Source of the DNA: Verrucomicrobiota bacterium
GTDB taxonomy: Bacteria > Verrucomicrobiota > Verrucomicrobiia > Limisphaerales > UBA11358
Reading direction: 5' to 3'
DNA: 64,000 nucleotides
Assembly: GCA_049510395.1 (NCBI GenBank)
Contig: JBEKYY010000001.1
Location: forward strand, 665-64,664
Part shown: one piece after another, positions 1-64,000 of the stretch
How positions within the stretch are numbered: position 1 is the stretch's first letter
How the letters are laid out: every line of letters starts with the position of its first letter
Notes under the pieces: model-generated
Seen by the model: the letters and a program-made list of their open reading frames with translations, nothing else
Told to the model about the DNA's origin: nothing
The model's database searches: none
Position numbers and translations under genes: made by a program

Positions 1-1518
1 AGGTATCTGGATGCGCAAGCAGGCGAAGGGCAGGATCGCCAAAACCCAGAACGCCAGTATCCGCCAGAAGGGCGGCGACAGCTTCAACGAAGGCCGCGCC
101 GAAGGCAGAAGCAGAATCCAGCCTCCCACCAACGCCAGAAAAATAAACCCCTCGAAATGTGTCATGGCTCCACCAAATAACAGTGTCAGACCCAGCCCAA
201 GCCGGGCGCGGTCTTTTCCCACCAGCCAGAAAGCACATTGCACGAAGCCCAGCACGGTGAAGAAGATCATCGGCAGGGTGCTGCCTTCACACTGAACGTA
301 CTCTTGGGTGGCCGGCAAAAGCAACAAACCCAGGAGAGCGAATGACGCGATATGCCGCCAATTGTTCCCGGCACGGTTCAGGGAGGCTAGGGCGGCCATG
401 AGGAAAAACAGCATCCAGGTGGGCCAGAACTTGGTGACAAACTCATCCACATGACCGAGCGAGTCATACGTGGCCGAATGCAGTGAGGGCACGAGCGTGG
501 GATAGTCCAGATGCGCATATGCCAGACGCGGGTTGGAAAACCATTGCACCATCTCGTTTCCGGTGTAGAGGTGGATTATCTTCGCCTTGAGCATCCACCT
601 CATCGCGTCGCCGTCGACAAGCCCCTGCAGCCCGGCGATGCGGAATAGAATCAGAAATACAAGCAACCCGGTTATCACGAAGATGGCCGTAATGGGACTG
701 CGAACCAGCTTCCAGTAGCTGTCAACAATCTTTGTTAACAGCACCTTGCGGTCGCGCCATATATCCGCAATTGCCCCAACGGCGGTTGCCACGAGAATCA
801 GCACCTGTCCGTGAAAACCGCAGAGCTTGACGCCCAGTGTCAGTGCTGCCACGGCCATCATCCCTAGTCCCAGACCACACGCCAGTTGTTCGAGCAGCGG
901 CATCTGCATATTCAGGGAGGGAAATAAAAAACGGAACAGCCACATCCCCGCCAGGGTGGTCAACAAAGGAAGTAGAAATGCAATGACAAGATCGAAATCG
1001 GAGTCAAACCAATCCGGATTGACCGGGTCTCTGATGGAAAGATTGCGAAGCCCTTTGGAAGTCACAATGTCAGATATAATATCCATTCTTACATCGAATC
1101 CGTTGGTGAGAATTTCCTGATCGGATTCAGATGTCTTGCCAAGAAAGCCGTCCTTGGTTAATCGGGTTATATGATCCAAGCTCGTCCCAACCTCACGGGG
1201 AAAGAGGTAATAGGTCGTCCAAAAATAATACCCAGTCTTGCCGTAGTTGGTGGGGCCGATCATATCCGTCATGAAAATACGCGCATCTTTTGGCAGCACC
1301 AAATCAATGTGTCGATCTCTTCCGGATTCTGAAGTGATTTGGCTGTCTCTTTCCGAAATATCAGAAATCACCGCCAATTGTTCCCCTCGCAGAATAGACC
1401 TCGCCAGGGACGGATACGGGTCCTGCACGTCGTTGTAATGCCGAATCTGCCACGCTATCACAAGGCTGGCAAAAGCCACCAGGGATGCTGCGATGACGGT
1501 TGCCCAACGACTATTCAT
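1..1518 (-). CDS. Polytopic membrane protein, tandem paralog 1 of at least 3 (partial; C-terminus lies beyond the left edge)
   Basis: The frame is open from the ATG (rc of 1516-1518; MNSRWATVIAAS...) down to nt 1. The edge codons read ...PFACLRIQIP, colinear with ...PFVCLRVQIP of the 1672-3762 copy. It is absent from the ORF track only because its stop is outside the window. Confidence 0.8.
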   Translation of the reverse strand, partial: MNSRWATVIAASLVAFASLVIAWQIRHYNDVQDPYPSLARSILRGEQLAVISDISERDSQITSESGRDRHIDLVLPKDARIFMTDMIGPTNYGKTGYYFWTTYYLFPREVGTSLDHITRLTKDGFLGKTSESDQEILTNGFDVRMDIISDIVTSKGLRNLSIRDPVNPDWFDSDFDLVIAFLLPLLTTLAGMWLFRFLFPSLNMQMPLLEQLACGLGLGMMAVAALTLGVKLCGFHGQVLILVATAVGAIADIWRDRKVLLTKIVDSYWKLVRSPITAIFVITGLLVFLILFRIAGLQGLVDGDAMRWMLKAKIIHLYTGNEMVQWFSNPRLAYAHLDYPTLVPSLHSATYDSLGHVDEFVTKFWPTWMLFFLMAALASLNRAGNNWRHIASFALLGLLLLPATQEYVQCEGSTLPMIFFTVLGFVQCAFWLVGKDRARLGLGLTLLFGGAMTHFEGFIFLALVGGWILLLPSARPSLKLSPPFWRILAFWVLAILPFACLRIQIP

Positions 1519-1587
1519 GAAATTCAAAACGCATGCTGATTAAAAGAGTTTTGCGCAGACCGGAGCACTGTAAAGACGAAAAACGCA

Positions 1588-1651
1588 GTAGACGCCGACA
1601 TCCGTCGGCGCAAACTCCTTCTGATGAGCGCGAACTGACGTCCGCGGCTAC
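1588..1651. repeat. Imperfect palindromic spacer element (about 24-nt arms) between the tandem paralogs
   Basis: GTAGACGCCGACATCCGTCGGCGC ... GCGCGAACTGACGTCCGCGGCTAC. The same element recurs exactly 2,244 bp away at 3832-3895. The inner hairpin GCCGAC-n4-GTCGGC could also terminate the upstream minus-strand copy. Confidence 0.7.
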
Positions 1652-1671
1652 AAATCGCCCAGACATCCGCG

Positions 1672-3762
1672 CTATTTTTTCAACGTCTTCAAGCCGGCTT
1701 CCCCACCAACGGGGGAACCGACAGATGCCGGTGGGTAAGGGACAGTCATCCCTGTGCCTGGAGTTGATGCAAACGAAGGCAGGTCCGCAAAAAACATGGT
1801 TAATGTCGTGGCAAACCAGGCAAATAGCACCGGAAGAAGGTATCGTCTGGCGTGATCTTCGGTATAGCCGATCACCAAGACCAGATTGGTGACGTTGAAC
1901 AAGCTGGCAAAAACCATGCTGAACGCGGTCAAGGCCCCGATCAGCATCGCCAGCATCCAGACAACGACCCGGCGCCGGACGGGAAGGGCAAACCAGAGTG
2001 CAACCGTCAGCAACAGGCACAGCCATGCCAAACCAAGTGTCGAATGATTATACAATGATGAAAAGCCATCCCATCGGCCGATCCAGTGGAGCCGTCCGCT
2101 TTCTCCACTCCAGTTTGCGAAGTCAGGGTTCACAAACAATCGGGTGAGCAGAATCATGAAAATCCACGGACAGTTTGAAAGCGTGGTGCCGGGATTGTGC
2201 AGGGCGTAACCCGCCCAACCCGACTCGAAGTGCAAAACAGGTATCTGGACGCGCAAACAGACGAAGGGCAAGGCCGCCAGAAAACAGAACGCCAACATCC
2301 GCCAGAGGCGTGGCGACGGGTTCAATGAGGGTCGGGCCGAAGGCCATAGCAGCCAGCTTCCCACCAGTGCCAGAAATATGAAACCTTCGAACTTTGCCAT
2401 GGCTCCCCCAAACAACAATGTCAGCCCGAGGCCGAGCCGGGCGCGGTCTTTTCCCACCAGCCAGAAAGCGCATTGCACGAAACCCATGACGGTGAACAAA
2501 ATCATTGGCAGGGTGCCGCCTTCGTATTGGACATATTTCTGAGTGTCCGGCAATAACAGCAGACCCAGGAGGGCGAAATTCGGAGCGTGAAACAGTCTTT
2601 TTCCGCCCTGATTCATTGAGGCCAGTGCGGCCAGGAGAAATAACAGCATCCAAGTGGGCCAGAACTTGGTGACAAACTCATCCACATGCCCGAGCGAGTC
2701 AAACGTGGCCGCATGCAGCGAAGGCACGAGCGTCGGATAGTCGAGATGCGCATGCGCCAGACGCGGATTGGAAAACCATTGCACTATCTCGTTTCCGGTG
2801 TAGAGGTGGATGATCTTTGCCTTGAGCATCCACGCCATGACCGAGTCGTATTCGACAATCCCCTGCAACCCGGCCAGACGGAAGAGAATCAGGAACACCA
2901 GCAATCCAGCCACAAAAAGCGCAACGGCAACGGGACTGCGAACCATCCTCCAGTAACCGGCAACAATCCCGGTCAAATAGGCTTTGCGATTGCGCCACAT
3001 TTCCGCAATTGCCCCAACGGCAGTTGCCATGAGAATCAGCCCCCGCCCGTGGAAACCGCAGAGCTTGACGCCCAGTGTCACCGCTGCCACCGCCATCATT
3101 CCCAAGCCCAGACCATACGCCAGTTGTTCCAGCAGCGGCATCCGCTCGCTCAGAGTGGAAAACAAGAAACGAAACAGCCACAGCCCCGCCAACGCCGTCA
3201 ACAAGGGAAGTAGAATAGCAATGACCAGATCGAAATCGGAGTCAAACCAATCCGGATTGACCGGGTCTCTGAGGGAAAGATCGTGAAGCGATCTGGCAGT
3301 CACAGCGTCAGATGTAATATTCATTCTTACATCGAATCCGTTGGAAAGAATTTCCTGATCGGACTCAGATGTCTTGCCGAGAAAGCCGTCCTTGGTTAAT
3401 CGGGTGATATGATCCAGGCTCGTCCCAATCTCCCGGGGAAAGAAGTGATAGGTCGCCCAATAATAATATCCCATCCTGCTCAAGTTGGTGGGTCCGGTCA
3501 TGTCCGTCATGAAAATACGCGCATCTTTTGGCAGCACTAAATCAATGTGTCGATCTGCTCCGGAAGCTGAACTGATTTTATTGTCTCTTTCCGAAATATC
3601 AGAAATCTTCGCCAATTGTCTTCCTCGGATGTAGGACTGGGCGACGGATGACAATGGTCCCTCTGATCCTTTTCCGTTATAGTGTTGAAACTGCCACGCT
3701 ATCACGAGGCTGGTAAAAGCCACCAGGGATGCCGCAACAATGGCTGCCCAACGGCTATTCAT
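1672..3762 (-). CDS. Polytopic membrane protein, tandem paralog 2 (about 696 aa); family not recognised
   Basis: The ORF track gives 1672-3771 with a TTG start. I prefer the ATG at 3762 because the MNSRW start is shared by all three copies. The protein has an N-terminal TM helix, a non-membrane stretch of about 150 aa, then many hydrophobic helices. Confidence 0.8.
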   Translation of the reverse strand: MNSRWAAIVAASLVAFTSLVIAWQFQHYNGKGSEGPLSSVAQSYIRGRQLAKISDISERDNKISSASGADRHIDLVLPKDARIFMTDMTGPTNLSRMGYYYWATYHFFPREIGTSLDHITRLTKDGFLGKTSESDQEILSNGFDVRMNITSDAVTARSLHDLSLRDPVNPDWFDSDFDLVIAILLPLLTALAGLWLFRFLFSTLSERMPLLEQLAYGLGLGMMAVAAVTLGVKLCGFHGRGLILMATAVGAIAEMWRNRKAYLTGIVAGYWRMVRSPVAVALFVAGLLVFLILFRLAGLQGIVEYDSVMAWMLKAKIIHLYTGNEIVQWFSNPRLAHAHLDYPTLVPSLHAATFDSLGHVDEFVTKFWPTWMLLFLLAALASMNQGGKRLFHAPNFALLGLLLLPDTQKYVQYEGGTLPMILFTVMGFVQCAFWLVGKDRARLGLGLTLLFGGAMAKFEGFIFLALVGSWLLWPSARPSLNPSPRLWRMLAFCFLAALPFVCLRVQIPVLHFESGWAGYALHNPGTTLSNCPWIFMILLTRLFVNPDFANWSGESGRLHWIGRWDGFSSLYNHSTLGLAWLCLLLTVALWFALPVRRRVVVWMLAMLIGALTAFSMVFASLFNVTNLVLVIGYTEDHARRYLLPVLFAWFATTLTMFFADLPSFASTPGTGMTVPYPPASVGSPVGGEAGLKTLKK

Positions 3763-3831
3763 GGAATCCAAAACGCATGCTGATTAAAAGAGTTTTGCGC
3801 AGACCGGAGCACTGTAAAGACGAAAAACGTA

Positions 3832-3895
3832 GTAGCCGCCGACATCAGTCGGCGCAAACTCCTTCTGATGAGCGCAGACTGACGTCCGCGGCTAC
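3832..3895. repeat. Second copy of the palindromic spacer element
   Basis: GTAGCCGCCGACATCAGTCGGCGC ... GCGCAGACTGACGTCCGCGGCTAC, colinear with 1588-1651. Confidence 0.7.
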
Positions 3896-3915
3896 AACTC
3901 GCCCGGACATCCGCG

Positions 3916-6006
3916 CTATTTTTTCAACGTCTCTAGGCCGGCTTCCCCACCAACGGGAGAACCGACAGATGCCGGTGGGTAAGGGACAGCCGTCCCTGTG
4001 CCTGGAGTTGATGCAAACGAAGGCAGATCTGCAAAAAACATGGTTAATGTCGTGGCGAACCAGGCCAACAGCACTGGAAGAAGATATCGTCCGGCAATGT
4101 GATCCTTGGTATAACCGATCACCAAGACCAGATTGGTGACGTTGAACAAGCTGGCAAAAACCACGCTGAACGCGGCCAAGGCGCCGATCAGCATCGCGAG
4201 GATCCAGACAATGACCCGGCGCCGGGTGGGAATGGCAAACCAAAGCGCCACCGTCAGCAACAGGCACAACCATGCCAGTCCGAGTGTCGAAGGATTATAC
4301 AACGATGAAAAGCCATCCCATCGGCCGACCCAGTGAAGTTGTCCGCCTTCATCACTCCAGTTTGCGAAGTCAGAGCTTACAAACAATCGGGCGAGCAGAA
4401 TCATGAAAATCCACGGACAGTTTGAAAGCGTGGTGCCGGGATTGTGCAGGGCGTAACCCGCCCAGCCCGACTCGAAGTGCAAAACAGGTATCCGGACGCG
4501 CAAACAGACGAAGGGCAAGGCCGCCAGAAAACAGAACACCAACATCCGCCAGACGCATGGTGACGGTTTCAATGAGGGCCGGGCCGAAGGCAGCAGCAGC
4601 CAGCTTCCCAGCAGTGCCAGAAATATGAAGCCCTCAAACTTTGACATGGCCGCCCCAAACAAAAGCGTCAGCCCAAGACCGAGCCGGGCGCGGTCTTTTC
4701 CCACCAGCCAGAAAGCGCATTGCACGAAACCCATGACGGTGAAAAAAATCATTGGCAAGGTGCCGCCTTCGTATTGGACATATTTCTGGGTGTCCGGCAA
4801 TAACAGCAGACCCAGGAGGGCGAAATGCGGGGCATGGAACCAGCTTTTTCCGGCACGGTTCAGCGAGGCCAGGGCGACCAGAAGAAACAGTAGTATCCAG
4901 GTGGGCCAGAACTTGGTCACAAATTCATCCACATGCCCGAGCGAGTCAAACGTGGCTGCATGCAGCGAAGGCACGAGCGTCGGATAATCCAGATGCGCAT
5001 GCGCCAGGCGCGGGTTGGAAAACCATTGCACCATCTCGCTCCCGGTGTAGAGGTGGATTATCTTCGCCTTGAGCAACCACGCCATGACCGAGTCGTAATC
5101 TACAATCCCCTGCAACCCGGCCAGACGGAAGAGAATCAAAAATACCAGCAATCCAGCCACAAAAAGCGCAATGGCGACAGGGCGGCGAATTATCCTCCAG
5201 TAACCGGCAACAATCCCAGTCAAATAGGCTTTGCGGTTGCGCCACATTTCCGCGATGCCGCCCAGTGCGGTTACAGAGAGAATCAAGCCTCGCCCTGAAA
5301 AACCATACAATTTGACGCCCAGTGTCAGTGCTGCCACGGCCATCATTCCCAGACCCAGACCATACGCCAGTTGTTCCACCAGCGGCATCCGCCCGCCCAA
5401 GGTGGGGAACAAAAAGCGGAACAGCCACATCCCCGCCAAGGTTGTCAGCAAAGGAAGCAGGAACGCGATAATCAGGTCAAAATAGGAGTCAAACCAATCC
5501 GGGTTGGCTGGTTCTTTGACGGCAAAATTTCTGAGCGCTGTCACTCGCAAAACTTCATCAGGGCTGATATCTACTCTTACATCGAATCCGTTGGTGAGAA
5601 TTTCCTGATCGGACTCGGATGTCCTGCCGAGAAAGCCATCCTTGGTTAATCGGGTTATATGATCCAGGCTCGTTCCCACCTCACGCGGAAACAAGTAATA
5701 GGTCGTGTAATAATAATACATAATCCGGCTGTAATTGGTAGGGCCAGTCATGTCCGTCATGAAAATACGCACATCTTTTGGCAGCATTAAATCGATGCGT
5801 CGATCTGCTTCAGAAGCTGAAATCCTTTCGCCGTCTCTATCCAAAATACCAGAAATCTTCGCCAATTGTTTCCCTCGAAGAATGGACTGCGCCAGGGACG
5901 GATATGGCTCCCGCACATCATCGTAATGCCTAAACTGCCACGCTATCACAAGGCTGGCAAAAGCCACCAGGGATGCTGCGACGATGGCTGACCAACGACT
6001 ATTCAT
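3916..6006 (-). CDS. Polytopic membrane protein, tandem paralog 3 (about 696 aa)
   Basis: The ORF track gives 3916-6015 with a TTG start; the ATG is at 6006. The C-terminal two thirds are near-identical to paralog 2. Confidence 0.8.
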   Translation of the reverse strand: MNSRWSAIVAASLVAFASLVIAWQFRHYDDVREPYPSLAQSILRGKQLAKISGILDRDGERISASEADRRIDLMLPKDVRIFMTDMTGPTNYSRIMYYYYTTYYLFPREVGTSLDHITRLTKDGFLGRTSESDQEILTNGFDVRVDISPDEVLRVTALRNFAVKEPANPDWFDSYFDLIIAFLLPLLTTLAGMWLFRFLFPTLGGRMPLVEQLAYGLGLGMMAVAALTLGVKLYGFSGRGLILSVTALGGIAEMWRNRKAYLTGIVAGYWRIIRRPVAIALFVAGLLVFLILFRLAGLQGIVDYDSVMAWLLKAKIIHLYTGSEMVQWFSNPRLAHAHLDYPTLVPSLHAATFDSLGHVDEFVTKFWPTWILLFLLVALASLNRAGKSWFHAPHFALLGLLLLPDTQKYVQYEGGTLPMIFFTVMGFVQCAFWLVGKDRARLGLGLTLLFGAAMSKFEGFIFLALLGSWLLLPSARPSLKPSPCVWRMLVFCFLAALPFVCLRVRIPVLHFESGWAGYALHNPGTTLSNCPWIFMILLARLFVSSDFANWSDEGGQLHWVGRWDGFSSLYNPSTLGLAWLCLLLTVALWFAIPTRRRVIVWILAMLIGALAAFSVVFASLFNVTNLVLVIGYTKDHIAGRYLLPVLLAWFATTLTMFFADLPSFASTPGTGTAVPYPPASVGSPVGGEAGLETLKK

Positions 6007-6083
6007 GGAATTCAAAACGCATGCTATATTATCGGAAAATGGTATCAGCCAGGGACTCGCGGAGCTCGTCCCTCCGAAATAAT

Positions 6084-7565
6084 TTAACCGCCAAGCGAAC
6101 CCGGATCGCCCACGTCGCCCTTGTTGAAATCCACGTATGCTTCCGTCAAATCGGCGGCGTAAATCACCGCGCTGGCCACGCCGAGATTCAGGTTGATATG
6201 CAGATCAAATTCCTTCGGCGCAACGACGGCACAAAGTTGTTTGAACGTCGCTCTCGTTGGCTGGCCATGTTTGAGGCCCCAAAGAATTTTCCCCCTGCCG
6301 CCTCGTCGCGCCGAAGCATCGGACGCGAAGGCGGAGTTGTAACCGATGTCCACCTTTTCCTCGACGATTTTCGCCGGCGAATAACCAAGCGCGTCAATGA
6401 TGCGGCCCCAGTTCGGGTCGCCGCCATGCCAGCTGGTTTTAACCAGCGGACTGTTGGCGACCGCGCGCGCCGCGGCATCGGCGTCCGCCGCCGTCTTTGC
6501 CCCGTACACGCGCACCGTCACGACGCGATGCACGCCCTCACCATCACGCACGATCATTTTGGCAAGTTCCAGGCAGACGTGATTGAGAGCCGCCTTGAAA
6601 ATTTTGAAATCATGGTGGGGCGAGACCCCGTTGAACCCCGACGTTTTGATTTTAGGACTCGAGAGGACTCTCGCCCCACCTTTCAAAATCGGATTTCCTG
6701 CCAAACCATTCGCCAAAACCAAAACCGTATCATTCGTGCTCATATCGCCATCCACGGTGATGCGATTGAAACTTTGCGCAACAGCCTCCTGCAAGGCGGC
6801 TTGAAGCACTCCGGCTTCAACCGCAACATCCGTTGTAATGAAACAAAGCATCGTCGCGTGCAGCGGCAGCGCAGCGGGCCGCTGGCCGTTGGTGCTCATG
6901 CCGGGCTGAATCATGCCCGCGCCCTTGCAAATGCCGCCCATGCGGACGGTCTTACCGCCCAGTTTGAACTCAACCGCGATTTGCTTGGGCCGCGTGTCGC
7001 TGGTCATGATGGCTTCGACGGCGTGGACCGCGTGACGCGATGAATTTCCAAGCAGCTTTGCGGCCTCCAGAATTCCGCGTTTGACGTTTCCCATCGGCAG
7101 CGTGACGCCGATACGTCCAGTTGAAGCAACCAAGACGTGTTCCGCGGGAATCTTTGGGAGGAACAGCGTGCCGCTGTCCCTGATTTTGGGGACGGCAACA
7201 TGCCGTCCCTCCCAGGGAATTGCCTTTGCGGCGATTCCCGTCATTTTGCGCGCGTCCTTCAATCCTTGTTTGCCGGTGCAGGCGTTGGCGTTGCTGGAAT
7301 TGACGACGATGGCCCGGGCGGTTCCTTTCCTGACGCGCTCAACACAAACCTTCACCGGCGCGGCGCAGACCTGATTCGTCGTGAACATGCCGGCAACCGT
7401 CGCCGGCGCCTCGGACACAATCAGCGCGAGATCGCGTTTTTGCCCCTTGTTCGAGCCTTTGCCGGTGCCGAGGCGTTTGATGTCGCAAAATACGCCACTG
7501 GCGAGGAAGCCTTTGGGCGCGATGACGGAACCTAAAATTGTTTTGAACTGCGTTTTCATTTTCAA
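6084..7565 (-). CDS. argJ: Bifunctional ornithine acetyltransferase / N-acetylglutamate synthase (ArgJ), with two in-frame repeat-derived inserts
   Basis: ArgJ-type sequence with the self-cleavage motif HATML/CFITTD, VASTGRIG and IVRDGEG. It is 493 aa, against roughly 400-410 aa as I recall for the family. Confidence 0.9.
   Translation of the reverse strand: MKMKTQFKTILGSVIAPKGFLASGVFCDIKRLGTGKGSNKGQKRDLALIVSEAPATVAGMFTTNQVCAAPVKVCVERVRKGTARAIVVNSSNANACTGKQGLKDARKMTGIAAKAIPWEGRHVAVPKIRDSGTLFLPKIPAEHVLVASTGRIGVTLPMGNVKRGILEAAKLLGNSSRHAVHAVEAIMTSDTRPKQIAVEFKLGGKTVRMGGICKGAGMIQPGMSTNGQRPAALPLHATMLCFITTDVAVEAGVLQAALQEAVAQSFNRITVDGDMSTNDTVLVLANGLAGNPILKGGARVLSSPKIKTSGFNGVSPHHDFKIFKAALNHVCLELAKMIVRDGEGVHRVVTVRVYGAKTAADADAAARAVANSPLVKTSWHGGDPNWGRIIDALGYSPAKIVEEKVDIGYNSAFASDASARRGGRGKILWGLKHGQPTRATFKQLCAVVAPKEFDLHINLNLGVASAVIYAADLTEAYVDFNKGDVGDPGSLGG
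6614..6680. repeat. Palindromic element, GGTGGGGCGAG family, inside argJ
   Basis: Arms are GGTGGGGCGAGA... and ...TCTCGCCCCACC, with extra flanking inverted ATTTTGAAA/TTTCAAAAT. It is translated in frame as GGARVLSSPKIKTSGFNGVSPHH. Confidence 0.85.
7156..7213. repeat. Palindromic element, GGGAGGGACGGC family, inside argJ
   Basis: GGGAGGAACAGCGTGCCGCTGTCCC tgatttt GGGGACGGCAACATGCCGTCCCTCCC. It is translated in frame as PWEGRHVAVPKIRDSGTLFLPK. Confidence 0.85.
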
Positions 7566-7716
7566 AGATTGATTGAACCACGAAACACACGAAATGACAC
7601 GAAAAACAGACAGTTCAGAGCGCGCAAAATTCAGTGTAGCGTCGAGCCTGTGGCTCGATTTTATTGGCGCACAGCGCCGACACTACAACCTTTCGTGTGG
7701 TTCGTGTATTTCGTGG

Positions 7717-8526
7717 TTACATTTTCACCGCGTCAATTTCCAGCCGCACCATGCGGACATGGATGCGCCCGGCGTCATCCGGCGGATGTTTGGCCACATA
7801 ACGGTCCGTGACGGCGCCGATGAATTCCTCTCGCAAATTTTCCGGCACGCGCTGGGTGTAAGGCAGCCAGGTGGTGCGAAACCATGCCGCAAAGCGGTCG
7901 CGCCCGTCGTAAACCGCGTCCTTGGGCGACAGCCTGACGCCGCGCGATTTGAAGCCGAACCGCGGCAGCCATTTTTCGTAATCCGCCGGGCTGTAAAAAA
8001 AATACGGCGCTTCAAGCCGGCGGAAGAATTCGCGCCAGCGTTTAAGCCGCATCTCGGAGCGCAACGCAACAAACACGTCGTGCGCGTTGCCTTTGCCGCC
8101 GCAGGAAACGATGAGACGCCCACCCGGACGCAAAACCGAGGCTGCACCCCGCAAAAATGCCCGGTGATCGTCCATCCAGTGCAACGCCGCGTTGGAAAAA
8201 ATGATGTCGAACTTTTGGGCGAACCGGACCTGGCGCGCGTCCATGACCTGAAATCCCAGATTGGGAATGGCGCCCGGCGGGAATGTTTTTCGCGCAAAAT
8301 CAATCATTTGCGGCGAAGCATCAACGCCGGTGACCGAACCGCGCGGCACGGCCCGCGCGATTTCCGCCGTCACCTTGCCGTCGCCGCAGCCGACATCGAG
8401 AACACGCTCATCGCCGTGCAGACCAAGTTGCGCGATGAGTTCGCGCGCCCAGGTTTGTTGCACGGTGGAATTCGCGGCGTAATCAGCCGCGTTCCACTCG
8501 GCGGTTGGCGAAACAGGTTTGGACAT
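7717..8526 (-). CDS. Class I SAM-dependent methyltransferase (trans-aconitate methyltransferase-like)
   Basis: Motif I is VLDVGCGDG, and IIFSNAALHW follows further downstream. 269 aa. Confidence 0.75.
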   Translation of the reverse strand: MSKPVSPTAEWNAADYAANSTVQQTWARELIAQLGLHGDERVLDVGCGDGKVTAEIARAVPRGSVTGVDASPQMIDFARKTFPPGAIPNLGFQVMDARQVRFAQKFDIIFSNAALHWMDDHRAFLRGAASVLRPGGRLIVSCGGKGNAHDVFVALRSEMRLKRWREFFRRLEAPYFFYSPADYEKWLPRFGFKSRGVRLSPKDAVYDGRDRFAAWFRTTWLPYTQRVPENLREEFIGAVTDRYVAKHPPDDAGRIHVRMVRLEIDAVKM

Positions 8527-8605
8527 TGGTAAACTTCATCCACGATAGCGACGAGCTGCTGTTCGTCCCAAATTGGAGCCGCGCAGCAACGCGGCCCTAC
8601 CAGAT

Positions 8606-9667
8606 TCAAACCAATCCCGCCGTTTCCGGAAAACCGCAGACCAGATTCATGCTTTGGATGGCCTGGCCGCTCGCGCCCTTGATCAGATTGTCCTCGGCGC
8701 TCATCACGATGAGCCGGCCCGTGCGCGGATCGAGCCGCCACGCGATTTCGATGACGTTGGTGCCGGCGACATTTTTGGTGTCGGGCAGCGCCTTGCCTTC
8801 GAGCAAATGCACGAACGGTTCGCCGCCGTAAGCCTCCGTGTAACACGCCAAAATCCTTTCGTTCAGCGCACTCATTTCCGCCGCAGTGGAAAAGGGCTTT
8901 TCCGGCGTGAGATAGAGTGTCGTCAAAATGCCCCGGTTCACCGGGATTACATGCGGCGTGAACTGGATAATGACCTTGGTTCCGGCGGCGAGTGAAAGTT
9001 GTTCCTCGATTTCCGACAAATGCCGGTGCTTGGGCAGGCCGTAAGGCCGCGCACTTTCGTTGCATTCGCAAAACAGGTAATCCAGCTCGGCCTTGCGGCC
9101 CGCACCGCTCACGCCGCTCAATGAGTCGGCGATGATGCCGGCCGGCTTGATCAACTCCGCCTGCAGCAACGGCATCGCCGGCAGCAGAATGCTCGTCGGG
9201 TAACAGCCCGGTGATGCAATGAGCAATGATTTCTTGATTTCCTCGCGGTAGATTTCCGGCAAACCATAAACCGATTTCCCCAGCAAATCCGGCGCGGGAT
9301 GGTCGTGCGCGTAAAATTCGCGGTAAACCCCGGCACTCTTGAGCCGGAAATCGGCGCTGAGGTCAATCACGATGCAGCCCGCATTGAGCAGCGGCACGGC
9401 AAATTCGGCGGCGACGCCATGCGGCAACGCGAGAAACACCACGTCGGCCTGCTTCGCGAGCAGCCCGGCGTTCGGCTGGGTGAAACACAACGTTTTTGCG
9501 TGCGAGTGGCTCGCAAATTTGGGGAACACCTGCGCGAGCGTTTGCCCGGAGTTTTGGCGCGAGGTCGCGGCCACCAATTCCACGTGGGGATGGTTCAGCA
9601 GCAACCGGACGAGTTCCTCGCCGGAGTAACCGGACGCGCCGATGATGGCGACTCTCTTTAAGTTCAT
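8606..9667 (-). CDS. argC: N-acetyl-gamma-glutamyl-phosphate reductase
   Basis: It has the N-terminal Rossmann motif IIGASGYSG and the active-site segment ASPGCYPTS. 353 aa. Confidence 0.9.
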   Translation of the reverse strand: MNLKRVAIIGASGYSGEELVRLLLNHPHVELVAATSRQNSGQTLAQVFPKFASHSHAKTLCFTQPNAGLLAKQADVVFLALPHGVAAEFAVPLLNAGCIVIDLSADFRLKSAGVYREFYAHDHPAPDLLGKSVYGLPEIYREEIKKSLLIASPGCYPTSILLPAMPLLQAELIKPAGIIADSLSGVSGAGRKAELDYLFCECNESARPYGLPKHRHLSEIEEQLSLAAGTKVIIQFTPHVIPVNRGILTTLYLTPEKPFSTAAEMSALNERILACYTEAYGGEPFVHLLEGKALPDTKNVAGTNVIEIAWRLDPRTGRLIVMSAEDNLIKGASGQAIQSMNLVCGFPETAGLV

Positions 9668-9682
9668 ATTTCAAATCTTACC

Positions 9683-9745
9683 GGGAGGGGCGCCGTGTCG
9701 GCGACCCAAATTTTCTTCCAAGGACGGCGACACGCCGTCCCTCCC
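9683..9745. repeat. Intergenic copy of the GGGAGGGACGGC-family palindrome
   Basis: GGGAGGGGCGCCGTGTCGGCGACCC aaattttcttccaa GGACGGCGACACGCCGTCCCTCCC. It lies between the rpsI terminator and the argC start. Confidence 0.85.
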
Positions 9746-9750
9746 AAAGC

Positions 9751-9780
9751 AAAAAACCCCGCCGGATTGAACCAGCGGGG
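9751..9780 (-). terminator. Rho-independent terminator after rpsI
   Basis: The minus strand reads CCCCGCTGG ttcaat CCGGCGGGG TTTTTT: a 9-bp stem with one G-U pair followed by a T6 tract, 20 nt after the rpsI stop. Confidence 0.65.
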
Positions 9781-9800
9781 CTTGGAAATTTCCAGCGCGA

Positions 9801-10202
9801 TCAACGTTTCGAGTATTGGAACCGTTTGCGCGCCCCCGGCTGGCCGTATTTTTTGCGCTCTTTCATGCGCGAATCGCGCGTCAACAAGCCTTCGGCCTTC
9901 AACGCGCCCCGCAGGTTCGCGTCGAATTGCAACAATGCCCGGGCGATACCGTGCCGCACCGCGCCGGCCTGGCCGTTCGGTCCGCCGCCGCTGACGTTGA
10001 TGCGCGCGTCGAACTTTTCCGCCGTGCCGGTGACGGCCAGCGGCTGCGTCGCGGTTACGCGTTGCGTTTCAAGCGTGAAGTAATTTTCAAACTGGCGTCC
10101 GTTGACGGTGATTTTGCCATTGCCGGACGCGAGCCGGACCCGCGCGATGGCGGTCTTGCGCCGTCCCGTGCCGAGGTATTCGGGAATTTTGGTTTCAGCC
10201 AT
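9801..10202 (-). CDS. rpsI: 30S ribosomal protein S9
   Basis: 133 aa with the typical C-terminus ...[10 protein letters not shown]. Confidence 0.95.
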
Positions 10203-10232
10203 CTGTCAGTTGAGGGTTGAGGGTTGGGAGAA

Positions 10233-10667
10233 TCAAGCCGCGGCTTTGAGCGGTTCAGGCTTCTGGGCGGCGTGTGGATGTTTCGGACCTTTAAAAACTT
10301 TCAACTTGGTCAACAACTGGCTGCCGAGCCGGTTTTTCGGAATCATGCCTTTGACCGCGTGCAGGATGAGTTTTTCCGGATGCCTGGCACGCACTTGGGC
10401 GACCGTGGTGTATTTCTCCCCGCCTTTCCAGCCGGAATAGGTCATGTAAGCCTTGGCCGTTTCCTTCTTGCCGGTGACGCGGACTTTTTCGGCGTTGATG
10501 ACAACGACAAAATCTCCGGCATCGAGGTGCGGCGTGAAGACGGGCTTGTTTTTGCCGCGTAAAATGTCGGCAACCTGCACGGCCAGCCGGCCGAGCACCG
10601 CGCCGTCGGCATCAATCACGTGCCACTTGCGCTGGTCCAAATTCACTTTGGGTAAATATGTTTTCAT
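10233..10667 (-). CDS. rplM: 50S ribosomal protein L13
   Basis: It contains WHVIDADGAVLGRLA...LRGK, typical of L13, and sits upstream of rpsI as in the conserved operon. Confidence 0.95.
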   Translation of the reverse strand: MKTYLPKVNLDQRKWHVIDADGAVLGRLAVQVADILRGKNKPVFTPHLDAGDFVVVINAEKVRVTGKKETAKAYMTYSGWKGGEKYTTVAQVRARHPEKLILHAVKGMIPKNRLGSQLLTKLKVFKGPKHPHAAQKPEPLKAAA

Positions 10668-10900
10668 CTAAAACCCGGGCAAAGGAGCGAAAAAAATATC
10701 AAACTTTCGGACGAAGTCAACATGGCATTTTGAGCTGGTTCAGCAGCGGGTACACGCACGTTGACACTATATCTGGGGTATTTGAGCCAAAATCGCCGAC
10801 GCATTGAATTATTTGTTGAAATCCTACGCATCTGGTTTGAAGAAGAAGAAAGAGTTCAAACTCTTCAACCGATCGCGGAAATAGCAAGCTTGCAGCCGGA

Positions 10901-11731
10901 TTAGTTTTCCGTGAAGACGAAGGCGCCATAGCCTACCACACGGCCGCGCCCGCCCGAAGTGTCGCCAGAGTTCCGCAAATCCACGGTGCGGCACCGCAGG
11001 CCACGCTCCTTCGCCACCCGTAGGAGTCCGCAAATCGGCTGGCAACCGCAGGCCTGATCGGCGTTGAGTTGCTCCCAGTTCAACGACTCGATGGCGCGGG
11101 CCGTCTCGCGGTCCATTTGTTGCGCCGTCTGATAATCGTGATAGTGGCTCAGGTCCGAGCTGACGACGATGCAGGTTTCCCGGCCGCCCCAAAGTTCGTT
11201 CAACACCGCTCCGACCTCATTCGGCGCGGCGTCGCCCACAACCAGCGGGATCAGTTTGAATTCGCCCAGCGCGATCTGCAGAAACGGCAGATGCACCTCC
11301 AGGCTGTGTTCGCGCTGGTGCGCGGCGTCCAGCGTCGTTACCAGCGGCAACGCGCGGATCCGGGCCAGCGCCCCCTCATCCACGGAAATGGGACCCAGCG
11401 GCGACTGGAAAACCGACGCGCTGCTGGCCGCCAATCCGGGAAAAGCCACGAAGTGCGACGGACCCAGCAGCACCACGCGTTTGAGCAGACCGTACCCGCG
11501 GGCCAGGCAGGCGTAGGCCGAGCCGGCGATTGGCCCGGAATATTGGTAGCCGGCATGAGGCGCGATGATGGCTTTCGGAATTTTGTCAGAGACTGTTTTT
11601 GCGGCCGCCAGAAAACCGTTTACCATCGTTCGTAGTTCTTCCGGGTTCTCCGGATAAAATTGTCCCGCCACCGCCGGCCGCCGCACCGCCGGAGCTTCCG
11701 CTGCGGGCTTATATCGAGCGCGTATTTTCAT
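10901..11731 (-). CDS. amrB: AmmeMemoRadiSam system protein B (MEMO1-like)
   Basis: It has AGQFYP near the N-terminus and APHAGYQYSG. It overlaps the radical SAM partner by 4 nt. Confidence 0.8.
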   Translation of the reverse strand: MKIRARYKPAAEAPAVRRPAVAGQFYPENPEELRTMVNGFLAAAKTVSDKIPKAIIAPHAGYQYSGPIAGSAYACLARGYGLLKRVVLLGPSHFVAFPGLAASSASVFQSPLGPISVDEGALARIRALPLVTTLDAAHQREHSLEVHLPFLQIALGEFKLIPLVVGDAAPNEVGAVLNELWGGRETCIVVSSDLSHYHDYQTAQQMDRETARAIESLNWEQLNADQACGCQPICGLLRVAKERGLRCRTVDLRNSGDTSGGRGRVVGYGAFVFTEN

Positions 11732-12945
11732 TTCAGGTCCACCCGGCGTGGCCGGCGGCGATAGTAAGCGGCCAGGCCGTCACCGGTGCGGACGCCTTGC
11801 GCGCCGTCCGTTGGCCAGAGGCCGGGAATAATCTCGTCGCAGCGCGGACACGTGCCGTGAGAAGTGATTTTGTATTCCTGGATCGAGTAGCCGCAGCGGG
11901 CAATCAGGGTTTCACCGCAACCGGGGCAGCGCGTGTTTTCCCATTCGCCCACCCGGCCGGGCGCATTGCCGGCATAAACGAAGCGCAACCCGGCTTCGGT
12001 TCCAATCTCTGCCGCGTGCAGCAAGTCGTCGGCCTTCGTCGAACGCGGGCTGGTCATTTTGTAATCCGGATGGAATGCGGTGACGTGCCACGGAATGTCG
12101 CGGCCCACCGAAACGAGAAACCGGGCGATGTCCCGAAGTTCCTTCGGGTCGTCGTTGAAACCCGGCACGACGAGGGTCACCACCTCCAGCCAGATGCCGC
12201 GTTGATGGATCATTTTGATGGTTTCGGTCACGTGGTCGAGCGTGCCGCCGAGCGTCCGGTAGCGGCGGTCATCAAAGCCCTTCAAGTCCACCTTGTAGGC
12301 CACGATCCACGGCTGGAGAAAATCGAGTGCTTCCGGCGTCGCGTTGCCATTGGAAACAAAAGCGCACATCAGGCCCTGCGCCTTGGCCGGCTGGAAGATG
12401 GACACGGCCCATTCGGCGGTGATGAGCGGCTCGTTGTAGCTGGACACCACCAGGCGTGCGCCGTGCCGTTGGGCCGCATGCACCAGTTCTTCCGGGGTGA
12501 CGGTCTGGAGAGGAGCAGATGCCACTTCGTCGCGCAGCGCCTGGCTCGTCACCCAGTTCTGGCAATACGAACAATGAAAATCGCAGCCCAACATGCCAAA
12601 AGTCAGCGCGTCGCTGCCGGGATGCACATGGAAGAACGGCTTTTTCTCCACCGGATCACAAGCCACGCCGGCGGTGTAGCCAAACGGCACATGCAGTTGG
12701 CCGCCGTCATTGAAGCGCACCTTGCAAATCCCGCGCCGACCCGGCGCGATCAAGCACCGGTGGCCGCACGCCACGCAGCGAACCCGGCCATCCTCTGGTT
12801 TCCAAAGCACGCCCACACTTGTATGGCGGTCCAGCAGGTCGGCCAGCGCTCCGCCCTTTTCCGGGCGCTGGACCACGGACGACAGGGGCTTTGAAGCCGG
12901 GTCCGTTTTTGCTGCTTTCATTGTGTCAGTCTTGCGCATCTTCAC
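11728..12945 (-). CDS. amrS: AmmeMemoRadiSam system radical SAM enzyme
   Basis: It has the CxxxCxxC cluster motif GCDFHCSYCQNW and is translationally coupled to amrB. Confidence 0.8.
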   Translation of the reverse strand: MKMRKTDTMKAAKTDPASKPLSSVVQRPEKGGALADLLDRHTSVGVLWKPEDGRVRCVACGHRCLIAPGRRGICKVRFNDGGQLHVPFGYTAGVACDPVEKKPFFHVHPGSDALTFGMLGCDFHCSYCQNWVTSQALRDEVASAPLQTVTPEELVHAAQRHGARLVVSSYNEPLITAEWAVSIFQPAKAQGLMCAFVSNGNATPEALDFLQPWIVAYKVDLKGFDDRRYRTLGGTLDHVTETIKMIHQRGIWLEVVTLVVPGFNDDPKELRDIARFLVSVGRDIPWHVTAFHPDYKMTSPRSTKADDLLHAAEIGTEAGLRFVYAGNAPGRVGEWENTRCPGCGETLIARCGYSIQEYKITSHGTCPRCDEIIPGLWPTDGAQGVRTGDGLAAYYRRRPRRVDLK

Positions 12946-13026
12946 TTTGCCGGGAAGGCTGTCCGGTCAACATCGCACTTTCTTCCGCCACAAACAACCC
13001 GGGCGGCAATCTTCAGCCCGCCCCAG

Positions 13027-13638
13027 TCAACACCCGCCCCGCGCCGCCAGAAATTTCTCAGCGTATTTGCCCAGCAGGTCGGCCTCCAGGTTCACCGCGT
13101 CCCCGACTTTTCGTTCACGCAGGGCAGTGATTGCGTAGGTGTGCGGTATGATCCAGATGCGAAAGCCTTTTTTGTTCACGCCTGCGACGGTGAGGCTGAT
13201 GCCGTCCACCGCCACCGAGCCCTTGAAAACCATGTAACGCATCACCTCCGCCGGCGCAGCGATGTCGAGCACGTGGTCCTGTCCCGCGCGTTCCCAGCGG
13301 ATGATTTTGCCCACGCCGTCAATGTGGCCGGTAACAAAATGTCCGCCGAATTCGCCGTCCGCGCGCAACGGCCGCTCCAGATTCACCAGCGAACCGGGTT
13401 TGGCAAATTGCAGGTTGGTGCGCCGCCACGTTTCCTGAAGCAGATCAAATTGCGCAAGCTTGAATTTTCCGCATGTGGCCACTTTTACCGCCGTCAGACA
13501 ACAGCCATTCACCGCCAGGCTGCCGCCCGGCTTCAAGCCGCAGCCGGTCACGCCGGCGCGCACAGTCAGTTCAATGGATCTCGCCGCCGGCTGGATGCGC
13601 TCGACGGTTCCGGCTTCTTCGACAATGCCTGTGAACAT
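13027..13638 (-). CDS. ribE: Riboflavin synthase
   Basis: The canonical N-terminus MFTGIVEE begins at 13638. The ORF-track start at 13716 adds an implausible 26-aa leader. Confidence 0.85.
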   Translation of the reverse strand: MFTGIVEEAGTVERIQPAARSIELTVRAGVTGCGLKPGGSLAVNGCCLTAVKVATCGKFKLAQFDLLQETWRRTNLQFAKPGSLVNLERPLRADGEFGGHFVTGHIDGVGKIIRWERAGQDHVLDIAAPAEVMRYMVFKGSVAVDGISLTVAGVNKKGFRIWIIPHTYAITALRERKVGDAVNLEADLLGKYAEKFLAARGGC

Positions 13639-13753
13639 TTTGGAAAAGTTAAGCCCGCCGCGAGACCCTGTCGAGCCGCCTTTGATTCGTAGCGGCGTCT
13701 CGGAAGAGCGCCGCAAACTTGATTCAAAATGACGGCACTCTGCCGGGGTGCCG

Positions 13754-15031
13754 CTACGGAATGACCCGCGCCGTCAGCAACAAATCCGGCCCGATCCGCT
13801 TCCATTCAACGTCGCGAAGTCGAATCACCTCCGCCAGACTCCGGGCGCCCTCTCCCGCAACGGCTTTTCGCGAATCGCGCCCGCCCAAAATTTTCGGCGC
13901 GTAGAAAAACGCGACGCGCTGGGCCAAACCACCGAGCAGGAACGACGCGTTCACCTCGCCACCGCCTTCGACCAGCAGATTCGTGACGTTTTGGGCACCG
14001 AGTTTTTTCAGCAGCCAGGGCAGTTTAACATGTTGGTGGGGCGAGGCTACTGACGAGCCGTCTCCGCTTCGCTTCGCCACGCCGAGGCCGGCTCGCGGGG
14101 ACGCTCGCCCCACCTTTTGTATTGGCGCGACCAATACATTCACTCGTCTGGCCAGGGCCGCCACACGATTCTTCGGTGCGGATTTGCTCGCGACAATGGT
14201 TGTCAGCGCGGCAAACCTGTCGTTTGCCACTTTCGCCTTCAAAGGCGTTCGCGCCATCGAATCCAGAATGATTCTCCGAATCGGTTTTGCCATCTTCCAT
14301 CTTCCATCTTCCATCCTCGTCCTGGCCGTCAGGCTCGGATCGTCCGCCAGAATCGTATTAATCCCGACCAGAACCGCATCCGCTCCCTGGCGCAACTTCA
14401 TGGCGCAAGCCCGCGCCACTTCGCCGGTAATCCATTTCGATTCGCCTGTTGCGGTGGCAATTTTGCCATCCATCGTCATCGCCGCCTTCACCGTGACGAA
14501 CGGTGTGCGGTGAACAATCCAGTGATTAAACACCTCGTTGAGCCGCTGGCATTCATCAGCCAGAATTTGGTGGGGCGAGCGTCCCCGCGAGCCGGGCCGC
14601 GGCTCGTCAGTAGCCTCGCCCCACCGCGTTACGGTGACACCAGCCCGTTTCAAGATTTTGAAAGCCCGGCCGGAATGTTTTGGGTTGGGATCGGTCGCGC
14701 CAATAACGACGCGCCTGATTCCGGCGGCTTTGATGGCTTCGGTGCAGGGCGGGGTGCGTCCTCGCGTGCAGCACGGTTCGAGCGTCACGTAAAGCGTCGA
14801 GCGGCGCGGGCTATGACCGCGGTTTTGCGCATCGCGGAGCGCCTCGATTTCCGCGTGCGGCCCGCCCGCGCGCCGGTGCCAGCCGCGCCCGATGATTTTG
14901 CCGCTTTTCACCAGCACCGCGCCCACCATGGGATTCGGCGACGTCGCGCCGTAGCCGCGCCACGCCAGACCAATGGCCAGTCGCAGGTGGCGCCAATCAC
15001 TTTGGGAAAAGAATTTTGGTCGCGTGCCCAT
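13754..15031 (-). CDS. ribD: Bifunctional riboflavin biosynthesis deaminase/reductase RibD, with two in-frame repeat-derived inserts
   Basis: It has the deaminase motifs HAEIEAL and TLEPCC..GRTPPC. I prefer the ATG at 15031 (MGTRPKFF) to the TTG at 15046. Confidence 0.9.
   Translation of the reverse strand: MGTRPKFFSQSDWRHLRLAIGLAWRGYGATSPNPMVGAVLVKSGKIIGRGWHRRAGGPHAEIEALRDAQNRGHSPRRSTLYVTLEPCCTRGRTPPCTEAIKAAGIRRVVIGATDPNPKHSGRAFKILKRAGVTVTRWGEATDEPRPGSRGRSPHQILADECQRLNEVFNHWIVHRTPFVTVKAAMTMDGKIATATGESKWITGEVARACAMKLRQGADAVLVGINTILADDPSLTARTRMEDGRWKMAKPIRRIILDSMARTPLKAKVANDRFAALTTIVASKSAPKNRVAALARRVNVLVAPIQKVGRASPRAGLGVAKRSGDGSSVASPHQHVKLPWLLKKLGAQNVTNLLVEGGGEVNASFLLGGLAQRVAFFYAPKILGGRDSRKAVAGEGARSLAEVIRLRDVEWKRIGPDLLLTARVIP
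14035..14114. repeat. GGTGGGGCGAG-family palindrome inside ribD (copy 1)
   Basis: GGTGGGGCGAGGCTACTGACGAGCC, a 30-nt loop, then GGCTCGCGGGGACGCTCGCCCCACC. It is translated as VGRASPRAGLGVAKRSGDGSSVASPHQ. Confidence 0.9.
14569..14625. repeat. GGTGGGGCGAG-family palindrome inside ribD (copy 2, opposite orientation)
   Basis: GGTGGGGCGAGCGTCCCCGCGAGCC gggccgc GGCTCGTCAGTAGCCTCGCCCCACC. The arms are the exact reverse complements of those in copy 1. It is 57 nt, equal to the 19 codons WGEATDEPRPGSRGRSPHQ. Confidence 0.9.
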
Positions 15032-15048
15032 TTGAGCGCGAATCAATG

Positions 15049-17271
15049 CTAATACAGGCCCAGCCGCCGCAACAGGAAGTATTCATTAAAAGGATCGTCG
15101 TCCGTGATTCGAACTTTGGGATTGGAATTAAGAAGCTTATTGATGGGCAACCTCCGCGAAAGGACCAATCTCAGATAAGCGGGCAGGTCCCTGATAGAGG
15201 TCCATTCCAATAAATCCTTTTGCGCCGCGGCTGGCATGCACACCGCCAGTTGTTTGGGAGCCGGTATTTTGATGGGATCCATGGAGGCCAATAAATGCAC
15301 TCCGGACCCTGAGATCGATGAGAAGCCGCGCACATATGGAAATGATTCCATGGTGGAGCGAATGACCGCCTGTCCCGTCAACACTTCTCCGCCGGGGAAC
15401 CAGACTTGAACTATTCCGCCGGGTTTCAAATGCTGTTTGACCAAGGCGTAAAAATCCGTGGAATAGAGCAGGCTGGAACCCGCCGCCGTTGGAGGAGGCG
15501 GCGGGTCAATCACGATGACATCGAATTTTTTTGCGGTGCGCTTGAGATAGCGTCTTCCATCATCGATGACGATATGTCCGTTGGGATTATTGAGTACACG
15601 CGCCGCATCTGCGTGGTAAAATCCAAAAGCCTTTATCACACTCGGCACCAGTTCCACCGTCGTCGTGTCAATATCCCAGCTCAAAGCCGAACGATAAGTC
15701 GTACCCATGCCAAAACAAATAACCAGAGCCGATTCAGGTTTTCCTTGATGGGCAACCAGCGGCAAATGAACCATGAATTTGGTGATGGGTGACAGTATGG
15801 TCATGCCAATACCATTGACCAAAAGGTTTTTCTTCCAGCCCTTTTGAAAGGAAATCACCGAGGCGGCATAATCCCGCCGCACGGTCGTGTCCTTCTTGGT
15901 TTTGAACAGCATGCCTTCAAAATCTTCGGAGCCTAACAAAGACCAAACCAGAGCAACCCCGATGGCCAGTCCCAATCCCCAACGCTGCCATTGGAATTGG
16001 GATTTGAAAAAAGGAAACCAAAAAATGAAAAACGGCAAGCCGAGCAGGACCAATGCGTAACGTTCGCTCAAATGAGGCAATAAAACATAACAGGCGAACA
16101 GCGGCCCCAGAATGCATCCCAAAACATTTATCGCATAGGCTTGGCCGGCATCGGTCGGATGGCCGGCCGCATGTTCGTCAATCAGACTCGGCGTCAGATA
16201 CCCCAGCAAAGCGCAAAACGGACAGATGCTGCCCAACAGAATGATTGCGCTGATAACATCAATTGAAACCGCCCACCAATCTGTCGCAACAAATTGCGGA
16301 TTGTTGGCCAGCACTGGTAGAACAGCTGTGATCGCCAGCGCGGAAATCAATTCCCCCGTGGAACTGAGGCGATGCTTCCGAAGATCCCGGCGATACATCC
16401 ATGAACCGAGAAAAGTGGCTCCCAAATAAGTGAAAACAATCAGCGCGAAGGAATAAACCTGCGTTTTCAAAACCGGCGTGAAAGCGCGCGTCCACACAAC
16501 CTCCATCGCCATGGCCACAAACCCCGTCGAAAACAGAATCATTTTTGTCATCCGGCTGTTACGAGCCTGCGGACGCAATAACTCAGCCGACAGGGTCAAA
16601 TCCTCCGGTTTTTCCGAAAGAATGGCGGTTCGATGCTGTTCCCAAGCCAGACAAACGCTGATAAAGGCAATGGTGAAATTGCCTGCGGCAGCCTCCCAAA
16701 GGGTATGCCGGAACCCCGACAGTTCCACCAGAACAATGGCGGTGAGAAAAGTTCCGCTCATGGCGCCCAGCACATTGGCCAGGTAAAGAAAGCTGAAACT
16801 CTTGGTGTTCTGACAATCCCGTTCCCGGACATAAGCCATCATCAAAGGAAAGGTGGCGCCCATGCACACACACCACGGCAGGATGGAAACGGCCAGAACC
16901 AAGGCCGACAGAAACAAATAGCGGAAGGAATCCATCTCGCCGCTGGTCAGCAAAATGTGCTCGCCCAGGGCAAATAATTTGGGAACCGCAACCGCCCCCA
17001 ACCCGATCAAAAATTCCACACCCCCGTAAAAGAGGATGGCCGAACAGCCGGTTTTCTTTACCAATACAGGCACCAAACACCCGCCCGCCCAGGATCCAAC
17101 AGAAAGCCCCAGCATGAAAACTGACAACACCACGGAAAGCACCGGAGTGATGATCCCGAACGAGGCGAAGGCCATTCGCGTCCATACCACCTGATAAACC
17201 AGACTGCAAAAGCCGGACAAAAAAAACAGGGAGAACAAAACCCGGCGCGTGAATTGATTCATGCGGCTCAC
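15049..17271 (-). CDS. Fused multi-TM / spermidine-synthase-like (PABS-fold) protein, tandem copy 1
   Basis: The N-terminal half is hydrophobic and about 450 aa long (FFLSGFCSLVYQVVWTRM...). The C-terminal part has a methyltransferase-fold motif: VICFGMGTTY...VIVIDPPPP. Confidence 0.75.
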   Translation of the reverse strand: MSRMNQFTRRVLFSLFFLSGFCSLVYQVVWTRMAFASFGIITPVLSVVLSVFMLGLSVGSWAGGCLVPVLVKKTGCSAILFYGGVEFLIGLGAVAVPKLFALGEHILLTSGEMDSFRYLFLSALVLAVSILPWCVCMGATFPLMMAYVRERDCQNTKSFSFLYLANVLGAMSGTFLTAIVLVELSGFRHTLWEAAAGNFTIAFISVCLAWEQHRTAILSEKPEDLTLSAELLRPQARNSRMTKMILFSTGFVAMAMEVVWTRAFTPVLKTQVYSFALIVFTYLGATFLGSWMYRRDLRKHRLSSTGELISALAITAVLPVLANNPQFVATDWWAVSIDVISAIILLGSICPFCALLGYLTPSLIDEHAAGHPTDAGQAYAINVLGCILGPLFACYVLLPHLSERYALVLLGLPFFIFWFPFFKSQFQWQRWGLGLAIGVALVWSLLGSEDFEGMLFKTKKDTTVRRDYAASVISFQKGWKKNLLVNGIGMTILSPITKFMVHLPLVAHQGKPESALVICFGMGTTYRSALSWDIDTTTVELVPSVIKAFGFYHADAARVLNNPNGHIVIDDGRRYLKRTAKKFDVIVIDPPPPPTAAGSSLLYSTDFYALVKQHLKPGGIVQVWFPGGEVLTGQAVIRSTMESFPYVRGFSSISGSGVHLLASMDPIKIPAPKQLAVCMPAAAQKDLLEWTSIRDLPAYLRLVLSRRLPINKLLNSNPKVRITDDDPFNEYFLLRRLGLY

Positions 17272-17477
17272 CCTCTACACGTCATGCCTGCCCGAGACAA
17301 GCTTCAAAAACCTTGGGCGGGGGAACGTAGCAGTTGCCCGGCAGAGCTGCCATCTGAAAAGGGGGGAAGAAGCGCGGCGGCCTGAAACTCCCCGCTGCGC
17401 CGCGATCGGATTCGGCGAAGTCGCGCCGTGACCGCGACGCCCAGACCGATGGCTTGTACACGTAATTTAAATAATTG

Positions 17478-17506
17478 TTGGAAAAGAATTTTCGGCGCGT
17501 GTCCAT
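17478..17506 (-). pseudogene. Remnant of the ribD 5' end at the duplication junction
   Basis: 17478-17525 aligns with 15002-15049. MDTRRKFF corresponds to ribD MGTRPKFF, and the following gcgcgaatca block is shared. Confidence 0.7.
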
Positions 17507-17518
17507 TGTCAGCGCGAA

Positions 17519-19777
17519 TCAACGCCAGGACCACCCCCACTGCCGCAACAGAAAATATTCGTTGAAAGGCTGGTCATCAGTGATATGTATCTTGGGATTT
17601 GGGTTAAGGGGCAGCGGAACAATTTCACGGGACACCACTTTTCCGATATAAGTCTGGGCATTCTGGGAATTATTCCATTCCAGGAGATCTCTTTTGGCGC
17701 TTTCGGGCATCTTTGCCACGAGCTGATTCGCATCGAGTTGTTCGATGGGTTCTGAGGAAGCCAGCAAATGGACTCCCCATTTTTCGACCGATTGGAAGCC
17801 GCGCACATACGGGAATGATTCCTGGATGGATCTGGTGATGGCTTGTCCGGTAACCAGTCCGCCGCCCGGCGGAGACCACATCTGGAGGATGCCGCCGGGC
17901 TTCAAATGTTGTTTGGCCAGTTCATAGAATTCCTTGGAATAAAGCAGGCTGGAACCTGCCACCTCCACCGGCGGCGACGGATCAACCACAATAACGTCAA
18001 ATTTTTTTGAGGTGCGTTTGAGATAACGCCGCCCGTCGTCAATGATGATATGCCCGTTGGGGTCATTGATGAAGCGTGCGGCGTCGGCATGATAAAATCC
18101 AAAAGCTTTCGTCACGTTGGGCACCAATTCCACTGTGGTCGTATCCAGGTTCCAGCTCAAGGCTGAGCGATAGCTGGTGCCCATGCCGAAACAAATAACC
18201 AGAGCCGATTCAGGCCGTCCTTGATGAAATGCCAACGGCAGATGCACCATGAATTTGGTGACCGGGGTGAGCCGGGTCATGCCCAGCCCGTTGACCAAAA
18301 GCACCTTTTGCTTCCGCGGATCGGCGGAAATGACGGAAGCCGCATAGTCTCGCCGCACCTCAATACGACTGGAATAACTCGACACCACGTCCTGAAAGTC
18401 GTTGGCAAAAAACAGTGAACCGACCAGAACCGCACTGGCCGCCAGCCCCGATCCCAAGCGTTGCCATACGGACAGGGAGCTCCAGCCAAGGAGATAAAAC
18501 ACAAAAAACGGCAGGCTGAGGAGGATTAATGCGTGTCGTTCACCGATCCAAGGCAACAAAACGTAAGAGGCGAAGATCGGTCCCAGAATGCAACCGAGGA
18601 CATTGACCGCATAAGCCTTCCCGGCAACCGCCGGATCGCCGGCGGCGTATTCGTCAATCAAACGCGGAGTCAAATATCCCAGAACCGCACAGAACGGGCA
18701 AATGCTGGCCAGCACAATGATCACGCTGACCGCATCGATGGAATACACCCAGTCACTTTTTACGAGCCGGGGATCATTGGCCAGAATGGGGAGAAAAACC
18801 GTGACCACCAGAAGACTCATCAACCTGGCTGTCGGCCAGGGTGATTTTTGTTTGAGATGGTGGCGATACCACCAGGAGCCGAGAAAAGTGGCGCCCAGAT
18901 AGGCAAAAACGACCGAAGCAAAGGAATAGACCTGTGTTTTTAAAACCGGCGCGAACACGCGGATCCAAACCACTTCCATGGCCATCGCGCCAAATCCGGT
19001 TGAAAACAAAATCCATTTAATGAGCTGGCGGCGGGTATTGCCAGATGCGGACAAGTCGCCTGGCCCGGCTGAACGCTCCGCTTCCGTCAAAGCCATGGCT
19101 TCGAAACCTCGTTGCTTCCAGCCCAGATAAGCACCGATGACGGCAATGGTGAAATTGCCTGTGGCAGCCACCCAAAGCGTATGGCGAAACCCCATCAGTT
19201 CCACCAGAACCACGGCCGTCAAAAAAGTTCCGCTCATCGCGCCCAGCACGTTGGCCAGATAGAGAAAGCTGAAACTTTTCGTGTTTTTACAATCCCGCTC
19301 CCGGACGTAAGCCATCATCAAGGGAAAAGTTGCGCCCATGCACACACACCACGGCAGGATGGCAATGGCCAGAACCAGGGCCGACAGAAACAAATAGCGG
19401 AAGGAATCCATCTCGCCGGTTCCCAGCAAAAGGTGTTCGCCGATGGCAAACAGGTGCGGAACGGCAAACGCCCCCAACCCGATCACCAATTCAGCCCCGG
19501 CATAAAAGAGAACAGCGGAATGGCCGGTTTTTTTTACAAACAAACGAATCAAACGCCCCCCCGCCCATGAACCGACGGCTAGTCCCAGCATGAAAACCGA
19601 CAAAACCACAGACAGCACCGGAGTGATTATCCCAAACGAGGCAAAGGCCATTCGCGTCCAAACCACTTGATAGACGAGGCTGCAAAAGCCGGACAAAAAA
19701 AACAGGGAGAACAAAACCCGGCGCGTGCATTGATTCATTGCATCCGTTGATTTACCCATCAGGCCAGGTTTAGACAA
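17519..19777 (-). CDS. Fused multi-TM / spermidine-synthase-like protein, tandem copy 2
   Basis: 752 aa and colinear with 15049-17271. The start may be the internal MNQCTRRVLF. Confidence 0.75.
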   Translation of the reverse strand: MSKPGLMGKSTDAMNQCTRRVLFSLFFLSGFCSLVYQVVWTRMAFASFGIITPVLSVVLSVFMLGLAVGSWAGGRLIRLFVKKTGHSAVLFYAGAELVIGLGAFAVPHLFAIGEHLLLGTGEMDSFRYLFLSALVLAIAILPWCVCMGATFPLMMAYVRERDCKNTKSFSFLYLANVLGAMSGTFLTAVVLVELMGFRHTLWVAATGNFTIAVIGAYLGWKQRGFEAMALTEAERSAGPGDLSASGNTRRQLIKWILFSTGFGAMAMEVVWIRVFAPVLKTQVYSFASVVFAYLGATFLGSWWYRHHLKQKSPWPTARLMSLLVVTVFLPILANDPRLVKSDWVYSIDAVSVIIVLASICPFCAVLGYLTPRLIDEYAAGDPAVAGKAYAVNVLGCILGPIFASYVLLPWIGERHALILLSLPFFVFYLLGWSSLSVWQRLGSGLAASAVLVGSLFFANDFQDVVSSYSSRIEVRRDYAASVISADPRKQKVLLVNGLGMTRLTPVTKFMVHLPLAFHQGRPESALVICFGMGTSYRSALSWNLDTTTVELVPNVTKAFGFYHADAARFINDPNGHIIIDDGRRYLKRTSKKFDVIVVDPSPPVEVAGSSLLYSKEFYELAKQHLKPGGILQMWSPPGGGLVTGQAITRSIQESFPYVRGFQSVEKWGVHLLASSEPIEQLDANQLVAKMPESAKRDLLEWNNSQNAQTYIGKVVSREIVPLPLNPNPKIHITDDQPFNEYFLLRQWGWSWR

Positions 19778-19805
19778 GTTTCAATCCTTCCAATAACACA
19801 GGCCA

Positions 19806-20717
19806 TTATTCAGCAAACAGCGCCTGCGCGAATTGTTTCGCGTCGAAGGGCTGTAAGTCATCCGGCTGCTCGCCGAGGCCGATGAACTTGATCGGCAGGC
19901 CGAGTTCCTTCTGGATGGCCACCACCATGCCGCCTTTGCTCGTGCCGTCGAGCTTGGTCACCACCAGCCCAGTGAGCGGCACAGCCTTGTTGAACTCGCG
20001 CGCTTGGTTGAGCGCATTCATACCGGTGGTGGCATCGAGCACGAGCAGGACTTCGTGCGGCGCACCCGGTAGTTGCCTGCCGATGACGCGGTGCAGCTTC
20101 TGTAATTCCTGCATCAGGTTGTGCTTGGTGTGCAATCGCCCGGCCGTGTCTATGAACAGGTAATCCACCTTGCGCGCCTGCGCGGCGGCGACGGCATCGT
20201 GCGCCACCGACGCGGCGTCCGCGCCGTAAGCACCGGCGATGACTTCAACCTTCAACCGATGTCCCCACAGTTTAATTTGCTCGATGGCGGCGGCGCGGAA
20301 AGTGTCGCACGCGGCCAGCAACGCGGTTTTTTTCTGCGCCTGAACCAAATGCGCGAGCTTGGCGGCCGTGGTGGTTTTGCCCGTGCCGTTGACGCCGACC
20401 ACGGAAACCACCGTGGGGCCGTGCGCGGCCTTGATCAAATCCGTCTTGTTCGAGCCAAGACTTTTCTCCACTTCGGCACGGGCGATGGCGAAAACATCGA
20501 GGCCCGTGCCGCCCTGGGTTTCGTAGGCGTGCTTCACGGCGGCGACAATTTGCGCGGTCACGGCCAGGCCGAGGTCGGCGGCGATGAGCGCGGCTTCAAG
20601 CTCCTCGAGCGATGCCGCATCGAGCTTGGGCGAACGCGTGACGATGCGTTTGATTTCGTGTGCCAGCTTGCCGTGGGTTTTTTGCAGGCCGGCTTTGAAT
20701 TTGGCGAAGAGGCCCAT
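19806..20717 (-). CDS. ftsY: Signal recognition particle receptor FtsY
   Basis: It has the GTPase motifs GVNGTGKTTT, DTAGR and TKLD. Confidence 0.9.
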   Translation of the reverse strand: MGLFAKFKAGLQKTHGKLAHEIKRIVTRSPKLDAASLEELEAALIAADLGLAVTAQIVAAVKHAYETQGGTGLDVFAIARAEVEKSLGSNKTDLIKAAHGPTVVSVVGVNGTGKTTTAAKLAHLVQAQKKTALLAACDTFRAAAIEQIKLWGHRLKVEVIAGAYGADAASVAHDAVAAAQARKVDYLFIDTAGRLHTKHNLMQELQKLHRVIGRQLPGAPHEVLLVLDATTGMNALNQAREFNKAVPLTGLVVTKLDGTSKGGMVVAIQKELGLPIKFIGLGEQPDDLQPFDAKQFAQALFAE

Positions 20718-20720
20718 GAG

Positions 20721-21587
20721 TTAATGCGGAGTGCGGAGTGCGGAGTGCGGAATTTCTGCCCTCGACCCTCGACTCTCGGCCTTCGACTTGAGCTTTTCCA
20801 CGTGTTCGTAGGGCAGTTTGATGGTGCCGATAAGCGGTTTGCCTTTGCTGAAGCCGTGGCAATCGGAGCCGCCCGTCACGAGCAGATTAAATTTGTCGGC
20901 AATTTCCAGATAGCGCTCGGCGGTTTTGGTCGAGTGCTTGGTGTGAAAACATTCGATGCCGTCCAATCCGGCGTCCACCAGCCCGGGAATGATTTCGTCG
21001 GTGCGGTTCAAACCGGGATGCGCCATCACCGCAAGGCCGCCGGCCTGGTGAATCAATTCGACGCCTTCCCGTGCGGACATCTTGGCTTTCGGCACCCACG
21101 CCGGACGATTTTTTTTGAGAAAACGCTCGAACGCCTCATCGGGCGTTTTGCAAAGTCCGGCCTTCACCAGCGCGCGCGCGACGTGCGGTCGGCCGGGTGA
21201 TTTGCAATTGGCCAGCGTAAAAACGGTCTCGGCTTCGAGCGGCACGTTCAATTGATTGAGCCGCACCACCATTTCGCGGATGCGGTTTTGGCGGACGGCC
21301 TGAAACCGGGCGATTTCCAGAAGCAGTTTTTTGTTCTGCGTATCCACGAAATAACCGAGGAGATGAACCTCGATGTTGTCTTGCTCGGCGGTGAGTTCCG
21401 TGCCGGTGATAAATTCAATGCCTGCCGCGCCGCAAGCCGCCGCCATGGGTGCGCAACCCTCGACCGAATCATGATCCGTCAGCGCCATCGCCGCGAAGCC
21501 GAGCCGCTGGCCGCGCCCCGCCAATTCCTCCGGCGAAAAGGTGCCGTCGGAAAAATGCGTGTGCAGATGTAAATCCGCGAATTTCAT
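20721..21587 (-). CDS. PHP-family metal-dependent phosphoesterase (TrpH/YciV-like)
   Basis: The N-terminus contains DLHLHTHFSDG. The C-terminal tail is encoded by simple repeats. Confidence 0.75.
   Translation of the reverse strand: MKFADLHLHTHFSDGTFSPEELAGRGQRLGFAAMALTDHDSVEGCAPMAAACGAAGIEFITGTELTAEQDNIEVHLLGYFVDTQNKKLLLEIARFQAVRQNRIREMVVRLNQLNVPLEAETVFTLANCKSPGRPHVARALVKAGLCKTPDEAFERFLKKNRPAWVPKAKMSAREGVELIHQAGGLAVMAHPGLNRTDEIIPGLVDAGLDGIECFHTKHSTKTAERYLEIADKFNLLVTGGSDCHGFSKGKPLIGTIKLPYEHVEKLKSKAESRGSRAEIPHSALRTPH
20726..20750. repeat. Tandem heptamer (GCGGAGT) x3.5
   Basis: The sequence is gcggagtgcggagtgcggagtgcgg, followed by a tcgac-rich stretch (20761-20790). Both are translated as the PHP protein tail ...SRGSRAEIPHSALRTPHSALRTPH. 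Confidence 0.8.
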
Positions 21588-21601
21588 CAGTTGACTTTGG
21601 A

Positions 21602-22102
21602 CTACTTGACGATCCTCGCCGGTCGCATCAACTCGCTGCGCACCTTGTCGAGAATGCCGTTGACGAATTTGCCGCTGTCCTGCGTGGAAAATTTTTTGGC
21701 GATGTCCACCGCTTCGTTGATGCTGACAATGGGCGGGATGTCCTCGCGGAACAGCATCTCATAAATCGCCAGCCGCATGATGTTGCGGTCCACCGCGGCG
21801 ATGCGATGGAACTCCCAGTTCTTCGCATGCTTTTTGATGTGGTCATCTATCGCGTCGCGATGCTCCAGGGCGCCGCGAATCAGTGGATCGGCGAACAGAC
21901 GCATTTCGACCTCCCCGGCGGTGAGCGGCGGCAGTTCGACCGGCTGGCCCCACGTCGCCGGGCCTTTTTCCCCGGCGATGGCCGCCGCGCGCTGCGTGTC
22001 CCAGAATTCATTGAGCGCCCGGTCCAGGTTCTCCGGCGGGTTCAAATCGTGCTGGAACAAAAATTGCACGGCGCGTTCGCGCGCTTCACGGCGTTTGCCC
22101 AT
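21602..22102 (-). CDS. nusB: Transcription antitermination factor NusB
   Basis: RREARERAVQFLFQ at the N-terminus and a NusB-like C-terminal region. Confidence 0.85.
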   Translation of the reverse strand: MGKRREARERAVQFLFQHDLNPPENLDRALNEFWDTQRAAAIAGEKGPATWGQPVELPPLTAGEVEMRLFADPLIRGALEHRDAIDDHIKKHAKNWEFHRIAAVDRNIMRLAIYEMLFREDIPPIVSINEAVDIAKKFSTQDSGKFVNGILDKVRSELMRPARIVK

Positions 22103-22423
22103 AATTCAAATCCATCATGTCGCAGAATCACCGGTGGGGAAATGAAAAACTGTGCAGGTAATGGCAGACCAGGCCTCCAGCCTGTATGTTGGTCCGATCC
22201 CCCAAACGAGGCGCTGGAACTGCTTTCCAAAATTGATCCATCACCGGGGGAAAATAGATTGACTTCCCTTGATTTGGTGATAGAGGGTCAAAGTCTTCTC
22301 CCGATCAGGTGACTGTTGGTTCGCGGTTGCGGCTGTTTCGAACCACGCACCTTCTCGCCCGACCGCGGAGGAACGGCCAGTCAAAGCCGTTCGTGAAAAC
22401 AAAATATAACCAAAGGCTCTGTT

Positions 22424-23503
22424 ATGAAAATGCGACTTTTTTCCATTCTGTGTTTGATCCTAACCGTGGCGAGTGGTTGGGCGAATATTATTCAAGTGGC
22501 CATTCCAGGCAGCGTTTGGTGTCTGGTTGAAAATCCGCTCGACGCCGCCGGCGGCAATAATCTGATCAACGTCTTCGGCGCCCAACTGCCGGATGGCACG
22601 GTGCTCCACTTTTGGGCCTGTTCCGATGCGGATCCCGTTACCAATACGTGGCAATTTACTGAAAGCGGATTCGACGCAATTTATGATTCGGAGGGGGGCA
22701 TGGATCCTCCGGCTCTAAGTTGGTGGAACGCCAATTTTGCTCCACTTGTTCCACCCCCCAACCTCGTTTTTGTGAATCCTAGCGAAGGGGTGTTCATTTT
22801 CAGCCCGGTTGCATTCGTGTTGAACTTCAACGGTAATGACCACGTCCCGGTTTTGCCGGCGGCCTTGCCTTGCCAGTGTGGACACTACAATCTGCTGTCC
22901 CCTCAAGCAATCGTCGGAGCCTTCACCCTTTATGAGAATGTCACCGGCTTGGCGCCGGCGGAGGGCGCTCAGGTGCTTATCTGGAACCCTTTTTCTGCAA
23001 ATTTCGCGCGTTACACTTATTCAGGAGGCGCTTGGTCGCCAAACACGCCGACTTTTCCCTTAGGAATGGCCGCCTATTTTCTCGTGCCGTGCAATGCGGG
23101 TTGTATCAATTTTCCGACCCCGCCTGACCTTGTGGTTTCGTCGTGTTCAAACACCCCCGTGTTTTATGCGCCCACAGCCTCGTCCACCTGTTGCGGCGGC
23201 GCTGTCGCGGTCGTCTGCACGCCGCCGTCGGGCAGCGTCTTTGCGCTGGGAACAACGACGCCGGTTCATTGTGTGGCGACCGACGGCAACGGCAACAGCG
23301 CCAGTCGTGATTTTACCGTCACGGTGCAGGGACCGGTGCTGACAATCACCCCCACGATTACCATCACTTGGACGGGCGGAGGCGTCCTGCAAGAGGCAGA
23401 TCAACTAAACGGCCCTTGGACAGACGTACCCAGCGGGGATGTCTCGCCTTGCACCCTGCCAGCGGGTGCGGCAGCGAAGTTCTATCGTGTGCGATGCAAT
23501 TAG
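22424..23503 (+). CDS. Secreted protein with an HYR-like Ig domain and a C-terminal W...LQ...FYR module
   Basis: It has the signal peptide MKMRLFSILCLILTVASGWA and an HYR-like segment CTPPSGSVFALGTTTPVHCVATDGNGNSASRDFTVTV. Confidence 0.6.
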   Translation: MKMRLFSILCLILTVASGWANIIQVAIPGSVWCLVENPLDAAGGNNLINVFGAQLPDGTVLHFWACSDADPVTNTWQFTESGFDAIYDSEGGMDPPALSWWNANFAPLVPPPNLVFVNPSEGVFIFSPVAFVLNFNGNDHVPVLPAALPCQCGHYNLLSPQAIVGAFTLYENVTGLAPAEGAQVLIWNPFSANFARYTYSGGAWSPNTPTFPLGMAAYFLVPCNAGCINFPTPPDLVVSSCSNTPVFYAPTASSTCCGGAVAVVCTPPSGSVFALGTTTPVHCVATDGNGNSASRDFTVTVQGPVLTITPTITITWTGGGVLQEADQLNGPWTDVPSGDVSPCTLPAGAAAKFYRVRCN

Positions 23504-23600
23504 TCGGTTCTTGCCGGTCGGACTTTCGAATTCTCGCGCGTGACGGGGTCGGAGAAACTCCAGCCGGGAAATGAAAAACTGCCAAGGAAGTCTAGAGTTC

Positions 23601-23666
23601 AAAGTCCAAGGCCCAAAGTCAACTGCTCGGACGCTTCTTTGGACATTGGACTTTGGACCTTGGACT
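23601..23666. repeat. Inverted GTCCAAGG/CCAAAGTC repeat
   Basis: AAAGTCCAAGGCCCAAAGTC ... GGACTTTGGACCTTGGACT. A related AAGTCCAAAGTCC motif occurs at 38061-38124. Confidence 0.7.
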
Positions 23667-23680
23667 GATAAATTTCACGC

Positions 23681-24076
23681 ATGAGCAAGGTCACAAAACT
23701 GCTGCACACGCGCTACCGCGTGAATGATTTGGAACGCACGATCAAGTTTTATCGCGACGTGCTCGGCCTCGAGGAAATCAAGCGGCACAAATCGCCGCGC
23801 GGCTCGGAACTGGTGTTTCTCAAAGCCCCCGAAAGCGACGAGCAGATTGAAATTTGCAGTTTCCCGGCCAGCGGCCCGGTGTCGGTGCAACCCGACCTCA
23901 CGCATCTGGCGTTCGAGGTGGACAGCCTCGAGGAATTCGGCCGACACCTTGCCAAACACGGCTTGAAATATTCCGACGGCCCGACCACCGCTTCCACCGG
24001 AACCGTGTTCGCGTTCATTGACGCGCCGGAAGGTTACGAAATCGAGCTGATTCAAAAGGGCAGGGGCAGTTACTGA
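23681..24076 (+). CDS. gloA: VOC-family lactoylglutathione lyase-like protein
   Basis: LLHTRYRVNDLERTIKFYRDVLGL and the C-terminal GYEIELIQ resemble glyoxalase I. 131 aa. Confidence 0.6.
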   Translation: MSKVTKLLHTRYRVNDLERTIKFYRDVLGLEEIKRHKSPRGSELVFLKAPESDEQIEICSFPASGPVSVQPDLTHLAFEVDSLEEFGRHLAKHGLKYSDGPTTASTGTVFAFIDAPEGYEIELIQKGRGSY

Positions 24077-24130
24077 ATTACTGTGCGACCCCAAATTATT
24101 TCAACTGTGAATTATAATTGCTGCCGTCAG

Positions 24131-24186
24131 GTAGGGCTCGCTCTCCGAGCGGGCCGCAGCGGCGCGCTGGGGACAGCGCGCCCTAC
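24131..24186. repeat. GTAGGGC...GCCCTAC palindromic element
   Basis: GTAGGGCTCGCTCTCCGAGCGGGCCGC a GCGGCGCGCTGGGGACAGCGCGCCCTAC. It has the same architecture as 36866-36943. Confidence 0.75.
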
Positions 24187-24198
24187 CAACTTATTGCC

Positions 24199-25098
24199 AT
24201 GAGCGTTCTTATTGTCGGTTCAACGGCGCTGGATTCCATCAAAACTCCCAACGCGGAAAATCCGCGGCTGCTCGGCGGCTCGGCCAGCCACGCCGCCGTG
24301 GCCGCGAGCTTTTTCAGCCCGGTAAAATTGATCGGCGTCGTCGGCGAGGATTTTCCGAAGCAATACCTTCAACTTTACCGGCGGCACAGGATTGACCTCG
24401 CCGGTTTGCAGATTCTGCCCGGCAAAACTTTCCATTGGTCGGGCGAATACGAGGCGAACATGAACAACCGCCGCACGCTGCTCACCGAACTGGGCGTGTT
24501 CGAGACCTTCACGCCGACGCTGCCCAAGGCGCATCAGGACACGCCGTTTGTGCTGCTGGCGAATATCGCGCCCGCACTCCAGCATCACGTGCTCGACCAG
24601 ATGCGCCGCCCGAAATTTGTGGTGGCCGACACGATGGACCTGTGGCTGAACATCGCGCTGCCGGATTTGCTGAAATTGCTGCCGCGTCTGGACGGCTTCG
24701 TGCTCAACGACAGCGAAGCTCACCAGTTGACCAAGGAAGACAACGTCTTCACCGCCATAAAAAAAATCCACAAGCTCGGCCCGAAATACGTCATCATCAA
24801 AAAGGGATCGCACGGCTCGATTTTGTCCGGGCCGCGCGGCTATTTCATCTGCCCGGCGTATCCGTTGTCCGAGGTGGTGGACCCGACCGGTGCGGGCGAT
24901 TCATTCGTAGGCGGCCTGATGGGTTATCTCGCCGCCGCGAAAGGCTCGATTGATCCGAACATCCGGCGCGCGATGATTTACGGCAGCGTCACGGCCTCGT
25001 TCTGCTGCGAAGGCTTCGGCCTGACCCGCACCACCAAAATCAAACGCGCCGACATTGACAGGCGCGTGAAGGAACTGGAAAAGCTGACGAAGTTTTAA
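24199..25098 (+). CDS. PfkB-family carbohydrate/nucleoside kinase
   Basis: I moved the start to ATG 24199 (MSVLIVGSTALD), because the ORF-track extension from 24118 is encoded by the repeat. The C-terminal region carries the motif DPTGAGDSF. Confidence 0.75.
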   Translation: MSVLIVGSTALDSIKTPNAENPRLLGGSASHAAVAASFFSPVKLIGVVGEDFPKQYLQLYRRHRIDLAGLQILPGKTFHWSGEYEANMNNRRTLLTELGVFETFTPTLPKAHQDTPFVLLANIAPALQHHVLDQMRRPKFVVADTMDLWLNIALPDLLKLLPRLDGFVLNDSEAHQLTKEDNVFTAIKKIHKLGPKYVIIKKGSHGSILSGPRGYFICPAYPLSEVVDPTGAGDSFVGGLMGYLAAAKGSIDPNIRRAMIYGSVTASFCCEGFGLTRTTKIKRADIDRRVKELEKLTKF

Positions 25099-25110
25099 AA
25101 GACTGCGGGC

Positions 25111-25992
25111 ATGACCATTGAGCAAAAATCTGAACTCAATCGGTTTGTTGACCCGTCCATTCCGTTGACTTGGGATTATCGGTGGCGGCAATTTAAAATG
25201 ATACTGCCGCCTTTGATTTTTTTTGGGGTATGCCTTTTGGAAATGGGCATTGGGAAGGCTTGGCTTGCCGACAAACTCTCTTTCGATTTTATCCTTACTC
25301 TTTTCGGTGAATGTCTTGTCCTGCTTCTTTTTATCTTTGGGATGTTGGAAACTCAAATTCGAATCGGGCAACGCTCAAAACGGGTTATCCAAATTGAGGA
25401 CAAGAAAATCAAAGTCAAACCTGCCAAAAACCAACTCATCCGCTGGAACAGAATTTCGAAGTTTCAATTTGAGCCCATTCCAGAAATGCCGGAATTGATG
25501 AAACTAAAGCTTTTTCTGCATGGTCGTCCAAACCAAAAGCTTTCAGAAAGAGCATTTTGGTCAATGGTGCTGGCACAACCTGAACAGGTGAAGGGGTTGG
25601 TCGAATGTCTGCAAAAACGGCAGATGGAAACACCGACCAATTACGAAGTCGAGGTTTTAGAAAAATCGCCTCCGCCTGAGCATCCAACACCGTTTCCGTA
25701 TCTCGGGTTGTCACTTTATTTAGGGGGATTTTACCTGTTGATTCATGGTCTGCCGTTGTTGCTGATCGGTTTGGCCAATAGAGGGCATCATTATTCTGAG
25801 GACGATTCGGATTTGACACTAAACCAAAAGGCAAAGTTGGGACGTTTTATTTTGAAACATTTTTCCAGTCTTGAAGAAATGCGATATTTCTTCATTGTAG
25901 CTGGTGGAGTTTTAATGCTTTTGGGTCTATGGCTTATGATTTGGGGATGGTTGTTAATGAACCGAAATAAGTCTCTAATACGAACCTCATGA
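25111..25992 (+). CDS. Hypothetical membrane protein (AT-rich gene)
   Basis: 293-aa ORF with hydrophobic segments at both ends and a soluble middle. No family recognised. Confidence 0.5.
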   Translation: MTIEQKSELNRFVDPSIPLTWDYRWRQFKMILPPLIFFGVCLLEMGIGKAWLADKLSFDFILTLFGECLVLLLFIFGMLETQIRIGQRSKRVIQIEDKKIKVKPAKNQLIRWNRISKFQFEPIPEMPELMKLKLFLHGRPNQKLSERAFWSMVLAQPEQVKGLVECLQKRQMETPTNYEVEVLEKSPPPEHPTPFPYLGLSLYLGGFYLLIHGLPLLLIGLANRGHHYSEDDSDLTLNQKAKLGRFILKHFSSLEEMRYFFIVAGGVLMLLGLWLMIWGWLLMNRNKSLIRTS

Positions 25993-26738
25993 AAGCAGTC
26001 ATTCTGGCCGCCGGCAAGGGCACGCGCATGCGGGAACTCACCAACGAGTTGCCCAAACCCATGCTCCGTGTGCAGGGCAAACCTATCCTCGAACACATCA
26101 TCGCCGGCATCGTCGCGGCGGGTGTCCGCGACATCTTCATCGTCACCGGCTGGCGCGCCGAGGTCGTTGAAAGCCATTTCGGCGACGGCAAAAAATGGAA
26201 CGCACGAATCGCGGTCGGTCGGCAGATCGTGCAGGACGGCACTGGCAGGGCGCCGGAACTGGCAAAGGATTTTATCGGCGACTCGCCGTTTTTGCTGACT
26301 TACGGCGACATTCTGGTTCCGCCCGAAACGTATCCGCACATGCTGCGGCGCTTCGGCGAAGGCGATTTTGCCGGCGTCATCACCGTCACCCGCGGCGAGG
26401 ACGCGACCAAGGGCGGGCTGAATTTTTTCGACGAACAATTTTGCCTGAAACGGCTGGTGGAAAAACCGTCACGCAAACAACTGGAGCAGTTGCGTCGCGA
26501 CGGCTGGCTGAAGCCCGGCGCACCGGCCTGGTACAACGCGGGCATTTACATCTTCCGGCCGGCACTGTTCGATTTCACGGCGCGGCTGCAGAAATCGCCG
26601 CGCGGCGAATACGAATTGACCGATGCCATCAGCGCGATGGTTGCCGCCGGGCAGAAGCTGGCGGGACTGGAAATTCAAGGCCGCTGGGTGGACGTGCGCG
26701 ATCCGGAAGTGTTGGCAAGGTTAGAAAAAGGAATCTGA
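25989..26738 (+). CDS. Sugar-phosphate nucleotidyltransferase
   Basis: The N-terminus MKAVILAAGKGTRMRELT..PKPML is typical of the NTP_transferase family. Confidence 0.75.
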   Translation: MKAVILAAGKGTRMRELTNELPKPMLRVQGKPILEHIIAGIVAAGVRDIFIVTGWRAEVVESHFGDGKKWNARIAVGRQIVQDGTGRAPELAKDFIGDSPFLLTYGDILVPPETYPHMLRRFGEGDFAGVITVTRGEDATKGGLNFFDEQFCLKRLVEKPSRKQLEQLRRDGWLKPGAPAWYNAGIYIFRPALFDFTARLQKSPRGEYELTDAISAMVAAGQKLAGLEIQGRWVDVRDPEVLARLEKGI

Positions 26739-26806
26739 CTCACGCAAAGCCGCAAAGGCGCGAAGAAAAACAAAAACTTTGCGGGCTTTGCACCTCTGCG
26801 TGAGCT

Positions 26807-27598
26807 TCAACTTACATACTTCGGCTCGTACACCGGGCCGAGGCCGTGTTTGCGGAGTAGTTCACAGAATTTCGCGATGCCGCGTTTTTCGTCCGAGGCA
26901 AGGTGGTAATGAATCTGCCAGCCGAGGTAATCCCGGCGGAAATCCTCGTCGTATTCCTCGCGGGTTTTGATGAGGTAATCCAGCGTTTCCATTCCGAAAT
27001 CCTTTGTCTCGCGCAGCTCGCGGCACAATTCCTTGTTTTCAATCCCACGCCGCAACGCCCACACGGCAAAAACGAACGGCAGATTTGTCAGTTCATACCA
27101 CGCCGTGCCGAGATCGAAAATTTCGTGCTCGTGTGGCGCGCGTTGAAAATCAATCGCCGGATCACCGATGATTAGAACCGCGTCGTGCTCCGCCGCCTTG
27201 CTCGGGTCGGGCAGCGGCTTGAACTCCGGCTTCAACCCGCGTTCCGCCAGCAGGACCTTCAAAAGGTTCAGGCCCGACAGCGACGCGGTATCGCAGAAAA
27301 CCTCCGTGATGCTTTCCAGCGGACGGCGATGCGCGAGCAGCACGCTGTAAACCTCGCCCAGCGATGCAATGGCAATGCCGTCGAGGATGTCATAGCGATC
27401 GGTGAGCAGGACCTCCGCCGTGCTGACGAGCGCGGCGTCAAGTTCATCGCGTCGAAGCATTTCGGCGAGCCGGGCGGGCGTGGCAAATATGACCTCGCTC
27501 TCGATGCCGCGCGTGAGCGGCACGGCGTTGAGATATTGCACCGAGCCGATGCGGAATTTTGGAGGGTCAGCAGGCGGATTCATTTCATTTAATTGCAA
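26807..27598 (-). CDS. mqnA: Chorismate dehydratase MqnA (futalosine pathway)
   Basis: IGSVQYLNAVPL near the N-terminus and LDAALVSTAE fit the MqnA family pattern. Confidence 0.7.
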   Translation of the reverse strand: MQLNEMNPPADPPKFRIGSVQYLNAVPLTRGIESEVIFATPARLAEMLRRDELDAALVSTAEVLLTDRYDILDGIAIASLGEVYSVLLAHRRPLESITEVFCDTASLSGLNLLKVLLAERGLKPEFKPLPDPSKAAEHDAVLIIGDPAIDFQRAPHEHEIFDLGTAWYELTNLPFVFAVWALRRGIENKELCRELRETKDFGMETLDYLIKTREEYDEDFRRDYLGWQIHYHLASDEKRGIAKFCELLRKHGLGPVYEPKYVS

Positions 27599-27760
27599 TC
27601 GCGCATTAAATGTGTGCTGTCGCCAAACTCTCTGCCAGCATTTTCGACCATCTCAATAATCCCTCTTGCATGTGATTGGAGCGCGAACAGCCTTGTCCGC
27701 GAGTTTGGTGACGGCAGCGCCCGACTTGCCATTCCGGCGTTTCACCGGTAATTCTTCTGC

Positions 27761-28414
27761 GTGAAATTCTTTGGCGAAACCTCCGCCACCGACTGGCAGC
27801 GGCCATCCGTCATTGCCCTCCTGCTGGCCAATCTTGTGCCGGTGGCTGGAGTGTTTATTTTTCACTGGGAGGTTTTTCCTTTGATGTTTTTGTTCTGGTC
27901 GGAAAACGTCATCATCGGCGTTTTCAATGTTTTGAAAATGCTTTGTGCCGCTCCGAAAAACCCCACCGAATGGGCTGGGAAATCTTTCAACATTCCGTTT
28001 TTCTGCGTTCATTACGGTATGTTCACTTTCATTCACGGCGTTATTATCATCAAAATTTTTGGAGGCGGCTCTGGATTCCCCAATGTGGGAACTTTCTTGC
28101 GAATCGCGCGGGAAAATCATCTTGAGTGGGCGATTCTTGGATTTGTCATCAGCCATGGAATTTCATTTGCAACGAACTTTTTGTACAGTGGAGAATACAA
28201 ACGCACCGGCGCAAGCGGTCTTTTTTTACAGCCCTACGCACGTGTTATCGTGTTGCATGTCACAATTATCTTCGGGGGAATATTGATGATGTTCTTGAAT
28301 TCACCGAAAGCAGGATTGTTTTTGCTTGTAGCGCTTAAGACTGTGATCGACCTGTTGGGTCATTTCAATGAACGAACGAAATTTGCTGAACGCGCCGAAG
28401 TAAGAACAGATTAA
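27761..28414 (+). CDS. Hypothetical integral membrane protein (possibly DUF6498-like, uncertain)
   Basis: GTG start and about 6 hydrophobic helices. It contains LFWSENVIIGVFNVLKM. The gene is AT-richer than its neighbours. Confidence 0.45.
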   Translation: MKFFGETSATDWQRPSVIALLLANLVPVAGVFIFHWEVFPLMFLFWSENVIIGVFNVLKMLCAAPKNPTEWAGKSFNIPFFCVHYGMFTFIHGVIIIKIFGGGSGFPNVGTFLRIARENHLEWAILGFVISHGISFATNFLYSGEYKRTGASGLFLQPYARVIVLHVTIIFGGILMMFLNSPKAGLFLLVALKTVIDLLGHFNERTKFAERAEVRTD

Positions 28415-29862
28415 ATTTTCAGCTTCAACTGTGGGAACAAAATCACGTCGCGGATGCTTTCCTGGCCGAGCAGCATCATGCATAAACGGTCAATGCCCAT
28501 GCCCATGCCGCCCGCCGGCGGCATGCCGTGTTCGAGCGCAACGAGAAAATCCTCATCCAGCTTCTGCTGTTCGCCGCCGGCCTGATGCTCCAGCCGTTCA
28601 CGCTGTTCGATGGGATCATTCTGCTCAGTGTAGGCGGGGGCGATTTCCTGGCCGTTGATGCAGCACTCGAAAACCTCCGCCGTCGTTGGGTCGTCCGGCG
28701 ACAGCTTGGCCAGCGGCACCAGTTCCTTCGGCAAATGCGTAACGAACACCGGCTGGATGAGCGTCGGCTCGATCAATTTTTCGAACACCGCGCCGGTGAC
28801 TTCAAAGTCCTCGTATTCCTTGCCGATTTCCGCGCCGAGGTCATGCGCGCGCTGGCGGCGTTCCTTGGCCGAAATGTCAAACCAGTCCGCGCCTGCCTTT
28901 TCGCGCACGAGATCCTTGTATTTCACGCGCTGCCATGGCGGGGTGAGGTTGATGGTCTTGACGACCTTGCCTTCGGCGTCCTTGTGTTCGATGAACAGCG
29001 TGTCGTTCACATTTTCCGCCACGTGACAGACCAGCCCCTCCACCAGATCCATCATGCTTTCGTAATCGCCGTAGGCTTCATACGCCTCGAGCATGGTGAA
29101 CTCGGGATTGTGTTTGCGCGAGAGCCCCTCGTTGCGGAAGACACGGCCAATTTCAAAAACCTTGTCCACACCGCCGACCAGCATCCGTTTCAGCGGCAGT
29201 TCCAGCGCGATGCGCAGATAAAAATTGCAGCCGAGCGCGTTGTGTTTGGTGACGAACGGTTGCGCCGCCGCGCCGCCGGGAATCGCCTGCATCACCGGTG
29301 TTTCGACTTCGACGTAGCCGCGTTTATGCAGGAAATTCCGGATTTCGCGGATGATTTCGCTGCGCATCAGGAAAAGTTCCTTCACCTCCGGGTTCGCCAT
29401 CAAATCGAGATAACGCTGGCGGTAGCGGATTTCGGTGTCCTCAAGCCCGTGCCACTTGGCCGGCGGTGGGCGCAGCGCCTTGGCGAGGATGACGAAACCG
29501 GTGATTTTGACGGAAATCTCATTCGTCTTGGTGGTGAACATCGTGCCCTTCACGCCGATGAAATCCGCGAGGTCCAAGTGCGTGAAGAGGCTCCATTGCT
29601 CATCGCCAAGGACGTTTTTCTGCGCGTAAATCTGCATCCTGCCGCTCTGGTCGCGGATGTCCATGAACATGGATTTGCCCATGTCGCGATGCGCGGTGAT
29701 GCGGCCGGCGAGCGCGACTTCGCGGCCCTCGGCGTAACGTTCGCGCGCGTGCTGGCAGGTTTCGCCAGGGGCGAACCTGTTTTTAAACGGGTCAATGCCC
29801 TTGGCCCGCAACGCGGCGAGCTTGGCCTTGCGCTGTTCGATCAATGAATTCGTGTCATCCAT
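28411..29862 (-). CDS. lysS: Lysine--tRNA ligase (class II)
   Basis: The sequence is LysS-like throughout. I prefer the ATG at 29862 (MDDTNSLIEQRKAKLAALR). Confidence 0.9.
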   Translation of the reverse strand: MDDTNSLIEQRKAKLAALRAKGIDPFKNRFAPGETCQHARERYAEGREVALAGRITAHRDMGKSMFMDIRDQSGRMQIYAQKNVLGDEQWSLFTHLDLADFIGVKGTMFTTKTNEISVKITGFVILAKALRPPPAKWHGLEDTEIRYRQRYLDLMANPEVKELFLMRSEIIREIRNFLHKRGYVEVETPVMQAIPGGAAAQPFVTKHNALGCNFYLRIALELPLKRMLVGGVDKVFEIGRVFRNEGLSRKHNPEFTMLEAYEAYGDYESMMDLVEGLVCHVAENVNDTLFIEHKDAEGKVVKTINLTPPWQRVKYKDLVREKAGADWFDISAKERRQRAHDLGAEIGKEYEDFEVTGAVFEKLIEPTLIQPVFVTHLPKELVPLAKLSPDDPTTAEVFECCINGQEIAPAYTEQNDPIEQRERLEHQAGGEQQKLDEDFLVALEHGMPPAGGMGMGIDRLCMMLLGQESIRDVILFPQLKLKI

Positions 29863-30277
29863 AAAAACTGGCGGCGGGGAAGTTAAACACAAATTAGGGC
29901 TGGAATCCAAGAAGCAAAGTGGGCTGGCATTGCCATGTGGAATTTACCGGTGCTCAATCACCGCATTCCGCATCCATGTCAGCCCATGGCAAGCTACGCC
30001 CGGTTTTGGAGAATGCAAGGGCGGGAAAACTGGAAATTAATCCTGAACTCCGAAGTTAAATTTCTGCGTTGGCGGAGTGCGGCCGTCCCGGCCGCAGCCA
30101 AGTAAGGTGGGCGGCGGTTGGGAAATGTTCCATGGCTCGGATGAAGCCAGTTGCTGCGCCCGAGGACGGGCTCACTCCCACAGGGCCTCGTCCGGCAACT
30201 TCGGAGTTCGGTTTAATTGCTGTCCGCTCCTCCGCACTCCACAACATCGGGTGCAGCTTGACACCGCCGCCAATTTC

Positions 30278-30310
30278 TCCCTCTCCGCCAACGAAGTTGG
30301 GGGAGAGGGA
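30278..30310. repeat. Hairpin repeat on the left IS flank (translates as SP..GEGE)
   Basis: TCCCTCTCC gccaacgaagttgg GGAGAGGGA. It is preceded by a GTGTCAAGCTGCACCC-type block on the minus strand. Confidence 0.7.
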
Positions 30311-30349
30311 CGGGGAGGGCACGGTGCCAACAGATGGGTGACAACAAAG

Positions 30350-31639
30350 GGCCAAGACATAGGTAACAGTTTTTGGTTGTATCTGTTGTTTTTCCGCGGC
30401 TATGCCGTGGAAATATCTCTCGTTGGTCGAAGCGCGTCGTCGCTTCGTGGAATTGGTGTTCAAGGCCCAGGAACCGTTTGTGCAACTTTGTCATCGGTTT
30501 CATATCAGCCGCAAAACTGGCTACAAATGGAAGGAACGTTTTTTGGCCGGTGGTTGTCGCAATCTGCGCGATCAGTCGCGTCGGCCCAAACGTCCTGCCC
30601 ATTCGATTCGAGCCCATTGGATTGCGCGCCTTCGTCAGTTGCGTCGGCGTCGGCGTCACTGGGGAAGCAGGAAAATTCAGGCTTGTCTGCGTCGGCAGTA
30701 TCCGCACCAGAGAGTGCCGGCGGTGCGGACCATCAGCCGATACCTTCAACGCCTGAAGTTGTCTGGGGCGCGCCGCCGGCCTCAGCGCAAAGGACCCCTG
30801 GTAGTTCGGTCGGCTCTGAGTGCTGCCCGAAAATCCAACCAAGTATGGACCGTCGACTTCAAAGGCTGGTTCCGCACACGCAATGGTCAACGAGTGGAAC
30901 CCTTGACCGTTCGCGATCTGTTCAGTCGATACCTGCTGGCGATAGTCTTGTTGCCCGATCAGCAATGGCGACCCGTTCGGGCAGTTTTTATGCGGTTGTT
31001 CGGCAAGTATGGACTGCCCGCGATCATTCGGGTGGACAACGGCGGACCCTTTGCTTCCCGTGGGCCAGCGGGTTTGTCGCGTCTGAGCGCATGGTGGACG
31101 GCCCTAGGCATTCGTGTGGAGTTTATCGATCCAGGCCATCCAGAACAAAATGCTGGCCACGAACAGAGGCATCGAATGCTGAAGGCAGAAACGACCCGCT
31201 CGGTATCGAGCACGATGCGGGCACAGCAACGCCGAACCAACCGTTGGCTACGGATCTACAATCAGGAACGTCCTCACGAAGCTTTGGGGCAGCGCCCTCC
31301 GGCTTTACTATATCGAGTCACCCGACCCCCGAGTGCGCCAAGAGTGGTGCTTTGGAAGTATCCCAAAGGTTGGGACGTTCGCAGTGTTCGCAGCAACGGG
31401 CAGATTCGATGGCTGGGGCGGCTGCGATTTGTAGGAGAAGCTTTCGTCGGCCACAAACTTGGCCTGAAGCGATTGTCCAATGGATGCTGGTCGGTTTATT
31501 TCCGCTCACTTCTCTTGGGCGAATTACACGCGTTGGATGCTGGCGGACTCCGGCCTTCGGCCTACGTCCGCCAGCATCCGACCAAACCCAAACAAGTGTA
31601 ACCTATGTTGTGGCCTCATCTGTCACCTATGTTCTGGCC
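30350..31639 (+). mobile_element. IS481-family insertion sequence (about 1.29 kb)
   Basis: The inverted repeats are GGCCAAGACATAGGTAACAG (30350-30369) and CTGTCACCTATGTTCTGGCC (31620-31639), 17/20 complementary. An extra tandem copy of the right repeat lies at 31596-31615. The element has a single DDE ORF. Confidence 0.75.
30402..31601 (+). CDS. IS481-family DDE transposase
   Basis: It has an N-terminal HTH and an rve-type core with VWTVDFKGW, IRVDNGGPF and PGHPEQNAGHEQ..LKAE. Confidence 0.8.
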   Translation: MPWKYLSLVEARRRFVELVFKAQEPFVQLCHRFHISRKTGYKWKERFLAGGCRNLRDQSRRPKRPAHSIRAHWIARLRQLRRRRRHWGSRKIQACLRRQYPHQRVPAVRTISRYLQRLKLSGARRRPQRKGPLVVRSALSAARKSNQVWTVDFKGWFRTRNGQRVEPLTVRDLFSRYLLAIVLLPDQQWRPVRAVFMRLFGKYGLPAIIRVDNGGPFASRGPAGLSRLSAWWTALGIRVEFIDPGHPEQNAGHEQRHRMLKAETTRSVSSTMRAQQRRTNRWLRIYNQERPHEALGQRPPALLYRVTRPPSAPRVVLWKYPKGWDVRSVRSNGQIRWLGRLRFVGEAFVGHKLGLKRLSNGCWSVYFRSLLLGELHALDAGGLRPSAYVRQHPTKPKQV

Positions 31640-31673
31640 ACGTTCCGAGAGGTGGCGCGTTTAAATTCAAATC

Positions 31674-31713
31674 CCCTCGCCCCAGCCCTCTCCCCGCTCG
31701 GGCGGGGCGAGGG
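31674..31713. repeat. Hairpin repeat on the right IS flank (translates as SP..GEG)
   Basis: CCCTCGCCCC ... GGGGCGAGGG followed by GTGTCAAGTTGCGCCC. It is inverted relative to the left-flank copy. Confidence 0.7.
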
Positions 31714-31795
31714 AGTCGGGGGGAGTGTCAAGTTGCGCCCCACAACATCCCGGACTGCGGATTGACGTTGAAGTCGCCTTTGTTAGATTGAAACC

Positions 31796-33970
31796 GTGCT
31801 GGAGCAGAACATCACCGAGCCTGTCCCTCCCCACGAGCATTCCCGGCGGGTTTTTGCCATTTCCCGACGGATGTTGGAAGCCGGCGTGGTGCTGCTGTTC
31901 GGCGTAATCTTTGCCGCGACGGTGATTTCCTTTTCCCGGAACTCATCGGCGACTTATGACGAGGTGGCGCATTTGCCGGCCGGCTATTCGTATCTGCACT
32001 GGGATGATTACCGGTTGAACCCCCAACATCCGCCGCTGGCGAAAATGCTGGCGGCCCTGCCCCTGTTATGGCGCACGAACTGGCCAGCCGGGGTTGCCCT
32101 TCAGAATGGGGAGGGCCCAACCGGGCCGGAGGCCGACAGCGAATCGTCCCTGCGCCGCGCTTGGGCCATGAGTTTTGAGGACAGCAATGCCTATTATGAT
32201 TTTGGACACAATTTTTTGTACGGCACCCGGCCCGGCGCACTGCCGCAACCGGAGGCAAACGCATCGCCGGCCACGATGCCTCTGGCTCCGGAAAGTTTTT
32301 ACAACCCGGCCGACAAACTGGTTTTTTGGGGCCGGATGCCAATCCTGTTGCTGGGGCTGGGCCTGGCTTTGCTGGTGTTTTTATGGGCGCGCGAATGGTT
32401 CGGATTTTGGGGAGGAATGTTGTCGCTGGCCCTGTTTTGTTTTGATCCCAATTTCATCGCACACAGCGGACAGGTGACGACGGATGTGGGCGTATCGCTG
32501 TTCATGTTTGGCGCGGTCTATTTTTTGTGGCGGATTTGCCGCCGGCTTGAGGCCGCCAGTGTGGTTCTGTTTCTCCTGTTTTTCAGCCTGGCTTTTGTCA
32601 CGAAATTTTCCGCCGTGCTGCTGCTCCCCATCTTCTGGTTGATTGTGTTGGGACGGATGTTTTCGCCGGAACCATTGCTCATCGGGGTGACGGGGAGGAT
32701 GAAGCCGGTTTCCCCGGCCTCCAAGCTGGCATTGTTTGCGGGGCTGTTTGGTCTGGCCTTGCTGGGAACCTACACCGCGATTTGGACGTCGTATTCCTTC
32801 CGTTATTCAGCCGCTAAAAATCCTGAAATGGTGGCGAAGGCTGAGGCGCAAATCCTGCGGGCTGCGAACCTTGTGTCGGAGCAGTCAGGCGGTGCTGTTA
32901 AATCCCGGGTGCCTTATCGCAAGCTGGGATATTTCCCAATCGAGGCCGTCGTACGTGGTTCTGCCGCCACGAAAAAACTTCTGGCCGCCTCTCCGCAAGG
33001 CCAGGTCAACAACGATGACATCCTCAAAATCATGGATAAAGTTCCGCTCGGGCCGGGCGGGAAATTGATTTTGTTCGCCCAGAAACATCGCTTGCTGCCG
33101 GAGGCTTTTATTTTTGGATTTGCCCATGCCGAAATGAAATCCCATGTCCGGGGCACATTCCTGCTCGGCAATTATTCCAACACCGGGTTTCACAGTTATT
33201 TTTTCGATGCGTTCCTGCTCAAAACGCCGCTTCCGGCCCTGCTGCTCATCATCACCGCGCTGGTGTTGAGCCTGTTGAGATGCGGCAAAAGGCGTTTGGC
33301 GCCGATTTTTCTGCTGGTGCCGGCCGGGTTGTATTTTCTGGTGGCTGTAACGTCGCATCTCAACCTCGGTGTTCGCCACCTGCTGCCTATTTACCCGTTC
33401 CTCTATGTTCTGGCCGGCGGTCTGGTTCTGGAATTGGATCGCTGGCGGCGGACCGCCCGGATTGTTGCCATGGTGGTCGTGGTGGTCGCCATCGCGGTGA
33501 GCAGCCGGATCGTTTTTTTCCCGTCCCACGGTTTGAAATGGCAGACCGTGGCCCCACATTATCTGGCCTATTTCAACGAACTCGCCGGCGGGCCAGCCAA
33601 CGGCTTCAAGGAACTGGTGGACTCCAATCTGGACTGGGGACAAGACCTCAAGAACCTGAAACTCTGGCTCGATGCTCATGACATCAAGGGTCCCATTTAC
33701 CTTTGTTATTTTGGCATGGCAGATCCGCGTTTTTACCAGATTGCCCACTACAATATGCCAGGCGGATGCCTGTTTGAGCCACAACTGGGTTTTGACGTGC
33801 TGAAGCCGGGCGGGCTTATCGCCATCAGCGCCACCAACCTGCAGGGAGTTTACCTATCCCCAGCGGAGCATGATGCCTGGAGGCGAATCCTCAAACATTC
33901 CGTGCTGGTTGACACGGTCGGCTATTCAATCTTCATCTACAAATTCCTCGGTTTTGACGGCAAAAGTTGA
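31796..33970 (+). CDS. GT-C fold membrane glycosyltransferase (GT39/ArnT-like)
   Basis: The first-loop motif is SATYDEVAHLPAGYSYL...NPQHPPLAKML, and there are many TM helices. GTG start; an alternative ATG is at 31871. Confidence 0.6.
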   Translation: MLEQNITEPVPPHEHSRRVFAISRRMLEAGVVLLFGVIFAATVISFSRNSSATYDEVAHLPAGYSYLHWDDYRLNPQHPPLAKMLAALPLLWRTNWPAGVALQNGEGPTGPEADSESSLRRAWAMSFEDSNAYYDFGHNFLYGTRPGALPQPEANASPATMPLAPESFYNPADKLVFWGRMPILLLGLGLALLVFLWAREWFGFWGGMLSLALFCFDPNFIAHSGQVTTDVGVSLFMFGAVYFLWRICRRLEAASVVLFLLFFSLAFVTKFSAVLLLPIFWLIVLGRMFSPEPLLIGVTGRMKPVSPASKLALFAGLFGLALLGTYTAIWTSYSFRYSAAKNPEMVAKAEAQILRAANLVSEQSGGAVKSRVPYRKLGYFPIEAVVRGSAATKKLLAASPQGQVNNDDILKIMDKVPLGPGGKLILFAQKHRLLPEAFIFGFAHAEMKSHVRGTFLLGNYSNTGFHSYFFDAFLLKTPLPALLLIITALVLSLLRCGKRRLAPIFLLVPAGLYFLVAVTSHLNLGVRHLLPIYPFLYVLAGGLVLELDRWRRTARIVAMVVVVVAIAVSSRIVFFPSHGLKWQTVAPHYLAYFNELAGGPANGFKELVDSNLDWGQDLKNLKLWLDAHDIKGPIYLCYFGMADPRFYQIAHYNMPGGCLFEPQLGFDVLKPGGLIAISATNLQGVYLSPAEHDAWRRILKHSVLVDTVGYSIFIYKFLGFDGKS

Positions 33971-34021
33971 GAACCACATTGCCCGGACTCCTGCCCATAA
34001 CATTCCGTCGGCGCGATGGCT

Positions 34022-35548
34022 TTACATGTGAAACCAGTTGTAGGCGTTCGGAAAAAGCCGCCAGTCAATGATGGTTTCCGAAATCAGCATGAATAAAATC
34101 ATGCCGATCAACACCAGCGGACGGATCCAACTGTTTTTCACGCGGCACAATGCGCAGTCGAGTCCGTAAAGGTAGAGCAGCAAAAAAGGAATCAGCGCGC
34201 CGAGCATCAGCCGGCCGGACGTGAAATACGGGTGCGCGCGCGACGGATAAAAGCAGTCCTGAAAATCGTAGAGGATGGACAAAAATCCCAGAAACACCAC
34301 GGTCGCAATAAAACTCCCGAAGCCGAACCAAAGCGCCTGTCGCTGCGATGTGGTCGCAGAACGTGAAACCAGCGCGATCACCGCCACCCCGACAAAGCCG
34401 ATGGAGGAAATGGCGTAAATCGCGTCCACGAACGGCGAGGCCAGCGGCTGGCGATGCCGGAGAAACTCTCCCTGCCAGAACGTTGCCATGAGGCCCGACA
34501 CAAAGGTCCACAAACCATGCGGCGTGAAAATCGGATGATGCCACCATTCGCCGAACGATTTGGTCGTCCAACCGAGAAACTGGATCTTGGCCGCCGTGCC
34601 GGTGAAATCGCCGAAGGTGTGCTTGCACCACGCCAGCCAGGCAATCATCGGCAGGCCCGCGCACAACGCCAGTGCCGCCAGCGACGGTCCGGCGGCGCGC
34701 AATTTCCCCGACCTGGCCAGACATCCAATTTTGAACAGCACCACCAGGCCGGACACGGCCAAGAGGGGCAGGTTGCTGATTTTGGTCAGGAACGCCGCCG
34801 CGAGCGCCAGCCCGGTGAGTATTCCGAGCCGGACACCCGGAATTTCCGCGCGCAACAATCGCACCAGCAAAATGAACGCCGCGCCGAAAACCAGCGGTGA
34901 CAGAACGTCGTTTTGAATGGAATAAAAGGCGCTTTGCGGGATGAAGGCCAGCAGCGCCGGAACGCCGAGCCGCAAAAAGTGGCGCCCGGGAAAAACCAGC
35001 CGTGCAGCGGCAAAGCCCATCCACACGAGGATGGCAACGACCAGCAGGTTCAGAAAACGAAGCCAATAGAGCAAACGACCGTCATGAAATCCGCACACCT
35101 TTCCCAGCCGCCACCACAAAGCCGCGAGCGTATAATATAGCGGCGGCTGTGCCGCTTCATAATTCGTCACTGCCCGCCACGCCGCCGTCTTTGCGACCAG
35201 CGCCGGGCGGACTTTTTCCAAGGGCTGCGTCCACGGTGGCGGTGGGAATTGTCCATCGGGGTAATTGGTTGGAATTCCCACATACTCCGGCGAGCCGTAC
35301 AATGTGGTGTAAGGCACCACCTCGGTGGATACCGGCTCCAACGAACGCGGGATGTGTCCTTGCGAATACTTGACCGCCAGATCAAAGTGGATTTGCTCGT
35401 CCACGTTGCTGAAAAACGGGGCCGCCGCCGAAAAAACAAAAACGTGAACCGCGGCAAACAGGCACAGCAGCCAGACGATTCTGCGCTCTGGCGATTCAGA
35501 AAAAGTGGCGGGCGGATTGGAATCGGCGGCGTTCACACCATTTTGCAT
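34022..35548 (-). CDS. Putative GT-C type membrane glycosyltransferase
   Basis: 508 aa, polytopic, with the first-loop acidic motif NVDEQIHFD. Confidence 0.45.
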   Translation of the reverse strand: MQNGVNAADSNPPATFSESPERRIVWLLCLFAAVHVFVFSAAAPFFSNVDEQIHFDLAVKYSQGHIPRSLEPVSTEVVPYTTLYGSPEYVGIPTNYPDGQFPPPPWTQPLEKVRPALVAKTAAWRAVTNYEAAQPPLYYTLAALWWRLGKVCGFHDGRLLYWLRFLNLLVVAILVWMGFAAARLVFPGRHFLRLGVPALLAFIPQSAFYSIQNDVLSPLVFGAAFILLVRLLRAEIPGVRLGILTGLALAAAFLTKISNLPLLAVSGLVVLFKIGCLARSGKLRAAGPSLAALALCAGLPMIAWLAWCKHTFGDFTGTAAKIQFLGWTTKSFGEWWHHPIFTPHGLWTFVSGLMATFWQGEFLRHRQPLASPFVDAIYAISSIGFVGVAVIALVSRSATTSQRQALWFGFGSFIATVVFLGFLSILYDFQDCFYPSRAHPYFTSGRLMLGALIPFLLLYLYGLDCALCRVKNSWIRPLVLIGMILFMLISETIIDWRLFPNAYNWFHM

Positions 35549-35696
35549 TGCGCGGTCAAATTAAAGCACGCGCGGCAAATCACAAGCCCAGGCCGCAAGG
35601 ATGTTCGCTGCGATCAAACCCGTCACCCGACCGCCAGGTCCATCGTCCCCCGTCCCCACCCGACCCGTTTTCCTCATTGACTCCCGCCCGGCCCTT

Positions 35697-36851
35697 TCAC
35701 AATGCCTGCTCCAGAATTTCAGCCAATTCCTCCGGTGTGAGCACGATGGGATTTGCTTTCATGCTGCTTGCGTTCGCGGCTTTGACGGCCAAATCGGCGA
35801 TGTGTGTTTGTTGAATTCCAAAACTGCCGAGGCGCGGAACTTTCAAATCGGTGACGAGTGCGCGAACCCATTTCACGCCGTCGTCGGCCCTGGCCTGTGA
35901 ATCGCCGGCGAGCCACCATGCCGCCTCGTCGTAACGATGCAATGCTGCACCGTGCGGATCACGCTGGCGTAGTGCGCGGAGATTCATCGCCATCACGTGG
36001 GGCAGCAACGCCGCGCAAGTCGCGCCATGCGGCGCGGAAAAACTGCCGCCAATCGGCCCGGCGAAACCATGCACCGCACCCAGCCCGGCATTGCTCAAAG
36101 CGAGCCCGCCGAACAAACTCGCCACGGCCATGTCTTCCCGTGCGTCCTTGTCCTGCCCCTTGCTGAACGCCACGCGCAACGACCGCGCCGCGCGGCGCAG
36201 CCCCTCGACGCATAATCCGTCGGTCATCGGGTTGGCGCGATTACAGACAAATGGCTCAATGAGTTGCGTCAGGGCGTCAAGCCCGGTGCTGGCGGTGAGC
36301 GCGGGCGGCAAGTCGTAGGTCAATTCAGGATCCACCACCGCAACCCGGGCGAGCATCAGCGGACTGCGCAGACTGACTTTCAATCCGTGTTCCGGCGAAG
36401 CCAGCACGGCGTTGCGCGTCACTTCCGCACCCGTGCCCGCCGTTGTCGGAATCGCGATGAATGGCGCGGATGGTTTGGCCAGCGGCTGGCCGCGTCCGAT
36501 GATTTCGACGTAATCCAGCAGTTCGCCGTCGTTGGTCAGCATCGCGGCAATGGCCTTGGCCGTGTCAATCGCGCTGCCGCCGCCAAAACCAATCACCAGT
36601 TCGCAACGCTCCGCCTTCGCCAGCTTCACGCCTTGTTCCACGGTTGCCAGTTCCGGCCCTCCTGCGACGGAAAAAGTTGTCGCGCTCGCGCCTGCGGATC
36701 GCAAGCCGGCCAGCACTCGTTCCGCGCGACGCGCGTCACGCCCGGTCACGACCAGTGCCCGCCGGCCAAAATCCCTGGCGATGGCGCCGGCATCATTGAC
36801 CACGCCCGCACCGAAGACGATGCGCGTGGCGGTGGCAAATTCAAAGCGCAT
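35697..36851 (-). CDS. Iron-containing alcohol dehydrogenase
   Basis: It has the GFGGGSAIDTAK and PTTAGTGAE motifs. I set the start at ATG 36851 (MRFEFATATRIVFG) because the ORF-track extension is repeat-encoded. Confidence 0.8.
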   Translation of the reverse strand: MRFEFATATRIVFGAGVVNDAGAIARDFGRRALVVTGRDARRAERVLAGLRSAGASATTFSVAGGPELATVEQGVKLAKAERCELVIGFGGGSAIDTAKAIAAMLTNDGELLDYVEIIGRGQPLAKPSAPFIAIPTTAGTGAEVTRNAVLASPEHGLKVSLRSPLMLARVAVVDPELTYDLPPALTASTGLDALTQLIEPFVCNRANPMTDGLCVEGLRRAARSLRVAFSKGQDKDAREDMAVASLFGGLALSNAGLGAVHGFAGPIGGSFSAPHGATCAALLPHVMAMNLRALRQRDPHGAALHRYDEAAWWLAGDSQARADDGVKWVRALVTDLKVPRLGSFGIQQTHIADLAVKAANASSMKANPIVLTPEELAEILEQAL

Positions 36852-36865
36852 GACGGTTCTTAATT

Positions 36866-36943
36866 GGTAGGGCGCGATGTCCTCATCGCGCCGCGGTATA
36901 AAACGCACACCCAAGCGGCGGGCTGAGGACAGCCCGCCCTACC
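36866..36943. repeat. GGTAGGGCG...CGCCCTACC palindromic element
   Basis: GGTAGGGCGCGATGTCCTCATCGCGCCGC ... GCGGCGGGCTGAGGACAGCCCGCCCTACC. The right arm contains the stop codon of the 36939 gene. Confidence 0.8.
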
Positions 36944-37253
36944 TGATTTGCCATTCTCCATCATTGGGGAAAAAATTGTTGAACTTCACGCTGAAGCGCG
37001 GCTCGGCCATCATGGGCGCAACTGCATCCCGCCAGACCGGGTAATGCTTCGTTTCCTTGTGCGCGGCGGCGGCATTCGCATCCCGATAAACCTCCACCAG
37101 CACAAAGCGCGTCGGGTCATCCTGCTGCTGGACGGCGTCGAAGCGCGCGACGCCCGGCTCTTTCAAACTCTCTCGCACATTGGCGAGTGTCGCCTGTTTG
37201 AAAGCCTCCACCCACTCCGGCTTGACATGAACATGGACATGAACAACGAGCAT
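36939..37253 (-). CDS. ABM-domain (antibiotic biosynthesis monooxygenase-like) protein
   Basis: It starts [19 protein letters not shown] and is about 104 aa, a typical ABM size and pattern. Confidence 0.6.
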
Positions 37254-37370
37254 GACACGACGAATACGCGAAACCGGCAAAAAGCTCAAGCGTGCGGGAT
37301 GGGAAAAATCAAAGCCCGGCCTGGAGTGACCCCTTTTTACTCGTAACACTGCGCGGATTTCCTTAATCAT

Positions 37371-39518
37371 GTGTTCAATTCCATGAGTCGAAGTTCGAAG
37401 GAAAAAGCCGCTGCCGTGCATTCGAGCGCGCCCGCTCCGCAGGCCGGTGACATGCCGGGATTGGCAGACTCCCGTTCGCCGGAATCTGAAGGCCGTCCAG
37501 CCGGGTTGAATGACCGCTGGATGGTTCTTTGGGTCTGCATTTTTCTGGCGGCGATCATCTGGGTGGTCTTCGGTCAGACGCTACGTTACGAGTTTGTTTA
37601 CGACGACGAAGCTTACGTGTATGAAAACCCGGAAGTCGCCCGGGGTCTGACACTCAAAGGGATCGTGTGGGCGTTCACCCATGTTCGTTGCGCCAACTGG
37701 CACCCGCTAACCTGGATTTCCCATATGCTCGACTGCCAATTTTACGGATTGAACCCCGGCGGCCATCATCTCACCAATATCCTGCTCCACACGGCGACGG
37801 CGATACTGCTTTTCCTGGTGCTGCGGCGGATGACGAGCCTTCGCCCCGACGACGGTGTCGGGGCTTCCGCCGTCGCCGAGGCTATGGCGGACAAGTCGGC
37901 CCCGCAAGCCGGCGCGCTTTGGCGCAGCGCGTTTGTGGCGGCGGTGTTTGCGATCCATCCGCTGCGGGTGGAATCGGTGGCGTGGGTGGCGGAACGCAAG
38001 GATGTTTTAAGCGGCGTGTTCTTCATGCTGACCATCGGGGCGTATGTGCGGTACGTGGAGAAGTCCAAAGTCCATCCACCCTCCGCAGTACTGCTACGGA
38101 GGACGGGAAGTCCAAAGTCCAAAGTTTTCTATGGGCTGGTGCTGGTGTTTTTTACATTGGGTCTGATGTGCAAGCCGATGATGGTGACGCTGCCCTTCGT
38201 GCTGCTGCTGCTGGATTACTGGCCGCTGGGACGAGTGGCGGGTGGCAAGTGGCGGGTGTCAAGTAACAAGAATTCCGTCTCTCAACTCCCTGGCGCGACG
38301 AAGCGAAGCGAAGGCGGCTCAACCTTGCTTCTTGAAAAACTGCCCCTGTTCGGACTGGCCGCCGTGTCGTGTGCGGCCACGCTTTTTGCTCAAACAGAGG
38401 CCATCCAGCCGCTCGAGAATATGTCCCTTCCCTTGCGCGTGGGTAATGCCTTGATTTCCTATGTGACCTATTTAGGCCAGATGTTCTGGCCGTCGGGTCT
38501 GGCGGTTTTATACCCATTTACGACCGGGGGCGTTGGGGTTGCCAGAGTGGTGCTGTCACTGGTTCTGCTGGCTGGCATTTCCACGGGTGTCTTTGTCCTG
38601 CGTCGTCGTCCCTATCTTTTGACCGGCTGGCTGTGGTATCTCATCATGCTGGTGCCGGTCATCGGGATTGTTCAGGTGGGATTACAGACAGGGGCGGATC
38701 GCTACACCTATCTGCCTCAGATCGGCTTGTATGTGCTGTTGACCTGGACGGCGGTGGATCTGTGCGCTGGCCTGCGCAACCGCCGCTGGGTTCTTGGTGG
38801 TCTCTCCGCGACCATCCTCGTTGCTTTGATTTTCTGCGCGCGCACGCAGACTTCTTATTGGCAGAATAACGAATCGCTATGGACTCACACGCTCGCCTGC
38901 ACATCTGACAACGTCGTCGGCCACAACGCCCTCGGCAACGCGCTGCTCAAAAAAGGAAGTGTGGACGAAGCGATCGCCCATTTCCAAAAGGCGCTGCAAA
39001 TCAAACCCAACTCCGCGGGTACCCATAACAACCTCGGCAGCGCTCTGCTCCAAAAAGGAAGCGTGGACGAAGCGATCGCCCATTTCCAAAAGGCGCTGCA
39101 AATCAAACCCGACGACGCGGAAGCCCAAAACAACCTCGCCGTAGCGCTGTTCGAAAAGGGCAATATGGACGAAGCGATCGCCCATTTCCAAAAGGCGCTG
39201 CAAATCAAACCCGACGACACGAAAGTCCAAAACAACCTGGCCTGGGCGCTGGCGATTGCTCCACAGGCGTCACTACGCAACGGTCACCAGGCCGTGGAAC
39301 TGGCCCAACGGGCGAATCAGCTTGCCGGTGGAGGGAACCCGGTCATTCTCCGCACGCTCGCCGCTGCCTACGCCGAGGCTGGGCGATTTCCCGAAGCGGT
39401 GGAAACCGCGCAGCACGCTCTGCAACTGGCCGAGACACCGTCCAACACCGCGCTGGCCGATGTGATTCGATCACAGATGAAGCTCTATCAAGCAGGCATC
39501 CCATTCCATCTCCACTGA
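37371..39518 (+). CDS. TMTC-like GT-C membrane glycosyltransferase with C-terminal TPR repeats
   Basis: It has the first-loop motif [13 protein letters not shown], the DUF1736-like segment [18 protein letters not shown], and at least 4 TPR units at the C-terminus. Confidence 0.65.
38061..38124. repeat. AAGTCCAAAGTCC direct repeats flanking a CCTCCG/CGGAGG hairpin, inside a CDS
   Basis: It is translated in frame as [22 protein letters not shown]. The motif is related to the intergenic repeat at 23601-23666. Confidence 0.7.
38930..39240 (+). repeat. Tandem 102-bp coding repeat x3 (TPR units)
   Basis: An identical 45-mer gacgaagcgatcgcccatttccaaaaggcgctgcaaatcaaaccc occurs at 38964, 39066 and 39168, an exact 102-bp period. 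Confidence 0.9.
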
Positions 39519-39678
39519 ACAAACACCTTAAAGATGTAATAAAGATGTCCCGAATGACTCTGGCGGTTCATGTCAGTCCCGACAATCAATAGTCTTTGTT
39601 TCATCGCCTTTTCTCCGGAAAGCAAGCCGCGCAATTTGCATTGAACCCACTCGACTATCTTTCCACAATTGCCAGCCT

Positions 39679-40401
39679 ATGGGCGCACAATGGAAACAGG
39701 CCGGACGCGAAATCAACGCGCAGAAAAAAGGCCAGATGGTCGCCAAACTGGTCCGCGAAATCATGGTCGCAGCCAAACTCGGCGGTCCTGACCCCGACCT
39801 CAATCCGCGCCTCTACGTCGCTGTCGAAAAGGCCAAGAAAGCTTCCGTCTATCGTGACACCATCGAACGCGCCATCAGAAAGGGCGCCGGACTCGACACC
39901 GAAAAGGTCAATTACGAAACCATCGTCTATGAAGGTTTCGCCCCCCACAAGGTGCCGGTCATCGTTGAATGTCTCACCGACAGCCGCAACCGCACGGCGC
40001 CGGAAATCCGCAATTTGTTCAAGGCCGGCTCGCTCGGCCAGCCCGGCAGCGTGGCGTTTTTCTTCAATCACCTCGGCGTGGTCGAAGCCACCCATCCCGA
40101 TGCCAATCGCGACGCGGAAGCCGACGCCATCGAGGCCGGCGCGCAGGAAATTGAACCGCTGGAAGCCGACGAAGTTCCCGCCGGACAGAAGGGCGCGCGG
40201 TTTCTGACGGAAATCAAGGCCCTCGATCACGTTTCCAAGGCGTTGAAAGCCGCCGGCTGGAACGTCATCGCCTCTGAAATCCGTTATCTCGCCAAGAATT
40301 TTGTCGAAGTCAGCCCCGCCAACCGCAAGGACGTCGAAACCTTCCTCAACGCCCTCGACGACCACGACGACGTGCACCGCGTTTATGCGGCGATGAAATA
40401 A
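39679..40401 (+). CDS. yebC: YebC/PmpR-family transcriptional regulator
   Basis: GAQWKQAGREINAQKKG...KLVREI..AAKLGGPDPDLNPRL is typical of the family. 240 aa. Confidence 0.85.
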   Translation: MGAQWKQAGREINAQKKGQMVAKLVREIMVAAKLGGPDPDLNPRLYVAVEKAKKASVYRDTIERAIRKGAGLDTEKVNYETIVYEGFAPHKVPVIVECLTDSRNRTAPEIRNLFKAGSLGQPGSVAFFFNHLGVVEATHPDANRDAEADAIEAGAQEIEPLEADEVPAGQKGARFLTEIKALDHVSKALKAAGWNVIASEIRYLAKNFVEVSPANRKDVETFLNALDDHDDVHRVYAAMK

Positions 40402-40541
40402 ATTCGGGGGATTTGCCGCCAACATCCGGCTCACTGCGAACGAATTTCAAATCACCCCCTGTTGCAGCTTCGTTCCTGTCGAATAGTGCCGGGCTTGGCA
40501 ATGCTTTTCATCGAGACGCAAGAGCAGGCTGGTGGCCTGTG

Positions 40542-42125
40542 TTACTTGGAAGGTTTGGCGTTCCAAATCGCCAGCGTGTCCGTCGAACCTTGCGAGCGGA
40601 CACCATTGTCGGTCAGGATTTCATCGGTGGCGGCGAGCATCTGCGCCCGCGGGAAAATCATCGTTTCGCCGTAACGGGTATTGCATTCGATGGTGATGAA
40701 CTCGTCTTTCGCTTCCCGTAAAATCTCCACGAGATGATTGAGGTTTTTGACCGGGATACCGTTGACCGCTTTTACCACTTGTGCCCTCGGATTGTCGTAG
40801 CCTTTGGCCACCTTGTGCGGGAAAAAAGGTGAAGAGATGATTACCAAACGTTCGCCGGGAAACGCGGGTTGGTCCGACATGCGCGTGACCAGCGGATTGG
40901 CCAAGTTACTCAAACGCGACATGACGGTCCCCGCATATTTTGTCCGCAGATATCCCCCAAGATATTCTTCTGTAGCGGCAGAAAAGACCAATGGCCCGTA
41001 GATAAAATACGAGGGATAAGTGCTGTTCAGCCCGGGAATCAATCGCGGATAATTTGCTGAAACGGGCAGGTTGACTTTCAGTTCTTTGCCGGCACGGACG
41101 ACGGTCAGCGGCACGGTGCCATTGGTGGTGATATGCTGAATTTCATATTCGAAGCGCACGCGCAAGTTGTCTCCCAGCTTAATCATGCCCTGATCATCCA
41201 CTGGAGTGTCGCCGATTTTGGTGATGACATCCCATTCCTTCAGTGGATAAGCCGGATCATCCTTGTAGGGTTTATGAACCACCATGCCCTCAACGGGCAG
41301 GGCCACCTTGAGAAACGCGCGCAAGGCGGGATTCTCCAGCGTTTGCATGGTGTCATACATGGCGGGCTTGCCATCATAATGATCATCGGCGATATCTTGA
41401 AGAAACAAGTCTATCTCCTCGCTGGGAATGATGTAGCCGATGTTCTCGGCCTCATTCAGGCGGCTGAACGTCAACCCGATCATCTTGTCGCCTACAATCG
41501 CCGGGCCGCCGCTGTTGCCGGGATTGATGGCTGCATCAATCTGAATGCGCAAACCGCAAACCGGGTAATTATACGGCGTGAACTCCACACGCGAAACGAT
41601 TCCCTTGGTGATCGAAAGACTGTTGCCTCCTTCCGGAAATCCGTAGGTCAGGACTGTATCCTTGACGCCTGGCAATGTCTTGGCCCGCGCCAGTGGCGGA
41701 TGCGAGTCGAAAAATTTTTCATCATCCAGTTTGAGCACTGCCAGATCAATTCCCGCAGCGATGGCCTCCACCGTGGCGGATATTTTATCTCCGGCCTGAT
41801 TCGCCTGGATTTGCACCTGGCTGGCATAATCCACGACGTGGGCGTTGGTCAATATGCGCTTGCCTTCGATCACCACGCCGCTGCCGGTTTGATCTTCCGG
41901 AGACTGTTTTGTCCACGGCTTGTAAGGATCGGGGTAACGCACCGTGGCGAAAATCTTCACCACCGAATTTTCAATGGTGCCGGACCCGGCGCCGGTGGCG
42001 GCAACATTGGTGATGGTAACAGGCGATGCGGGTTCGGCGGCGTGGAAGCTGAGACATGAGGCGAACAAAGCGGCAACCATGAGCCGGGTTGCCTTGGAGC
42101 CGGCAAAAAATGAATCAAATCCCAT
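40542..42125 (-). CDS. Secreted trypsin-like serine protease (HtrA/S1C-like) with C-terminal PDZ-like region
   Basis: The catalytic triad context is ILTNAHVV, DLAVLKLD and NPGNSGGPA. A signal-like start lies at ATG 42125 (MGFDSFFAGSKATRLMVAALFA). Confidence 0.7.
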   Translation of the reverse strand: MGFDSFFAGSKATRLMVAALFASCLSFHAAEPASPVTITNVAATGAGSGTIENSVVKIFATVRYPDPYKPWTKQSPEDQTGSGVVIEGKRILTNAHVVDYASQVQIQANQAGDKISATVEAIAAGIDLAVLKLDDEKFFDSHPPLARAKTLPGVKDTVLTYGFPEGGNSLSITKGIVSRVEFTPYNYPVCGLRIQIDAAINPGNSGGPAIVGDKMIGLTFSRLNEAENIGYIIPSEEIDLFLQDIADDHYDGKPAMYDTMQTLENPALRAFLKVALPVEGMVVHKPYKDDPAYPLKEWDVITKIGDTPVDDQGMIKLGDNLRVRFEYEIQHITTNGTVPLTVVRAGKELKVNLPVSANYPRLIPGLNSTYPSYFIYGPLVFSAATEEYLGGYLRTKYAGTVMSRLSNLANPLVTRMSDQPAFPGERLVIISSPFFPHKVAKGYDNPRAQVVKAVNGIPVKNLNHLVEILREAKDEFITIECNTRYGETMIFPRAQMLAATDEILTDNGVRSQGSTDTLAIWNAKPSK

Positions 42126-42298
42126 AGATGAAACGATGCTAGATAATGAGCGAGATGCATGCAAAGAAAATGTCGTCCGGGCACGGAGAAAACGGGAGAT
42201 GGTTGGTAAGGTTGAGCGCGGCCTTCGAGGGTGGGTGGCCGGGCGCAAGCATCTACAGCCCCAGCGGGGCGACATATTTGTAGTTGGGCGCTGGAAAT

Positions 42299-42351
42299 GA
42301 ATTCAAGCTCCGTCAGGAGCGGAATATGCCGCCCCGACGGAGCTTGAATTC
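42299..42351. repeat. Perfect 16-bp-stem inverted repeat
   Basis: GAATTCAAGCTCCGTC, a 21-nt loop, then GACGGAGCTTGAATTC, in the intergenic region between two minus-strand genes. Confidence 0.8.
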
Positions 42352-42467
42352 TCGGACAAATCGGATACTTGGAGCTGGCGGATGGTGAAGCGGCGTGAAC
42401 GCCGCGCTCCTTGCCGGCGAACGGGGGCTGTTCCGCTGGTTTAAGATCACTTTTGTGACCTTAAAAT

Positions 42468-44054
42468 TTATTCCTCCACCCGCCGCAGGCGCAAAGCCAT
42501 CCACGGGCGCCCGGGCAGCGCGATGGAGCGGCTTTGCGTGTCGCTGTAGATGTAGTTGTCCTTTTTGCGCAGGGTGTACGCGTCCGGCACCGGGGTGACG
42601 GTCATGTTCCAGGTGTCGAGGATTTCCGCCTTGAATTTCATGCCGTCGACCAGCTTCGGCTTGGGCAGTTCAAAAATCCAATTCGTCGGCTGCTCTCTGC
42701 CGAAATAGATCAGGTAATATTCGCCGGCTTTGCCGCCGATTTGCGGGTATTGCCATTTGTCAATCGGATCAATGCCGCCAGCCGGACCGCCCTCCATGAC
42801 TTGCTTGAGAAACGCCAGGCGCGGCGGGCTTTGACCGCGCAATACGCCGCCCTGCGACAACCAAATGATCTCGTCCTGGGGGCGCTGGTAACATTCGCTG
42901 TGGCCCACGTAAGTGCCCGCAACCGTCCCCTCCCAAAAGCGGTGCACCATTTCTTCCGCCGTGAGGTGCCCCCAGCGTTGCGGGAAGTCGCCCTCATATT
43001 TCACTTCGTCGAACACGACCGGCTTGCGCCAGACATCGCGGTAAAGCACCGCGCGGCCCGCGTCCTCCACCGCCGACCCGTTTTGAATGCTCGCGTGCGT
43101 CACCCATGGGAGGTTGTTGTTGTAAATCAGCATGCTGTGATGAATGGAACGCAGATGCCCGTGCGGATCGCTGCGCTGGATGAGTTGGAAGATGCGGTCC
43201 CAATCCGGCTCGTGCTTTTCGCGCATGAGATCGTATTCGTTGGCCAGCGACCACCAGACGTTGCGATAAGCCGCCAGCCGCGCGACGACGTAACGCACGT
43301 AGCGGTCATCGGTTGCGGCATTCATGCGGTCATAACCCCAGCGGCCTTTGTCGTAGGGATGAAACAGTATCACGTCCGCCTCGATGCCGAGGTCGCGCAA
43401 CTGGCCGACGCGCTTTTCGAGGTGCTGAAAAAACTTCGGATTGAAACGGCTGAAATCCCACTGATTCGTCGGCTGGCCGACAAACGGGTGGCGCGCGGGA
43501 TTGTCGCTCTGGTTCCAGGATTCCGACGTGGGAAAAACGCACATGCGGATTTTGTTGAAGGGGGCGGCGGCAAGCGTCTGGAGTGTCTGCTCCTCCAATT
43601 CGTCATTCTGGTGGGTCCAGCCGTAGCTGGTCGTGCCGAGCTGGCGGAACGGCGTGCCGTCGGCGTAGGCGAAGTGGAAGGTGTTCGTCACATGCACCGG
43701 GCCGTGGTTGTTGGCCGAGGGTGCGGTGACGGTGAACGCGCCGGTTTTCCCATTTAATGGGCGGCGGTTGCTTTTGGTTTTATAGCACCACCCGCCTTGT
43801 TGCTCCGGCATGAAACGAATTCGATAAACGCCATCGCCGTCATAAAAGCCCACCACTTCAACCGAATTGGTGTCTTGCGTGAAGCGGGCGGAGAGGTTTA
43901 CATCGACAAACGGGTTGCCGTTGGTCGGGCCGGCAAGGGCGATTTCAATAATTCCCCATTGCTCGACGGTGGTCCCGGCGGCGGCAACCGTCCGCGCCGG
44001 TGCAACCAGCAACGTGACGCTGGCAACACAGATTGACATGACGAAAGCGCGCAT
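42468..44054 (-). CDS. Secreted putative glycoside hydrolase (DUF5060/DUF4038-type architecture)
   Basis: It has a signal peptide. The N-terminal beta-domain pattern (EIALAGPTNGNPF...GFYDGDGVYRIRFMP) is followed by a TIM-barrel-like region. The family assignment is from memory. Confidence 0.45.
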   Translation of the reverse strand: MRAFVMSICVASVTLLVAPARTVAAAGTTVEQWGIIEIALAGPTNGNPFVDVNLSARFTQDTNSVEVVGFYDGDGVYRIRFMPEQQGGWCYKTKSNRRPLNGKTGAFTVTAPSANNHGPVHVTNTFHFAYADGTPFRQLGTTSYGWTHQNDELEEQTLQTLAAAPFNKIRMCVFPTSESWNQSDNPARHPFVGQPTNQWDFSRFNPKFFQHLEKRVGQLRDLGIEADVILFHPYDKGRWGYDRMNAATDDRYVRYVVARLAAYRNVWWSLANEYDLMREKHEPDWDRIFQLIQRSDPHGHLRSIHHSMLIYNNNLPWVTHASIQNGSAVEDAGRAVLYRDVWRKPVVFDEVKYEGDFPQRWGHLTAEEMVHRFWEGTVAGTYVGHSECYQRPQDEIIWLSQGGVLRGQSPPRLAFLKQVMEGGPAGGIDPIDKWQYPQIGGKAGEYYLIYFGREQPTNWIFELPKPKLVDGMKFKAEILDTWNMTVTPVPDAYTLRKKDNYIYSDTQSRSIALPGRPWMALRLRRVEE

Positions 44055-44207
44055 CGGGCCACGCTATCCAAATTTTTCGCCCCCGCCAAGGCGCGTTGCG
44101 CAATCCTTGGCTGCCCTGCCGCGGATGCATTGACCAGGACACGGTTCCATCACTCCATCTCAAGCCCATTGCTTTGACCGGTTCGGTTTGTGTAACTTCC
44201 CGCCTGG

Positions 44208-45050
44208 ATGAAAACAAAATTGCCTGAAGAATTAACCAGCAACGTGCCGCAAACCAAATGGGGCAAAATCCTCCTCGCCACGCCCGTGGTGATGACGGTC
44301 ATTGCGACCTTGCTCGCCGGACTGGCTTCGAGCGAGATGACCCGCGCCCAATACGACCGCGCCCTCGGCGCGCAACTCCAGTCCAAGGCCGGCGACCAAT
44401 GGGGCTACTTTCAGGCCAAGAAACTCCGGGGCGCGATGCAACGAAACTCATTTGAACTCCTCACCGCCACCACCGACATCCGGCCGATAGACAACCCCGC
44501 GCTGGAGAAAGTTCCCGCCCCGGCCGCCCTCAGCGTGGAAGCAAACGTCGAAGCCGCGCTGCAGGCCATTGAAAAACAAAAACCGGAAACCGAGATCGCC
44601 GGCCTTTTGAAATCAGTGGACGACCAATCCCTGGCGACCGCCCTGCTGGCCGCCAAAGACAACGCCCTCGCGTTCGACACCGCCATCGCTCCGGCCAATC
44701 AAGCCCTCGATCAATTGGAAAAATCCCTGCCCGCCGGCGACAAAGCCGCCGCCCGCGACCTTACCGCCGCCAAAATGCGCTACAACGCCGCGCGTTACGA
44801 CACGGAGGCGAGACTGAACCAATCCATCGCCAACCTCTACGAATTGCAGGTGCGCAAAATCAACATCTCGGCGGAGCGCCATCACAAGCGCAGCGGGAAG
44901 TTTTTCTTCGGCATGCTGGCCGCGCAAGCCGCGGTCATCGTTTCCACCTTCGCCATCGCGGCGCAGAGGCGGAGCTACCTTTGGTTCCTCGCGGCGGCAG
45001 CCGGCCTCGCCGCCGTCATCTTCGCCATCTACGTTTATCTGCGGGTGTAA
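44208..45050 (+). CDS. DUF4337-like membrane protein
   Basis: It has KAGDQWGYFQAKKLRG after the first TM helix and a C-terminal pair of TM helices. Confidence 0.5.
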   Translation: MKTKLPEELTSNVPQTKWGKILLATPVVMTVIATLLAGLASSEMTRAQYDRALGAQLQSKAGDQWGYFQAKKLRGAMQRNSFELLTATTDIRPIDNPALEKVPAPAALSVEANVEAALQAIEKQKPETEIAGLLKSVDDQSLATALLAAKDNALAFDTAIAPANQALDQLEKSLPAGDKAAARDLTAAKMRYNAARYDTEARLNQSIANLYELQVRKINISAERHHKRSGKFFFGMLAAQAAVIVSTFAIAAQRRSYLWFLAAAAGLAAVIFAIYVYLRV

Positions 45051-45272
45051 GACTCATCGCCTCGTCGCGCTGAAGCAACTTGCCGCGTCGAAGTGAAACG
45101 AAGACGGGAGCGAAGGCGGAAGCGCGGGGGAAACGGGAAAGTTTGGAAAGGTTGCGCCGGCCTGCGAGTGCTGGTGGCCGTGCGCCAGCACCTGTGGCTG
45201 GGGTTTAATACGCCGCCAAAGGTAGCAAACCACAATCAAACACGAGCGTGCGAGAATGGAAAACACTTCCTT

Positions 45273-45320
45273 ACACGACGTGTAGAAAAGTGTAGACACA
45301 ATAAATCCCGCAGGTAGAAT
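45273..45320 (+). promoter_or_regulatory. Candidate promoter/operator of the methyltransferase gene
   Basis: There is a palindrome ACACGACGTGT (45273-45283), and GTGTAGA is repeated at 45280 and 45290. The -35-like TAGACA (45293-45298), a 16-nt spacer, and the -10-like TAGAAT (45315-45320) precede an ATG only 6 nt downstream, which implies a near-leaderless transcript. Confidence 0.35.
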
Positions 45321-45326
45321 CGGCAC

Positions 45327-47690
45327 ATGGATTCCGTTGAAAAAGTATTAAAGGCCGTGCTGGATTTCCACGCAGGCGACCCGCAGTTGCTGGCCGTTCA
45401 ACTCAAAGCATCGCCAGCTTCGGTTCAACGCTGGGTGACTGGCGCAGCCAAGCCCCGTCCCGCCTATGAGGCAAAGCTCCGAAAAATTTATTCCGAACTG
45501 GTAAGCCAACCGTCCGAATTAAAAGAGACCCCGCCAGCCTACCGTGTCACCCCGCATCATCCGATGATAACGGAGGCAGTTGACGCAACGCTCCGGTCTA
45601 TTCGAGAGATTCTGCATAAGCGCGCTCATCTGTCATCGAGAAGCCAGGCACTGGATGAACTGTCCAAACTTCTCTTTGCTCACGTCGAAGGTCTGCGCCG
45701 TGGTAACGGGGGCATTTCCCGGCAGGCCGTTGCTCGAAACGGCCAGAGTCTGGCCGCAGCTTTGAAAGAGCATGTGGACGAAACGATTCGTCAAAGCCTG
45801 CCGGAATCACTCGCGCACTCTGTGGATGCGCGGGACTTTGAATTGAAGCTCAAGCCACAGGAGAACGAGTTGGCGGCGGAGTTGGTTGAGTGTTTTGAAA
45901 CATTACAACGGCAAACCTCCTCATTTAGTTTTTCCGGCTTCGACATTCTCAACGAAGTGTTTGGAAAATTCTTGGCGGATTCGTTTATTGACGAGAAAGA
46001 GCTTGGCCAATATCTGACACCGCCTGAAGTGGTCAGATTCATGATTGGTCTGGCGATTCATGGACTGTCCGACTCGGAACTGGAGATGCTTTGTGATCCC
46101 AAGCGGTGTGCCGATTTCGGTTTGATTCTCGATCCATCGTGCGGGGTGGCTTCATTCCTAGCCGAAACAGTTCACCAGCTTCAGGAGCGAATGAAGGAAC
46201 GCATACAAGACGCCAAGCAGCGCGAAGCTTGGCTCAATGCTCTGCTTGGGCGCGTGGTGGTCGGGATAGATAAAAGCGAGAGAATGGTTCGGCTGGCGCT
46301 GACCAACATTGCCATGTTCGGTTTTCCGATGGCCAGGCTTCACCTCGCCAACTCGCTCGCCAGAAACGGAGCGGATGCCAAACTTACGGACAGTTTGGCC
46401 GGAAAGGTCAGGTTGATTCTAACGAATCCCCCCTTCGGCGCGTCTTTTCAAGGCAACGACTTGGTGAAATACAAGATTGCAACCCAGTGGTCACGGCGTT
46501 TCCCCGGACGTTTGGATTCCGAAATTTTATTCATGGAGCGTTACCTCGACTGGCTTGCTCCTGGGGGGCAACTCATCGCAATCGTGCCCGACAGCATTTT
46601 AACGAACAAGGCCGTGTTTGAGGAACTGCGCCGGGGAATTGCGAACGACATTGATTTATGCACGGTCGTTTCGTTGCCTAGCGTGACTTTTGGTGTTGCA
46701 GGCACAAACACAAAAACCTCCATTCTTCATCTGCGCAAGAAATCGAAAGCAAACGGTTCATCACAATGCACGGCGTTCGCCATCTGCCAAGACATCGGAT
46801 TTACAGTTGCGACGAAGGCAAACCAGCGCATGAAGATTGTTCAGGGCGAGGGTGATCTCCCTCGCATCCTCAATGAGATTACCGAGCCGCCGCCCAAATC
46901 GAATTTGGTAAGGTGGCTGGAGGATGCCCATGTTCTTGAGCGGTGGGATGCTCAACACCACGCTTCGCTGTCAGCCGAAGTTGAGCAGCGTCTCAACCTC
47001 AAGACCGACGAGGATCTTTATGTTTCGGACGTTGCCGAGTTGGTGGACGAGCGCGCCGACCCGCGCCGATGGGGAGACAAACAATTCAATTATATCGAAA
47101 TCTCTGACATTGATTCACAGACTTGTGTTGTTTACTCCAACAGTATCGAAACTTCAGTCGCACCGAGTCGGGCGAGAAAGATTGTGAAAGCAGGTGACGT
47201 GCTGGTTTCAACGGTCCGACCAGAGCGCGGGACAGTCGGGATCGTTGGGCCGCATCAAGATGGCTCGGTTTGCACGACCGGGCTGGCTGTCTTGCGGCCA
47301 ACGAAGATTAACGCACTGACTTTGGCCTGTCTCTTGAAGACCGAATTTGTGATTGCTCAACTTATGCGCAACAACGTCGGCATCGCGTACCCCGCTATTG
47401 ACGAGTCCTGTCTTTTGGGGGTGCTGCTGCCGGCTCGGCGGGAGGATTTGCCGAAACTTCGGCGGCAAGCCGCAGAGATTTCAGAGAACGAGGAACGTCT
47501 TCATACCATCCGAAAGCGCTTCAAGGAATCTATTGAGAGTGCCGGGGCTGCGTGGCGGCAGATGAACTTCAAGCCAGCTTCCAAACCTCATCCAGCGATC
47601 CAAACCACGTCCCGTCGCCAATCTCGCACGGTGGATTCTGGTTCACATGATCAGGAAACTTTTCAGCTCGCGGCAAGCCATAGCGCTTGA
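45327..47690 (+). CDS. N6-adenine DNA methyltransferase with N-terminal HTH and C-terminal HsdS-like target-recognition region
   Basis: It has an HTH-like segment LAVQLKASPASVQRWVTG, motif I LDPSCGVASFL and motif IV LTNPPFGASF. The TRD-like segment is GDVLVSTVRPERGTVGIV...TGLAVLRP. Confidence 0.8.
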   Translation: MDSVEKVLKAVLDFHAGDPQLLAVQLKASPASVQRWVTGAAKPRPAYEAKLRKIYSELVSQPSELKETPPAYRVTPHHPMITEAVDATLRSIREILHKRAHLSSRSQALDELSKLLFAHVEGLRRGNGGISRQAVARNGQSLAAALKEHVDETIRQSLPESLAHSVDARDFELKLKPQENELAAELVECFETLQRQTSSFSFSGFDILNEVFGKFLADSFIDEKELGQYLTPPEVVRFMIGLAIHGLSDSELEMLCDPKRCADFGLILDPSCGVASFLAETVHQLQERMKERIQDAKQREAWLNALLGRVVVGIDKSERMVRLALTNIAMFGFPMARLHLANSLARNGADAKLTDSLAGKVRLILTNPPFGASFQGNDLVKYKIATQWSRRFPGRLDSEILFMERYLDWLAPGGQLIAIVPDSILTNKAVFEELRRGIANDIDLCTVVSLPSVTFGVAGTNTKTSILHLRKKSKANGSSQCTAFAICQDIGFTVATKANQRMKIVQGEGDLPRILNEITEPPPKSNLVRWLEDAHVLERWDAQHHASLSAEVEQRLNLKTDEDLYVSDVAELVDERADPRRWGDKQFNYIEISDIDSQTCVVYSNSIETSVAPSRARKIVKAGDVLVSTVRPERGTVGIVGPHQDGSVCTTGLAVLRPTKINALTLACLLKTEFVIAQLMRNNVGIAYPAIDESCLLGVLLPARREDLPKLRRQAAEISENEERLHTIRKRFKESIESAGAAWRQMNFKPASKPHPAIQTTSRRQSRTVDSGSHDQETFQLAASHSA

Positions 47691-48447
47691 CGTCTTTAGG
47701 AACTGAACGGGCGAACGCAAATTCGCGGATGTTGCCGCTACGCAAGAAAAGACTGACCGCAAAGAAGTCTTGGGTGGCAAATTTGCAACTGCTCGTTGGA
47801 TAACCATCTGTCAGGCTGTGAATCAAGCGCGCGAATTTGGTGTTCGTTCCCCAAAGTGATTTAGCTTCGAGCTTTTTAATGACGCCTGACTTCTCCACTT
47901 CGAAATCAAAATAAGCGTAGCCGCCGATATGCTTAGCCATGTCTTCGGGCATCCGGCGTACTTTGTAACCGGCCTTCTTCAAAACTTGAACAAGCGAATA
48001 CTCGACCAAGCCGCTGAGAACTTTTGCCGATGCCCCATACTGGTCAACTTCCAAGAAATCGTTTTGTGAGAGACCCGCCAGCGCTTTCTCAAGCTCTGCT
48101 TTCTTTGAAGCTGAACCTGTGTAAATTTCTCCTTCGGCAACGCCTGCTCGCTTATCCACAGAAAGAATCCGACCTTTGGCAATTTCCCGCCAGACACCGC
48201 CTTCCTCGTAGGATTGTGGAACAAATTTGCCCGTTCGACCGGGAACAGCCAAGTCTTCACACTCCTTGTCGATACGGATCTTGAAGCTGGCGCGGTAGTG
48301 GCTTTGGCCGGAAACCTTGATGATGGTTTTGTCGAGTGTTCTAATCGGAATAAGAACCGGACAGAGAATGCTCTCAAGTGCCTGCGGCGTTACATCACCA
48401 TAGCGCTTTGTCAGCCGCTCAAAGAGAGCCTTGTAATCAACTTTCAT
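47569..48447 (-). CDS. Candidate restriction endonuclease (PD-(D/E)xK-like), convergent with the methyltransferase
   Basis: A possible catalytic core is LVEYS...YFDFEVEKSGVIKKLEAKS (E...D-x12-E-x-K). The gene is AT-rich and its 3' end overlaps the MTase gene by 122 nt. Confidence 0.45.
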   Translation of the reverse strand: MKVDYKALFERLTKRYGDVTPQALESILCPVLIPIRTLDKTIIKVSGQSHYRASFKIRIDKECEDLAVPGRTGKFVPQSYEEGGVWREIAKGRILSVDKRAGVAEGEIYTGSASKKAELEKALAGLSQNDFLEVDQYGASAKVLSGLVEYSLVQVLKKAGYKVRRMPEDMAKHIGGYAYFDFEVEKSGVIKKLEAKSLWGTNTKFARLIHSLTDGYPTSSCKFATQDFFAVSLFLRSGNIREFAFARSVPKDVKRYGLPRAEKFPDHVNQNPPCEIGDGTWFGSLDEVWKLA

Positions 48448-48500
48448 AAATCAGTTCTTCGCCCCCGCTATGCCCTTCCATTTTATGCCTTTCACCCAGA

Positions 48501-48699
48501 GGTGGTCACAGTTTGTGACCACCTTCAAACACTTTAAGGTCGCAAATTGCGACCTTAACCCGAACCGGTCACAGATTGTGACCGGTCCATTTGATATGCC
48601 AATTTGGCATTTCAAAAACTCTGCCCACTTGCTGCCACGATCTTGAGGTCACAAATTGTTACCAGTTCCACATCCTTCTTGAAATCATAAACTGTGATT
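48501..48699. repeat. Array of six palindromes with 3-nt centres
   Basis: The six sites are 48501-48523 GGTGGTCACAgttTGTGACCACC, 48536-48556 AAGGTCGCAaatTGCGACCTT, 48564-48586 ACCGGTCACAgatTGTGACCGGT, 48596-48610 ATGCCAattTGGCAT, 48647-48663 GGTCACAaatTGTTACC and 48683-48699 AATCATAaacTGTGATT. Confidence 0.9.
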
Positions 48700-48783
48700 G
48701 CGGACGAGTTCGGCAGCGGCGTTCACCAACGCCCCGGGCGGTTGGATTCGGCGATCGTGGAGTTCATGGGCCGTCCTCTAGTT

Positions 48784-49317
48784 TCAATCCTCCTCGCGGA
48801 ACTTCTTCACGGCAAACCGCTGGATGCGCACCGGCTCGAACTCGCCAATGCCACCCTTGCACCGCGCAGTGGTGAGTTGTTGCTCGACGGTTTTGATGCC
48901 TTTGACGTCGGCCAGCAATATCCCGCAACGATTATCTTCGGTGGTCAGCACGACGCCGTAACGCCGCGGGTCCAACTCCGTCGTCGAGGTGACTTCCTCC
49001 GGCGGGTGAACCACGCTGACCTCGAAGTGCAAATGCTCCAATTCGCGGGGGCCAACCGGCGCAAAACGTCCATCACGGAAGGCGGCATCGCGCGCGACGT
49101 GCCACGTTTCCTCAGCGGTGTTCGCAAAGTGTGGTGTCAACGTGCCGACGCAGCCGCGCAATTTCTGTCGCGGACCGCGGATGGTAACGAACACGCCGTG
49201 CCGCTCGCCCAGGATGCCCTCCGCCGCGATTGCCGGTTTTCCCGCATCGCCGCGGAACGCGGCTTCGATCGAGCGCCGCGCGATCTGCGAAAGCGCCTTT
49301 CCGGTTTCCTGCTCCAT
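48784..49317 (-). CDS. amrA: AMMECR1-domain protein (AmmeMemoRadiSam system protein A)
   Basis: It has the LRGCVGT motif and the RDGRF segment. I prefer the ATG at 49317 (MEQETGKALSQIARRSIEAAF) to the ORF-track start at 49365. Confidence 0.75.
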   Translation of the reverse strand: MEQETGKALSQIARRSIEAAFRGDAGKPAIAAEGILGERHGVFVTIRGPRQKLRGCVGTLTPHFANTAEETWHVARDAAFRDGRFAPVGPRELEHLHFEVSVVHPPEEVTSTTELDPRRYGVVLTTEDNRCGILLADVKGIKTVEQQLTTARCKGGIGEFEPVRIQRFAVKKFREED

Positions 49318-49346
49318 AATTTCAGTTCTTCGCCGAGGCAAGAGGC

Positions 49347-49458
49347 GGTTGTAATTTGCTACCACCTCAAACGTTTAAGTTCGCAAATTGTTACCAGTTC
49401 CGCGTTCATCCCGAAATCACAATTTGCAATTTCAAGGTAGTCACAGATTGTGACGACC
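49347..49458. repeat. Second, colinear palindrome array
   Basis: The four sites are 49347-49363 GGTTGTAattTGCTACC, 49379-49395 GTTCGCAaatTGTTACC, 49415-49431 AATCACAattTGCAATT and 49436-49458 GGTAGTCACAgatTGTGACGACC. The spacer blocks (acctcaaacgtttaa, agttccgcgttcatcccga) are homologous to those of the 48501-48699 array. Confidence 0.85.
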
Positions 49459-49500
49459 TTTTCTCAGCTAAGCGCGATAGACCAGTCCGGCTTGGATCGC

Positions 49501-49623
49501 CAACCCTGGGCTGATGGATTTGACTTGAGCCGTTTGGGAAACGGCGAAAGGAATTTGGCAAAGCCAAAGGCCTGCCAAGGCCGAGCGAGCGGGCGCGAGT
49601 GAGTCCATCCCGTTGGGATTCAC
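49501..49623. repeat. CAACCCTGGGCTGATGGATTTGA ... CCCGTTGGGATTC repeat
   Basis: The blocks at 49501-49523 and 49605-49623 are shared with 51323-51363. Confidence 0.7.
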
Positions 49624-49654
49624 GGACGAAGCGTAACGCAGTGAAACGAAAGGG

Positions 49655-51094
49655 CTACGGTCTAAACAAACGAAAGAAAGCGTTTCCAACTGGCGAAGCC
49701 ATGAACAAATGGTTCGTGCCGTCATCTTGAATGCCATTTGTCACATTGCTCCAGTTTGATGTTTGGAGGCCATTCGTATTCTCCTGAAGCGCGCATCTTG
49801 GCGCGGGAGAAGGCCAGGAGACGGCGACTTGATTCGTCGCTGTTAGCCGAATCTGGAGCAATGGCGGCGGGATACTGAACAAATATGCCGCACCTGTGTT
49901 CATGGCGCCCGTATTGTCGCCAGGAGAACCTGCCAGCACCAAATCGTCGCCAAAGACGGCTAATGAGCTGCCGAACCCAAGATATAGATTGAGATATATC
50001 GCCGTGGGGTTGGTAAAAGTAGCCAGCGTGTTGCCGTTCGTGCTGAACAAAAATACCGTCCCGGAGCGGGTTTGGACATTGTCATCGGGGGCGCCGATGA
50101 GCACTTGATTGGTGTCCACCGCGGCGATGGAGGAGCCAAACTGCGCGCTCGGATCCGCATTCGGATCGGTGAAAGAAGCTAGCACCGCAGCGTTGGTATT
50201 GAATAAATAAACGGTTCCCGATGACGCACTGATAAGCACCCGGTCGTTACCCAACGCGACCATGGACCACCCATAATTCTCATAGTTTGGCGCATTTGAA
50301 TCGGTAAAATTCATCAGCAAAGTGCCATTGGTATTAAACAAATAAGCCCCACCGGGATTCGAGGTATAAGGGTCGGTCTGCGGCGCGCCCACCAGCAATT
50401 TGTCGTTGAAGACCACTGCAACCGAGTGACCAAACAGATTATCGCCCGGAATCGGATTGGTGATCGTGGTTAACAGGATCCCGTTCGTGCTGAACAAAAA
50501 CGCCGCGCCGCTGTTGGGGATGCTCAACTGATAGCCTTGTGCCCCGATCAGTACCCGGTCCCGACCCAGCGCCGCCACGGAACTGCCAAACTGGAGTACC
50601 GACGACGGAGTGGGATTGGTGAAAGTCGTCAGCAAGTTTGCATTGGTGTCAAACAGGTAGGCCGCACCGCCGCCGTCCGCAAACCGCGCGCCGATGATCA
50701 CGCGATTGTTGCCCATTGCACTCATGGCCTCGCCGAACTGCGCGCCCATCTTCGGGACCGGATTGGTGAAGCTCAACAGCAATGTGCCGTTCGTATTAAA
50801 CAGATAGGCGGCTCCCGCGTTCTCGGCTCCCGTGTCATCGGCGGGCGCGCCGACGAGCACCCGGTCATTCCCCACCGTCGCCACCGACCAGCCGAATTCA
50901 GCAAATGCGCTGGGGACAGGGTTGGTGAAAGCCGTGATTAATATTCCCGTTTGCGCGAGGCAGACAAACGGAGCGAGCAGCCCAACCACGTCCAAAATTT
51001 TAACTAAGCGGAATTTCACGGCGTCAGGAATAACAGTAACCCCACACGGCACCCCAGACAATCCTGAATTGCGCCACTGATGGCGAAGAACCAT
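49655..51094 (-). CDS. Secreted FG-GAP-like beta-propeller repeat protein
   Basis: There are at least 7 repeats of about 45-50 aa of the type FG.SVA..G.DRVLIGAP....GAAYLF.TNG.LL.TFTNP. The C-terminus carries a W...LQ...FFRL module. The start is uncertain. Confidence 0.65.
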   Translation of the reverse strand: MVLRHQWRNSGLSGVPCGVTVIPDAVKFRLVKILDVVGLLAPFVCLAQTGILITAFTNPVPSAFAEFGWSVATVGNDRVLVGAPADDTGAENAGAAYLFNTNGTLLLSFTNPVPKMGAQFGEAMSAMGNNRVIIGARFADGGGAAYLFDTNANLLTTFTNPTPSSVLQFGSSVAALGRDRVLIGAQGYQLSIPNSGAAFLFSTNGILLTTITNPIPGDNLFGHSVAVVFNDKLLVGAPQTDPYTSNPGGAYLFNTNGTLLMNFTDSNAPNYENYGWSMVALGNDRVLISASSGTVYLFNTNAAVLASFTDPNADPSAQFGSSIAAVDTNQVLIGAPDDNVQTRSGTVFLFSTNGNTLATFTNPTAIYLNLYLGFGSSLAVFGDDLVLAGSPGDNTGAMNTGAAYLFSIPPPLLQIRLTATNQVAVSWPSPAPRCALQENTNGLQTSNWSNVTNGIQDDGTNHLFMASPVGNAFFRLFRP

Positions 51095-51138
51095 TTTTTT
51101 GTGAGAATGGCGACACGCCTAGATGCGGGCGCAACGGC

Positions 51139-51363
51139 CAACCGCAACGCGGTTGCAACCTTCAGCCCGGCGTTGCCGCGCAGCGGCTACGCTGGGTGAA
51201 CTGGCAAAATGAAAAACAACTCTGAAGGAGTTGTGTCAGGTTGCGGCGGATTGGATGCAACGTTTTCAGCGTTGATAAATTGGTTGGCTGGTTTCCTAGG
51301 GTAGCCCCGAAAGCATTCGGAGCAACCCTAGGCTGATGGATTTGAATCTCGTTGGGATTCGAG
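51139..51363. repeat. Composite noncoding repeat region
   Basis: It contains a 7-3-7 palindrome CAACCGCaacGCGGTTG (51139-51155), a CAACTCtgaagGAGTTG hairpin, and then CAACCCTAGGCTGATGGATTTGA..CGTTGGGATTC (51323-51363), which matches 49501-49623. Confidence 0.65.
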
Positions 51364-51381
51364 CACGCCGAGCACGACAGA

Positions 51382-53193
51382 TCACTCTCGCTCGAAATCA
51401 ATTTGGCCATCGAATTCAAGAATAGCCTTCGTATTGAGTCCCCCTCCACATTCGCGCTGTTCCAACGTGTCGAACGCTCGAACGACTCTGTCTTTGATAA
51501 GCGTGAAACAATCTTTTGAACTGATCTCCAGAGCTGGCTCCATATAAAGAGCATAGCGATTAAACGCCACTAATCCCTTAACCTTTTCACATTGAAATTC
51601 AGTGACGCGTGCCTCGCCCCGCAAAGCTTGGCTGAGCGCTTCTTTGAATTTCTCTTTGTCTATCCCGAAGGGGTCAACACTGGATTTTTTTCTGAACCGT
51701 GAGATTTCAATCACCCGCCGCTTGTGGTTAATTGGGACGCCGTTCACATGGTCTGGAAGAGCGACGAGCAACTCTTCGGGAGGTTGTGCGTAAAGATGTC
51801 CGAACAACTTTTCTATGATTGCCCAAACTTCTACAGTGGCTTCTTCTCCAGGCAAACGTGCAAGTGTGCCTGTCTTTTCCAGAGCAGCAGCAATAGGCCG
51901 CTGACCGAATTCTCGCCAATCCATTACGAGATGGAACACGCCCAAGTGTGGATTGGTTGCGTGCATCGTGATTACTCCGGAGACCCATCCGGGTTCAGTT
52001 TCAGCTTCTGGAGTTTGCATGAAAACAAATCCGTCGCTCGCCACAGCCCGATGCACGGCTTCTGCCTCGGCAGCGAGGCATCGCCAAGGCAACATCTGTG
52101 AATGAATGTGTTTCTTGAATTGTTCGGCTCTAAGGAAGTCATCCGGCGTTGGGGAAACGCGCGCGAAAAACTGAACAGCTAGGTCCAGTTCGGGGCACAC
52201 GTAAAAATGGCTATCCCAACTCAAATGCCGTCGCGATACCTCCCTGAGAAAGCCTTCAGGGGGCGCAAATGCGTATTGTCGGTCCTCGACGAGTTTCTCC
52301 CCAATTTTCGACATGCACTGCCAGTGGGTCAATTCACCGGCATATGGGGTTTGGTGTTTCGGATGTTTGTCGCGGCTTGTCAACTCAATTGGACTGAAAA
52401 TAAATGAAAGCCATTCGCCGGGTAGCAACTCAAAACCCGATTTTGACACGACATCTCTTGCAGACTTGATGAATGCCTCCAAGTCTTGGTTCTGGGTTTG
52501 GACATTAAAGCCAGAGATGAATCGCGGCTGAAGCGTTTTGAGCACGGTCATCCAACTTGGAAGCCAGTTAAGATTGGTTTGGCAACGTTCCAAACTCATC
52601 TCGTCTCGTTCGCGTGATTCGTTAAAAGCAACGAAAGGTGAAGCGACAGATTCACTGCGATAACCTGGCATCAACACCGGATAGACATCGCAAGCAAGCG
52701 AAAAATCATCAAGCCGCAGAAGCTTTGCGTAAAACTTCTCAATGATCCCACTGAGAAGCTGACGAGAATTTGCGAGGTCAGATTCGCGTGACAGACGGAA
52801 CGAAATGGATTCTTGACCCAAACGGCTATAATCGGCACGAAGCTGGGGCATAGGATCACACCAGTATGCACGACCACTCTCAACATCGTAAACGGCAATG
52901 AAGATCGGAAAATACTCTTCGACCCATTGTCGGCAGATAGAAGCTTTGATTGTAACGCTCAGGTAACCGTCATCCGTTTCAGTGACTTCGTCCCCGAGAG
53001 ACTTTCCCTTGACCTGACACCGGAAATAAAGATTTGTGCGTTGGCCTTCCGCGAAAATGTTGGACTCAACATCTTCCCCGTAATCGCTTTGAACAATATC
53101 GGCGGTCCATCCCCATCGTTTGAAGATTAGGGCTACACTGGTTTGGGCAATGTCTCCGGTGACGTGCTCCTTTGGTCTTTGCGGTTTGTCCAT
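51382..53193 (-). CDS. DUF4365-type (restriction-endonuclease-like) N-terminal domain protein with a C-terminal region of about 450 aa of unknown function
   Basis: The N-terminal pattern is GDIAQTSVALIFKRWGW..DIVQSDYGEDVE.......LYFRCQVKGK....PIFIAVYDVESGRAYW. I prefer the ATG at 53193 (MDKPQRPKEH). The gene is AT-rich. Confidence 0.6.
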   Translation of the reverse strand: MDKPQRPKEHVTGDIAQTSVALIFKRWGWTADIVQSDYGEDVESNIFAEGQRTNLYFRCQVKGKSLGDEVTETDDGYLSVTIKASICRQWVEEYFPIFIAVYDVESGRAYWCDPMPQLRADYSRLGQESISFRLSRESDLANSRQLLSGIIEKFYAKLLRLDDFSLACDVYPVLMPGYRSESVASPFVAFNESRERDEMSLERCQTNLNWLPSWMTVLKTLQPRFISGFNVQTQNQDLEAFIKSARDVVSKSGFELLPGEWLSFIFSPIELTSRDKHPKHQTPYAGELTHWQCMSKIGEKLVEDRQYAFAPPEGFLREVSRRHLSWDSHFYVCPELDLAVQFFARVSPTPDDFLRAEQFKKHIHSQMLPWRCLAAEAEAVHRAVASDGFVFMQTPEAETEPGWVSGVITMHATNPHLGVFHLVMDWREFGQRPIAAALEKTGTLARLPGEEATVEVWAIIEKLFGHLYAQPPEELLVALPDHVNGVPINHKRRVIEISRFRKKSSVDPFGIDKEKFKEALSQALRGEARVTEFQCEKVKGLVAFNRYALYMEPALEISSKDCFTLIKDRVVRAFDTLEQRECGGGLNTKAILEFDGQIDFERE

Positions 53194-53212
53194 CGGAGTT
53201 TGTCGCTTGGCT

Positions 53213-53295
53213 TCAATTCTTCGCCCCCGCGAGTTCCTCTTCGAAATCCACAATCTCTTTGATTTGTGTCAGGAACCGGCGGCCTTGGCAATTGC
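53213..53295 (-). pseudogene. Duplicated remnant of the carB(N) 3' end
   Basis: The minus-strand translation ...[22 protein letters not shown] matches the genuine end ...[23 protein letters not shown] at 18/22 residues. About 80 nt align with 53334-53415. Confidence 0.8.
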
Positions 53296-53333
53296 GGAAT
53301 GCAGATTTCGGATTGTGGATTGAAATCGTCATT

Positions 53334-54839
<1,506 letters not shown>

Positions 54840-54912
54840 AGTTCAAACCGCCACGGATGAAACACGGATTGCGCGGGAAGCGAAAGGAAAAAGCTGCACG
54901 TAGCGGCGTCTT

Positions 54913-54956
54913 GGCAGAGCGCTGCAGATCGTTCAATGAGTTTGCGGCGCTCTGCC
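54913..54956. repeat. Perfect 10-bp-stem inverted repeat between pcm and carB
   Basis: GGCAGAGCGC, a 24-nt loop, then GCGCTCTGCC. No T-tract follows on the minus strand. Confidence 0.7.
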
Positions 54957-54985
54957 GAGTCGCCAAATTGCCCGCCACCCGGCCT

Positions 54986-55798
54986 TCAATGCGGCGTGAA
55001 GGCGGGTTGATTGGATGGGTTGATTTCGTGCGCGGCTTTGCCGGTCATCGGCACGAATCGCACGGGCAGCACGGCGCGTTTCTCCAGCCGCCCACCCTGC
55101 TTGTGGAGCAGCACCAGATTCTGGTCCCATCCCGGTCCGATGGGGATGATCATCTGGCCCCCGTCCTTGAGTTGTTCAACGAGCGGCTGCGGCACCTGTT
55201 CCGGGGCGCAGGTGACGACGATGGCATCGAACGGTGCGACTTCCGGCCAGCCCTGATAACCGTCCCCGGCGCGCACATGAATGTTCGTGTAACCGAGACG
55301 CTTCAGGTCGGCCCCGGCGCGTTGCGCCAGTGCGTCAACGATTTCGATGGTGTAAACCTCGCCCGCCAATTCGGCGAGCACCGCGGCCTGGTAACCTGAA
55401 CCGGTCCCGATTTCCAACACGCGGTCCGTTGGCTTCAGCTCAAGTTTTTCGGTCATGAAGGCGACGATGTAAGGTTGGGAAATGGTCTGGTCATAACCGA
55501 TGGGCAGTGGTCCGTCGTCGTAGGCCCGGTGTCGGAGTTCCGCCGGGACAAATTCGTGGCGGGGGACCTTGCCCATGGCGGCCAGCACGCGCGCATTGGT
55601 GATGCCGTATCCCGAACTGGATAATTGTTCTTTCACCATGCGCCGGCGCTCGGCGGCGAAATGGTCCTCCTTACCCGCCGGGGTGGCGTTGGTCTGTCCG
55701 CGTCCTTCCCGGGGCAGGATTGACAGCGCCATGAGAATGGGCACCGCAATATTTTTCACGTGCTTCAATGTAATCCCGTTTGCTGGCGCACGCCACAA
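54986..55798 (-). CDS. pcm: Protein-L-isoaspartate O-methyltransferase with an N-terminal signal-like extension
   Basis: It has ISQPYIVAFMTE and VLEIGTGSGYQAAVLA. Confidence 0.85.
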   Translation of the reverse strand: MWRAPANGITLKHVKNIAVPILMALSILPREGRGQTNATPAGKEDHFAAERRRMVKEQLSSSGYGITNARVLAAMGKVPRHEFVPAELRHRAYDDGPLPIGYDQTISQPYIVAFMTEKLELKPTDRVLEIGTGSGYQAAVLAELAGEVYTIEIVDALAQRAGADLKRLGYTNIHVRAGDGYQGWPEVAPFDAIVVTCAPEQVPQPLVEQLKDGGQMIIPIGPGWDQNLVLLHKQGGRLEKRAVLPVRFVPMTGKAAHEINPSNQPAFTPH

Positions 55799-56087
55799 GC
55801 AAAATTATGGCCACCGGACCGGTGATGGCGATTCACCCATTCCAATATACATTCCTGACTTGTGGATTTTGGCACATTGAGTTTTGTGAAGCGACCACAC
55901 TTTTATCAATTAACCTCCGCAGCACCTCGTCCGCTATGGTTGTGCCGTGAAAACAAACCGGAATCAACGCCGTTCCGCCCATTGCGCTGTTGTCGGGCAA
56001 GCCTGGTCATTCCTGCTTGCCACGACCCGGCACCGAAGCGCAGACTGAGTTCAACCAAGCTGTTCCGTTCGCCGGAAAGGAAACTTT

Positions 56088-59000
56088 ATGGAAATGATAC
56101 CTGTTGTCGTCTTGGTGGTTCTCGGCGTTCCCATCGTTCTGGCCATCTGGCTGATTGCGCGCGCCGTCCAAGCCAAGGGGCGCATCGAGGAACTCTCCCT
56201 TCGGCTCAGCGAACTGGAGTCGGAAGTCATCCGGCTGAAACGGGATGGGGAATCCGCAAAACCGGCCGAACCAGCCCCAAAACCGATGCCTGCATCGGTC
56301 GCCGCGACGATAAAAGTTGCCGAAGTGCCACCGATTCCGGTGTTACCAAAACCGATCGCCATACCCAAGCCCGTTGTTCCGCCCCAACCGCCGCCCATCG
56401 TTGCGCCGCCACCCGTATCCGCGGCACCCGCACCACCCAAGCCGGCACCAGCGGCTCCACGCCCAACCGGCCACGCCATCAATTGGGAACAGTTTCTGGG
56501 CGTAAAGGGGTTTGCCTATGCAGCCGGGCTGGCATTCTTTCTCGGCATTGCATTCGCAATCAAGTACTCTTTTGATCACAACCTGATTTCGCCGGAACTC
56601 CGCATGGCCTTCGGGTTCCTCACCGGCGTCGCTTTGCTCATCGGGGGCTCCTGGTTGCAGCGGCGAAAGCAATACACCGTCGGCGCACAAACCTTGTGCG
56701 CAACGGGGGTGGTGATTCTTTATGCCGTCACCTTTGCGTGCCGTTCGATTTACCACTTTGAATTCTTCGGAACGATCCCGACTTTTCTGTTGATGGCGCT
56801 CATCACCACGACCGCTTTCCTGCTCGCCGTGCGGCTCGATGCCATGGTCGTTGCCATCCTCGGCATGTTGGGTGGTTTCCTTACGCCGATTCTGCTCTCC
56901 ACCGGCCAGGACAATCCGCTGGGTCTCTTCGGCTACATCGCCATCCTCGACGCCGGCCTGATTGTGGTGGCGTTGAACCGCCGCTGGCATTTCCTGACCG
57001 CGCTGGCCGCCGCCGGGACCGTTTTCATGCAAATCGGCTGGGCGGGAAAATTTTTCGAGACGGGAAAATATTTTGAAGGCAACAAAATCCTGGTCGCGCT
57101 GGCCGTCCTGCTCGGGTTTAACGCGCTTTACCTCGCGGCGTCCTGGGCCGCAAAACTCCGCGGGGCAGCAAACAAATGGCTTTCGGGATCCACGCTTGGC
57201 CTGGTTGCCGTCGCGCTTGCCTTCACCGCCTGGTTCCTGGCTTTCGCGCCGCTGGCGCAACGGCCGTGGCTGATGTTCGGCTTTGTTTTCCTGATTGACC
57301 TGATCGTCACCACCCTTGTCCTGCTGGATGACGAAATTGCCCCCGCCCAGCCCATCGCCGGCCTCGCGGTCTTTGGGTTGCTCGCCGCGTGGACGGCCAA
57401 ATCCCTGAACAACGAGCTTTTGAACGCGGCCCTGGCGTTCTATTTCATCTTCGCCATCGTTCACTCGGTTTTCCCCGTTTTGTTGCAACGCCGGCGCGGC
57501 GTCACCACGCCGTTATGGGGCAGCCAGCTCTTCCCGCCGCTGGCGCTCGTGCTGGTGCTCATTCCCATTTTCAAGCTCGCCGAGTTGTCGTTCATCGTCT
57601 GGCCGTTCGTGCTGTTGGTGGACGTGCTGGCCATCGGTCTGGCCGTCCTGCTGGCCTCGTTGCTGCCGGTGCTGGTGGTGATGGTGCTGACGCTCGCCGC
57701 CACCGGCGTGCTGATTTTCAAAATCCCGGTCGAACTCACCGGATTGTCCACGTCCTTTTTCCTGCTCGGCGCATTCGCGATTTTCTTCGTCGCGGTGAGC
57801 GTCTGGGCCGTGCGCAAACTGAAACCCGATGCGCTCACCAAAGCCATCCCTCTCAATGAGGATTCCCTGCAGCCGGAAAACCTGGCCGCGCTCCTGCCGG
57901 CCTGCTCGGCTGTACTGCCCTTCCTGCTGCTCATCATGGCCACGTTGCGGTTGCAACTGGCGAATCCATCGCCGGTCTTCGGGCTCGCCCTGCTCCTGAT
58001 CGTGCTGTTGTTGGGTGTGGCGAAGATGTTTTCACAGGACTGGCTGCCCGCCATCGGGCTGGCCTGCGTTGCGGCGCTGGAATGCGCCTGGCACTTCAAC
58101 CGGTTTGATGCCGTGAATCCCAACGTGTCGCCGAACCTGCCGCTGACGTGGTATTTGATTTTCTTCGCCGTGTTTACGTTGTTCCCATTCCTGTTCCTGA
58201 AAAAGTTTGGTGACCGGGTTGTCCCGTGGGCCACGGCGGCGATAGCCGGCCTGCCGCAGTTTTTTCTTATCCACCGGCTCGTGATCGCGGTGTATCCGAA
58301 TCAGATCATGGGCCTGCTGCCCGCGGCTTTTGCCATCCCGCCGCTCCTGAGCCTGGTAGTGGTGTTAAAGAAAATTCCAGAGAGCCCGGCGCGCCTGACG
58401 CAACTGGCCTGGTTCGGCGGCGTGGCGTTGTTTTTCATCACGCTCATTTTCCCGATCCAGTTCGACCGCCAATGGATTACCATCGGTTGGGCGCTGGAAG
58501 GTGCGGCGTTGCTGTGGCTGTTTCATCGTGTGCCGCATCCGGGTCTGCGGCTGGTGGGTGCCGGGCTGCTGGTCGCCGCGTTCGTCCGCCTCGCGTTCAA
58601 TCCCGCCGTGCTCGAATATCATGCGCGCAGCACCACGCCGATTCTCAACTGGTATCTTTACGCCTACGGCATCGTGACGGTCTGCCTGTTTGTCGGTGCG
58701 CGGTTGCTCGCACCGCCGCGAAATCTGATTTTGCATTCCAACACGCCACCCATTCTGGCCGGCTTGGGCACGGTGCTGGCGTTTCTGTTGTTGAACATTG
58801 AAATTGCCGATTTCTTCAGCGCACCCGGCTCGACGCTGACTTCCATCTTCAGCACTAACCTCCCCTCCGATTTAATTTTCAAGCGTGACATGACGTATTC
58901 GATTGCTTGGGCGCTATTCGCGCTCGTGCTGCTGGTGGTCGGTATTGCCAGGAAGATCTCCGCGTCACGTTATGCCGCAATTGGTCTTTTGTGCGTCACA

Positions 59001-59165
59001 CTGGTTAAACTCTTTTTCCGCGACTTGGCGCACCTTGAGCAGCTCTACCGCATCGGCGCGTTCATCGGCGTGGCGGTGATTGCCATGCTGGCGTCGTTCG
59101 CCTATCAACGCTTCTACGCCTCCGCCGCCAAAGACAAGGAAACTAAAAATGAAACGTCAAAATAG
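56088..59165 (+). CDS. DUF2339-type large polytopic membrane protein
   Basis: It has an N-terminal TM helix, a coiled-coil (IEELSLRLSELESEVIRLK), a Pro-rich linker, and then more than 20 hydrophobic helices. 1025 aa. Confidence 0.6.
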   Translation: MEMIPVVVLVVLGVPIVLAIWLIARAVQAKGRIEELSLRLSELESEVIRLKRDGESAKPAEPAPKPMPASVAATIKVAEVPPIPVLPKPIAIPKPVVPPQPPPIVAPPPVSAAPAPPKPAPAAPRPTGHAINWEQFLGVKGFAYAAGLAFFLGIAFAIKYSFDHNLISPELRMAFGFLTGVALLIGGSWLQRRKQYTVGAQTLCATGVVILYAVTFACRSIYHFEFFGTIPTFLLMALITTTAFLLAVRLDAMVVAILGMLGGFLTPILLSTGQDNPLGLFGYIAILDAGLIVVALNRRWHFLTALAAAGTVFMQIGWAGKFFETGKYFEGNKILVALAVLLGFNALYLAASWAAKLRGAANKWLSGSTLGLVAVALAFTAWFLAFAPLAQRPWLMFGFVFLIDLIVTTLVLLDDEIAPAQPIAGLAVFGLLAAWTAKSLNNELLNAALAFYFIFAIVHSVFPVLLQRRRGVTTPLWGSQLFPPLALVLVLIPIFKLAELSFIVWPFVLLVDVLAIGLAVLLASLLPVLVVMVLTLAATGVLIFKIPVELTGLSTSFFLLGAFAIFFVAVSVWAVRKLKPDALTKAIPLNEDSLQPENLAALLPACSAVLPFLLLIMATLRLQLANPSPVFGLALLLIVLLLGVAKMFSQDWLPAIGLACVAALECAWHFNRFDAVNPNVSPNLPLTWYLIFFAVFTLFPFLFLKKFGDRVVPWATAAIAGLPQFFLIHRLVIAVYPNQIMGLLPAAFAIPPLLSLVVVLKKIPESPARLTQLAWFGGVALFFITLIFPIQFDRQWITIGWALEGAALLWLFHRVPHPGLRLVGAGLLVAAFVRLAFNPAVLEYHARSTTPILNWYLYAYGIVTVCLFVGARLLAPPRNLILHSNTPPILAGLGTVLAFLLLNIEIADFFSAPGSTLTSIFSTNLPSDLIFKRDMTYSIAWALFALVLLVVGIARKISASRYAAIGLLCVTLVKLFFRDLAHLEQLYRIGAFIGVAVIAMLASFAYQRFYASAAKDKETKNETSK

Positions 59166-59188
59166 CAGCAACTCGGGAAATCTGCTCT

Positions 59189-59258
59189 GGTGGGGCGAGC
59201 GTACTCGCGAGCCTTATCCGGGAATTTACAAACGGCTCGCGGGGACGCTCGCCCCACC
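59189..59258. repeat. GGTGGGGCGAG-family palindrome at the DUF2339/DUF3999 gene junction
   Basis: GGTGGGGCGAGCGTACTCGCGAGCC, a 20-nt loop, then GGCTCGCGGGGACGCTCGCCCCACC. Confidence 0.9.
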
Positions 59259-59283
59259 GCACAAAATCGGTTTCGGTCAGTGG

Positions 59284-61251
59284 ATGAATTGGCTTTGCGT
59301 TTTCGCGCTGGCCGTTGCCGGTTCTGCCGACGCCGCCGGCCTGCCCGCCAACTGGCAGCACGAACAACCGTTCACCGTGCCCGCGCCCGGACTGGTGAAA
59401 CTGAGCCTGCCAGTCGAAACGCTCGATGTGGCCCGCCCCGCGCTCGAGGACCTGCGGCTTTTTGACGACGCGGGCAACGAAGTGCCTTATCTGATTGAAC
59501 GCCCGGTCCCGGTGGTGAAGGTCGTTCAAAACGTAAAATCATTTCACATTTCATTGACCCCGAGCAACACGGCTATTGTCCTAGAAACCGGACTGACCCA
59601 ACCGCTCGATGATGTCACGCTGGAAACCCCGGCGGAGAATTTCCTCAAACCGGTGCGCATCGAAGGTTCCACCGACCTCAAACGCTGGCAGACCCTGGAG
59701 CAGGGACAGCCGATTTTCCGGCAGCCGAACGGTGTGAACCGGCTCCACGTTTCCTTCCCCGCCAGCACATGGCCGTGGTTGCGGTTGACGGTGGACGACC
59801 AGCGTTCGCCGCCGATTCCTTTTACCGGTGCGCGCATCCGCGTGGCGGTAAAGGAACCGGCCCCGACGGAGTGGCTGCCGGTGACCATCGCCGAACGCAA
59901 CGAAAATCCGGGAGAAACGCGATTGGCGTTGGATCTCGGTGCGGCGAATTTGAGTCTCGCCGCCGTCCAAATTGAAACCGCCGAACCGCTTTTCAACCGG
60001 CAGGTGACATTCGCCGTGCCGCAGATTTCGGAAGACTCCATTCGCGAGCAAACCATCGGCCAAGGTGCGATTTATCGTGTCGCCATCGAAGGCCAACCCG
60101 CGGCGGAAAGCCTCTCGGCGCCCTTGGAAGGACTGATCCGTTCGCGGGAATTGTTTTTGTTCATCCGGAATCAGGACAGCCCGCCCTTGCCCATCACCGC
60201 CGTGCGCGTCGAGCGGCGCCCGGTTTATCTCGTGTTTCTCGCGCGACAGGAGGGCGTTTATCATCTGTTGACCGGCAACGGTCAATGCGCCGCACCGCAT
60301 TACGACCTGGCCGCGCTGGACATGAACCTCAAATCCGTGGCGGTCGCACCGATCAAGCTCCCACCGCCGGTGAACAACCCGGATTATCGCGCGCCGGAAG
60401 TTCTGCCCGGTATCGAGGGAACTGGCGCGGCGCTTGACGTGTCAGCGTGGAAATTCCGCAAGCCGGTGAAAATCACCCGCGACGGCGCGCAGCAATTGGA
60501 ACTCGCTCTGGACGTGCTCGGGCACGCGCAACCAGGCTTTCAGGACTTGCGGCTTTTGCGCGGCAGCAACCAGGTGCCTTACATCCTCGAACGCACCTCC
60601 ATCAGCCGTTCGTTTGCGCCGGCGATCACCGCCACCAACGATGCGAAAGATCCCAAACTCAGCCGCTGGGTCATCAAGTTTCCACAATGCCGCCTGCCCG
60701 TCACCCGCCTGAGTTGCGCCACACGAACGGCGCTGTTCCAGCGCGAAATAACGTTTTACGAGGAACCTGCCGACGAACGCGGCGAAAAATATCGGCACAA
60801 TCTGGGCAGCGCCTCCTGGGTGCAAAAACCCGACCGCAAGAGCCGGGAATTTTTCCTGACCCTCGACAGCCCGCCCCAAAGCGACACCTTGTTTTTGGAA
60901 ACGCACAATGGCGACAACCCGCCGATTGCATTGGAGAAGTTTCAACTCTTTTATCCGGCGACCCGCATCCTGTTCAAAGCCGGGCCGGACGACGAACTCT
61001 TCCTGTACTACGGCAATCCGCGCGCAGCCACGCCGCGTTACGACCTCAGCCTGGTTGCCGGGCAACTGCTGTCGGCAGAGCGGATCATGGCGATGGCTGC
61101 TACCGAGCAGCAGCTCCGGAAATCGTCGTGGCGCGAGCATGAAATCCCCGGCCAGGGCGGCGTGGTATTCTGGGGCATTCTCACGTTGGTCGTCGTGGTG
61201 CTGCTGATTATTATTTCCCGGCTGTTGCCGAAATCGCCGCCGGCGGCGTGA
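59284..61251 (+). CDS. DUF3999-like exported protein with a C-terminal TM anchor
   Basis: A signal peptide MNWLCVFALAVAGSADA begins at ATG 59284. It has DLRLFDDAGNEVPYLIERP and a second DLRLLRGSNQVPYILER. The ORF-track start at 59080 overlaps the upstream gene. Confidence 0.5.
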   Translation: MNWLCVFALAVAGSADAAGLPANWQHEQPFTVPAPGLVKLSLPVETLDVARPALEDLRLFDDAGNEVPYLIERPVPVVKVVQNVKSFHISLTPSNTAIVLETGLTQPLDDVTLETPAENFLKPVRIEGSTDLKRWQTLEQGQPIFRQPNGVNRLHVSFPASTWPWLRLTVDDQRSPPIPFTGARIRVAVKEPAPTEWLPVTIAERNENPGETRLALDLGAANLSLAAVQIETAEPLFNRQVTFAVPQISEDSIREQTIGQGAIYRVAIEGQPAAESLSAPLEGLIRSRELFLFIRNQDSPPLPITAVRVERRPVYLVFLARQEGVYHLLTGNGQCAAPHYDLAALDMNLKSVAVAPIKLPPPVNNPDYRAPEVLPGIEGTGAALDVSAWKFRKPVKITRDGAQQLELALDVLGHAQPGFQDLRLLRGSNQVPYILERTSISRSFAPAITATNDAKDPKLSRWVIKFPQCRLPVTRLSCATRTALFQREITFYEEPADERGEKYRHNLGSASWVQKPDRKSREFFLTLDSPPQSDTLFLETHNGDNPPIALEKFQLFYPATRILFKAGPDDELFLYYGNPRAATPRYDLSLVAGQLLSAERIMAMAATEQQLRKSSWREHEIPGQGGVVFWGILTLVVVVLLIIISRLLPKSPPAA

Positions 61252-61353
61252 CAGGAAAGCCGGCCCATTTGCTTGGGGAATCGGTGACGTTTGCTTGACT
61301 TCCGGGGGCGGGCACTTCATTAAACAGGCTCAAAACGAGTTGCAATCCCCCGC

Positions 61354-62916
61354 ATGAATTTGTTTCGCCGCAAACGTGTCACCGACCTGCAAGCGGAAGC
61401 GTTAACCGACAAAAGCCTGCATCGCGCCCTGGGCCCGCTGAACCTGGTCACGCTGGGAGTCGGCTGCATCATCGGAACGGGCATTTTTGTCCTGACCGGC
61501 ACGGCGGCCGCTCAAAACGCCGGGCCCGCCGTGGTCCTCTCCTTTGTGCTGGCGGGCATCGCCTCGGCGTTTGCGGCGTTGTGTTATTCCGAATTTGCAT
61601 CGCTGGTACCCATGTCGGGCAGCGCTTACACGTATGGGTATGCAACGTTGGGCGAATTGTTCGCCTGGATCATCGGCTGGGACTTGACCCTAGAATATGC
61701 AGTGGGGGCCATCGCGGTGTCGGTGGGCTGGTCTGGCTACATGGTATCGTTTCTCAGGGATTTCGGCATTCAAATCCCACCCGAACTGTCTGCGGCGCGT
61801 GGCATCCACCTGATTGAACTTCCGGCCACCTTGGCTGCCACCTTGAAATTGAAAGCCGGCTGGACGGTATTCAGCGGCGAATTGATCAATCAAATCAAGG
61901 CCGCCGGCGCAGATCCCGCCAGCCTGCATCAAGTTACGGCGATTTTAAACCTGCCCGCCGTGATCATCGTCGCCATCGTGACTGTACTGCTGGTCATTGG
62001 CATCCGGGAATCGGCCGGGTTCAACAATTTCATTGTCTTTCTCAAAATTGCGGTGGTGCTGCTCTTCATCGTGGGCGCGGCCAAGGCCATCAATCCGGCC
62101 AACTGGCACCCGTTCATCCCGGCCAACACCGGCAAATGGGGTGATTTTGGCTGGTCCGGCGTTATGCGCGGGGCCAGCCTCGTTTTTTTTGCCTACATTG
62201 GATTCGATGCCGTCAGCACCGCGGCACAGGAGGCCAAGAATCCCCGGCGCGACATTCCCATCGGCATCATTGGCTCCCTGGTGATTTGCACCGTGCTTTA
62301 CATTCTGGTTTCCGGCATTGCCACCGGCGTAGTGCCGTACCAGCAATTGGACGTGCCCGAGCCGATTGCCCTGGCGGCCGACCATGCGAACATGGGCTGG
62401 ATGGCGCGCATCATCAAACTGGGGGCCATTGCCGGCCTCTCTTCCGTCATTCTGGTCATGATGCTCGGACAAACGCGGGTTTTCTGGAGCATGTCACGAG
62501 ACGGACTGTTGCCGCCATTCATCAGCCGCGTTCATCCCCGCTTTCGGACACCCTGGGTCATCACCATCATCACCGGCATTGTCGTGGCCTTCTTCGGAGC
62601 CGTCCTGCCCGTTCGGGACGCCGGGAACTTGTGCAACATCGGGACCTTGCTGGCCTTCATAATCGTGTCGGTCGGCGTGCTCGTGCTGCGGGTGCGGGAA
62701 CCGGAATTACAACGGAATTTCAAGACACCGGCCATCTGGTTTGTCGCGCCCATGGGCGCTCTTTCCGCCTTCGCGCTGATGTTGTATCTGCCCCTGATGA
62801 CCTGGGTGCGGCTGCTCGTGTGGTTTCTCATCGGCATTGCCATCTACCTCACCTATGGCCACCGCCATTCCAAGCTGCACCATGGTTTGATGGGGAAAAC
62901 GACCGACCTGCGTTAA
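61354..62916 (+). CDS. APC-superfamily amino acid permease (cationic amino acid transporter-like)
   Basis: It has LVTLGVGCIIGTGIFVLTG and about 13-14 TM segments. 520 aa. Confidence 0.8.
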   Translation: MNLFRRKRVTDLQAEALTDKSLHRALGPLNLVTLGVGCIIGTGIFVLTGTAAAQNAGPAVVLSFVLAGIASAFAALCYSEFASLVPMSGSAYTYGYATLGELFAWIIGWDLTLEYAVGAIAVSVGWSGYMVSFLRDFGIQIPPELSAARGIHLIELPATLAATLKLKAGWTVFSGELINQIKAAGADPASLHQVTAILNLPAVIIVAIVTVLLVIGIRESAGFNNFIVFLKIAVVLLFIVGAAKAINPANWHPFIPANTGKWGDFGWSGVMRGASLVFFAYIGFDAVSTAAQEAKNPRRDIPIGIIGSLVICTVLYILVSGIATGVVPYQQLDVPEPIALAADHANMGWMARIIKLGAIAGLSSVILVMMLGQTRVFWSMSRDGLLPPFISRVHPRFRTPWVITIITGIVVAFFGAVLPVRDAGNLCNIGTLLAFIIVSVGVLVLRVREPELQRNFKTPAIWFVAPMGALSAFALMLYLPLMTWVRLLVWFLIGIAIYLTYGHRHSKLHHGLMGKTTDLR

Positions 62917-62971
62917 AACCCAACCGTTCCGCCCGATGATGGAAATTTAATTTGACAACGGGCCGATTTAT

Positions 62972-62989
62972 ACCTACCGTTCGGTAGGT
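62972..62989. promoter_or_regulatory. Candidate TetR operator
   Basis: A perfect 8-2-8 palindrome ACCTACCGttCGGTAGGT ends 2 nt before the TetR ATG. A TTGACA lies at 62952-62957. Confidence 0.5.
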
Positions 62990-62991
62990 TT

Positions 62992-63597
62992 ATGTCCAAG
63001 CATGGTCCCGAAACCAGGCGGCAGATTCTCCGGGCGGCGCTCAAGCGCTTTGCCAACGGCGGCTATGCGGCCACGTCCGTTCAGCAAATCGTGGATGACG
63101 CGAAAGTGTCCAAACCGGCACTGTATTATTATTTCCGCGACAAGGCGGGTTTGTTCCAGGCGCTGGTCAGCGAGGCGCACGACGAACGGCTGCAGGTCGT
63201 GCAGCAGGCTGCGGCGCGCGGACGCGGGGTACGTGGCCAGTTGGTGGAAATCGTCGCGGCGCTGTTCGATTACTTTCACAAGAACCGCGAACTGACGCGC
63301 ATCGCTTTCGCCACCGCGTTTGCCGCGCCGGGCGAAGTGCCGCCGGGTTTGCGCTATCTCGACCAGTGCCAGCGCAATCTCAAATTCATGCGTTCGCTCA
63401 TCAAACGCGCGCAAGCAGACGGCGAACTGGACCGCCGGTTTAACTGCCGGGACCTGGCGTATGGTTTTTACGGGCAGGCGCACCTTTATATTGCGTCACA
63501 TTTGTTGATGCCGGATTACCGCCTGAACCGCCGGGCGGCGGAGCGCATCGTGGATTTGTTCCTGGCCGGCGCGGGCGCGAAGAAACGGCGGGCTTGA
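62992..63597 (+). CDS. TetR/AcrR-family transcriptional regulator
   Basis: The HTH region is ETRRQILRAALKRFANGGYAATSVQQIVDDAKVSKPALYYYF. Confidence 0.85.
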   Translation: MSKHGPETRRQILRAALKRFANGGYAATSVQQIVDDAKVSKPALYYYFRDKAGLFQALVSEAHDERLQVVQQAAARGRGVRGQLVEIVAALFDYFHKNRELTRIAFATAFAAPGEVPPGLRYLDQCQRNLKFMRSLIKRAQADGELDRRFNCRDLAYGFYGQAHLYIASHLLMPDYRLNRRAAERIVDLFLAGAGAKKRRA

Positions 63598-63695
63598 AAC
63601 ATTTTTACCGGAAATCATCACCATCGCAAAACCATGAAACGTAAAATTTTGACGGCGCGGCCTTGGATCATCCGCAGCTTTTAGCCAACAACCAT

Positions 63696-64000
63696 ATGAA
63701 AAACCTATCTATTCTATGCCTCTTGATCGCGGCGAGCGGGGTGTCTTGCTCCCGCAAACAAGCTCCGCCCCCCCAATTGCCGGAAGTGGCGACGGTGACG
63801 GTGGCCCGTCAGCCGGTCCTGCTGACGACCGAACTGCCCGGCCGCACGTCTCCTTACCTCATCGCGGAGATCCGGCCCCAGGTCAACGGCCTCATTCAGA
63901 AACGCCTGTTCACGGAAGGTTCCGATGTCCAGGCCGGCCAGGAGCTTTATCAGATTGATCCCGCCCCGTTTCAAGCCGCGCTGGACAATGCCAAGGCTAT
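63696..64000 (+). CDS. RND efflux periplasmic adaptor (membrane fusion protein), partial at the right edge
   Basis: ATG 63696. It has the lipoprotein signal MKNLSILCLLIAASGVSC, then LPGRTSPYLIAEIRPQVNGLI...QAGQELYQIDPAPF, typical of AcrA/MexA. It is open-ended, so it is absent from the ORF track. Confidence 0.8.
   Translation, partial: MKNLSILCLLIAASGVSCSRKQAPPPQLPEVATVTVARQPVLLTTELPGRTSPYLIAEIRPQVNGLIQKRLFTEGSDVQAGQELYQIDPAPFQAALDNAKA

Follow-up and report, generated by a model that had tools for sequence, protein, structure and literature searches.

Short palindromes that are read in frame inside bacterial genes have their closest described counterparts in the GTAG- and CGTC-tagged REPs (Di Nocera, De Gregorio and Rocco, 2013, BMC Genomics 14:522; PMC3733652). 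Like the repeats reported here, these are short, G+C-rich palindromes that form inverted dimers with variable spacers, including 'heterodimers' of two stem variants. Some of them are intragenic in the verrucomicrobium Opitutus terrae, which holds the most intragenic GTAG REPs, and in one O. terrae family the GTAG tag has mutated to GTGG. A single case, Xanthomonas recB, is reported in which different REPs occupy roughly one site (PMC3733652). A further point of reference is provided by REPIN-RAYT systems (Bertels and Rainey, 2011, PLoS Genet 7:e1002132; PMC3116915), in which a non-autonomous doublet of inverted REPs forms a long hairpin, as is also seen here.

The window analysed here is a stretch of 64,000 nucleotides from a Verrucomicrobiota bacterium of the order Limisphaerales. 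Its argJ gene contains three short palindromic repeats that, with high probability, entered the coding sequence by insertion; in frame, they read as additional loops. An earlier, sequence-only reading had proposed that two unrelated palindromic repeats were inserted in frame in argJ, in the manner of Rickettsia palindromic elements (RPEs). Presence/absence polymorphism among close orthologues and the dispersal of both families bear this out, and both inserts are real; a third, at 6298–6334, had been missed. The same reading held such insertions to be undescribed for this kind of organism, which is wrong at the phylum level, as the intragenic REPs of O. terrae demonstrate (PMC3733652).

The argJ gene and its palindromic segments

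The features of the argJ locus are as follows.

6084–7565, minus strand: argJ, bifunctional glutamate N-acetyltransferase / ornithine acetyltransferase (Pfam ArgJ, E = 5e-124)
6298–6334: element iii, a 37-nt hairpin at ArgJ site 3, sense-strand CCGCCTTCGCG..CGCGACGAGGCGG
6614–6680: element i, a family-i palindrome at ArgJ site 2, with termini GGTGGGGCGAG...CTCGCCCCACC and a decayed 'C-type' arm
6852–6854, minus strand: codon of the autoproteolytic/catalytic Thr in LHATMLCFITTD, invariant in 222 of 222 orthologues
7156–7213: element ii, a family-ii REP doublet (REPIN) at ArgJ site 1, with outer GGGAGG/CCTCCC
7636–7686: GTAG-tagged REP doublet, intergenic, upstream of argJ, recognised by direct reading of the sequence

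The argJ reading frame encodes 493 amino acids from a TTG at 7565, or 491 if it starts, as in orthologues, with the ATG at 7559. The earlier comparison of 493 residues with 400–410 for the family was right in its first figure, whereas ArgJ without inserts measures 436–448 residues in this clade. The Pfam match extends over 442 residues for 363 profile positions, and a protein from an independent JGI contig (P0001) is 100% identical to the argJ product. All the hallmarks of an ornithine acetyltransferase (Ntn hydrolase, DOM fold) are present, namely the ArgJ domain, the (H)ATML threonine and, in the model, the OAT fold, and the motif of the catalytic threonine aligns with ATLL/TMLS in 1vz6 and 1vra. 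The gene stands in a conserved context (rplM-rpsI-argC-methyltransferase-argJ) and is the only argJ copy in the window. The HATML self-cleavage motif is intact, as had been noticed before (Thr236, codon 6852–6854); with the core and this motif untouched, and with an intact reading frame and fold, the product is probably still functional, in agreement with the sequence-only reading. Upstream of the gene, inverted arrays of CACGAAA-type heptamers (7578–7606 and 7691–7716) flank the GTAG-tagged doublet.

Elements i and ii lie at the coordinates first assigned to them, in frame and free of stops. The arms of element i are GGTGGGGCGAGA/TCTCGCCCCACC, with the translation GGARVLSSPKIKTSGFNGVSPHH; the element is read as GGARVLSSPKIKTSGFNGVSPH, residues 294–315 (ATG numbering). 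The arms of element ii form separate hairpins, GACGGCA-TGT-TGCCGTC and GGAACAGCG-TGC-CGCTGTCCC, with compensatory pair changes, and the minimum-energy fold comprises both hairpins together with the outer stem; codons 7155–7214 translate as WEGRHVAVPKIRDSGTLFLP, residues 116–135 (ATG numbering). Element iii is read as AFASDASARRG (residues 410–420) and folds at −17.2 kcal/mol (z −3.4). No dispersed copies of it occur in the ∼1.7 Mb searched, and element iii may not be mobile. Folded as single-stranded DNA, the elements reach −17 to −32 kcal/mol, with z-scores of −3.3 to −8.1.

Insert states were compared across 222 ArgJ sequences. A profile search for distant ArgJ came back to this clade and supplied ∼100 insert-free orthologues. 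About 100 of the 222 (76–89% identical) have no insert at site 1, and there they align colinearly with crystallised 1vz6. Site 1 measures exactly 18 amino acids in 142 of the 222 orthologues, and the remainder hold one of five insert types; element ii is missing from these 142, and from the contigs L002, L005 and L007. Element i is missing from L001, L007 and 152 of the 222, site 2 being occupied across the orthologues by six REP-type inserts or by short alleles. Site 3 is empty in 162/222, relative to which element iii is an insert of 10 amino acids. At least one insert is present in 129 of the 222 sequences and inserts at all three sites in 14, and every one of these is a full-length reading frame. 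Codon alignments show clean, in-frame insertions whose edges match the repeat boundaries, so that the lineage-specific variability anticipated from the sequence is indeed found. Some of the REPs at argJ sites of orthologues are GTAG-tagged, and REP types found there also flank RAYT-like reading frames on other contigs (L019, L109, L184). The site states show high homoplasy on a neighbour-joining tree, part of which could be due to the weakness of this tree or to recombination.

The position of the inserts in the protein was assessed by structure prediction. An AlphaFold run on 61 close orthologues gave a pLDDT of 37 and was discarded as useless; a usable model (pLDDT 78, pTM 0.83) was obtained only once actinobacterial ArgJ sequences joined the alignment. 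The model matches 1vz6_A in Foldseek (E = 4.7e-34, TMt 0.89). Its pLDDT falls below 50 at residues 119–129 (element ii), 296–309 (element i) and 411–422 (element iii), and the only other internal segment of low confidence, 32–37, is a clade-specific loop. Three of the four such segments in the AlphaFold model are thus the inserts, all of them between secondary-structure elements. As expected beforehand, the inserts are predicted to lie in loops, the rest of the ArgJ fold being intact.

Dispersed copies of the two families

Additional copies of both families are present in the window.

9683–9745: family-ii REP doublet, intergenic, between the argC start (9667) and a terminator-like hairpin farther upstream (minus strand)
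14035–14114: family-i element with B/A arms and a 28-nt spacer, in frame in ribD, read as VGRASPRAGLGVAKRSGDGSSVASPH
14569–14625: family-i element with A/B arms and a 5-nt spacer, in frame in ribD, read as WGEATDEPRPGSRGRSPH
59189–59258: family-i element with A/A arms that form a near-perfect 25-bp hairpin; it separates an upstream ATG from the signal-peptide Met of a DUF3999 gene and is probably part of the 5′ leader

The pattern GGTGGGGCGAG-N28-58-CTCGCCCCACC matches four times in the window (6614, 14035, 14569 and 59189), against 0.00 expected from shuffles. The copies at 14035 and 14569 had been placed outside genes, which is incorrect, as both are in frame inside ribD; the second separates the deaminase and reductase domains. 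Family i recurs on no fewer than 120 genome stretches, almost all from Verrucomicrobia subdivision 3 / Limisphaerales, with four to seven loci in each of several MAGs. A set of 127 elements comprises three arm variants, with GTGG-tagged arms of 25 nt (outer tag G-GTGG) around a variable spacer that defines subfamilies. Each arm pairs with its partner and alone forms no more than a weak hairpin, so element i lacks the stem-loop of its own that is typical of a REP. Doublets predominate (123 of 129 occurrences), and the six solo arms mostly have a mutated partner. Direct repeats of 2–8 nt at the junctions of 130 elements are at chance level, which gives no sign of a target-site duplication, and a weak preference for pyrimidines is seen 5′ of the elements. 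Core lengths are not multiples of three and there is no constant insert length; the true inserted unit may therefore differ from the core, or indels may have accompanied it. In ∼1 Mb, no RAYT was seen beside family-i arms, and the solo arms and paired elements revealed no parent IS that shares their termini and encodes a transposase. As no family-i-flanked RAYT was seen in this sequence, and as the arms pair mutually and come mostly as doublets, element i is treated here as a candidate REP rather than an established one.

Family ii presents a different picture. Its arm occurs twice in the window (7190–7213 and 9722–9745; 0.00 expected from shuffles) and on at least 120 metagenome contigs, most of which carry doublets of 56–60 nt; the outer tag is GGGAGG, without GTAG. 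A search with E. coli RayT located reading frames of 159 amino acids between or directly beside family-ii arms on seven contigs (L130, L136, L150, L177, L188, L218 and L230). This product scores 81.4 and 81.1 bits against NF047646 (REP-associated tyrosine transposase; cut-off 80) and matches E. coli RayT at E = 5e-10, with the HUH and Tyr motifs aligned. Pfam Y1_Tnp barely detects the RAYT-like frames (E = 0.005), and detection relied on NCBIfam NF047646 and E. coli RayT. Since its arms flank a RAYT gene on seven contigs, family ii is a REPIN; it combines a stem-loop of its own, the inverted doublet and, on contigs other than the present one, a RAYT flanked by the same REPs. Only 18 family-ii doublets were suitable for examining target duplication, too few to judge.

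By a heuristic assignment from open-reading-frame length and codon score, 59/127 family-i copies (46%) and 38/120 family-ii copies (32%) are intragenic, compared with 67% of random segments. The predominantly extragenic distribution of REPs therefore does not apply to families i and ii, and with roughly one third to one half of the copies inside genes, 'extragenic' describes these repeats poorly. Host genes identified by Pfam include A2M, GH106, Mfd, LeuRS, HrpA, HsdR, MutS and CstA, and each of the three codon phases occurs (26/15/21). A generic inverted-repeat finder proved noisy (43 matches versus 18–28 in shuffles); no window census was drawn from it, and long-arm elements were judged singly. 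Three candidates were rejected: the frame at 30047–31765, with two palindromes, has no Pfam match and a junk-like translation and was not counted as a gene, and the palindromes at 13688–13758 and 24130–24187 lie upstream of the MFTGIV start of ribE and of the pfkB start, respectively, and not within these genes.

Origin and persistence of the inserts

Element ii would most likely have been copied in as single-stranded DNA by an HUH/Y1 RAYT, without target duplication; that such an enzyme mobilises family ii is what we infer from sequence. Element i would represent a second, very widespread family that behaves alike, beside which no transposase gene was seen in ∼1 Mb. G+C-rich hairpins of this kind are open in nearly all reading frames, and insertions with a net length that is a multiple of three, in a permissive surface loop, would escape purifying selection and persist. 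The two main ArgJ loops would then be recurrent landing or replacement sites that hold different REP families in different lineages, with a manner of replacement that we likewise infer.

For element i, a different origin is possible, if on the whole improbable: it may be a MITE-like element with terminal inverted repeats, moved by another transposase, and not a REP or REPIN, in which case only element ii would depend on a RAYT. The mutual pairing of its ∼25-nt arms, their almost exclusive occurrence in pairs (129 against 6 solos), the spacer-defined subfamilies and the lack of an adjoining RAYT-like frame in ∼1 Mb are all consistent with this. A DDE transposase is nevertheless difficult to reconcile with 130 elements devoid of target-site duplications, no longer element was encountered that joins family-i termini to a transposase gene, and the GTGG tag matches the GTAG-to-GTGG variant of O. 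terrae REPs (PMC3733652). We regard as unlikely, for both elements, that the hairpins are kept for a role as nucleic acids, be it mRNA stabilisation or pausing in the arg operon transcript or a binding site for gyrase, IHF or a RAYT, with the peptides as a by-product. Conservation at the nucleotide level invites this explanation: element ii is identical at 59/60 nt as compared with 86% for the core (synonymous third positions 19/19 versus 72%), element i at 62/66 nt as compared with 80% (18/20 versus 64%), and compensatory changes preserve each REP stem. The same conservation is expected, however, if the copies are younger than the divergence of the genes or are homogenised from other genomic copies. 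Many orthologues are also insert-free at each site, which means that no insert is required, and unrelated families are interchangeable at one ArgJ site.

That argJ is a decaying pseudogene, or that its inserts go untranslated through RNA excision or ribosomal bypass, is very improbable. Three inserts are admittedly a heavy load for one enzyme, yet the frame is intact here and full-length in all insert-bearing orthologues, the catalytic Thr and all invariant residues are kept, and amino acids diverge far more slowly than synonymous sites. The fold is preserved in the model, the window offers no other argJ in place of this one in its conserved context, and inserts that were bypassed or excised would need neither to keep the frame nor to avoid stops. 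Least probable of all is an old origin of the extra segments as lineage-specific ArgJ loops whose likeness to repeats is incidental. Some vertical inheritance is evident from the insert types shared by several orthologues, but the inserts have exact arms of 11–24 nt in common with over 120 copies scattered through unrelated genes and spacers (0.00 expected by chance), and orthologues that are 80–89% identical are insert-free and colinear with 1vz6.

A bolder extension of the insertion model, which we consider doubtful, would make certain protein loops of subdivision-3 Verrucomicrobia, ArgJ sites 1 and 2 among them, preferred landing pads at which incoming hairpins target and replace the resident hairpin. 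Several RAYT-REP lineages would then compete for a codon position and continuously rewrite the surface loops of housekeeping enzymes, and the hairpins would be under nucleotide-level selection. If this were true, intragenic REPINs would be a maintained source of loop diversity and not tolerated junk. The recurrent use of two ArgJ loops by five to six families offers a natural system in which to ask whether REPINs target resident hairpins and how well enzyme loops tolerate insertion. There are practical consequences for annotation as well: hairpin peptides of 10–25 amino acids inflate the gene lengths, the domain boundaries and the alignments of orthologues in these MAGs, and hypothetical proteins rich in VGRASSRAG, ASPH, SLAPP or WEGRH are probably repeat read-through.

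Comparison with known systems

Judged from sequence, the present repeats would extend translated REP/REPIN insertions to abundant, mostly uncultured soil and peat Verrucomicrobia, with one intragenic family (ii) directly tied to a RAYT transposase. As here, some GTAG/CGTC REPs lie in frame inside known genes, where they encode 20–30 amino acids, and HrpA, DNA-repair genes and tRNA synthetases are among their hosts (PMC3733652). The repeats described here come from another order (Limisphaerales / subdivision 3) and belong to other sequence families, family ii bearing the tag GGGAGG; about one third to one half of their copies are intragenic, as opposed to a small minority there, and argJ and ribD are absent from the reported hosts (PMC3733652). 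What is new is the presence of five to six different REP families at the same two ArgJ sites; at least this number alternate, among 222 orthologues, at two codon positions in a single housekeeping enzyme.

In REPIN-RAYT systems, a single-copy cognate RAYT is flanked by the same REPs, and such flanking is seen here for family ii. REPINs of Pseudomonas and Enterobacteria are overwhelmingly extragenic (PMC3116915), whereas many of the copies described here appear to be read in frame. Bacterial MITEs inside open reading frames (Coxiella, PMC5896051; PMC3184786, PMC10969869) are likewise small, non-autonomous inverted repeats that can add peptides to proteins. They are, however, normally IS-derived, with a conserved interior and target-site duplications; no such duplications were found for family i, and the spacers vary.

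Finally, the RPEs (Ogata et al., 2000, 2002; Claverie and Ogata, 2003; cited in PMC3733652) are in-frame palindromes in conserved genes, located in fold-compatible loops, and several unrelated families coexist in one genome. In-frame insertion in a conserved protein gene at fold-compatible positions is what is found in argJ too. RPEs are longer (∼100–150 nt for RPE-1) and A+T-rich, occur in an alphaproteobacterium with an obligate intracellular life and are not linked to any known transposase. The repeats reported here, in contrast, are 37–80 nt long and G+C-rich, their hosts are free-living bacteria of soil or peat, and for at least one family there is a link to a RAYT. Because host phylum, length and base composition differ, the likeness to RPEs is one of analogy and not of membership.

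Inserts in the window's ArgJ and integrity of the enzyme

The argJ gene carries three inserts, in loops termed site 1 (element ii), site 2 (element i) and site 3 (element iii, a hairpin at 6298-6334). The gene and the copies of its two larger repeat families in the window are:

6084-7565, minus strand: argJ (Pfam ArgJ, E=5e-124)
6614-6680: element i, in argJ; outer stem of 12-13 bp, GGTGGGGCGAGA/TCTCGCCCCACC; translated GGARVLSSPKIKTSGFNGVSPH
7156-7213: element ii, in argJ; translated WEGRHVAVPKIRDSGTLFLP
14035-14114: family-i copy, in frame in ribD
14569-14625: family-i copy, in frame in ribD
59189-59258: family-i copy, probably within a 5′ leader
9683-9745: family-ii copy, intergenic

An initial sequence-only reading had located both argJ palindromes and their peptides correctly, as well as the intergenic family-ii copy, but had counted two inserts rather than three, overlooking site 3, and had mistaken the two ribD copies for extragenic ones. 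The window contains four copies of the family-i termini and two of the family-ii arm, where shuffles expect 0.00 of each. The elements fold as single strands well below shuffled controls (z -3.3 to -8.1). Element ii forms two separate small hairpins, enclosed by an outer GGGAGG/CCTCCC stem, and its two inner stems are distinguished by compensatory pair changes.

The protein looks intact. It has 491 aa from the start used in orthologues (ATG at 7559), and 442 of its residues match only 363 Pfam profile positions. The catalytic Thr (codon 6852-6854) and every family-invariant residue are kept. Between the argJ core and its orthologues, synonymous third positions are 61-78% identical and nucleotides overall 80-87%; third positions are thus less conserved than the core as a whole, which indicates purifying selection. 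An AlphaFold model built from a mixed Verrucomicrobia and Actinobacteria alignment (pLDDT 78, pTM 0.83) superimposes on the crystallised ArgJ-type enzyme 1vz6_A with TMt 0.89. Its pLDDT falls below 50 at residues 32-37, 119-129, 296-309 and 411-422 and at the C-terminus (479-491), the second to fourth of these being the three inserts. All three are placed between secondary-structure elements: site 1 between H96-113 and E142-146, site 2 between E278-283 and H314-339, and site 3 directly after strand E404-409. From this model we infer that the inserts are surface-exposed.

Two further segments of ArgJ deserve mention. The nine residues LGTGKGSNK (aa 30-38, window ~7446-7472; low pLDDT at 32-37) are present in all orthologues of the clade and absent from actinobacterial ArgJ and 1vz6, and form a fixed, clade-specific, non-polymorphic loop. 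A fourth length-variable spot, not obviously palindromic, lies at aa 228-234 (window ~6858-6880), at the C-terminal end of the alpha-chain immediately before the catalytic Thr, where orthologues have 0 to 10 additional residues (..PAA|LHATML, ..ALPLHATML, ..ALSQGGLHATML, ..ALPGGRPQGLHATML, ..ALPLQRFNASTLHATML).

Other repeats are scattered through the window. Besides its two family-i elements, ribD has a third non-core segment, a CCATCTT x4 heptamer array at 14290-14316 translated as ..RMEDGRWKM.., and the gap from its stop (13754-13756) to the ribE start (MFTGIV, ~13638) is occupied by a palindrome at 13688-13758 with 35-nt arms (CGTAGCGGCG...CGCCGCTACG), to which an arm at 54905-54964 is related. 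GTAG-tagged doublets of REPs (short palindromic repeats) lie upstream of argJ (7636-7686, intergenic, bordered by inverted CACGAAA-type heptamer arrays at 7578-7606 and 7691-7716; a similar inverted TTGGACY array is found at 23589-23666), 3′ of the 3916-6015 gene (3829-3898, non-coding), upstream of the pfkB start (24130-24187, non-coding) and in the intergenic stretch 36866-36943, each arm of which is a perfect 9-bp hairpin (GGCGCGATG-TCCT-CATCGCGCC and GGCGGGCTG-TCCT-CAGCCCGCC) with compensatory differences. In the segment 59150-59300, the DUF3999 gene could start at either of two places: at MKRQ.., which precedes the family-i element, or at MNWLCVFALAVAG.., a signal peptide that follows it; automatic annotation would probably count the repeat as part of the protein.

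Polymorphism and probable turnover at the three sites

The window's ArgJ was compared with 222 orthologues of 436 to 512 aa from MAGs of Verrucomicrobia / Limisphaerales, which share 76-89% identity with it, and the inserts proved to be lineage-variable. In codon alignments of six orthologous loci they are clean in-frame insertions, whose codon position agrees within one or two.

At site 1 (aa 116-135), 142 of the 222 orthologues have an 18-aa segment, REMTALLAKxLHMPAEHV, that aligns gap-free with OAT2 of Streptomyces clavuligerus (1vz6), and the other 80 have 17-32 inserted residues, which fall into five recurring types (WEGRH; VAAVYDRR..TDRRYK; VAANMSSRP..ERSY, which has a VPLCG variant; VAAFVKTRE..RFDKR; VAAHESSR) and one singleton. 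Site 2 (aa 294-315) holds a REP-type insert in 70/222, of six types (GGARV..SPH; VGRASSRAGSSVASPH; VAADVRRL..SLPRLL; VGDEVTSL..SSRRLL; VAANVSS..QARL; GGRASS..ASPS) and a singleton. Site 3 (aa 410-420) is empty in 162 orthologues; 33 have the +10-aa AFASDASARRG type of the window's ArgJ, 23 a +11-aa APASAKSASARQ type, and the remainder a few intermediate lengths. At least one site is filled in 129 orthologues, and all three, as in the window, in 14. Judged by sequence, the foreign inserts are plainly REP doublets: that of locus L006 reads GTAG-CCGCGAAC-GTAA-GTTCGCGG-AAA-CCGCGCTT-TCAC-AAGCGCGG-CTAC, and compensatory changes separate its two stems.

The short site-2 alleles (17, 22 or 24 aa; 152/222), in orthologues such as those at L007:855-2204 and L001:145-1518, consist of a 7-nt unit repeated in tandem, whose sequence differs by lineage (window equivalent ~6600-6700). 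In L007 the array is AGTTCGG x4, and peptides imply AAGTTCA, GAAGTCA, GAAATCG and AACATTC; every such allele terminates in host ..AATTTTC (F-Q). The arrays resemble a coding minisatellite undergoing concerted evolution and occupy a loop also used by REPs.

On a neighbour-joining tree of 120 of the orthologues (398 core columns), the states at sites 1, 2 and 3 need 29, 55 and 38 changes, against minima of 5, 8 and 5 and about 63, 79 and 48 for shuffled states. States at sites 1 and 2 combine nearly freely. Insertions may be nested, as in orthologue P0007, which carries a second hairpin within its family-ii element, and in the VPLCG micro-hairpin variant; identical flanks may also adjoin different elements (MTEIAAKA with WEGRH.. 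or VAAVYDRR..). Our interpretation is that elements have repeatedly been gained and replaced where a hairpin was already present, although the numbers of changes could be too high if the tree is weak or recombination has occurred. Where shared, element ii is identical at 59/60 nt (argJ core, 86%) and element i at 62/66 nt (core, 80%); this excess over gene conservation could reflect either hairpin constraint or a younger age of the elements.

Dispersal of the families and the RAYT link

Family-i termini occur in at least 120 genome stretches, nearly all from subdivision-3 / Limisphaerales MAGs. Among the matches listed, 127 elements were delineated, almost exclusively pairs, with arms of 25-26 nt in three variants and subfamilies defined by spacers of 0-45 nt; the copy in argJ belongs to the C-type, in decayed form.

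Family-i arm variants
A: CGTCCYCGCGAGCCG
B: GCTACTGACGAGCCG
C: ACTCCGTCGAGCC

The family-ii arm is present on at least 120 metagenome contigs, typically as a doublet of 56-60 nt whose spacer is rich in A+T. A copy was scored as intragenic when an ORF of at least 150 aa spanned it, extended at least 30 aa beyond it in both directions and had a positive codon score in its flanks. This holds for 59/127 family-i and 38/120 family-ii copies among the listed matches, and for 67% of random 70-nt segments. All nine host ORFs checked are real genes (alpha-2-macroglobulin, GH106, Mfd, LeuRS, HrpA, HsdR, MutS, CstA and a DUF255 protein). Family i uses all three codon phases (26/15/21), with recurring peptides GGA(R/S)V.., VGRAS.. 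and WGEA.. and endings ..SPH, ..LAPP and ..RPT.

With E. coli RayT as tblastn probe against the retrieved DNA, 159-aa ORFs for RAYTs (REP-associated tyrosine transposases) were found on seven family-ii contigs (L130, L136, L150, L177, L188, L218 and L230; for example L150:405-881 and L218:3210-3686, from peat and soil metagenomes), in each case between or directly beside family-ii arms. The two scanned score 81.4 and 81.1 bits with NF047646 (REP-associated tyrosine transposase; cut-off 80) and align with RayT over the HUH (PDHLHLF) and Tyr (WNYVRENP) motifs. This is the defining arrangement of a REPtron, a RAYT gene flanked by REPs, and on that sequence context element ii is a REPIN, an inverted REP doublet. 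Degraded RAYT-like ORFs are flanked by GTAG REPs of GTAGCGGCGGTC type in L019 and of GTAGCAGCCGACGTGAGGAGGCTC type in L109 and L184, two families that other orthologues carry at ArgJ sites 1 and 2, and a 53%-identical RAYT (L189:9127-9606) is flanked by GGTAGGGC-type REPs.

The same search of the retrieved DNA found no transposase linked to family i. No target-site duplication flanks the 130 family-i elements tested, which is consistent with single-strand transposition by an HUH/Y1 enzyme and is evidence against a DDE enzyme; for family ii, the 18 doublets available are too few to judge.

Relation to known intragenic REPs

The observation of in-frame palindromic repeats within argJ is confirmed. 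Its interpretation is supported subject to three corrections: argJ has three inserts, the copies in ribD lie inside the gene, and the phylum has a precedent. The sequence-only reading knew of no such case in this kind of organism, but REPs with GTAG and CGTC tags inside genes were described by Di Nocera et al. 2013 (PMC3733652), with the Verrucomicrobium Opitutus terrae having the highest count of intragenic GTAG REPs. The same study reported dimer-encoded peptides of 20-30 aa, GTGG-tagged variants, hosts including HrpA, repair genes and tRNA synthetases, the equation of RPE-4 and RPE-6 with CGTC REPs, and one instance, Xanthomonas recB, in which different REPs had nearly the same position. 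REPIN-RAYT biology is known from Pseudomonas (PMC3116915). A full-text search found no literature on Limisphaerales/Pedosphaera repeats or on argJ. Relative to these precedents, the novelty lies in the clade that hosts the repeats and in their sequence families, in the direct RAYT link for a frequently translated family, in the very high intragenic share, and in the occupation of the same two loops of an enzyme by several families.

Follow-up and report, generated by a model that had tools for sequence, protein, structure and literature searches.

The window, that is, the whole 64-kb stretch of DNA analysed here, contains a ribD gene whose single unbroken 430-aa open reading frame spans two palindromic inserts (Table 1). 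Public gene calls place the start at 15031, which gives a protein of 425 aa. Pfam assigned residues 16-116 to the dCMP_cyt_deam_1 domain and residues 182-424 to RibD_C. RibD proteins are usually 361-367 aa long, and the PDB chains aligned to this one have 373 and 402 residues. The preliminary description of this DNA had called the protein longer than expected, and the excess was traced to an N-terminal extension and a heptamer-repeat insert in addition to the two palindromic ones. It had also proposed that the two inserts are copies of one element in opposite orientations, both of them read through, and these points were confirmed. The arms of the 80-nt copy, GGTGGGGCGAGGCTACTGACGAGCC and GGCTCGCGGGGACGCTCGCCCCACC, are separated by a 30-nt spacer, while the 25-nt arms of the 57-nt copy are their exact reverse complements in swapped order around a spacer of 7 nt; the element is heterodimeric.

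The insert translations are KVGRASPRAGLGVAKRSGDGSSVASPHQ and RWGEATDEPRPGSRGRSPHQ; the 57-nt dimer at site A, between the deaminase and reductase domains, is read as (R)WGEATDEPRPGSRGRSPHQ and the 80-nt dimer at site B, in a loop of the reductase domain, as (K)VGRASPRAGLGVAKRSGDGSSVASPHQ. Two junction-spanning insert peptides, WGEATDEPRPGSR and VGRASPR, are predicted. Because the AlphaFold2 model of RibD (56-sequence alignment) was poor, with a mean pLDDT of 57.7 and the reductase domain unresolved, it was not used for mapping and the inserts were instead located by sequence alignment to PDB chains 2b3z and 2g6v. They fall at gaps of this alignment, one in the inter-domain linker and one in a loop, and a 19-residue stretch of site A has no counterpart in either chain. 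Site C, which holds the heptamer array, is a third variable insert site, where orthologues have other heptamer-type peptides.

Table 1. Genes and repeats of the window
Feature	Position	Strand	Remarks
argJ, 493 aa, four variable insert sites	6084..7565	-	Pfam ArgJ, E = 5e-124; orthologue alignment
Degenerate S-subtype F1 REP dimer, 67 nt, in argJ	6614..6680		In-frame; read as GGARVLSSPKIKTSGFNGVSPHH, third phase
Inverted dimer of a separate GTAG-tagged REP family (CGTAGCGGCG...)	13688..13758		ribD-ribE spacer
ribD (bifunctional deaminase/reductase)	13754..15046	-	430 aa with TTG start; ORF list, Pfam
F1 REP dimer, 80 nt, ribD site B	14035..14114		Coding strand: R arm, 30-nt conserved spacer, T' arm
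Tandem heptamer array (CCATCTT) x3.7, ribD site C	14290..14315		TRF; in-frame MEDGRWKM
F1 REP dimer, 57 nt, ribD site A	14569..14625		Coding strand: T arm, 7-nt spacer, R' arm
GTAG-tagged REP dimer (GGTAGGGCGCGATG...)	36866..36943		Intergenic
F1 REP dimer, 70 nt	59189..59258		R/R' arms 92% complementary; intergenic

The window has four dimers of the family to which the ribD inserts belong, designated F1. An 11-mer of the repeat occurs 12 times with at most one mismatch (8 exact), against a mean of 1.9 in shuffled windows, and none of 100 shuffles reached 12. Predicted RNA folds of F1 dimers were very stable, with values of -40.9 kcal/mol (z -5.35) for the site A copy, -50.3 kcal/mol (z -4.19) for the site B copy and -51.8 kcal/mol (z -8.5) for the intergenic copy, which lies directly downstream of the gene at 56088-59165. 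Rfam gave no match in the window at gathering thresholds and none at E <= 1 in 13600-15200. REPs outside F1 are also present. The dimer in the ribD-ribE spacer overlaps the ribD stop codon, has a similar unit at 54905-54964 and is much like the GTAGCGGCGG... REPs found on either side of distant RAYTs. A REP related to the intergenic GTAG-tagged dimer, with the same GGTAGGGCGCG head, occupies ribD site A or B in lineages other than this one (orthologue DNA of contigs L123 and L125).

The F1 family and its RAYT genes

The preliminary description had treated the palindrome as the repeating element. The copies do form one repeat family, but the real unit is a REP hairpin monomer with a cognate RAYT, and what appears as a palindrome in ribD is a tail-to-tail REP dimer, similar to a REPIN. 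The monomer consists of a 5' GTGG tag, which is a variant of GTAG, and a hairpin with an 8-bp stem, GGC-GA-GNN (4-nt loop) NNC-GA-GCC, that is interrupted by a conserved tandem G.A mismatch; the T-subtype arm has one further mismatch. All F1 copies begin G-GTGG-GGCGAG, some with GTAG (L050, L084, L105, L154), and the arms also occur as singletons. In 56 full dimers, 50-128 nt long, the arms were conserved and the spacers ranged from 0 to 78 nt. The 80-nt subtype keeps its 30-nt spacer in unrelated genes and different genomes; the spacer of the ribD copy recurs in copies in xerC/D, hflX and further loci of other MAGs. When the copies are aligned by the direction of this spacer, the T and R arms are swapped in three of eight.

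Covariation supported the hairpin. Among 95 distinct arms, 85% of cells were paired, compared with at most 39% in all slid controls, and double-change cells numbered 60, where shuffles gave 33 +/- 3.5 and none of 500 reached 60. Since the outer pairs were fixed by the search pattern, this test covered two variable stem pairs. Pair 13-18 was GC in 39 and CG in 29, and pair 12-19 was CG in 29, AU in 12 and GC in 11. The genome-collection scan returned at least 119 stretches that matched F1, and among the 80 listed most were Verrucomicrobia/Limisphaerales MAG contigs; F1 is abundant in this order, which is Verrucomicrobia subdivision 3. Target-site duplications, which the preliminary description had suggested looking for at the ends of the element, were not found in the 56 copies, where flank matches of 2-5 nt were at chance level. 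The flanks consist of YY followed directly by GGTGG, and beyond YY no conserved flanking target was seen in these copies.

No RAYT and no transposase was found in the 64-kb window; RAYT adjacency is known from related contigs. A scan with MP[ND]HxH[LVI][LVI] was empty because the motif here is MPDHLHAF, and a relaxed scan led to L010, a contig with a RAYT-like gene that has F1 arms on both sides. Its product matched NCBIfam REP_Tyr_transpos (E = 6.5e-20) and E. coli TnpA-REP (PDB 4er8, E = 2.7e-8); in the latter match the HUH and Tyr motifs line up. With 60-71 bits, the F1-associated RAYTs did not reach the NCBIfam cut-off of 80, and Pfam Y1_Tnp gave no hit for the F1-associated RAYT. At the metagenome RAYT loci with at least 69% identity (n = 15, L137 at 70% excepted), F1 arms were located within ~110 nt, on both sides in 10. 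None of 13 loci at 47-68% identity had the R-type arm pattern; eight loci at 58-66%, whose flanks were read, lay within S-subtype inverted arms, and more distant RAYTs were flanked by other GTAG REPs. RAYT clades co-vary with arm subtypes. In L014 and L076, the open reading frames enclosed by arm pairs proved not to be transposases; the one in L014 looks like an ECF sigma factor.

Copies inside genes

The census of F1 covered MAG and metagenome contigs in the genome collection. By a strict criterion, 27 of 56 copies were at least 50 codons inside an open reading frame; by a looser one, 31 of 51 were in long open reading frames, compared with 72% of random segments, where the intragenic class means long open reading frames and 3 of 10 inspected hosts looked like wrong-strand shadow ORFs. 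By either count, F1 does not have the predominantly extragenic location expected of REPs, and the intragenic copies are common and non-disruptive. Seven host genes were confirmed by Pfam: MutS, MutL, LeuRS, GlmS, UvrD-like, HflX and XerC/D. The proposal that three phases are used held within the window, where the terminal GGTGGGGCGAG is read V-G-R-A and W-G-E in ribD and G-G-A-R in the argJ copy, and across the 27 deep intragenic copies, which were distributed 7/11/9 over the phases.

The element had further been described as stop-free in several phases and orientations. Several are indeed open but not every frame is: summed over six frames, each F1 copy contains 1-4 stop codons, and two of the six frames of the GCTACTGAC arm are interrupted by one. 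On average 4.18 of six frames were open in F1, 3.76 in shuffled copies and 3.65 in random genomic segments. The property is mostly an effect of GC content, and since stop-freeness is incomplete and only slightly above the expectation from composition, it argues weakly for an adaptation to genes. The earlier interpretation as a whole was thus borne out in part: one family, the opposite orientations, read-through and the use of three phases stood, while the palindromic unit and the weight given to stop-freeness needed revision.

Insert sites in orthologues

The same sites were found to hold different repeat families or orientations in 119 RibD orthologues, a set that is possibly biased towards proteins sharing insert words with the query. 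Site A showed 12 insert classes and site B 10. Site A was filled in 116 of 120; four orthologues and all PDB-solved RibDs have no insert there, and empty sites, such as that of the orthologue P0120, retain the canonical G-x-L motif. The preliminary description had named as counter-evidence orthologues that lack the repeat family and yet share the same inserts; nearly all orthologues instead carry some repeat, often of another family. In composite inserts the right F1 arm was kept and the left arm replaced by another family. At sites B and C non-hairpin heptamer arrays replaced the repeats, and the insert peptides were not conserved across classes. Both F1 orientations occurred at site A in the same phase. 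In-situ inversion is a possible explanation of this on its own, although Q and P0006 have spacers unrelated to each other.

Above 90% core identity, 71-100% of pairs had the same insert class; below about 87%, agreement was at chance level. The class is inherited vertically and then turned over, although the turnover counts rest on a poorly resolved NJ tree. ArgJ orthologues gave the same pattern, with other repeats at the same site and different phases at one site.

Interpretation and known systems

These observations are, with considerable confidence, best explained if the ribD elements are tail-to-tail dimers of a Limisphaerales REP repeat that was probably spread by RAYT, is tolerated in housekeeping enzymes at surface loops and turns over because the site is a safe harbour. 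A cognate, single-copy REP-associated tyrosine (HUH/Y1) transposase would spread F1 by acting on single-stranded hairpin DNA, as adjacency and co-variation suggest, and this route would account for the lack of target-site duplications. Copies that enter permissive loops or linkers of essential proteins in frame would be tolerated because the repeats are ~71% GC and mostly free of stop codons; they would be translated as loops of 17-28 residues rich in Gly, Ser, Arg and Pro. The expanded loop would then serve as a safe harbour in which later insertions, partial deletions and replacements are nearly neutral, which may be why different families and orientations occupy the same few sites.

The insert sites could alternatively be actively targeted, new REPs or hairpin repeats homing into resident REP hairpins by RAYT cleavage and strand transfer or by template switching, with cassette-like replacement as the outcome. 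This is unlikely, although it would fit 1) the filling of the same two or three sites in nearly every orthologue by so many classes, 2) the composite inserts with a retained right F1 arm, 3) the two orientations in one phase, 4) the swapped T and R arms around a fixed spacer and 5) the role of REPs as IS insertion targets (PMC3733652). A permissive-loop filter fits better than sequence-specific homing because families with unrelated termini and simple heptamer arrays share the sites; the different phases at one ArgJ site and the lack of a conserved flanking target also argue against homing. Less probable still is retention of the hairpins for a function, either at the mRNA level, through ribosome pausing at domain boundaries or greater transcript stability, or as selected flexible linkers. 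F1 occurs equally between genes and inside many unrelated ones, in every phase and either orientation, heptamer arrays can substitute at two sites, the peptides vary with class, and four orthologues and the solved RibDs dispense with the site A insert; a function would nevertheless fit the position of site A exactly at the deaminase/reductase boundary, its nearly 100% occupancy despite turnover and the stability of the folds (-35 to -52 kcal/mol). The more general proposition, that the sites are insertion or recombination hot spots where a resident hairpin recruits the next repeat, or that the hairpin or linker is selected, with turnover as mechanism and not neutral churn, was likewise given a low probability.

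That the elements are classical MITEs, IS deletion derivatives that have terminal inverted repeats and are mobilised by a DDE transposase, is very improbable. The 25-nt inverted termini around a variable centre, the size and the copy number resemble those of MITEs, but no target-site duplications were present, the arms occur singly, each with its own covarying hairpin, they flank RAYT rather than DDE transposase genes, and their GTGG or GTAG terminal tag is that of REPs. The bacterial MITEs Correia/NEMIS, Nezha and ERIC (PMC10969869) are also small, non-autonomous, hairpin-forming and multi-copy, some of them in frame, and differ in having IS-derived terminal inverted repeats, target-site duplications and DDE transposases, none of which was found for F1. 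An assembly or binning artefact has a negligible probability. All of the data are from MAGs and metagenomes, and among the matches listed a few F1 contigs were binned as Bifidobacteriaceae or Granulicella; against this, the ribD DNA with both inserts is identical in three other metagenome contigs (L120-L122), of which at least two come from different samples, the identical protein (P0001) is present on 18 contigs, close relatives inherit the insert class and the reading frames are intact.

With the REP dimer reading, intragenic REPs, described before from the single isolate Opitutus terrae, extend to an entire uncultured order, with a tie to RAYT. The loss of class identity by ~13% core amino-acid divergence, while the sites persist, gives a turnover rate. 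The inserts inflate protein lengths, seed spurious ORFs and "hypothetical proteins", and, in Verrucomicrobia MAGs, can lead homology and word-based searches astray; fixed sites with changing content are also a natural data set on loop-insertion tolerance and REP-REP targeting.

Rickettsia palindromic elements resemble F1 as in-frame palindromic repeats in essential genes, tolerated at surface positions; lineage and sequence family are unrelated, and the shared feature is behaviour only. From one Rickettsia species to another their sites stay largely the same, in contrast to the quick turnover of the insert content of F1. RPE-1 is described as consisting of longer palindromic insertions (Ogata et al. 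2000, as cited in PMC3733652). The REPIN/RAYT systems (Bertels & Rainey 2011; PDB 4er8; PMC8266576, PMC5581495) share inverted doublets, an HUH/Y1 transposase in conserved synteny whose clades co-vary with REP subtypes, and the lack of target-site duplications, and a single-copy RAYT is typical (PMC5581495); the conserved spacer of the 80-nt subtype indicates that F1 doublets also replicate as a unit. Classical REPINs, in contrast to F1, are overwhelmingly extragenic, and the F1 RAYTs, which would mobilise the repeat, are divergent.

The closest likeness is to the GTAG/GTGG REPs of Di Nocera, De Gregorio & Rocco 2013 (PMC3733652), which, like F1, have a tagged short hairpin, dimers, RAYT and intragenic copies. 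That study described GTAG REPs, among them the GTAG-20 family of Opitutus terrae with the tag mutated to GTGG, sub-families whose stems show compensatory changes, tail-to-tail dimers in which the spacer varies, and repeat-flanked RAYT genes. It also reported that in O. terrae intragenic dimers are abundant and in frame, each encoding 20-30 aa; a gene may have two, and DNA-repair genes are often the hosts. F1 differs in its occurrence in Limisphaerales MAGs, its consensus, the conserved tandem G.A in the stem, the intragenic location of about half of the copies and the heptamer arrays at the same sites. In one case different REPs were reported at about the same site of orthologous recB genes (PMC3733652); the present analysis goes beyond this with systematic multi-family turnover at fixed sites in more than 100 orthologues and two genes. 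Intragenic GTAG/GTGG REPs are thus already known, and the rapid swapping of repeats at the same sites is the new detail.

Copies of the element in ribD and argJ

The preliminary description had proposed that ribD carries one palindromic element twice, in opposite orientation, that both copies are read through, and that the family is read in three phases. All of this was borne out. The arms at site A are the exact reverse complements of those at site B in swapped order, and one ORF, with a cytidine-deaminase-type N-terminal domain and a RibD_C reductase C-terminal domain (Pfam), spans both elements, which are translated as KVGRASPRAGLGVAKRSGDGSSVASPHQ (site B) and RWGEATDEPRPGSRGRSPHQ (site A). 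The terminal GGTGGGGCGAG is used in all three phases, since the two ribD readings and the argJ reading differ. The elements belong to F1, a GTGG-tagged REP family of tail-to-tail arm pairs (dimers) whose arms fall into subtypes R, S and T. Both ribD copies are T/R heterodimers, and the copy in argJ is of S type in a degenerate form. An 11-mer search of the window gave 12 occurrences at no more than one mismatch, 8 of them exact, with a chance expectation of 1.9. Three more metagenome contigs (L120-L122), of which at least two came from other samples, carried identical ribD DNA, and the RibD protein was found on 18 contigs.

Features of the window
Feature	Position	Strand	Remarks
ribD ORF	13754-15046	minus	430 aa, single ORF in region
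ribD site-A element	14569-14625		7 nt between arms
ribD site-B element	14035-14114		25-nt arms GGTGGGGCGAGGCTACTGACGAGCC and GGCTCGCGGGGACGCTCGCCCCACC, 30-nt spacer between
argJ	6084-7565		493 aa
argJ copy (third)	6614-6680		translated GGARVLSSPKIKTSGFNGVSPHH
Fourth copy	59189-59258		intergenic
7-nt-period arrays	10209-10226, 14290-14315 (ribD site C), 20243-20257, 20725-20751, 20759-20788, 23639-23665, 38108-38125, 38234-38264, 41548-41563		2-4 copies, units differ
Second REP family, GTAGCGGCGTCTCGGAAGAGCGCCGC-like	13688-13758, 54905-54964		intergenic dimers
Paralogous membrane proteins	15049-17271, 17519-19777		spermidine-synthase domains, ~740 aa each
Carbamoyl-phosphate synthase large chain	53334-54839		N-terminal half only, 501 aa
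Region adjoining the carB half	45327-53253		lower third-position GC; DUF4365 protein, FG-GAP repeat protein, N6 DNA methylase

The inserts were placed in the protein by sequence alignment with two RibD chains of the PDB, 2b3z from B. subtilis and 2g6v from E. coli. At site A a clean 18-19-residue gap separated the deaminase domain's last strand from the beginning of the reductase domain, site B fell in an unaligned loop preceding the helix that begins at 2b3z residue 280, and site C (heptamer-encoded MEDGRWKM) was in a loop that also differs between 2b3z and 2g6v. The AlphaFold model of RibD was too poor to contribute to the mapping.

The paralogous membrane proteins are encoded next to ribD on its upstream side; on two other contigs (L123 and L125), but not on a third (L124), ribD is immediately preceded by a Spermine_synth gene. 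The window as a whole yielded no FMN riboswitch. The region from 45327 to 54839 may represent an inserted island, or carB may be split.

Element architecture and the associated transposase

A pattern scan with one genome per species gave at least 119 matching stretches, and most of the 80 listed came from Verrucomicrobia/Limisphaerales MAGs. The listed loci and the window held 56 complete elements with conserved arms, spacers of 0 to 78 nt and length modes of 50, 67-70 and 78-81 nt. Complete dimers were also present in a Bifidobacteriaceae bin (L042) and a Granulicella bin (L050), and single-arm matches only in two Bifidobacteriaceae bins (L024, L052); these are probably mis-binned Verrucomicrobia contigs.

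Each 25-nt arm is a hairpin of its own, in which GGTGG is followed by GGC-GA-GNN, a 4-nt loop and NNC-GA-GCC. Both variable stem pairs show covariation: among distinct arms, pair 13-18 is GC 39 times and CG 29 times, and pair 12-19 is CG, AU, GC or UA. Overall 85% of stem cells were paired (at most 39% in any slid register), with 60 double-change cells against 33 ± 3.5 after shuffling. Subtype R has CGTCCYCGC, S has the compensatory ACTCCCGTC, and T has GCTACTGAC with one additional mismatch. Dimer RNA folds ranged from -35 to -52 kcal/mol (z from -4 to -8.5), and no Rfam family matched the dimers. Target-site duplications, which the preliminary description had raised for the element ends, were absent from the flanks, where the sole trend was a pyrimidine preference beside the head.

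The ribD site-B copy belongs to an 80-nt subtype whose 30-nt spacer was conserved in copies at xerC/D, hflX and further loci in other MAGs, indicating that the whole doublet was copied as a unit. When the copies were all read in the same spacer orientation, the arms were T..R' in five (window:14035, L098, L017, L085, partial L124) and R..T' in three (L117, L077, L088). Relative to the spacer the arms have thus changed places; intra-element conversion or template switching is a possible cause.

At one locus (L010) a 168-aa ORF lies between F1 arms, with one arm about 60 nt upstream and a dimer beginning 57 nt downstream. It has HUH (MPDHLH) and tyrosine (YVQENPVRKG) motifs, both of which align with E. 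coli TnpA-REP (PDB 4er8; E = 2.7e-8), and it matched NCBIfam NF047646, "REP-associated tyrosine transposase" (RAYT), over nearly the full profile (E 6.5e-20), scoring 71.5 bits, below the curated 80. A Pfam search of the ORF returned nothing. As a query against metagenome contigs it gave 201 relatives. At identities of at least 69%, F1 arms lay no more than about 110 nt from the gene in all 15 RAYT loci, L137 (70%) excepted, and in 10 of them on both sides. The R-type arm pattern occurred at none of 13 loci at 47-68%, and all eight loci at 58-66% whose flanks were read were enclosed by an inverted S-type arm pair. The flanks were the S arm in a GTAG version in a 47% relative and unrelated GTAG REPs at about 40%. 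This is the REP/RAYT ("REPtron") arrangement, in which transposase clade and repeat subtype co-vary. No transposase was found in the 64-kb window.

Six of the eight S-flanked loci showed conserved synteny between two permease-like genes (by eye, unannotated), which suggests a vertically inherited, domesticated single-copy gene. At L138, L139, L141 and L146-L148 the RAYT sits between the end of one such gene (...RMNPVDALRNE*) and the start of the next, and at L143 the neighbor is on the downstream side only; the neighbors appear FtsX/MacB-like by eye. The GTAGCGGCGTCTCGGAAGAGCGCCGC-like REPs, a dimer of which overlaps the ribD stop codon, resemble those flanking RAYTs of ~40% identity in L156 and L161.

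Intragenic copies and turnover at fixed sites

A census of intragenic copies placed 27 of 56 dimers in the interior of the longest ORF spanning them, at a depth of 50 codons or more, in phases 7/11/9. By a looser criterion 31 of 51 dimers were inside long ORFs, compared with 72% of random segments of the same length from the same loci, so coding DNA is barely avoided. Pfam-checked hosts included seven bona fide housekeeping genes (MutL, GlmS, LeuRS, MutS, UvrD-family helicase, HflX, XerC/D); three more resembled wrong-strand shadow ORFs, and the intragenic fraction is therefore approximate. One LeuRS gene (L089) had three inserts, one of F1, one of F4 type (GGSSRCDDRTAQRAVPT) and a third judged by eye (...VAAVCDRRHTPENVSDGHRPPLQT).

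The idea that the element is stop-free in several phases and orientations held in part. Open frames averaged 4.18 of 6 per element, against 3.76 in composition-matched shuffles and 3.65 in random genomic segments, and all six frames were free of stops in the R and S arms, but two of the six contain a stop in the T arm. GC content is 71% in the elements and 57% in the window; the property is real but mostly compositional.

Of the 119 closest RibD orthologues (69-77% overall BLASTP identity to the query), nearly all were filled at the same sites, but not with the same inserts. Site A held F1 as T..R' in 30 orthologues, flipped R..T' in 20, R..R' in 7 and S-type in 5, at least five other families (GKGRARHSVRAV...RRAEDCAPYQ, GVPRSRG...RLKAELQT, GSSRRDDRTARRAVPT, GLRRHVGALKSGDMSPHSK, GSAGVPPAS...RRDAGAP) and composites that kept only the right F1 arm; four orthologues were empty there and retained the canonical V-x-x-G-x-L motif. 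Site B was filled by F1, a GTAG REP dimer in two versions or several heptamer-repeat peptides. In three orthologues the insert peptides were REP dimers at the DNA level (e.g. GGTAGGGCGCGTCACTCCGTGCGCGCC ... GGCGCGCACGGAGTGACGCGCCCTACC). The two sites required at least 50 and 55 state changes when traced on an NJ tree (329 core columns). A tree-independent pairwise measure agreed: both members had the same insert class in 71-100% of pairs with more than 90% core identity, in 30% at 87-90%, and in 12-16%, the chance level, below 87%.

ArgJ had the same pattern at four variable sites. Its F1 site was occupied in orthologues by the S-type dimer (phase GGA), by an R..T' dimer (phase VGR), by heptamer arrays or by other palindromic families. 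The orthologues are 447 to 512 aa long, and one insert site in the window's argJ lies just upstream of LHATML, the presumed autoprocessing site. The 7-nt-period tandem arrays are frequent in the window, within and between genes, and their units differ among orthologues at the same position (ribD site C, orthologue site B, argJ); their behavior resembles that of a second in-frame filler class beside the REPs.

The simplest account is insertion into permissive loops followed by turnover. REP doublets and other short repeats would insert widely, and in essential genes only in-frame copies within permissive loops would survive. The expanded loop would then be the gene's one near-neutral place for further insertion, deletion or replacement, so that sites would persist while their content turns over. 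Two alternatives were rated less likely, namely that repeats actively home into hairpins already resident, or that selection keeps a hairpin or linker there: the same sites are also occupied by unrelated families and by non-palindromic heptamer arrays, and in some lineages they are empty.

Comparison with known systems

The F1 dimers belong to a known kind of REP, since GTAG- and CGTC-tagged REPs, a verrucomicrobial family with a GTGG tag variant, variable-spacer tail-to-tail dimers and REPtrons were described by Di Nocera et al. 2013 (PMC3733652). There Opitutus terrae is the genome richest in intragenic GTAG REPs; its dimers encode 20-30 aa and often lie in repair genes, some genes having two, and in one case orthologous recB genes had different REPs at about the same site (PMC3733652). 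Rickettsia palindromic elements are the classical parallel for in-frame insertion. What is new here is the spread across the order Limisphaerales, the co-variation of RAYT and arm subtype, and the quantification, for two genes, of turnover at fixed sites.

Follow-up and report, generated by a model that had tools for sequence, protein, structure and literature searches.

Why should pieces of the end of carB(N) lie in front of other genes? In the stretch analysed here (64,000 nt of DNA from a Verrucomicrobiota bacterium, hereafter the window), carB(N) encodes the 501-aa N-terminal half of a split carbamoyl-phosphate synthetase large subunit (53334..54839, on the minus strand, as is every window feature below unless stated otherwise), recognized by the Pfam domains CPSase_L_D1, CPSase_L_D2, and CPSase_L_D3 (positions 2-55/80). 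Its stop codon, TGA, occupies 53334-53336, with coordinates and strand checked directly, and the protein terminates within the oligomerisation domain, at a stop point common to 120/120 of the closest homologues. Repeat comparison identified the resident tail (53334..53399) as the sequence that recurs downstream: three blocks that correspond to the last codons of carB(N) and lie on the carB strand. Along that strand, the window reads carB(N), a 39-aa ORF containing the first block (R2), a DUF4365 gene, and an FG-GAP gene; then a decayed upstream region of an ORF6N gene with the second block (b2), and amrA with a relic of amrS; and last another ORF6N upstream region with the third block (b3) and a restriction/methylase pair.

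R2 (53213..53281, found with nhmmer) reproduces the carB(N) tail in full at a displaced position; it is 66-69 nt long and of the AGAKN* allele. It matches the carB(N)-end profile with E values of 4e-18 and 3e-14, shares 76% identity with the resident tail across 66 nt, and ends 19 nt before the ATG of the DUF4365 gene (53191-53193). A preliminary description of this DNA had reported a second copy at 53213-53295, about 40 nt past the carB stop; the copy is real, but it extends over 53213-53281 and the gap from the resident stop is 52-55 nt. R2 forms the end of the 39-aa ORF (53213..53332; translation and JGI gene call), which opens with a short non-carB leader 1 nt past the carB stop (TGAAATG) and has counterparts in other loci in the form of 25-27-aa ORFs opening MNSQ...

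The other two blocks are stubs. The 13-nt b2, TCAGTTCTTCGCC at 49322-49334 (exact match to GGCGAAGAACTGA), lies 4 nt (AATT) before the amrA ATG (49315-49317). It is orthologous to a 66-nt copy in a relative (L092, 15328-15393), and homology between that locus and the window starts precisely at b2. The 18-nt b3, TCAGTTCTTCGCCCCCGC at 48451-48468, gives GCGGGGGCGAAGAACTGA when the minus strand is read (AGAKN*) and lies 3 nt (TTT) from the ATG of the restriction gene (48445-48447). It agrees with R2 (53213-53230) at 17/18 positions and with the canonical, commonest carB(N) tail at 18/18. The same 18-mer terminates many metagenome carB(N) genes and tail copies, and the TGATTTATG junction seen at b3 also precedes an unrelated Mrr-type gene in locus L171. 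An exact search of the 64 kb gave the 13-mer GGCGAAGAAYTGA three times, always on the carB strand; allowing one mismatch raised this to four matches vs. 0.23 expected, and 0/100 shuffles reached four. The earlier proposals that the blocks are remnants of the carB(N) tail, and that they recur on one strand beyond chance, are thus upheld by the profile matches of R2, the orthology of b2, and these counts.

Both stubs are what remains of full tail copies after deletions that also took ORF6N genes. Next to b2, region B (49335..49460, by alignment) is a decayed ORF6N upstream/operator region with degenerate palindromes, and it aligns with the sequence that precedes the intact ORF6N genes of L137 and L191, the latter with a confirmed ORF6N domain (Pfam E 1e-28). 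Next to b3, region A (48469..48700, by palindromes and alignment) is likewise of the ORF6N upstream/operator kind. It contains four strong palindromes, a promoter-like site, and the ORF6N start codon (48479-48481); it keeps 10 nt past that start (three codons and one base), and the remaining gene is lost.

The cargo is mixed. The 603-aa DUF4365-domain protein (51382..53193; Pfam DUF4365 E 1e-9, PADLOC Aga_REase E 1e-5) has a restriction-endonuclease-like N-terminus and is defence-like cargo. The gene for a 479-aa FG-GAP repeat protein (49655..51094; Pfam FG-GAP_2, internal repeats D1-D6) has no tail copy before it, and the earlier statement that a remnant precedes each gene unit does not hold for this gene. 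A 177-aa AMMECR1 family protein is encoded by amrA (48784..49317; Pfam AMMECR1 E 3e-34), which stands behind a tail copy in L091/L092 too. In the window, what comes next is a 62-nt relic of the amrS 5' end (48708..48769), 88.7% identical to L100 16310-16371, the start of a radical-SAM gene adjoining an amrA fusion gene. Rather than a free 0.9-kb cassette, as had been suggested, amrA is therefore a relic of an operon with its radical-SAM partner, amrS. The putative 292-aa restriction endonuclease (47569..48447) had no Pfam or PADLOC match and is so labeled because it is paired with a gene for a 787-aa N6-adenine DNA methyltransferase with a specificity domain (45327..47690, plus strand; Pfam N6_Mtase, PADLOC MTase and specificity models). 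The 3' ends of these two genes overlap by 122 nt, and by synteny the pair is missing from the close relative L092.

The pattern is widespread in relatives (order Pedosphaerales/Limisphaerales). A like architecture with other cargo was found in L092, L093, L094, L097, L103, L125, L137, L138, L152, L155, L157, and L171, which bears out the proposal that insertions recur at the carB(N) 3' end. Displaced copies lie downstream of carB(N) in about half of the loci: L092, L093, and L094 have them, L097 has two, L103 three, and many metagenome loci carry them as well, up to the maximum of four in L157. Between the copies are toxin-antitoxin pairs, restriction genes, ORF6N genes, and other defence-like genes. 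For example, a 766-nt toxin-antitoxin-like unit in L155 sits between 129-nt tail repeats that are 94.6% identical, and L171 has the order carB, Phd-RelE, tail copy, Mrr-type gene. One species whose CarB(N) is 97% identical has wholly different content from carB to the amrA copy. An EngB-type GTPase, a housekeeping gene, sits between tail copies in L092, L093, and L097, which indicates that the arrays are not purely accessory and that ordinary rearrangement contributes. The commonest copy classes are 129 nt and 66 nt long and share non-carB leaders that are conserved across loci, so many copies may descend from few old events. Many insertions of small defence and toxin-antitoxin genes at the split-carB end in soil and peat Verrucomicrobia are supported by these comparisons, and the stop-codon end of carB(N) is probably a hyper-variable insertion point in Pedosphaerales. 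Among 22 contigs of the window species, unit content did not vary. The same order in 22/22 contigs gives no sign of current mobility and runs counter to the strain-to-strain variation that had been envisaged. The fetched loci included no pair of empty and occupied sites with identical flanks, so that a single insertion event was not caught directly.

Immediately past the resident carB(N) stop, the sequence changes in 37/37 distinct loci, and the 3' edges of the copies always fall at the stop codon (+/- 3-4 nt). Their 5' edges are spread, at 57, 66, 72, 90-96, and 129 nt and as far as ~230 nt from the stop, and two classes are common. Edges so variable do not demonstrate a single defined attachment site of the kind that had been proposed. 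Differences between copies and resident tails fall largely on third codon positions (10/16 for R2, 6/10, and 14/22, with frames intact), which indicates that the copies were once working gene ends in other lineages. An ATG stands exactly at +3 from the carB(N) stop in 7/37 loci, vs. ~0.6 expected; illegitimate joining does not predict an ATG at exactly this position before unrelated genes.

Tail copies are present, they are widely spread among relatives, their cargo varies, the stop boundary is sharp, and divergence is mostly synonymous. These observations argue for serial accretion at the carB tail, which we consider probable. Incoming DNA that carries an intact carB tail would recombine within the last 60-230 nt of carB(N). 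The incoming tail would become the new working gene end, while the old tail and the sequence behind it would be displaced downstream. Repeated insertion would then build arrays of alternating tails and units. The order of insertion events that we infer, in which newer DNA supplies the working tail and older tails move outward, had been proposed before and agrees with the arrays of relatives.

As to what performs the recombination, host functions are a reasonable possibility, and a dedicated recombinase is somewhat less likely. Pfam found no recombinase domains in the proteins of the window island, as the preliminary description had stated. The host might recombine tail-bearing DNA by a RecA-dependent route and make the second join illegitimately; alternatively, circles might be excised between tail repeats and then re-integrated. 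There is a precedent for displacement of this kind. In rhs and cdiA loci, orphan modules arise by C-terminal displacement through homologous recombination, which needs no dedicated recombinase. As in those orphans, the displaced 3' fragments of carB keep a conserved coding stretch with a partner gene behind each. However, the displaced parts of rhs/cdiA are variable toxin tips, whereas the carB tails are conserved and the following gene is variable. Because the carB tails are not variable effector domains, the likeness is one of architecture, of working in a similar way, and not of membership. An unlikely extension is that the units are recombinase-free cassettes, with tails acting as translated 27-/46-aa micro-ORFs that serve both as homology arms and as translation-coupling pads, and with an entry point that is the scar of a mobile element that split carB. 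The scar is suggested by the CarB of Chthoniobacterales, which has an in-frame Y1-transposase insert at the position equal to the carB split point. If this were true, host recombination would suffice to exchange small promoterless defence and toxin-antitoxin genes among genomes, and cassette genes would be expressed by read-on from the essential carB.

Among the alternatives to serial accretion with host recombination, site-specific integration survives best, although we consider it rather unlikely. Here attP would mimic the carB(N) tail, the tyrosine or serine recombinase would be encoded elsewhere or lost, and recombinase-less units would depend on mobilisation in trans, like CIMEs at fda, satellite tycheposons, and SGI1. 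This reading would account for the same-strand direct repeats of the gene 3' end that flank cargo while a working end is restored (R2, b2, and b3 in the window; L155, L171, L097, L103, and L157), for two recurring copy lengths (~129 and ~66 nt), and for the sharp stop-codon boundary and the 18-nt stub identical to the canonical tail. A partial tyrosine recombinase in L161, 2.5 kb from a tail copy, also speaks for it and is the sole recombinase-like sequence near one. On the other hand, no integrase was found in the window island or in ~15 related arrays by Pfam or by tblastn with XerD and resolvase queries, a search that recovered true XerD elsewhere but that a very divergent or elsewhere-encoded enzyme may escape. 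Viral contigs scanned for the tail peptide and the 18-mer gave nothing relevant, the 5' edges are spread as described, and the units are very small (0.65-0.8 kb).

Serial 3'-end insertion that leaves partial copies is a general class already known from tRNA-targeting elements. In the tycheposons of Prochlorococcus, successive insertions at tRNA sites drive older elements outward, with partial tRNAs left in their wake (bioRxiv 10.1101/2020.12.28.424599), which is a further point in favor of site-specific integration. The carB arrays resemble tycheposons, which include satellite-like members, in outward displacement at one site, in partial 3' copies of the target gene scattered through the island, and in cargo that is often composed of defence or niche genes. 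They differ in that the target is the end of a protein-coding gene and not a tRNA, that the ~15 arrays yielded no tyrosine recombinase, and that the units are often single-gene, copy lengths vary, and some copies remain ATG-led small ORFs. Protein-coding targets are known as well: ICEs and CIMEs accrete at the fda 3' end in Streptococcus thermophilus, SGI1 targets the last 18 bp of trmE, and other islands insert at guaA. These elements, like the carB units, target the 3' end of a housekeeping gene and restore it, and their direct repeats flank recombinase-less, trans-mobilisable units in tandem arrays. Their integrases are known, however, and their att cores are defined, whereas neither was demonstrated for the carB arrays.

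It is improbable, in our view, that the copies are functional small genes or translation pads, with the 46-aa ORFs of the longer class (R1) and the 27-aa ORFs of the R2 class representing the CarB(N) C-terminal helix and the arrays arising by duplication. The reasons offered for their retention, namely that promoterless genes downstream are coupled to carB in translation through them or that the peptide acts on CarB assembly, are likewise improbable. R2 in nine loci does keep its ATG, a conserved leader (CTCAACC ATG AAC TCT CAA ...), and an open frame, and leader indels come in multiples of three. R1 opens with ATGAAC.. or ATGAAA.., with the ATG overlapping the upstream stop (ATGA) in L155/L125 and L157; the next ATG often follows 3-4 nt past the copy stop; and the window R2 belongs to an ORF that opens next to the carB stop. 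However, many copies are dead, with stops or frameshifts in L092, L093, L094, L103, and L193, and the window stubs are cut to 13-18 nt. Variable sites by codon position show a mild third-position excess in R2 (6, 8, 11) and none in its leader (3, 3, 3), in loci that were selected by the exact 18-mer, a sample biased toward intact ends. Integrons offer a parallel, in which a short ORF in attI1 improves cassette translation and toxin-antitoxin cassettes are common. In the carB arrays, too, a fixed entry point is followed by small genes that often lack promoters and mostly share one orientation, and a short ORF ending beside the next start codon could aid translation. Unlike integrons, they have no IntI or other integrase and no attC (no RYYYAAC/GTTRRRY cores were seen by eye in the intergenic regions), and the repeated unit is a coding piece of a neighbouring gene.

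A history of one or two ancient partial tail duplications, with ordinary rearrangement and unrelated insertions afterward in a permissive intergenic region where the tail is not special, seems quite improbable. The leaders of the R1 and R2 classes are conserved across loci, copies in L094 and L097 share the same left-flank gene, the region holds IS110, DDE, and Y1/REP elements as well as generic intergenic repeats, and HtrA and other backbone genes are shuffled among relatives, all of which would suit such a history. It does not fit several copies per genome, including repeated R1-R2 pairs (window, L103, and L157), the near-identical repeats around a single small unit in L155, the synonymous skew of copy/resident divergence, or the change exactly at the stop codon in every locus compared. 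Finally, while the short blocks are purine-rich, sit 3-4 nt away from a start codon, and are aligned by MAFFT with the ORF6N 5' region (ORF6N 5' coding sequence vs. b3, ~11/18 by manual count), it is extremely improbable that they are chance matches or a general ribosome-binding/start-context motif, given the one-strand recurrence of the 13-mer, the 18/18 agreement of b3, the orthology of b2, and the distribution of the motif, which across ~250 kb of Pedosphaerales-type loci was confined to carB ends and their copies apart from a few isolated matches in or beside unrelated genes. The 35 non-carB metagenome matches come mostly from unrelated GC-rich organisms, as chance matches, and the block is not a genome-wide translation-start signal.

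The palindromes of the window follow the pattern GGTCRCAnnnTGYGACC (7-bp arms, 3-bp centre) and cluster upstream of the stubs, with 10 matches vs. 1.3 expected, all within 48505-49454 and thus confined to the island. From their alignment, they are operator-like and coding motifs of ORF6N genes whose bodies are deleted here. As candidate cassette ends they were rejected, and with them the analogy to integron or dif cassettes that had been drawn. The units do not match Xer/dif modules (IMEX, pdif; 28-31-bp sites with 11-bp arms and a 6-8-bp centre), as the repeats that flank them are carB coding sequence; nor do the palindromes match REP/RAYT (REPtron) sequences, being restricted to the island and not dispersed. 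REPtrons do adjoin carB in L093 and L094, where the REP is GGAGCGCGGCGTTCACGCCGCTTCA, unlike the palindromes of the window.

Comparison of the window with related loci gives good support for the view that carB tails have been displaced one after another at an entry point with sharp bounds. The source organism is a Pedosphaera-like member of the Limisphaerales, whose contig is also found in metagenomes from peat. Its carB(N) gene, the N-terminal half of the split carbamoyl-phosphate synthetase large-subunit gene (53334-54839, minus strand), encodes 501 aa with the pre-ATP-grasp and ATP-grasp domains and the first 55 of the 80 positions of the oligomerisation domain. The 120 closest CarB(N) homologues, including that of Pedosphaera parvula Ellin514, share one end point, and, going by these proteins, the split is ancestral. 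AGAKN is the most frequent ending among the 120, and therefore the allele that had been read as a remnant is a normal working tail in other lineages.

Downstream of carB(N), on the same strand, lie genes for a DUF4365-domain protein (51382-53193), an FG-GAP repeat protein (49655-51094), AmrA of the AMMECR1 family (48784-49317), and a putative restriction protein of 292 aa without a family match (47569-48447). The last converges with a gene for an N6-adenine methylase with a specificity domain (45327-47690), and the 3′ ends of the two overlap by 122 nt (47569-47690). The first displaced tail copy (53213-53281, minus strand) is 76% identical to the resident tail, the working gene end, over 66 nt (nhmmer E 4e-18) and is contained in a 39-aa ORF with its start 1 nt past the carB stop. 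The coordinates, strands, and start-codon distances of the preliminary description hold, except that it placed this copy too close to the carB stop, from which it is separated by 52-55 nt, and made it too long. Three exact occurrences of GGCGAAGAAYTGA were found in the 64 kb, every one on the carB strand, as were four matches with one mismatch permitted (0.23 expected). A simple 121-nt tandem duplication was rejected for the first copy because the sequences behind the two copies are unrelated. Generic intergenic repeats, consisting of CAACCCTrGGCTGATGGATTTGA and GC-rich hairpin units, follow the FG-GAP and DUF4365 genes (49501-49523 and 51323-51345; also 51130-51190 and 51295-51365). A search of Rfam with 47500-54000 gave zero matches at E up to 1. 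Promoter and terminator scans gave counts at chance level; the ORF6N operator region ahead of the restriction gene holds one promoter-like site.

Relatives' loci were gathered by protein search and contig look-ups. A CarB(N) scan of genome contigs returned only three close relatives, none with the synteny of the window on either side. Loci whose CarB(N) proteins are 91-97% identical are all different downstream of the stop, and a profile of carB(N) ends detected additional same-strand tail copies there. For example, a 66-nt copy immediately precedes amrA in locus L092, copies of ~124 nt lie at 5.8 kb in L093 and 2.1 kb in L094, and L097 has, 9.5 kb away, a 124-nt copy separated by 38 nt from a 66-nt copy. 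Three copies occur in L103, where a lone DUF2142 gene sits between two of them. Around amrA, L092 and the window are homologous from exactly the block to the amrA stop. The 13-nt window stub b2 (49322-49334) is therefore the orthologue of a full tail copy. The interval from carB to the amrA copy has nothing in common between L092 and the window species, their CarB(N) proteins being 97% identical. Backbone genes past the island are also reshuffled among close relatives (window 40542-45050, L092 16234-20743, L096 14805-19010): HtrA precedes DUF4337 and an apiosidase-like gene in L092 and L096, and comes after both in the window. Most relatives have the gene for the essential EngB-type GTPase downstream of carB(N), but it is absent from 42-60 kb of the window, the region searched.

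Metagenome contigs scanned for GCGGGGGCGAAGAAYTGA returned 80 loci, about 45 of them carB(N) ends or copies, and the remainder chance matches, mainly in unrelated GC-rich organisms. Tail copies are frequent in these loci, often several per locus, and two classes recur, R1 (~129 nt) and R2 (~66 nt), the latter including the first window copy. Between carB and R1 stand a PIN-like gene and a 93-aa gene in L155 and L125, and Phd-RelE in L171, where an Mrr-type endonuclease gene follows. A PIN-like gene and a 92-aa gene separate carB from R2 in L152, and R2 follows carB in L138. L157 reads R1, R2, 1.7 kb, R1, R2, and in L137 and L191 an ORF6N gene is directly ahead of R2, the L137 contig also having a resident carB(N) end upstream. 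In L155, a 766-nt unit lies between two 129-nt repeats that are 94.6% identical. The DNA immediately past the resident stop differs in 37/37 distinct loci. Together with the tail copies and the differing cargo in relatives, this boundary supports the serial accretion at the carB 3′ end that had been proposed. An ATG stands exactly 3 nt past the resident stop in 7 of the 37 loci, compared with ~0.6 expected, and these ATGs begin several unrelated genes. The stop-NNN-ATG junction recurs at the window stubs (TGA TTT ATG and TGA AATT ATG), the first form also in L171. Homology of the L171 Mrr-type gene, which follows TGATTTATG, to the window restriction gene was ruled out by comparison. Three diverged esterase-family genes (L170, L178, L198) terminate in WQGYPIAGAKN* with an identical 18-mer, and their codons ahead of it differ synonymously. 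The search pattern may have selected for this ending, or a tail stub may have become fused to a different gene; esterase genes also occur near carB(N) in L093, L097, and L101.

Differences between copies and resident tails fall mostly at third codon positions (10/16, 6/10, and 14/22) and the frames are intact; thus, most of the divergence arose while the copies were working coding sequence. Such divergence fits tails imported from other alleles, not decay in situ. The 5′ edges of the copies are non-uniform, at 57, 66, 72, 90-96, 129, and up to ~230 nt from the stop. Both R1 and R2 have short conserved non-carB leaders bearing an in-frame ATG, which gives an ORF of 25-27 aa for R2 and of 46-49 aa for R1, where the ATG overlaps the upstream stop in L155/L125 and L157. 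Intact R1 and R2 copies may be functional micro-ORFs, whereas stops, frameshifts, or truncations show that others are dead.

Within the 64 kb, the palindromes GGTCACAnnnTGTGACC, GGTCGCAAATTGCGACC, and ATGCCAAATTGGCAT are restricted to the island, and the preliminary description likened a unit with palindromic ends to integron or dif-module cassettes. The same motifs in L137 and L191 accompany an intact ORF6N-domain gene (Pfam E 1e-28), occurring upstream of it and, once, within it. They belong to ORF6N genes, which removes both the cassette ends and the analogy, and the window array is neither an integron nor a dif-module array. Identification as attC or dif sites was rejected on the same comparison, and identification as REPs of the neighbouring Y1 transposase because those REPtrons carry a different REP. 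Palindromic DNA of the types TCACAAATTGTGA, TCGCAAATTGCGA, and TGCCAAATTGGCA (window 48504-48663 and 49349-49455; L137 380-690; L191 1-265; L100 11600-11720) occurs upstream of ORF6N genes and within ORF6N coding sequence. From sequence comparison, we regard the palindromes as operator-like and coding motifs of these genes. Read in different frames, the in-gene palindromes specify distinct conserved peptide motifs (RSQIVT, VANCDH, RCQIGT), which suggests that what is conserved is the palindromic DNA, perhaps as a binding site of the ORF6N protein.

Region A (48469-48700) aligns with ORF6N upstream DNA through the ATG plus 10 nt and then jumps to the 18-nt stub b3 (48451-48468) before the restriction gene. 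Region B shows a similar alignment, which gives way to the 13-nt stub before amrA. Each stub is therefore the leftover of an ORF6N-leader-R2 module after internal deletion. Portions of the region B area match further Pedosphaerales loci. In L100 (12640-12700), on the strand opposite carB, GAAACTGAAACTGAAATTATGGA precedes a low-GC, apparently frameshifted gene and has 14 nt (ACTGAAATTATGGA) in common with the window b2-amrA junction; the resemblance could be due to chance or to an inverted tail stub. Right past the amrA stop, amrS, the AmmeMemoRadiSam radical-SAM gene, survives as a 62-nt relic of its 5′ end (48708-48769, minus strand); L100 has an amrB/amrA fusion gene and amrS, both intact. 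Window amrA is thus what is left of an amrA-amrS operon and not, as had been suggested, a one-gene 0.9-kb cassette. The ORF6N/R2/restriction-modification block appears to have been joined into this operon.

Pfam annotation identified no recombinase in the window island, as already observed, or in ~15 related arrays. Tblastn with XerD and gamma-delta resolvase queries gave no match inside the arrays; the control worked, with a 55% XerD matched in an unrelated locus. The sole recombinase-like match near a copy was a partial tyrosine recombinase 2.5 kb off in L161. The tails are allelic, their 5′ edges vary, and integrases are absent, all of which favours recombination of tail-bearing DNA by the host as the agent. 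Such recombination could be anchored by homology in carB and completed by an illegitimate second join, or could proceed through circles that are excised between tail repeats and re-integrate. A trans-acting integrase may instead be responsible; the two recurrent copy lengths, the precise boundary at the stop codon, and the +3 ATG speak for it. Inheritance of a few old copies with ordinary rearrangement also accounts for part of the pattern. Housekeeping genes such as that for the EngB-type GTPase lie between tail copies in some genomes. Y1 transposases adjoining carB in L093, L094, and L103 are of REPtron type with their own REPs, inserted 3 nt past the stop (L094 11507-12760 and L093 7322-8490, with the Y1 gene on the opposite strand and inverted REPs GGAGCGCGGCGTTCACGCCGCTTCA), and leave the duplicated coding ends unaccounted for. 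When viral contigs were scanned, the 18-mer, the tail peptide, and the extended palindrome gave chance matches only, with neither carB similarity nor palindrome arrays. Searches for an unoccupied counterpart with the flanks of L155, L152, L138, L125, and the window units returned none, and contigs of the window species showed no present-day variation.

The closest described behaviour is that of tycheposons, which accrete at tRNA genes, whereas the target here is the carB(N) gene end. Accretion at the 3′ ends of protein genes (fda, trmE, guaA) and the orphan-module arrays of rhs and cdiA are further close cases. Families of att islands are defined by an integrase, unlike the window array, in which none was detected. 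Defence-gene hot spots are customarily attributed to integrases targeting tRNA genes. The one described here is order-wide, in abundant soil and peat Verrucomicrobia, occupies the stop codon of a split metabolic gene that is essential, and is signposted by repeated carB(N) tail copies with no recombinase seen. If host recombination alone sustains it, this would be a simple means to build and exchange defence arrays, and copies of gene tails would be a sequence signature by which to find such arrays elsewhere.

Two Chthoniobacterales-type MAGs have full-length CarB proteins of 1364 aa (L014, 6072-10166) and 1339 aa (L015, 5011-9030), with an in-frame insert of ~330 aa that contains a Y1_Tnp/IS200-like domain (Pfam E 3e-7). 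The insert strengthens the case that the position of the CarB split is an old mobile-element target, and its occurrence at the same position in a sister order bears on how carB became split. The insert site is the exact Pedosphaerales CarB(N) end point (oligomerisation-domain profile position 52-56 of 80), and the Y1 transposase just past the carB(N) stop in L094 shares 35% identity with the insert (E 3e-31).
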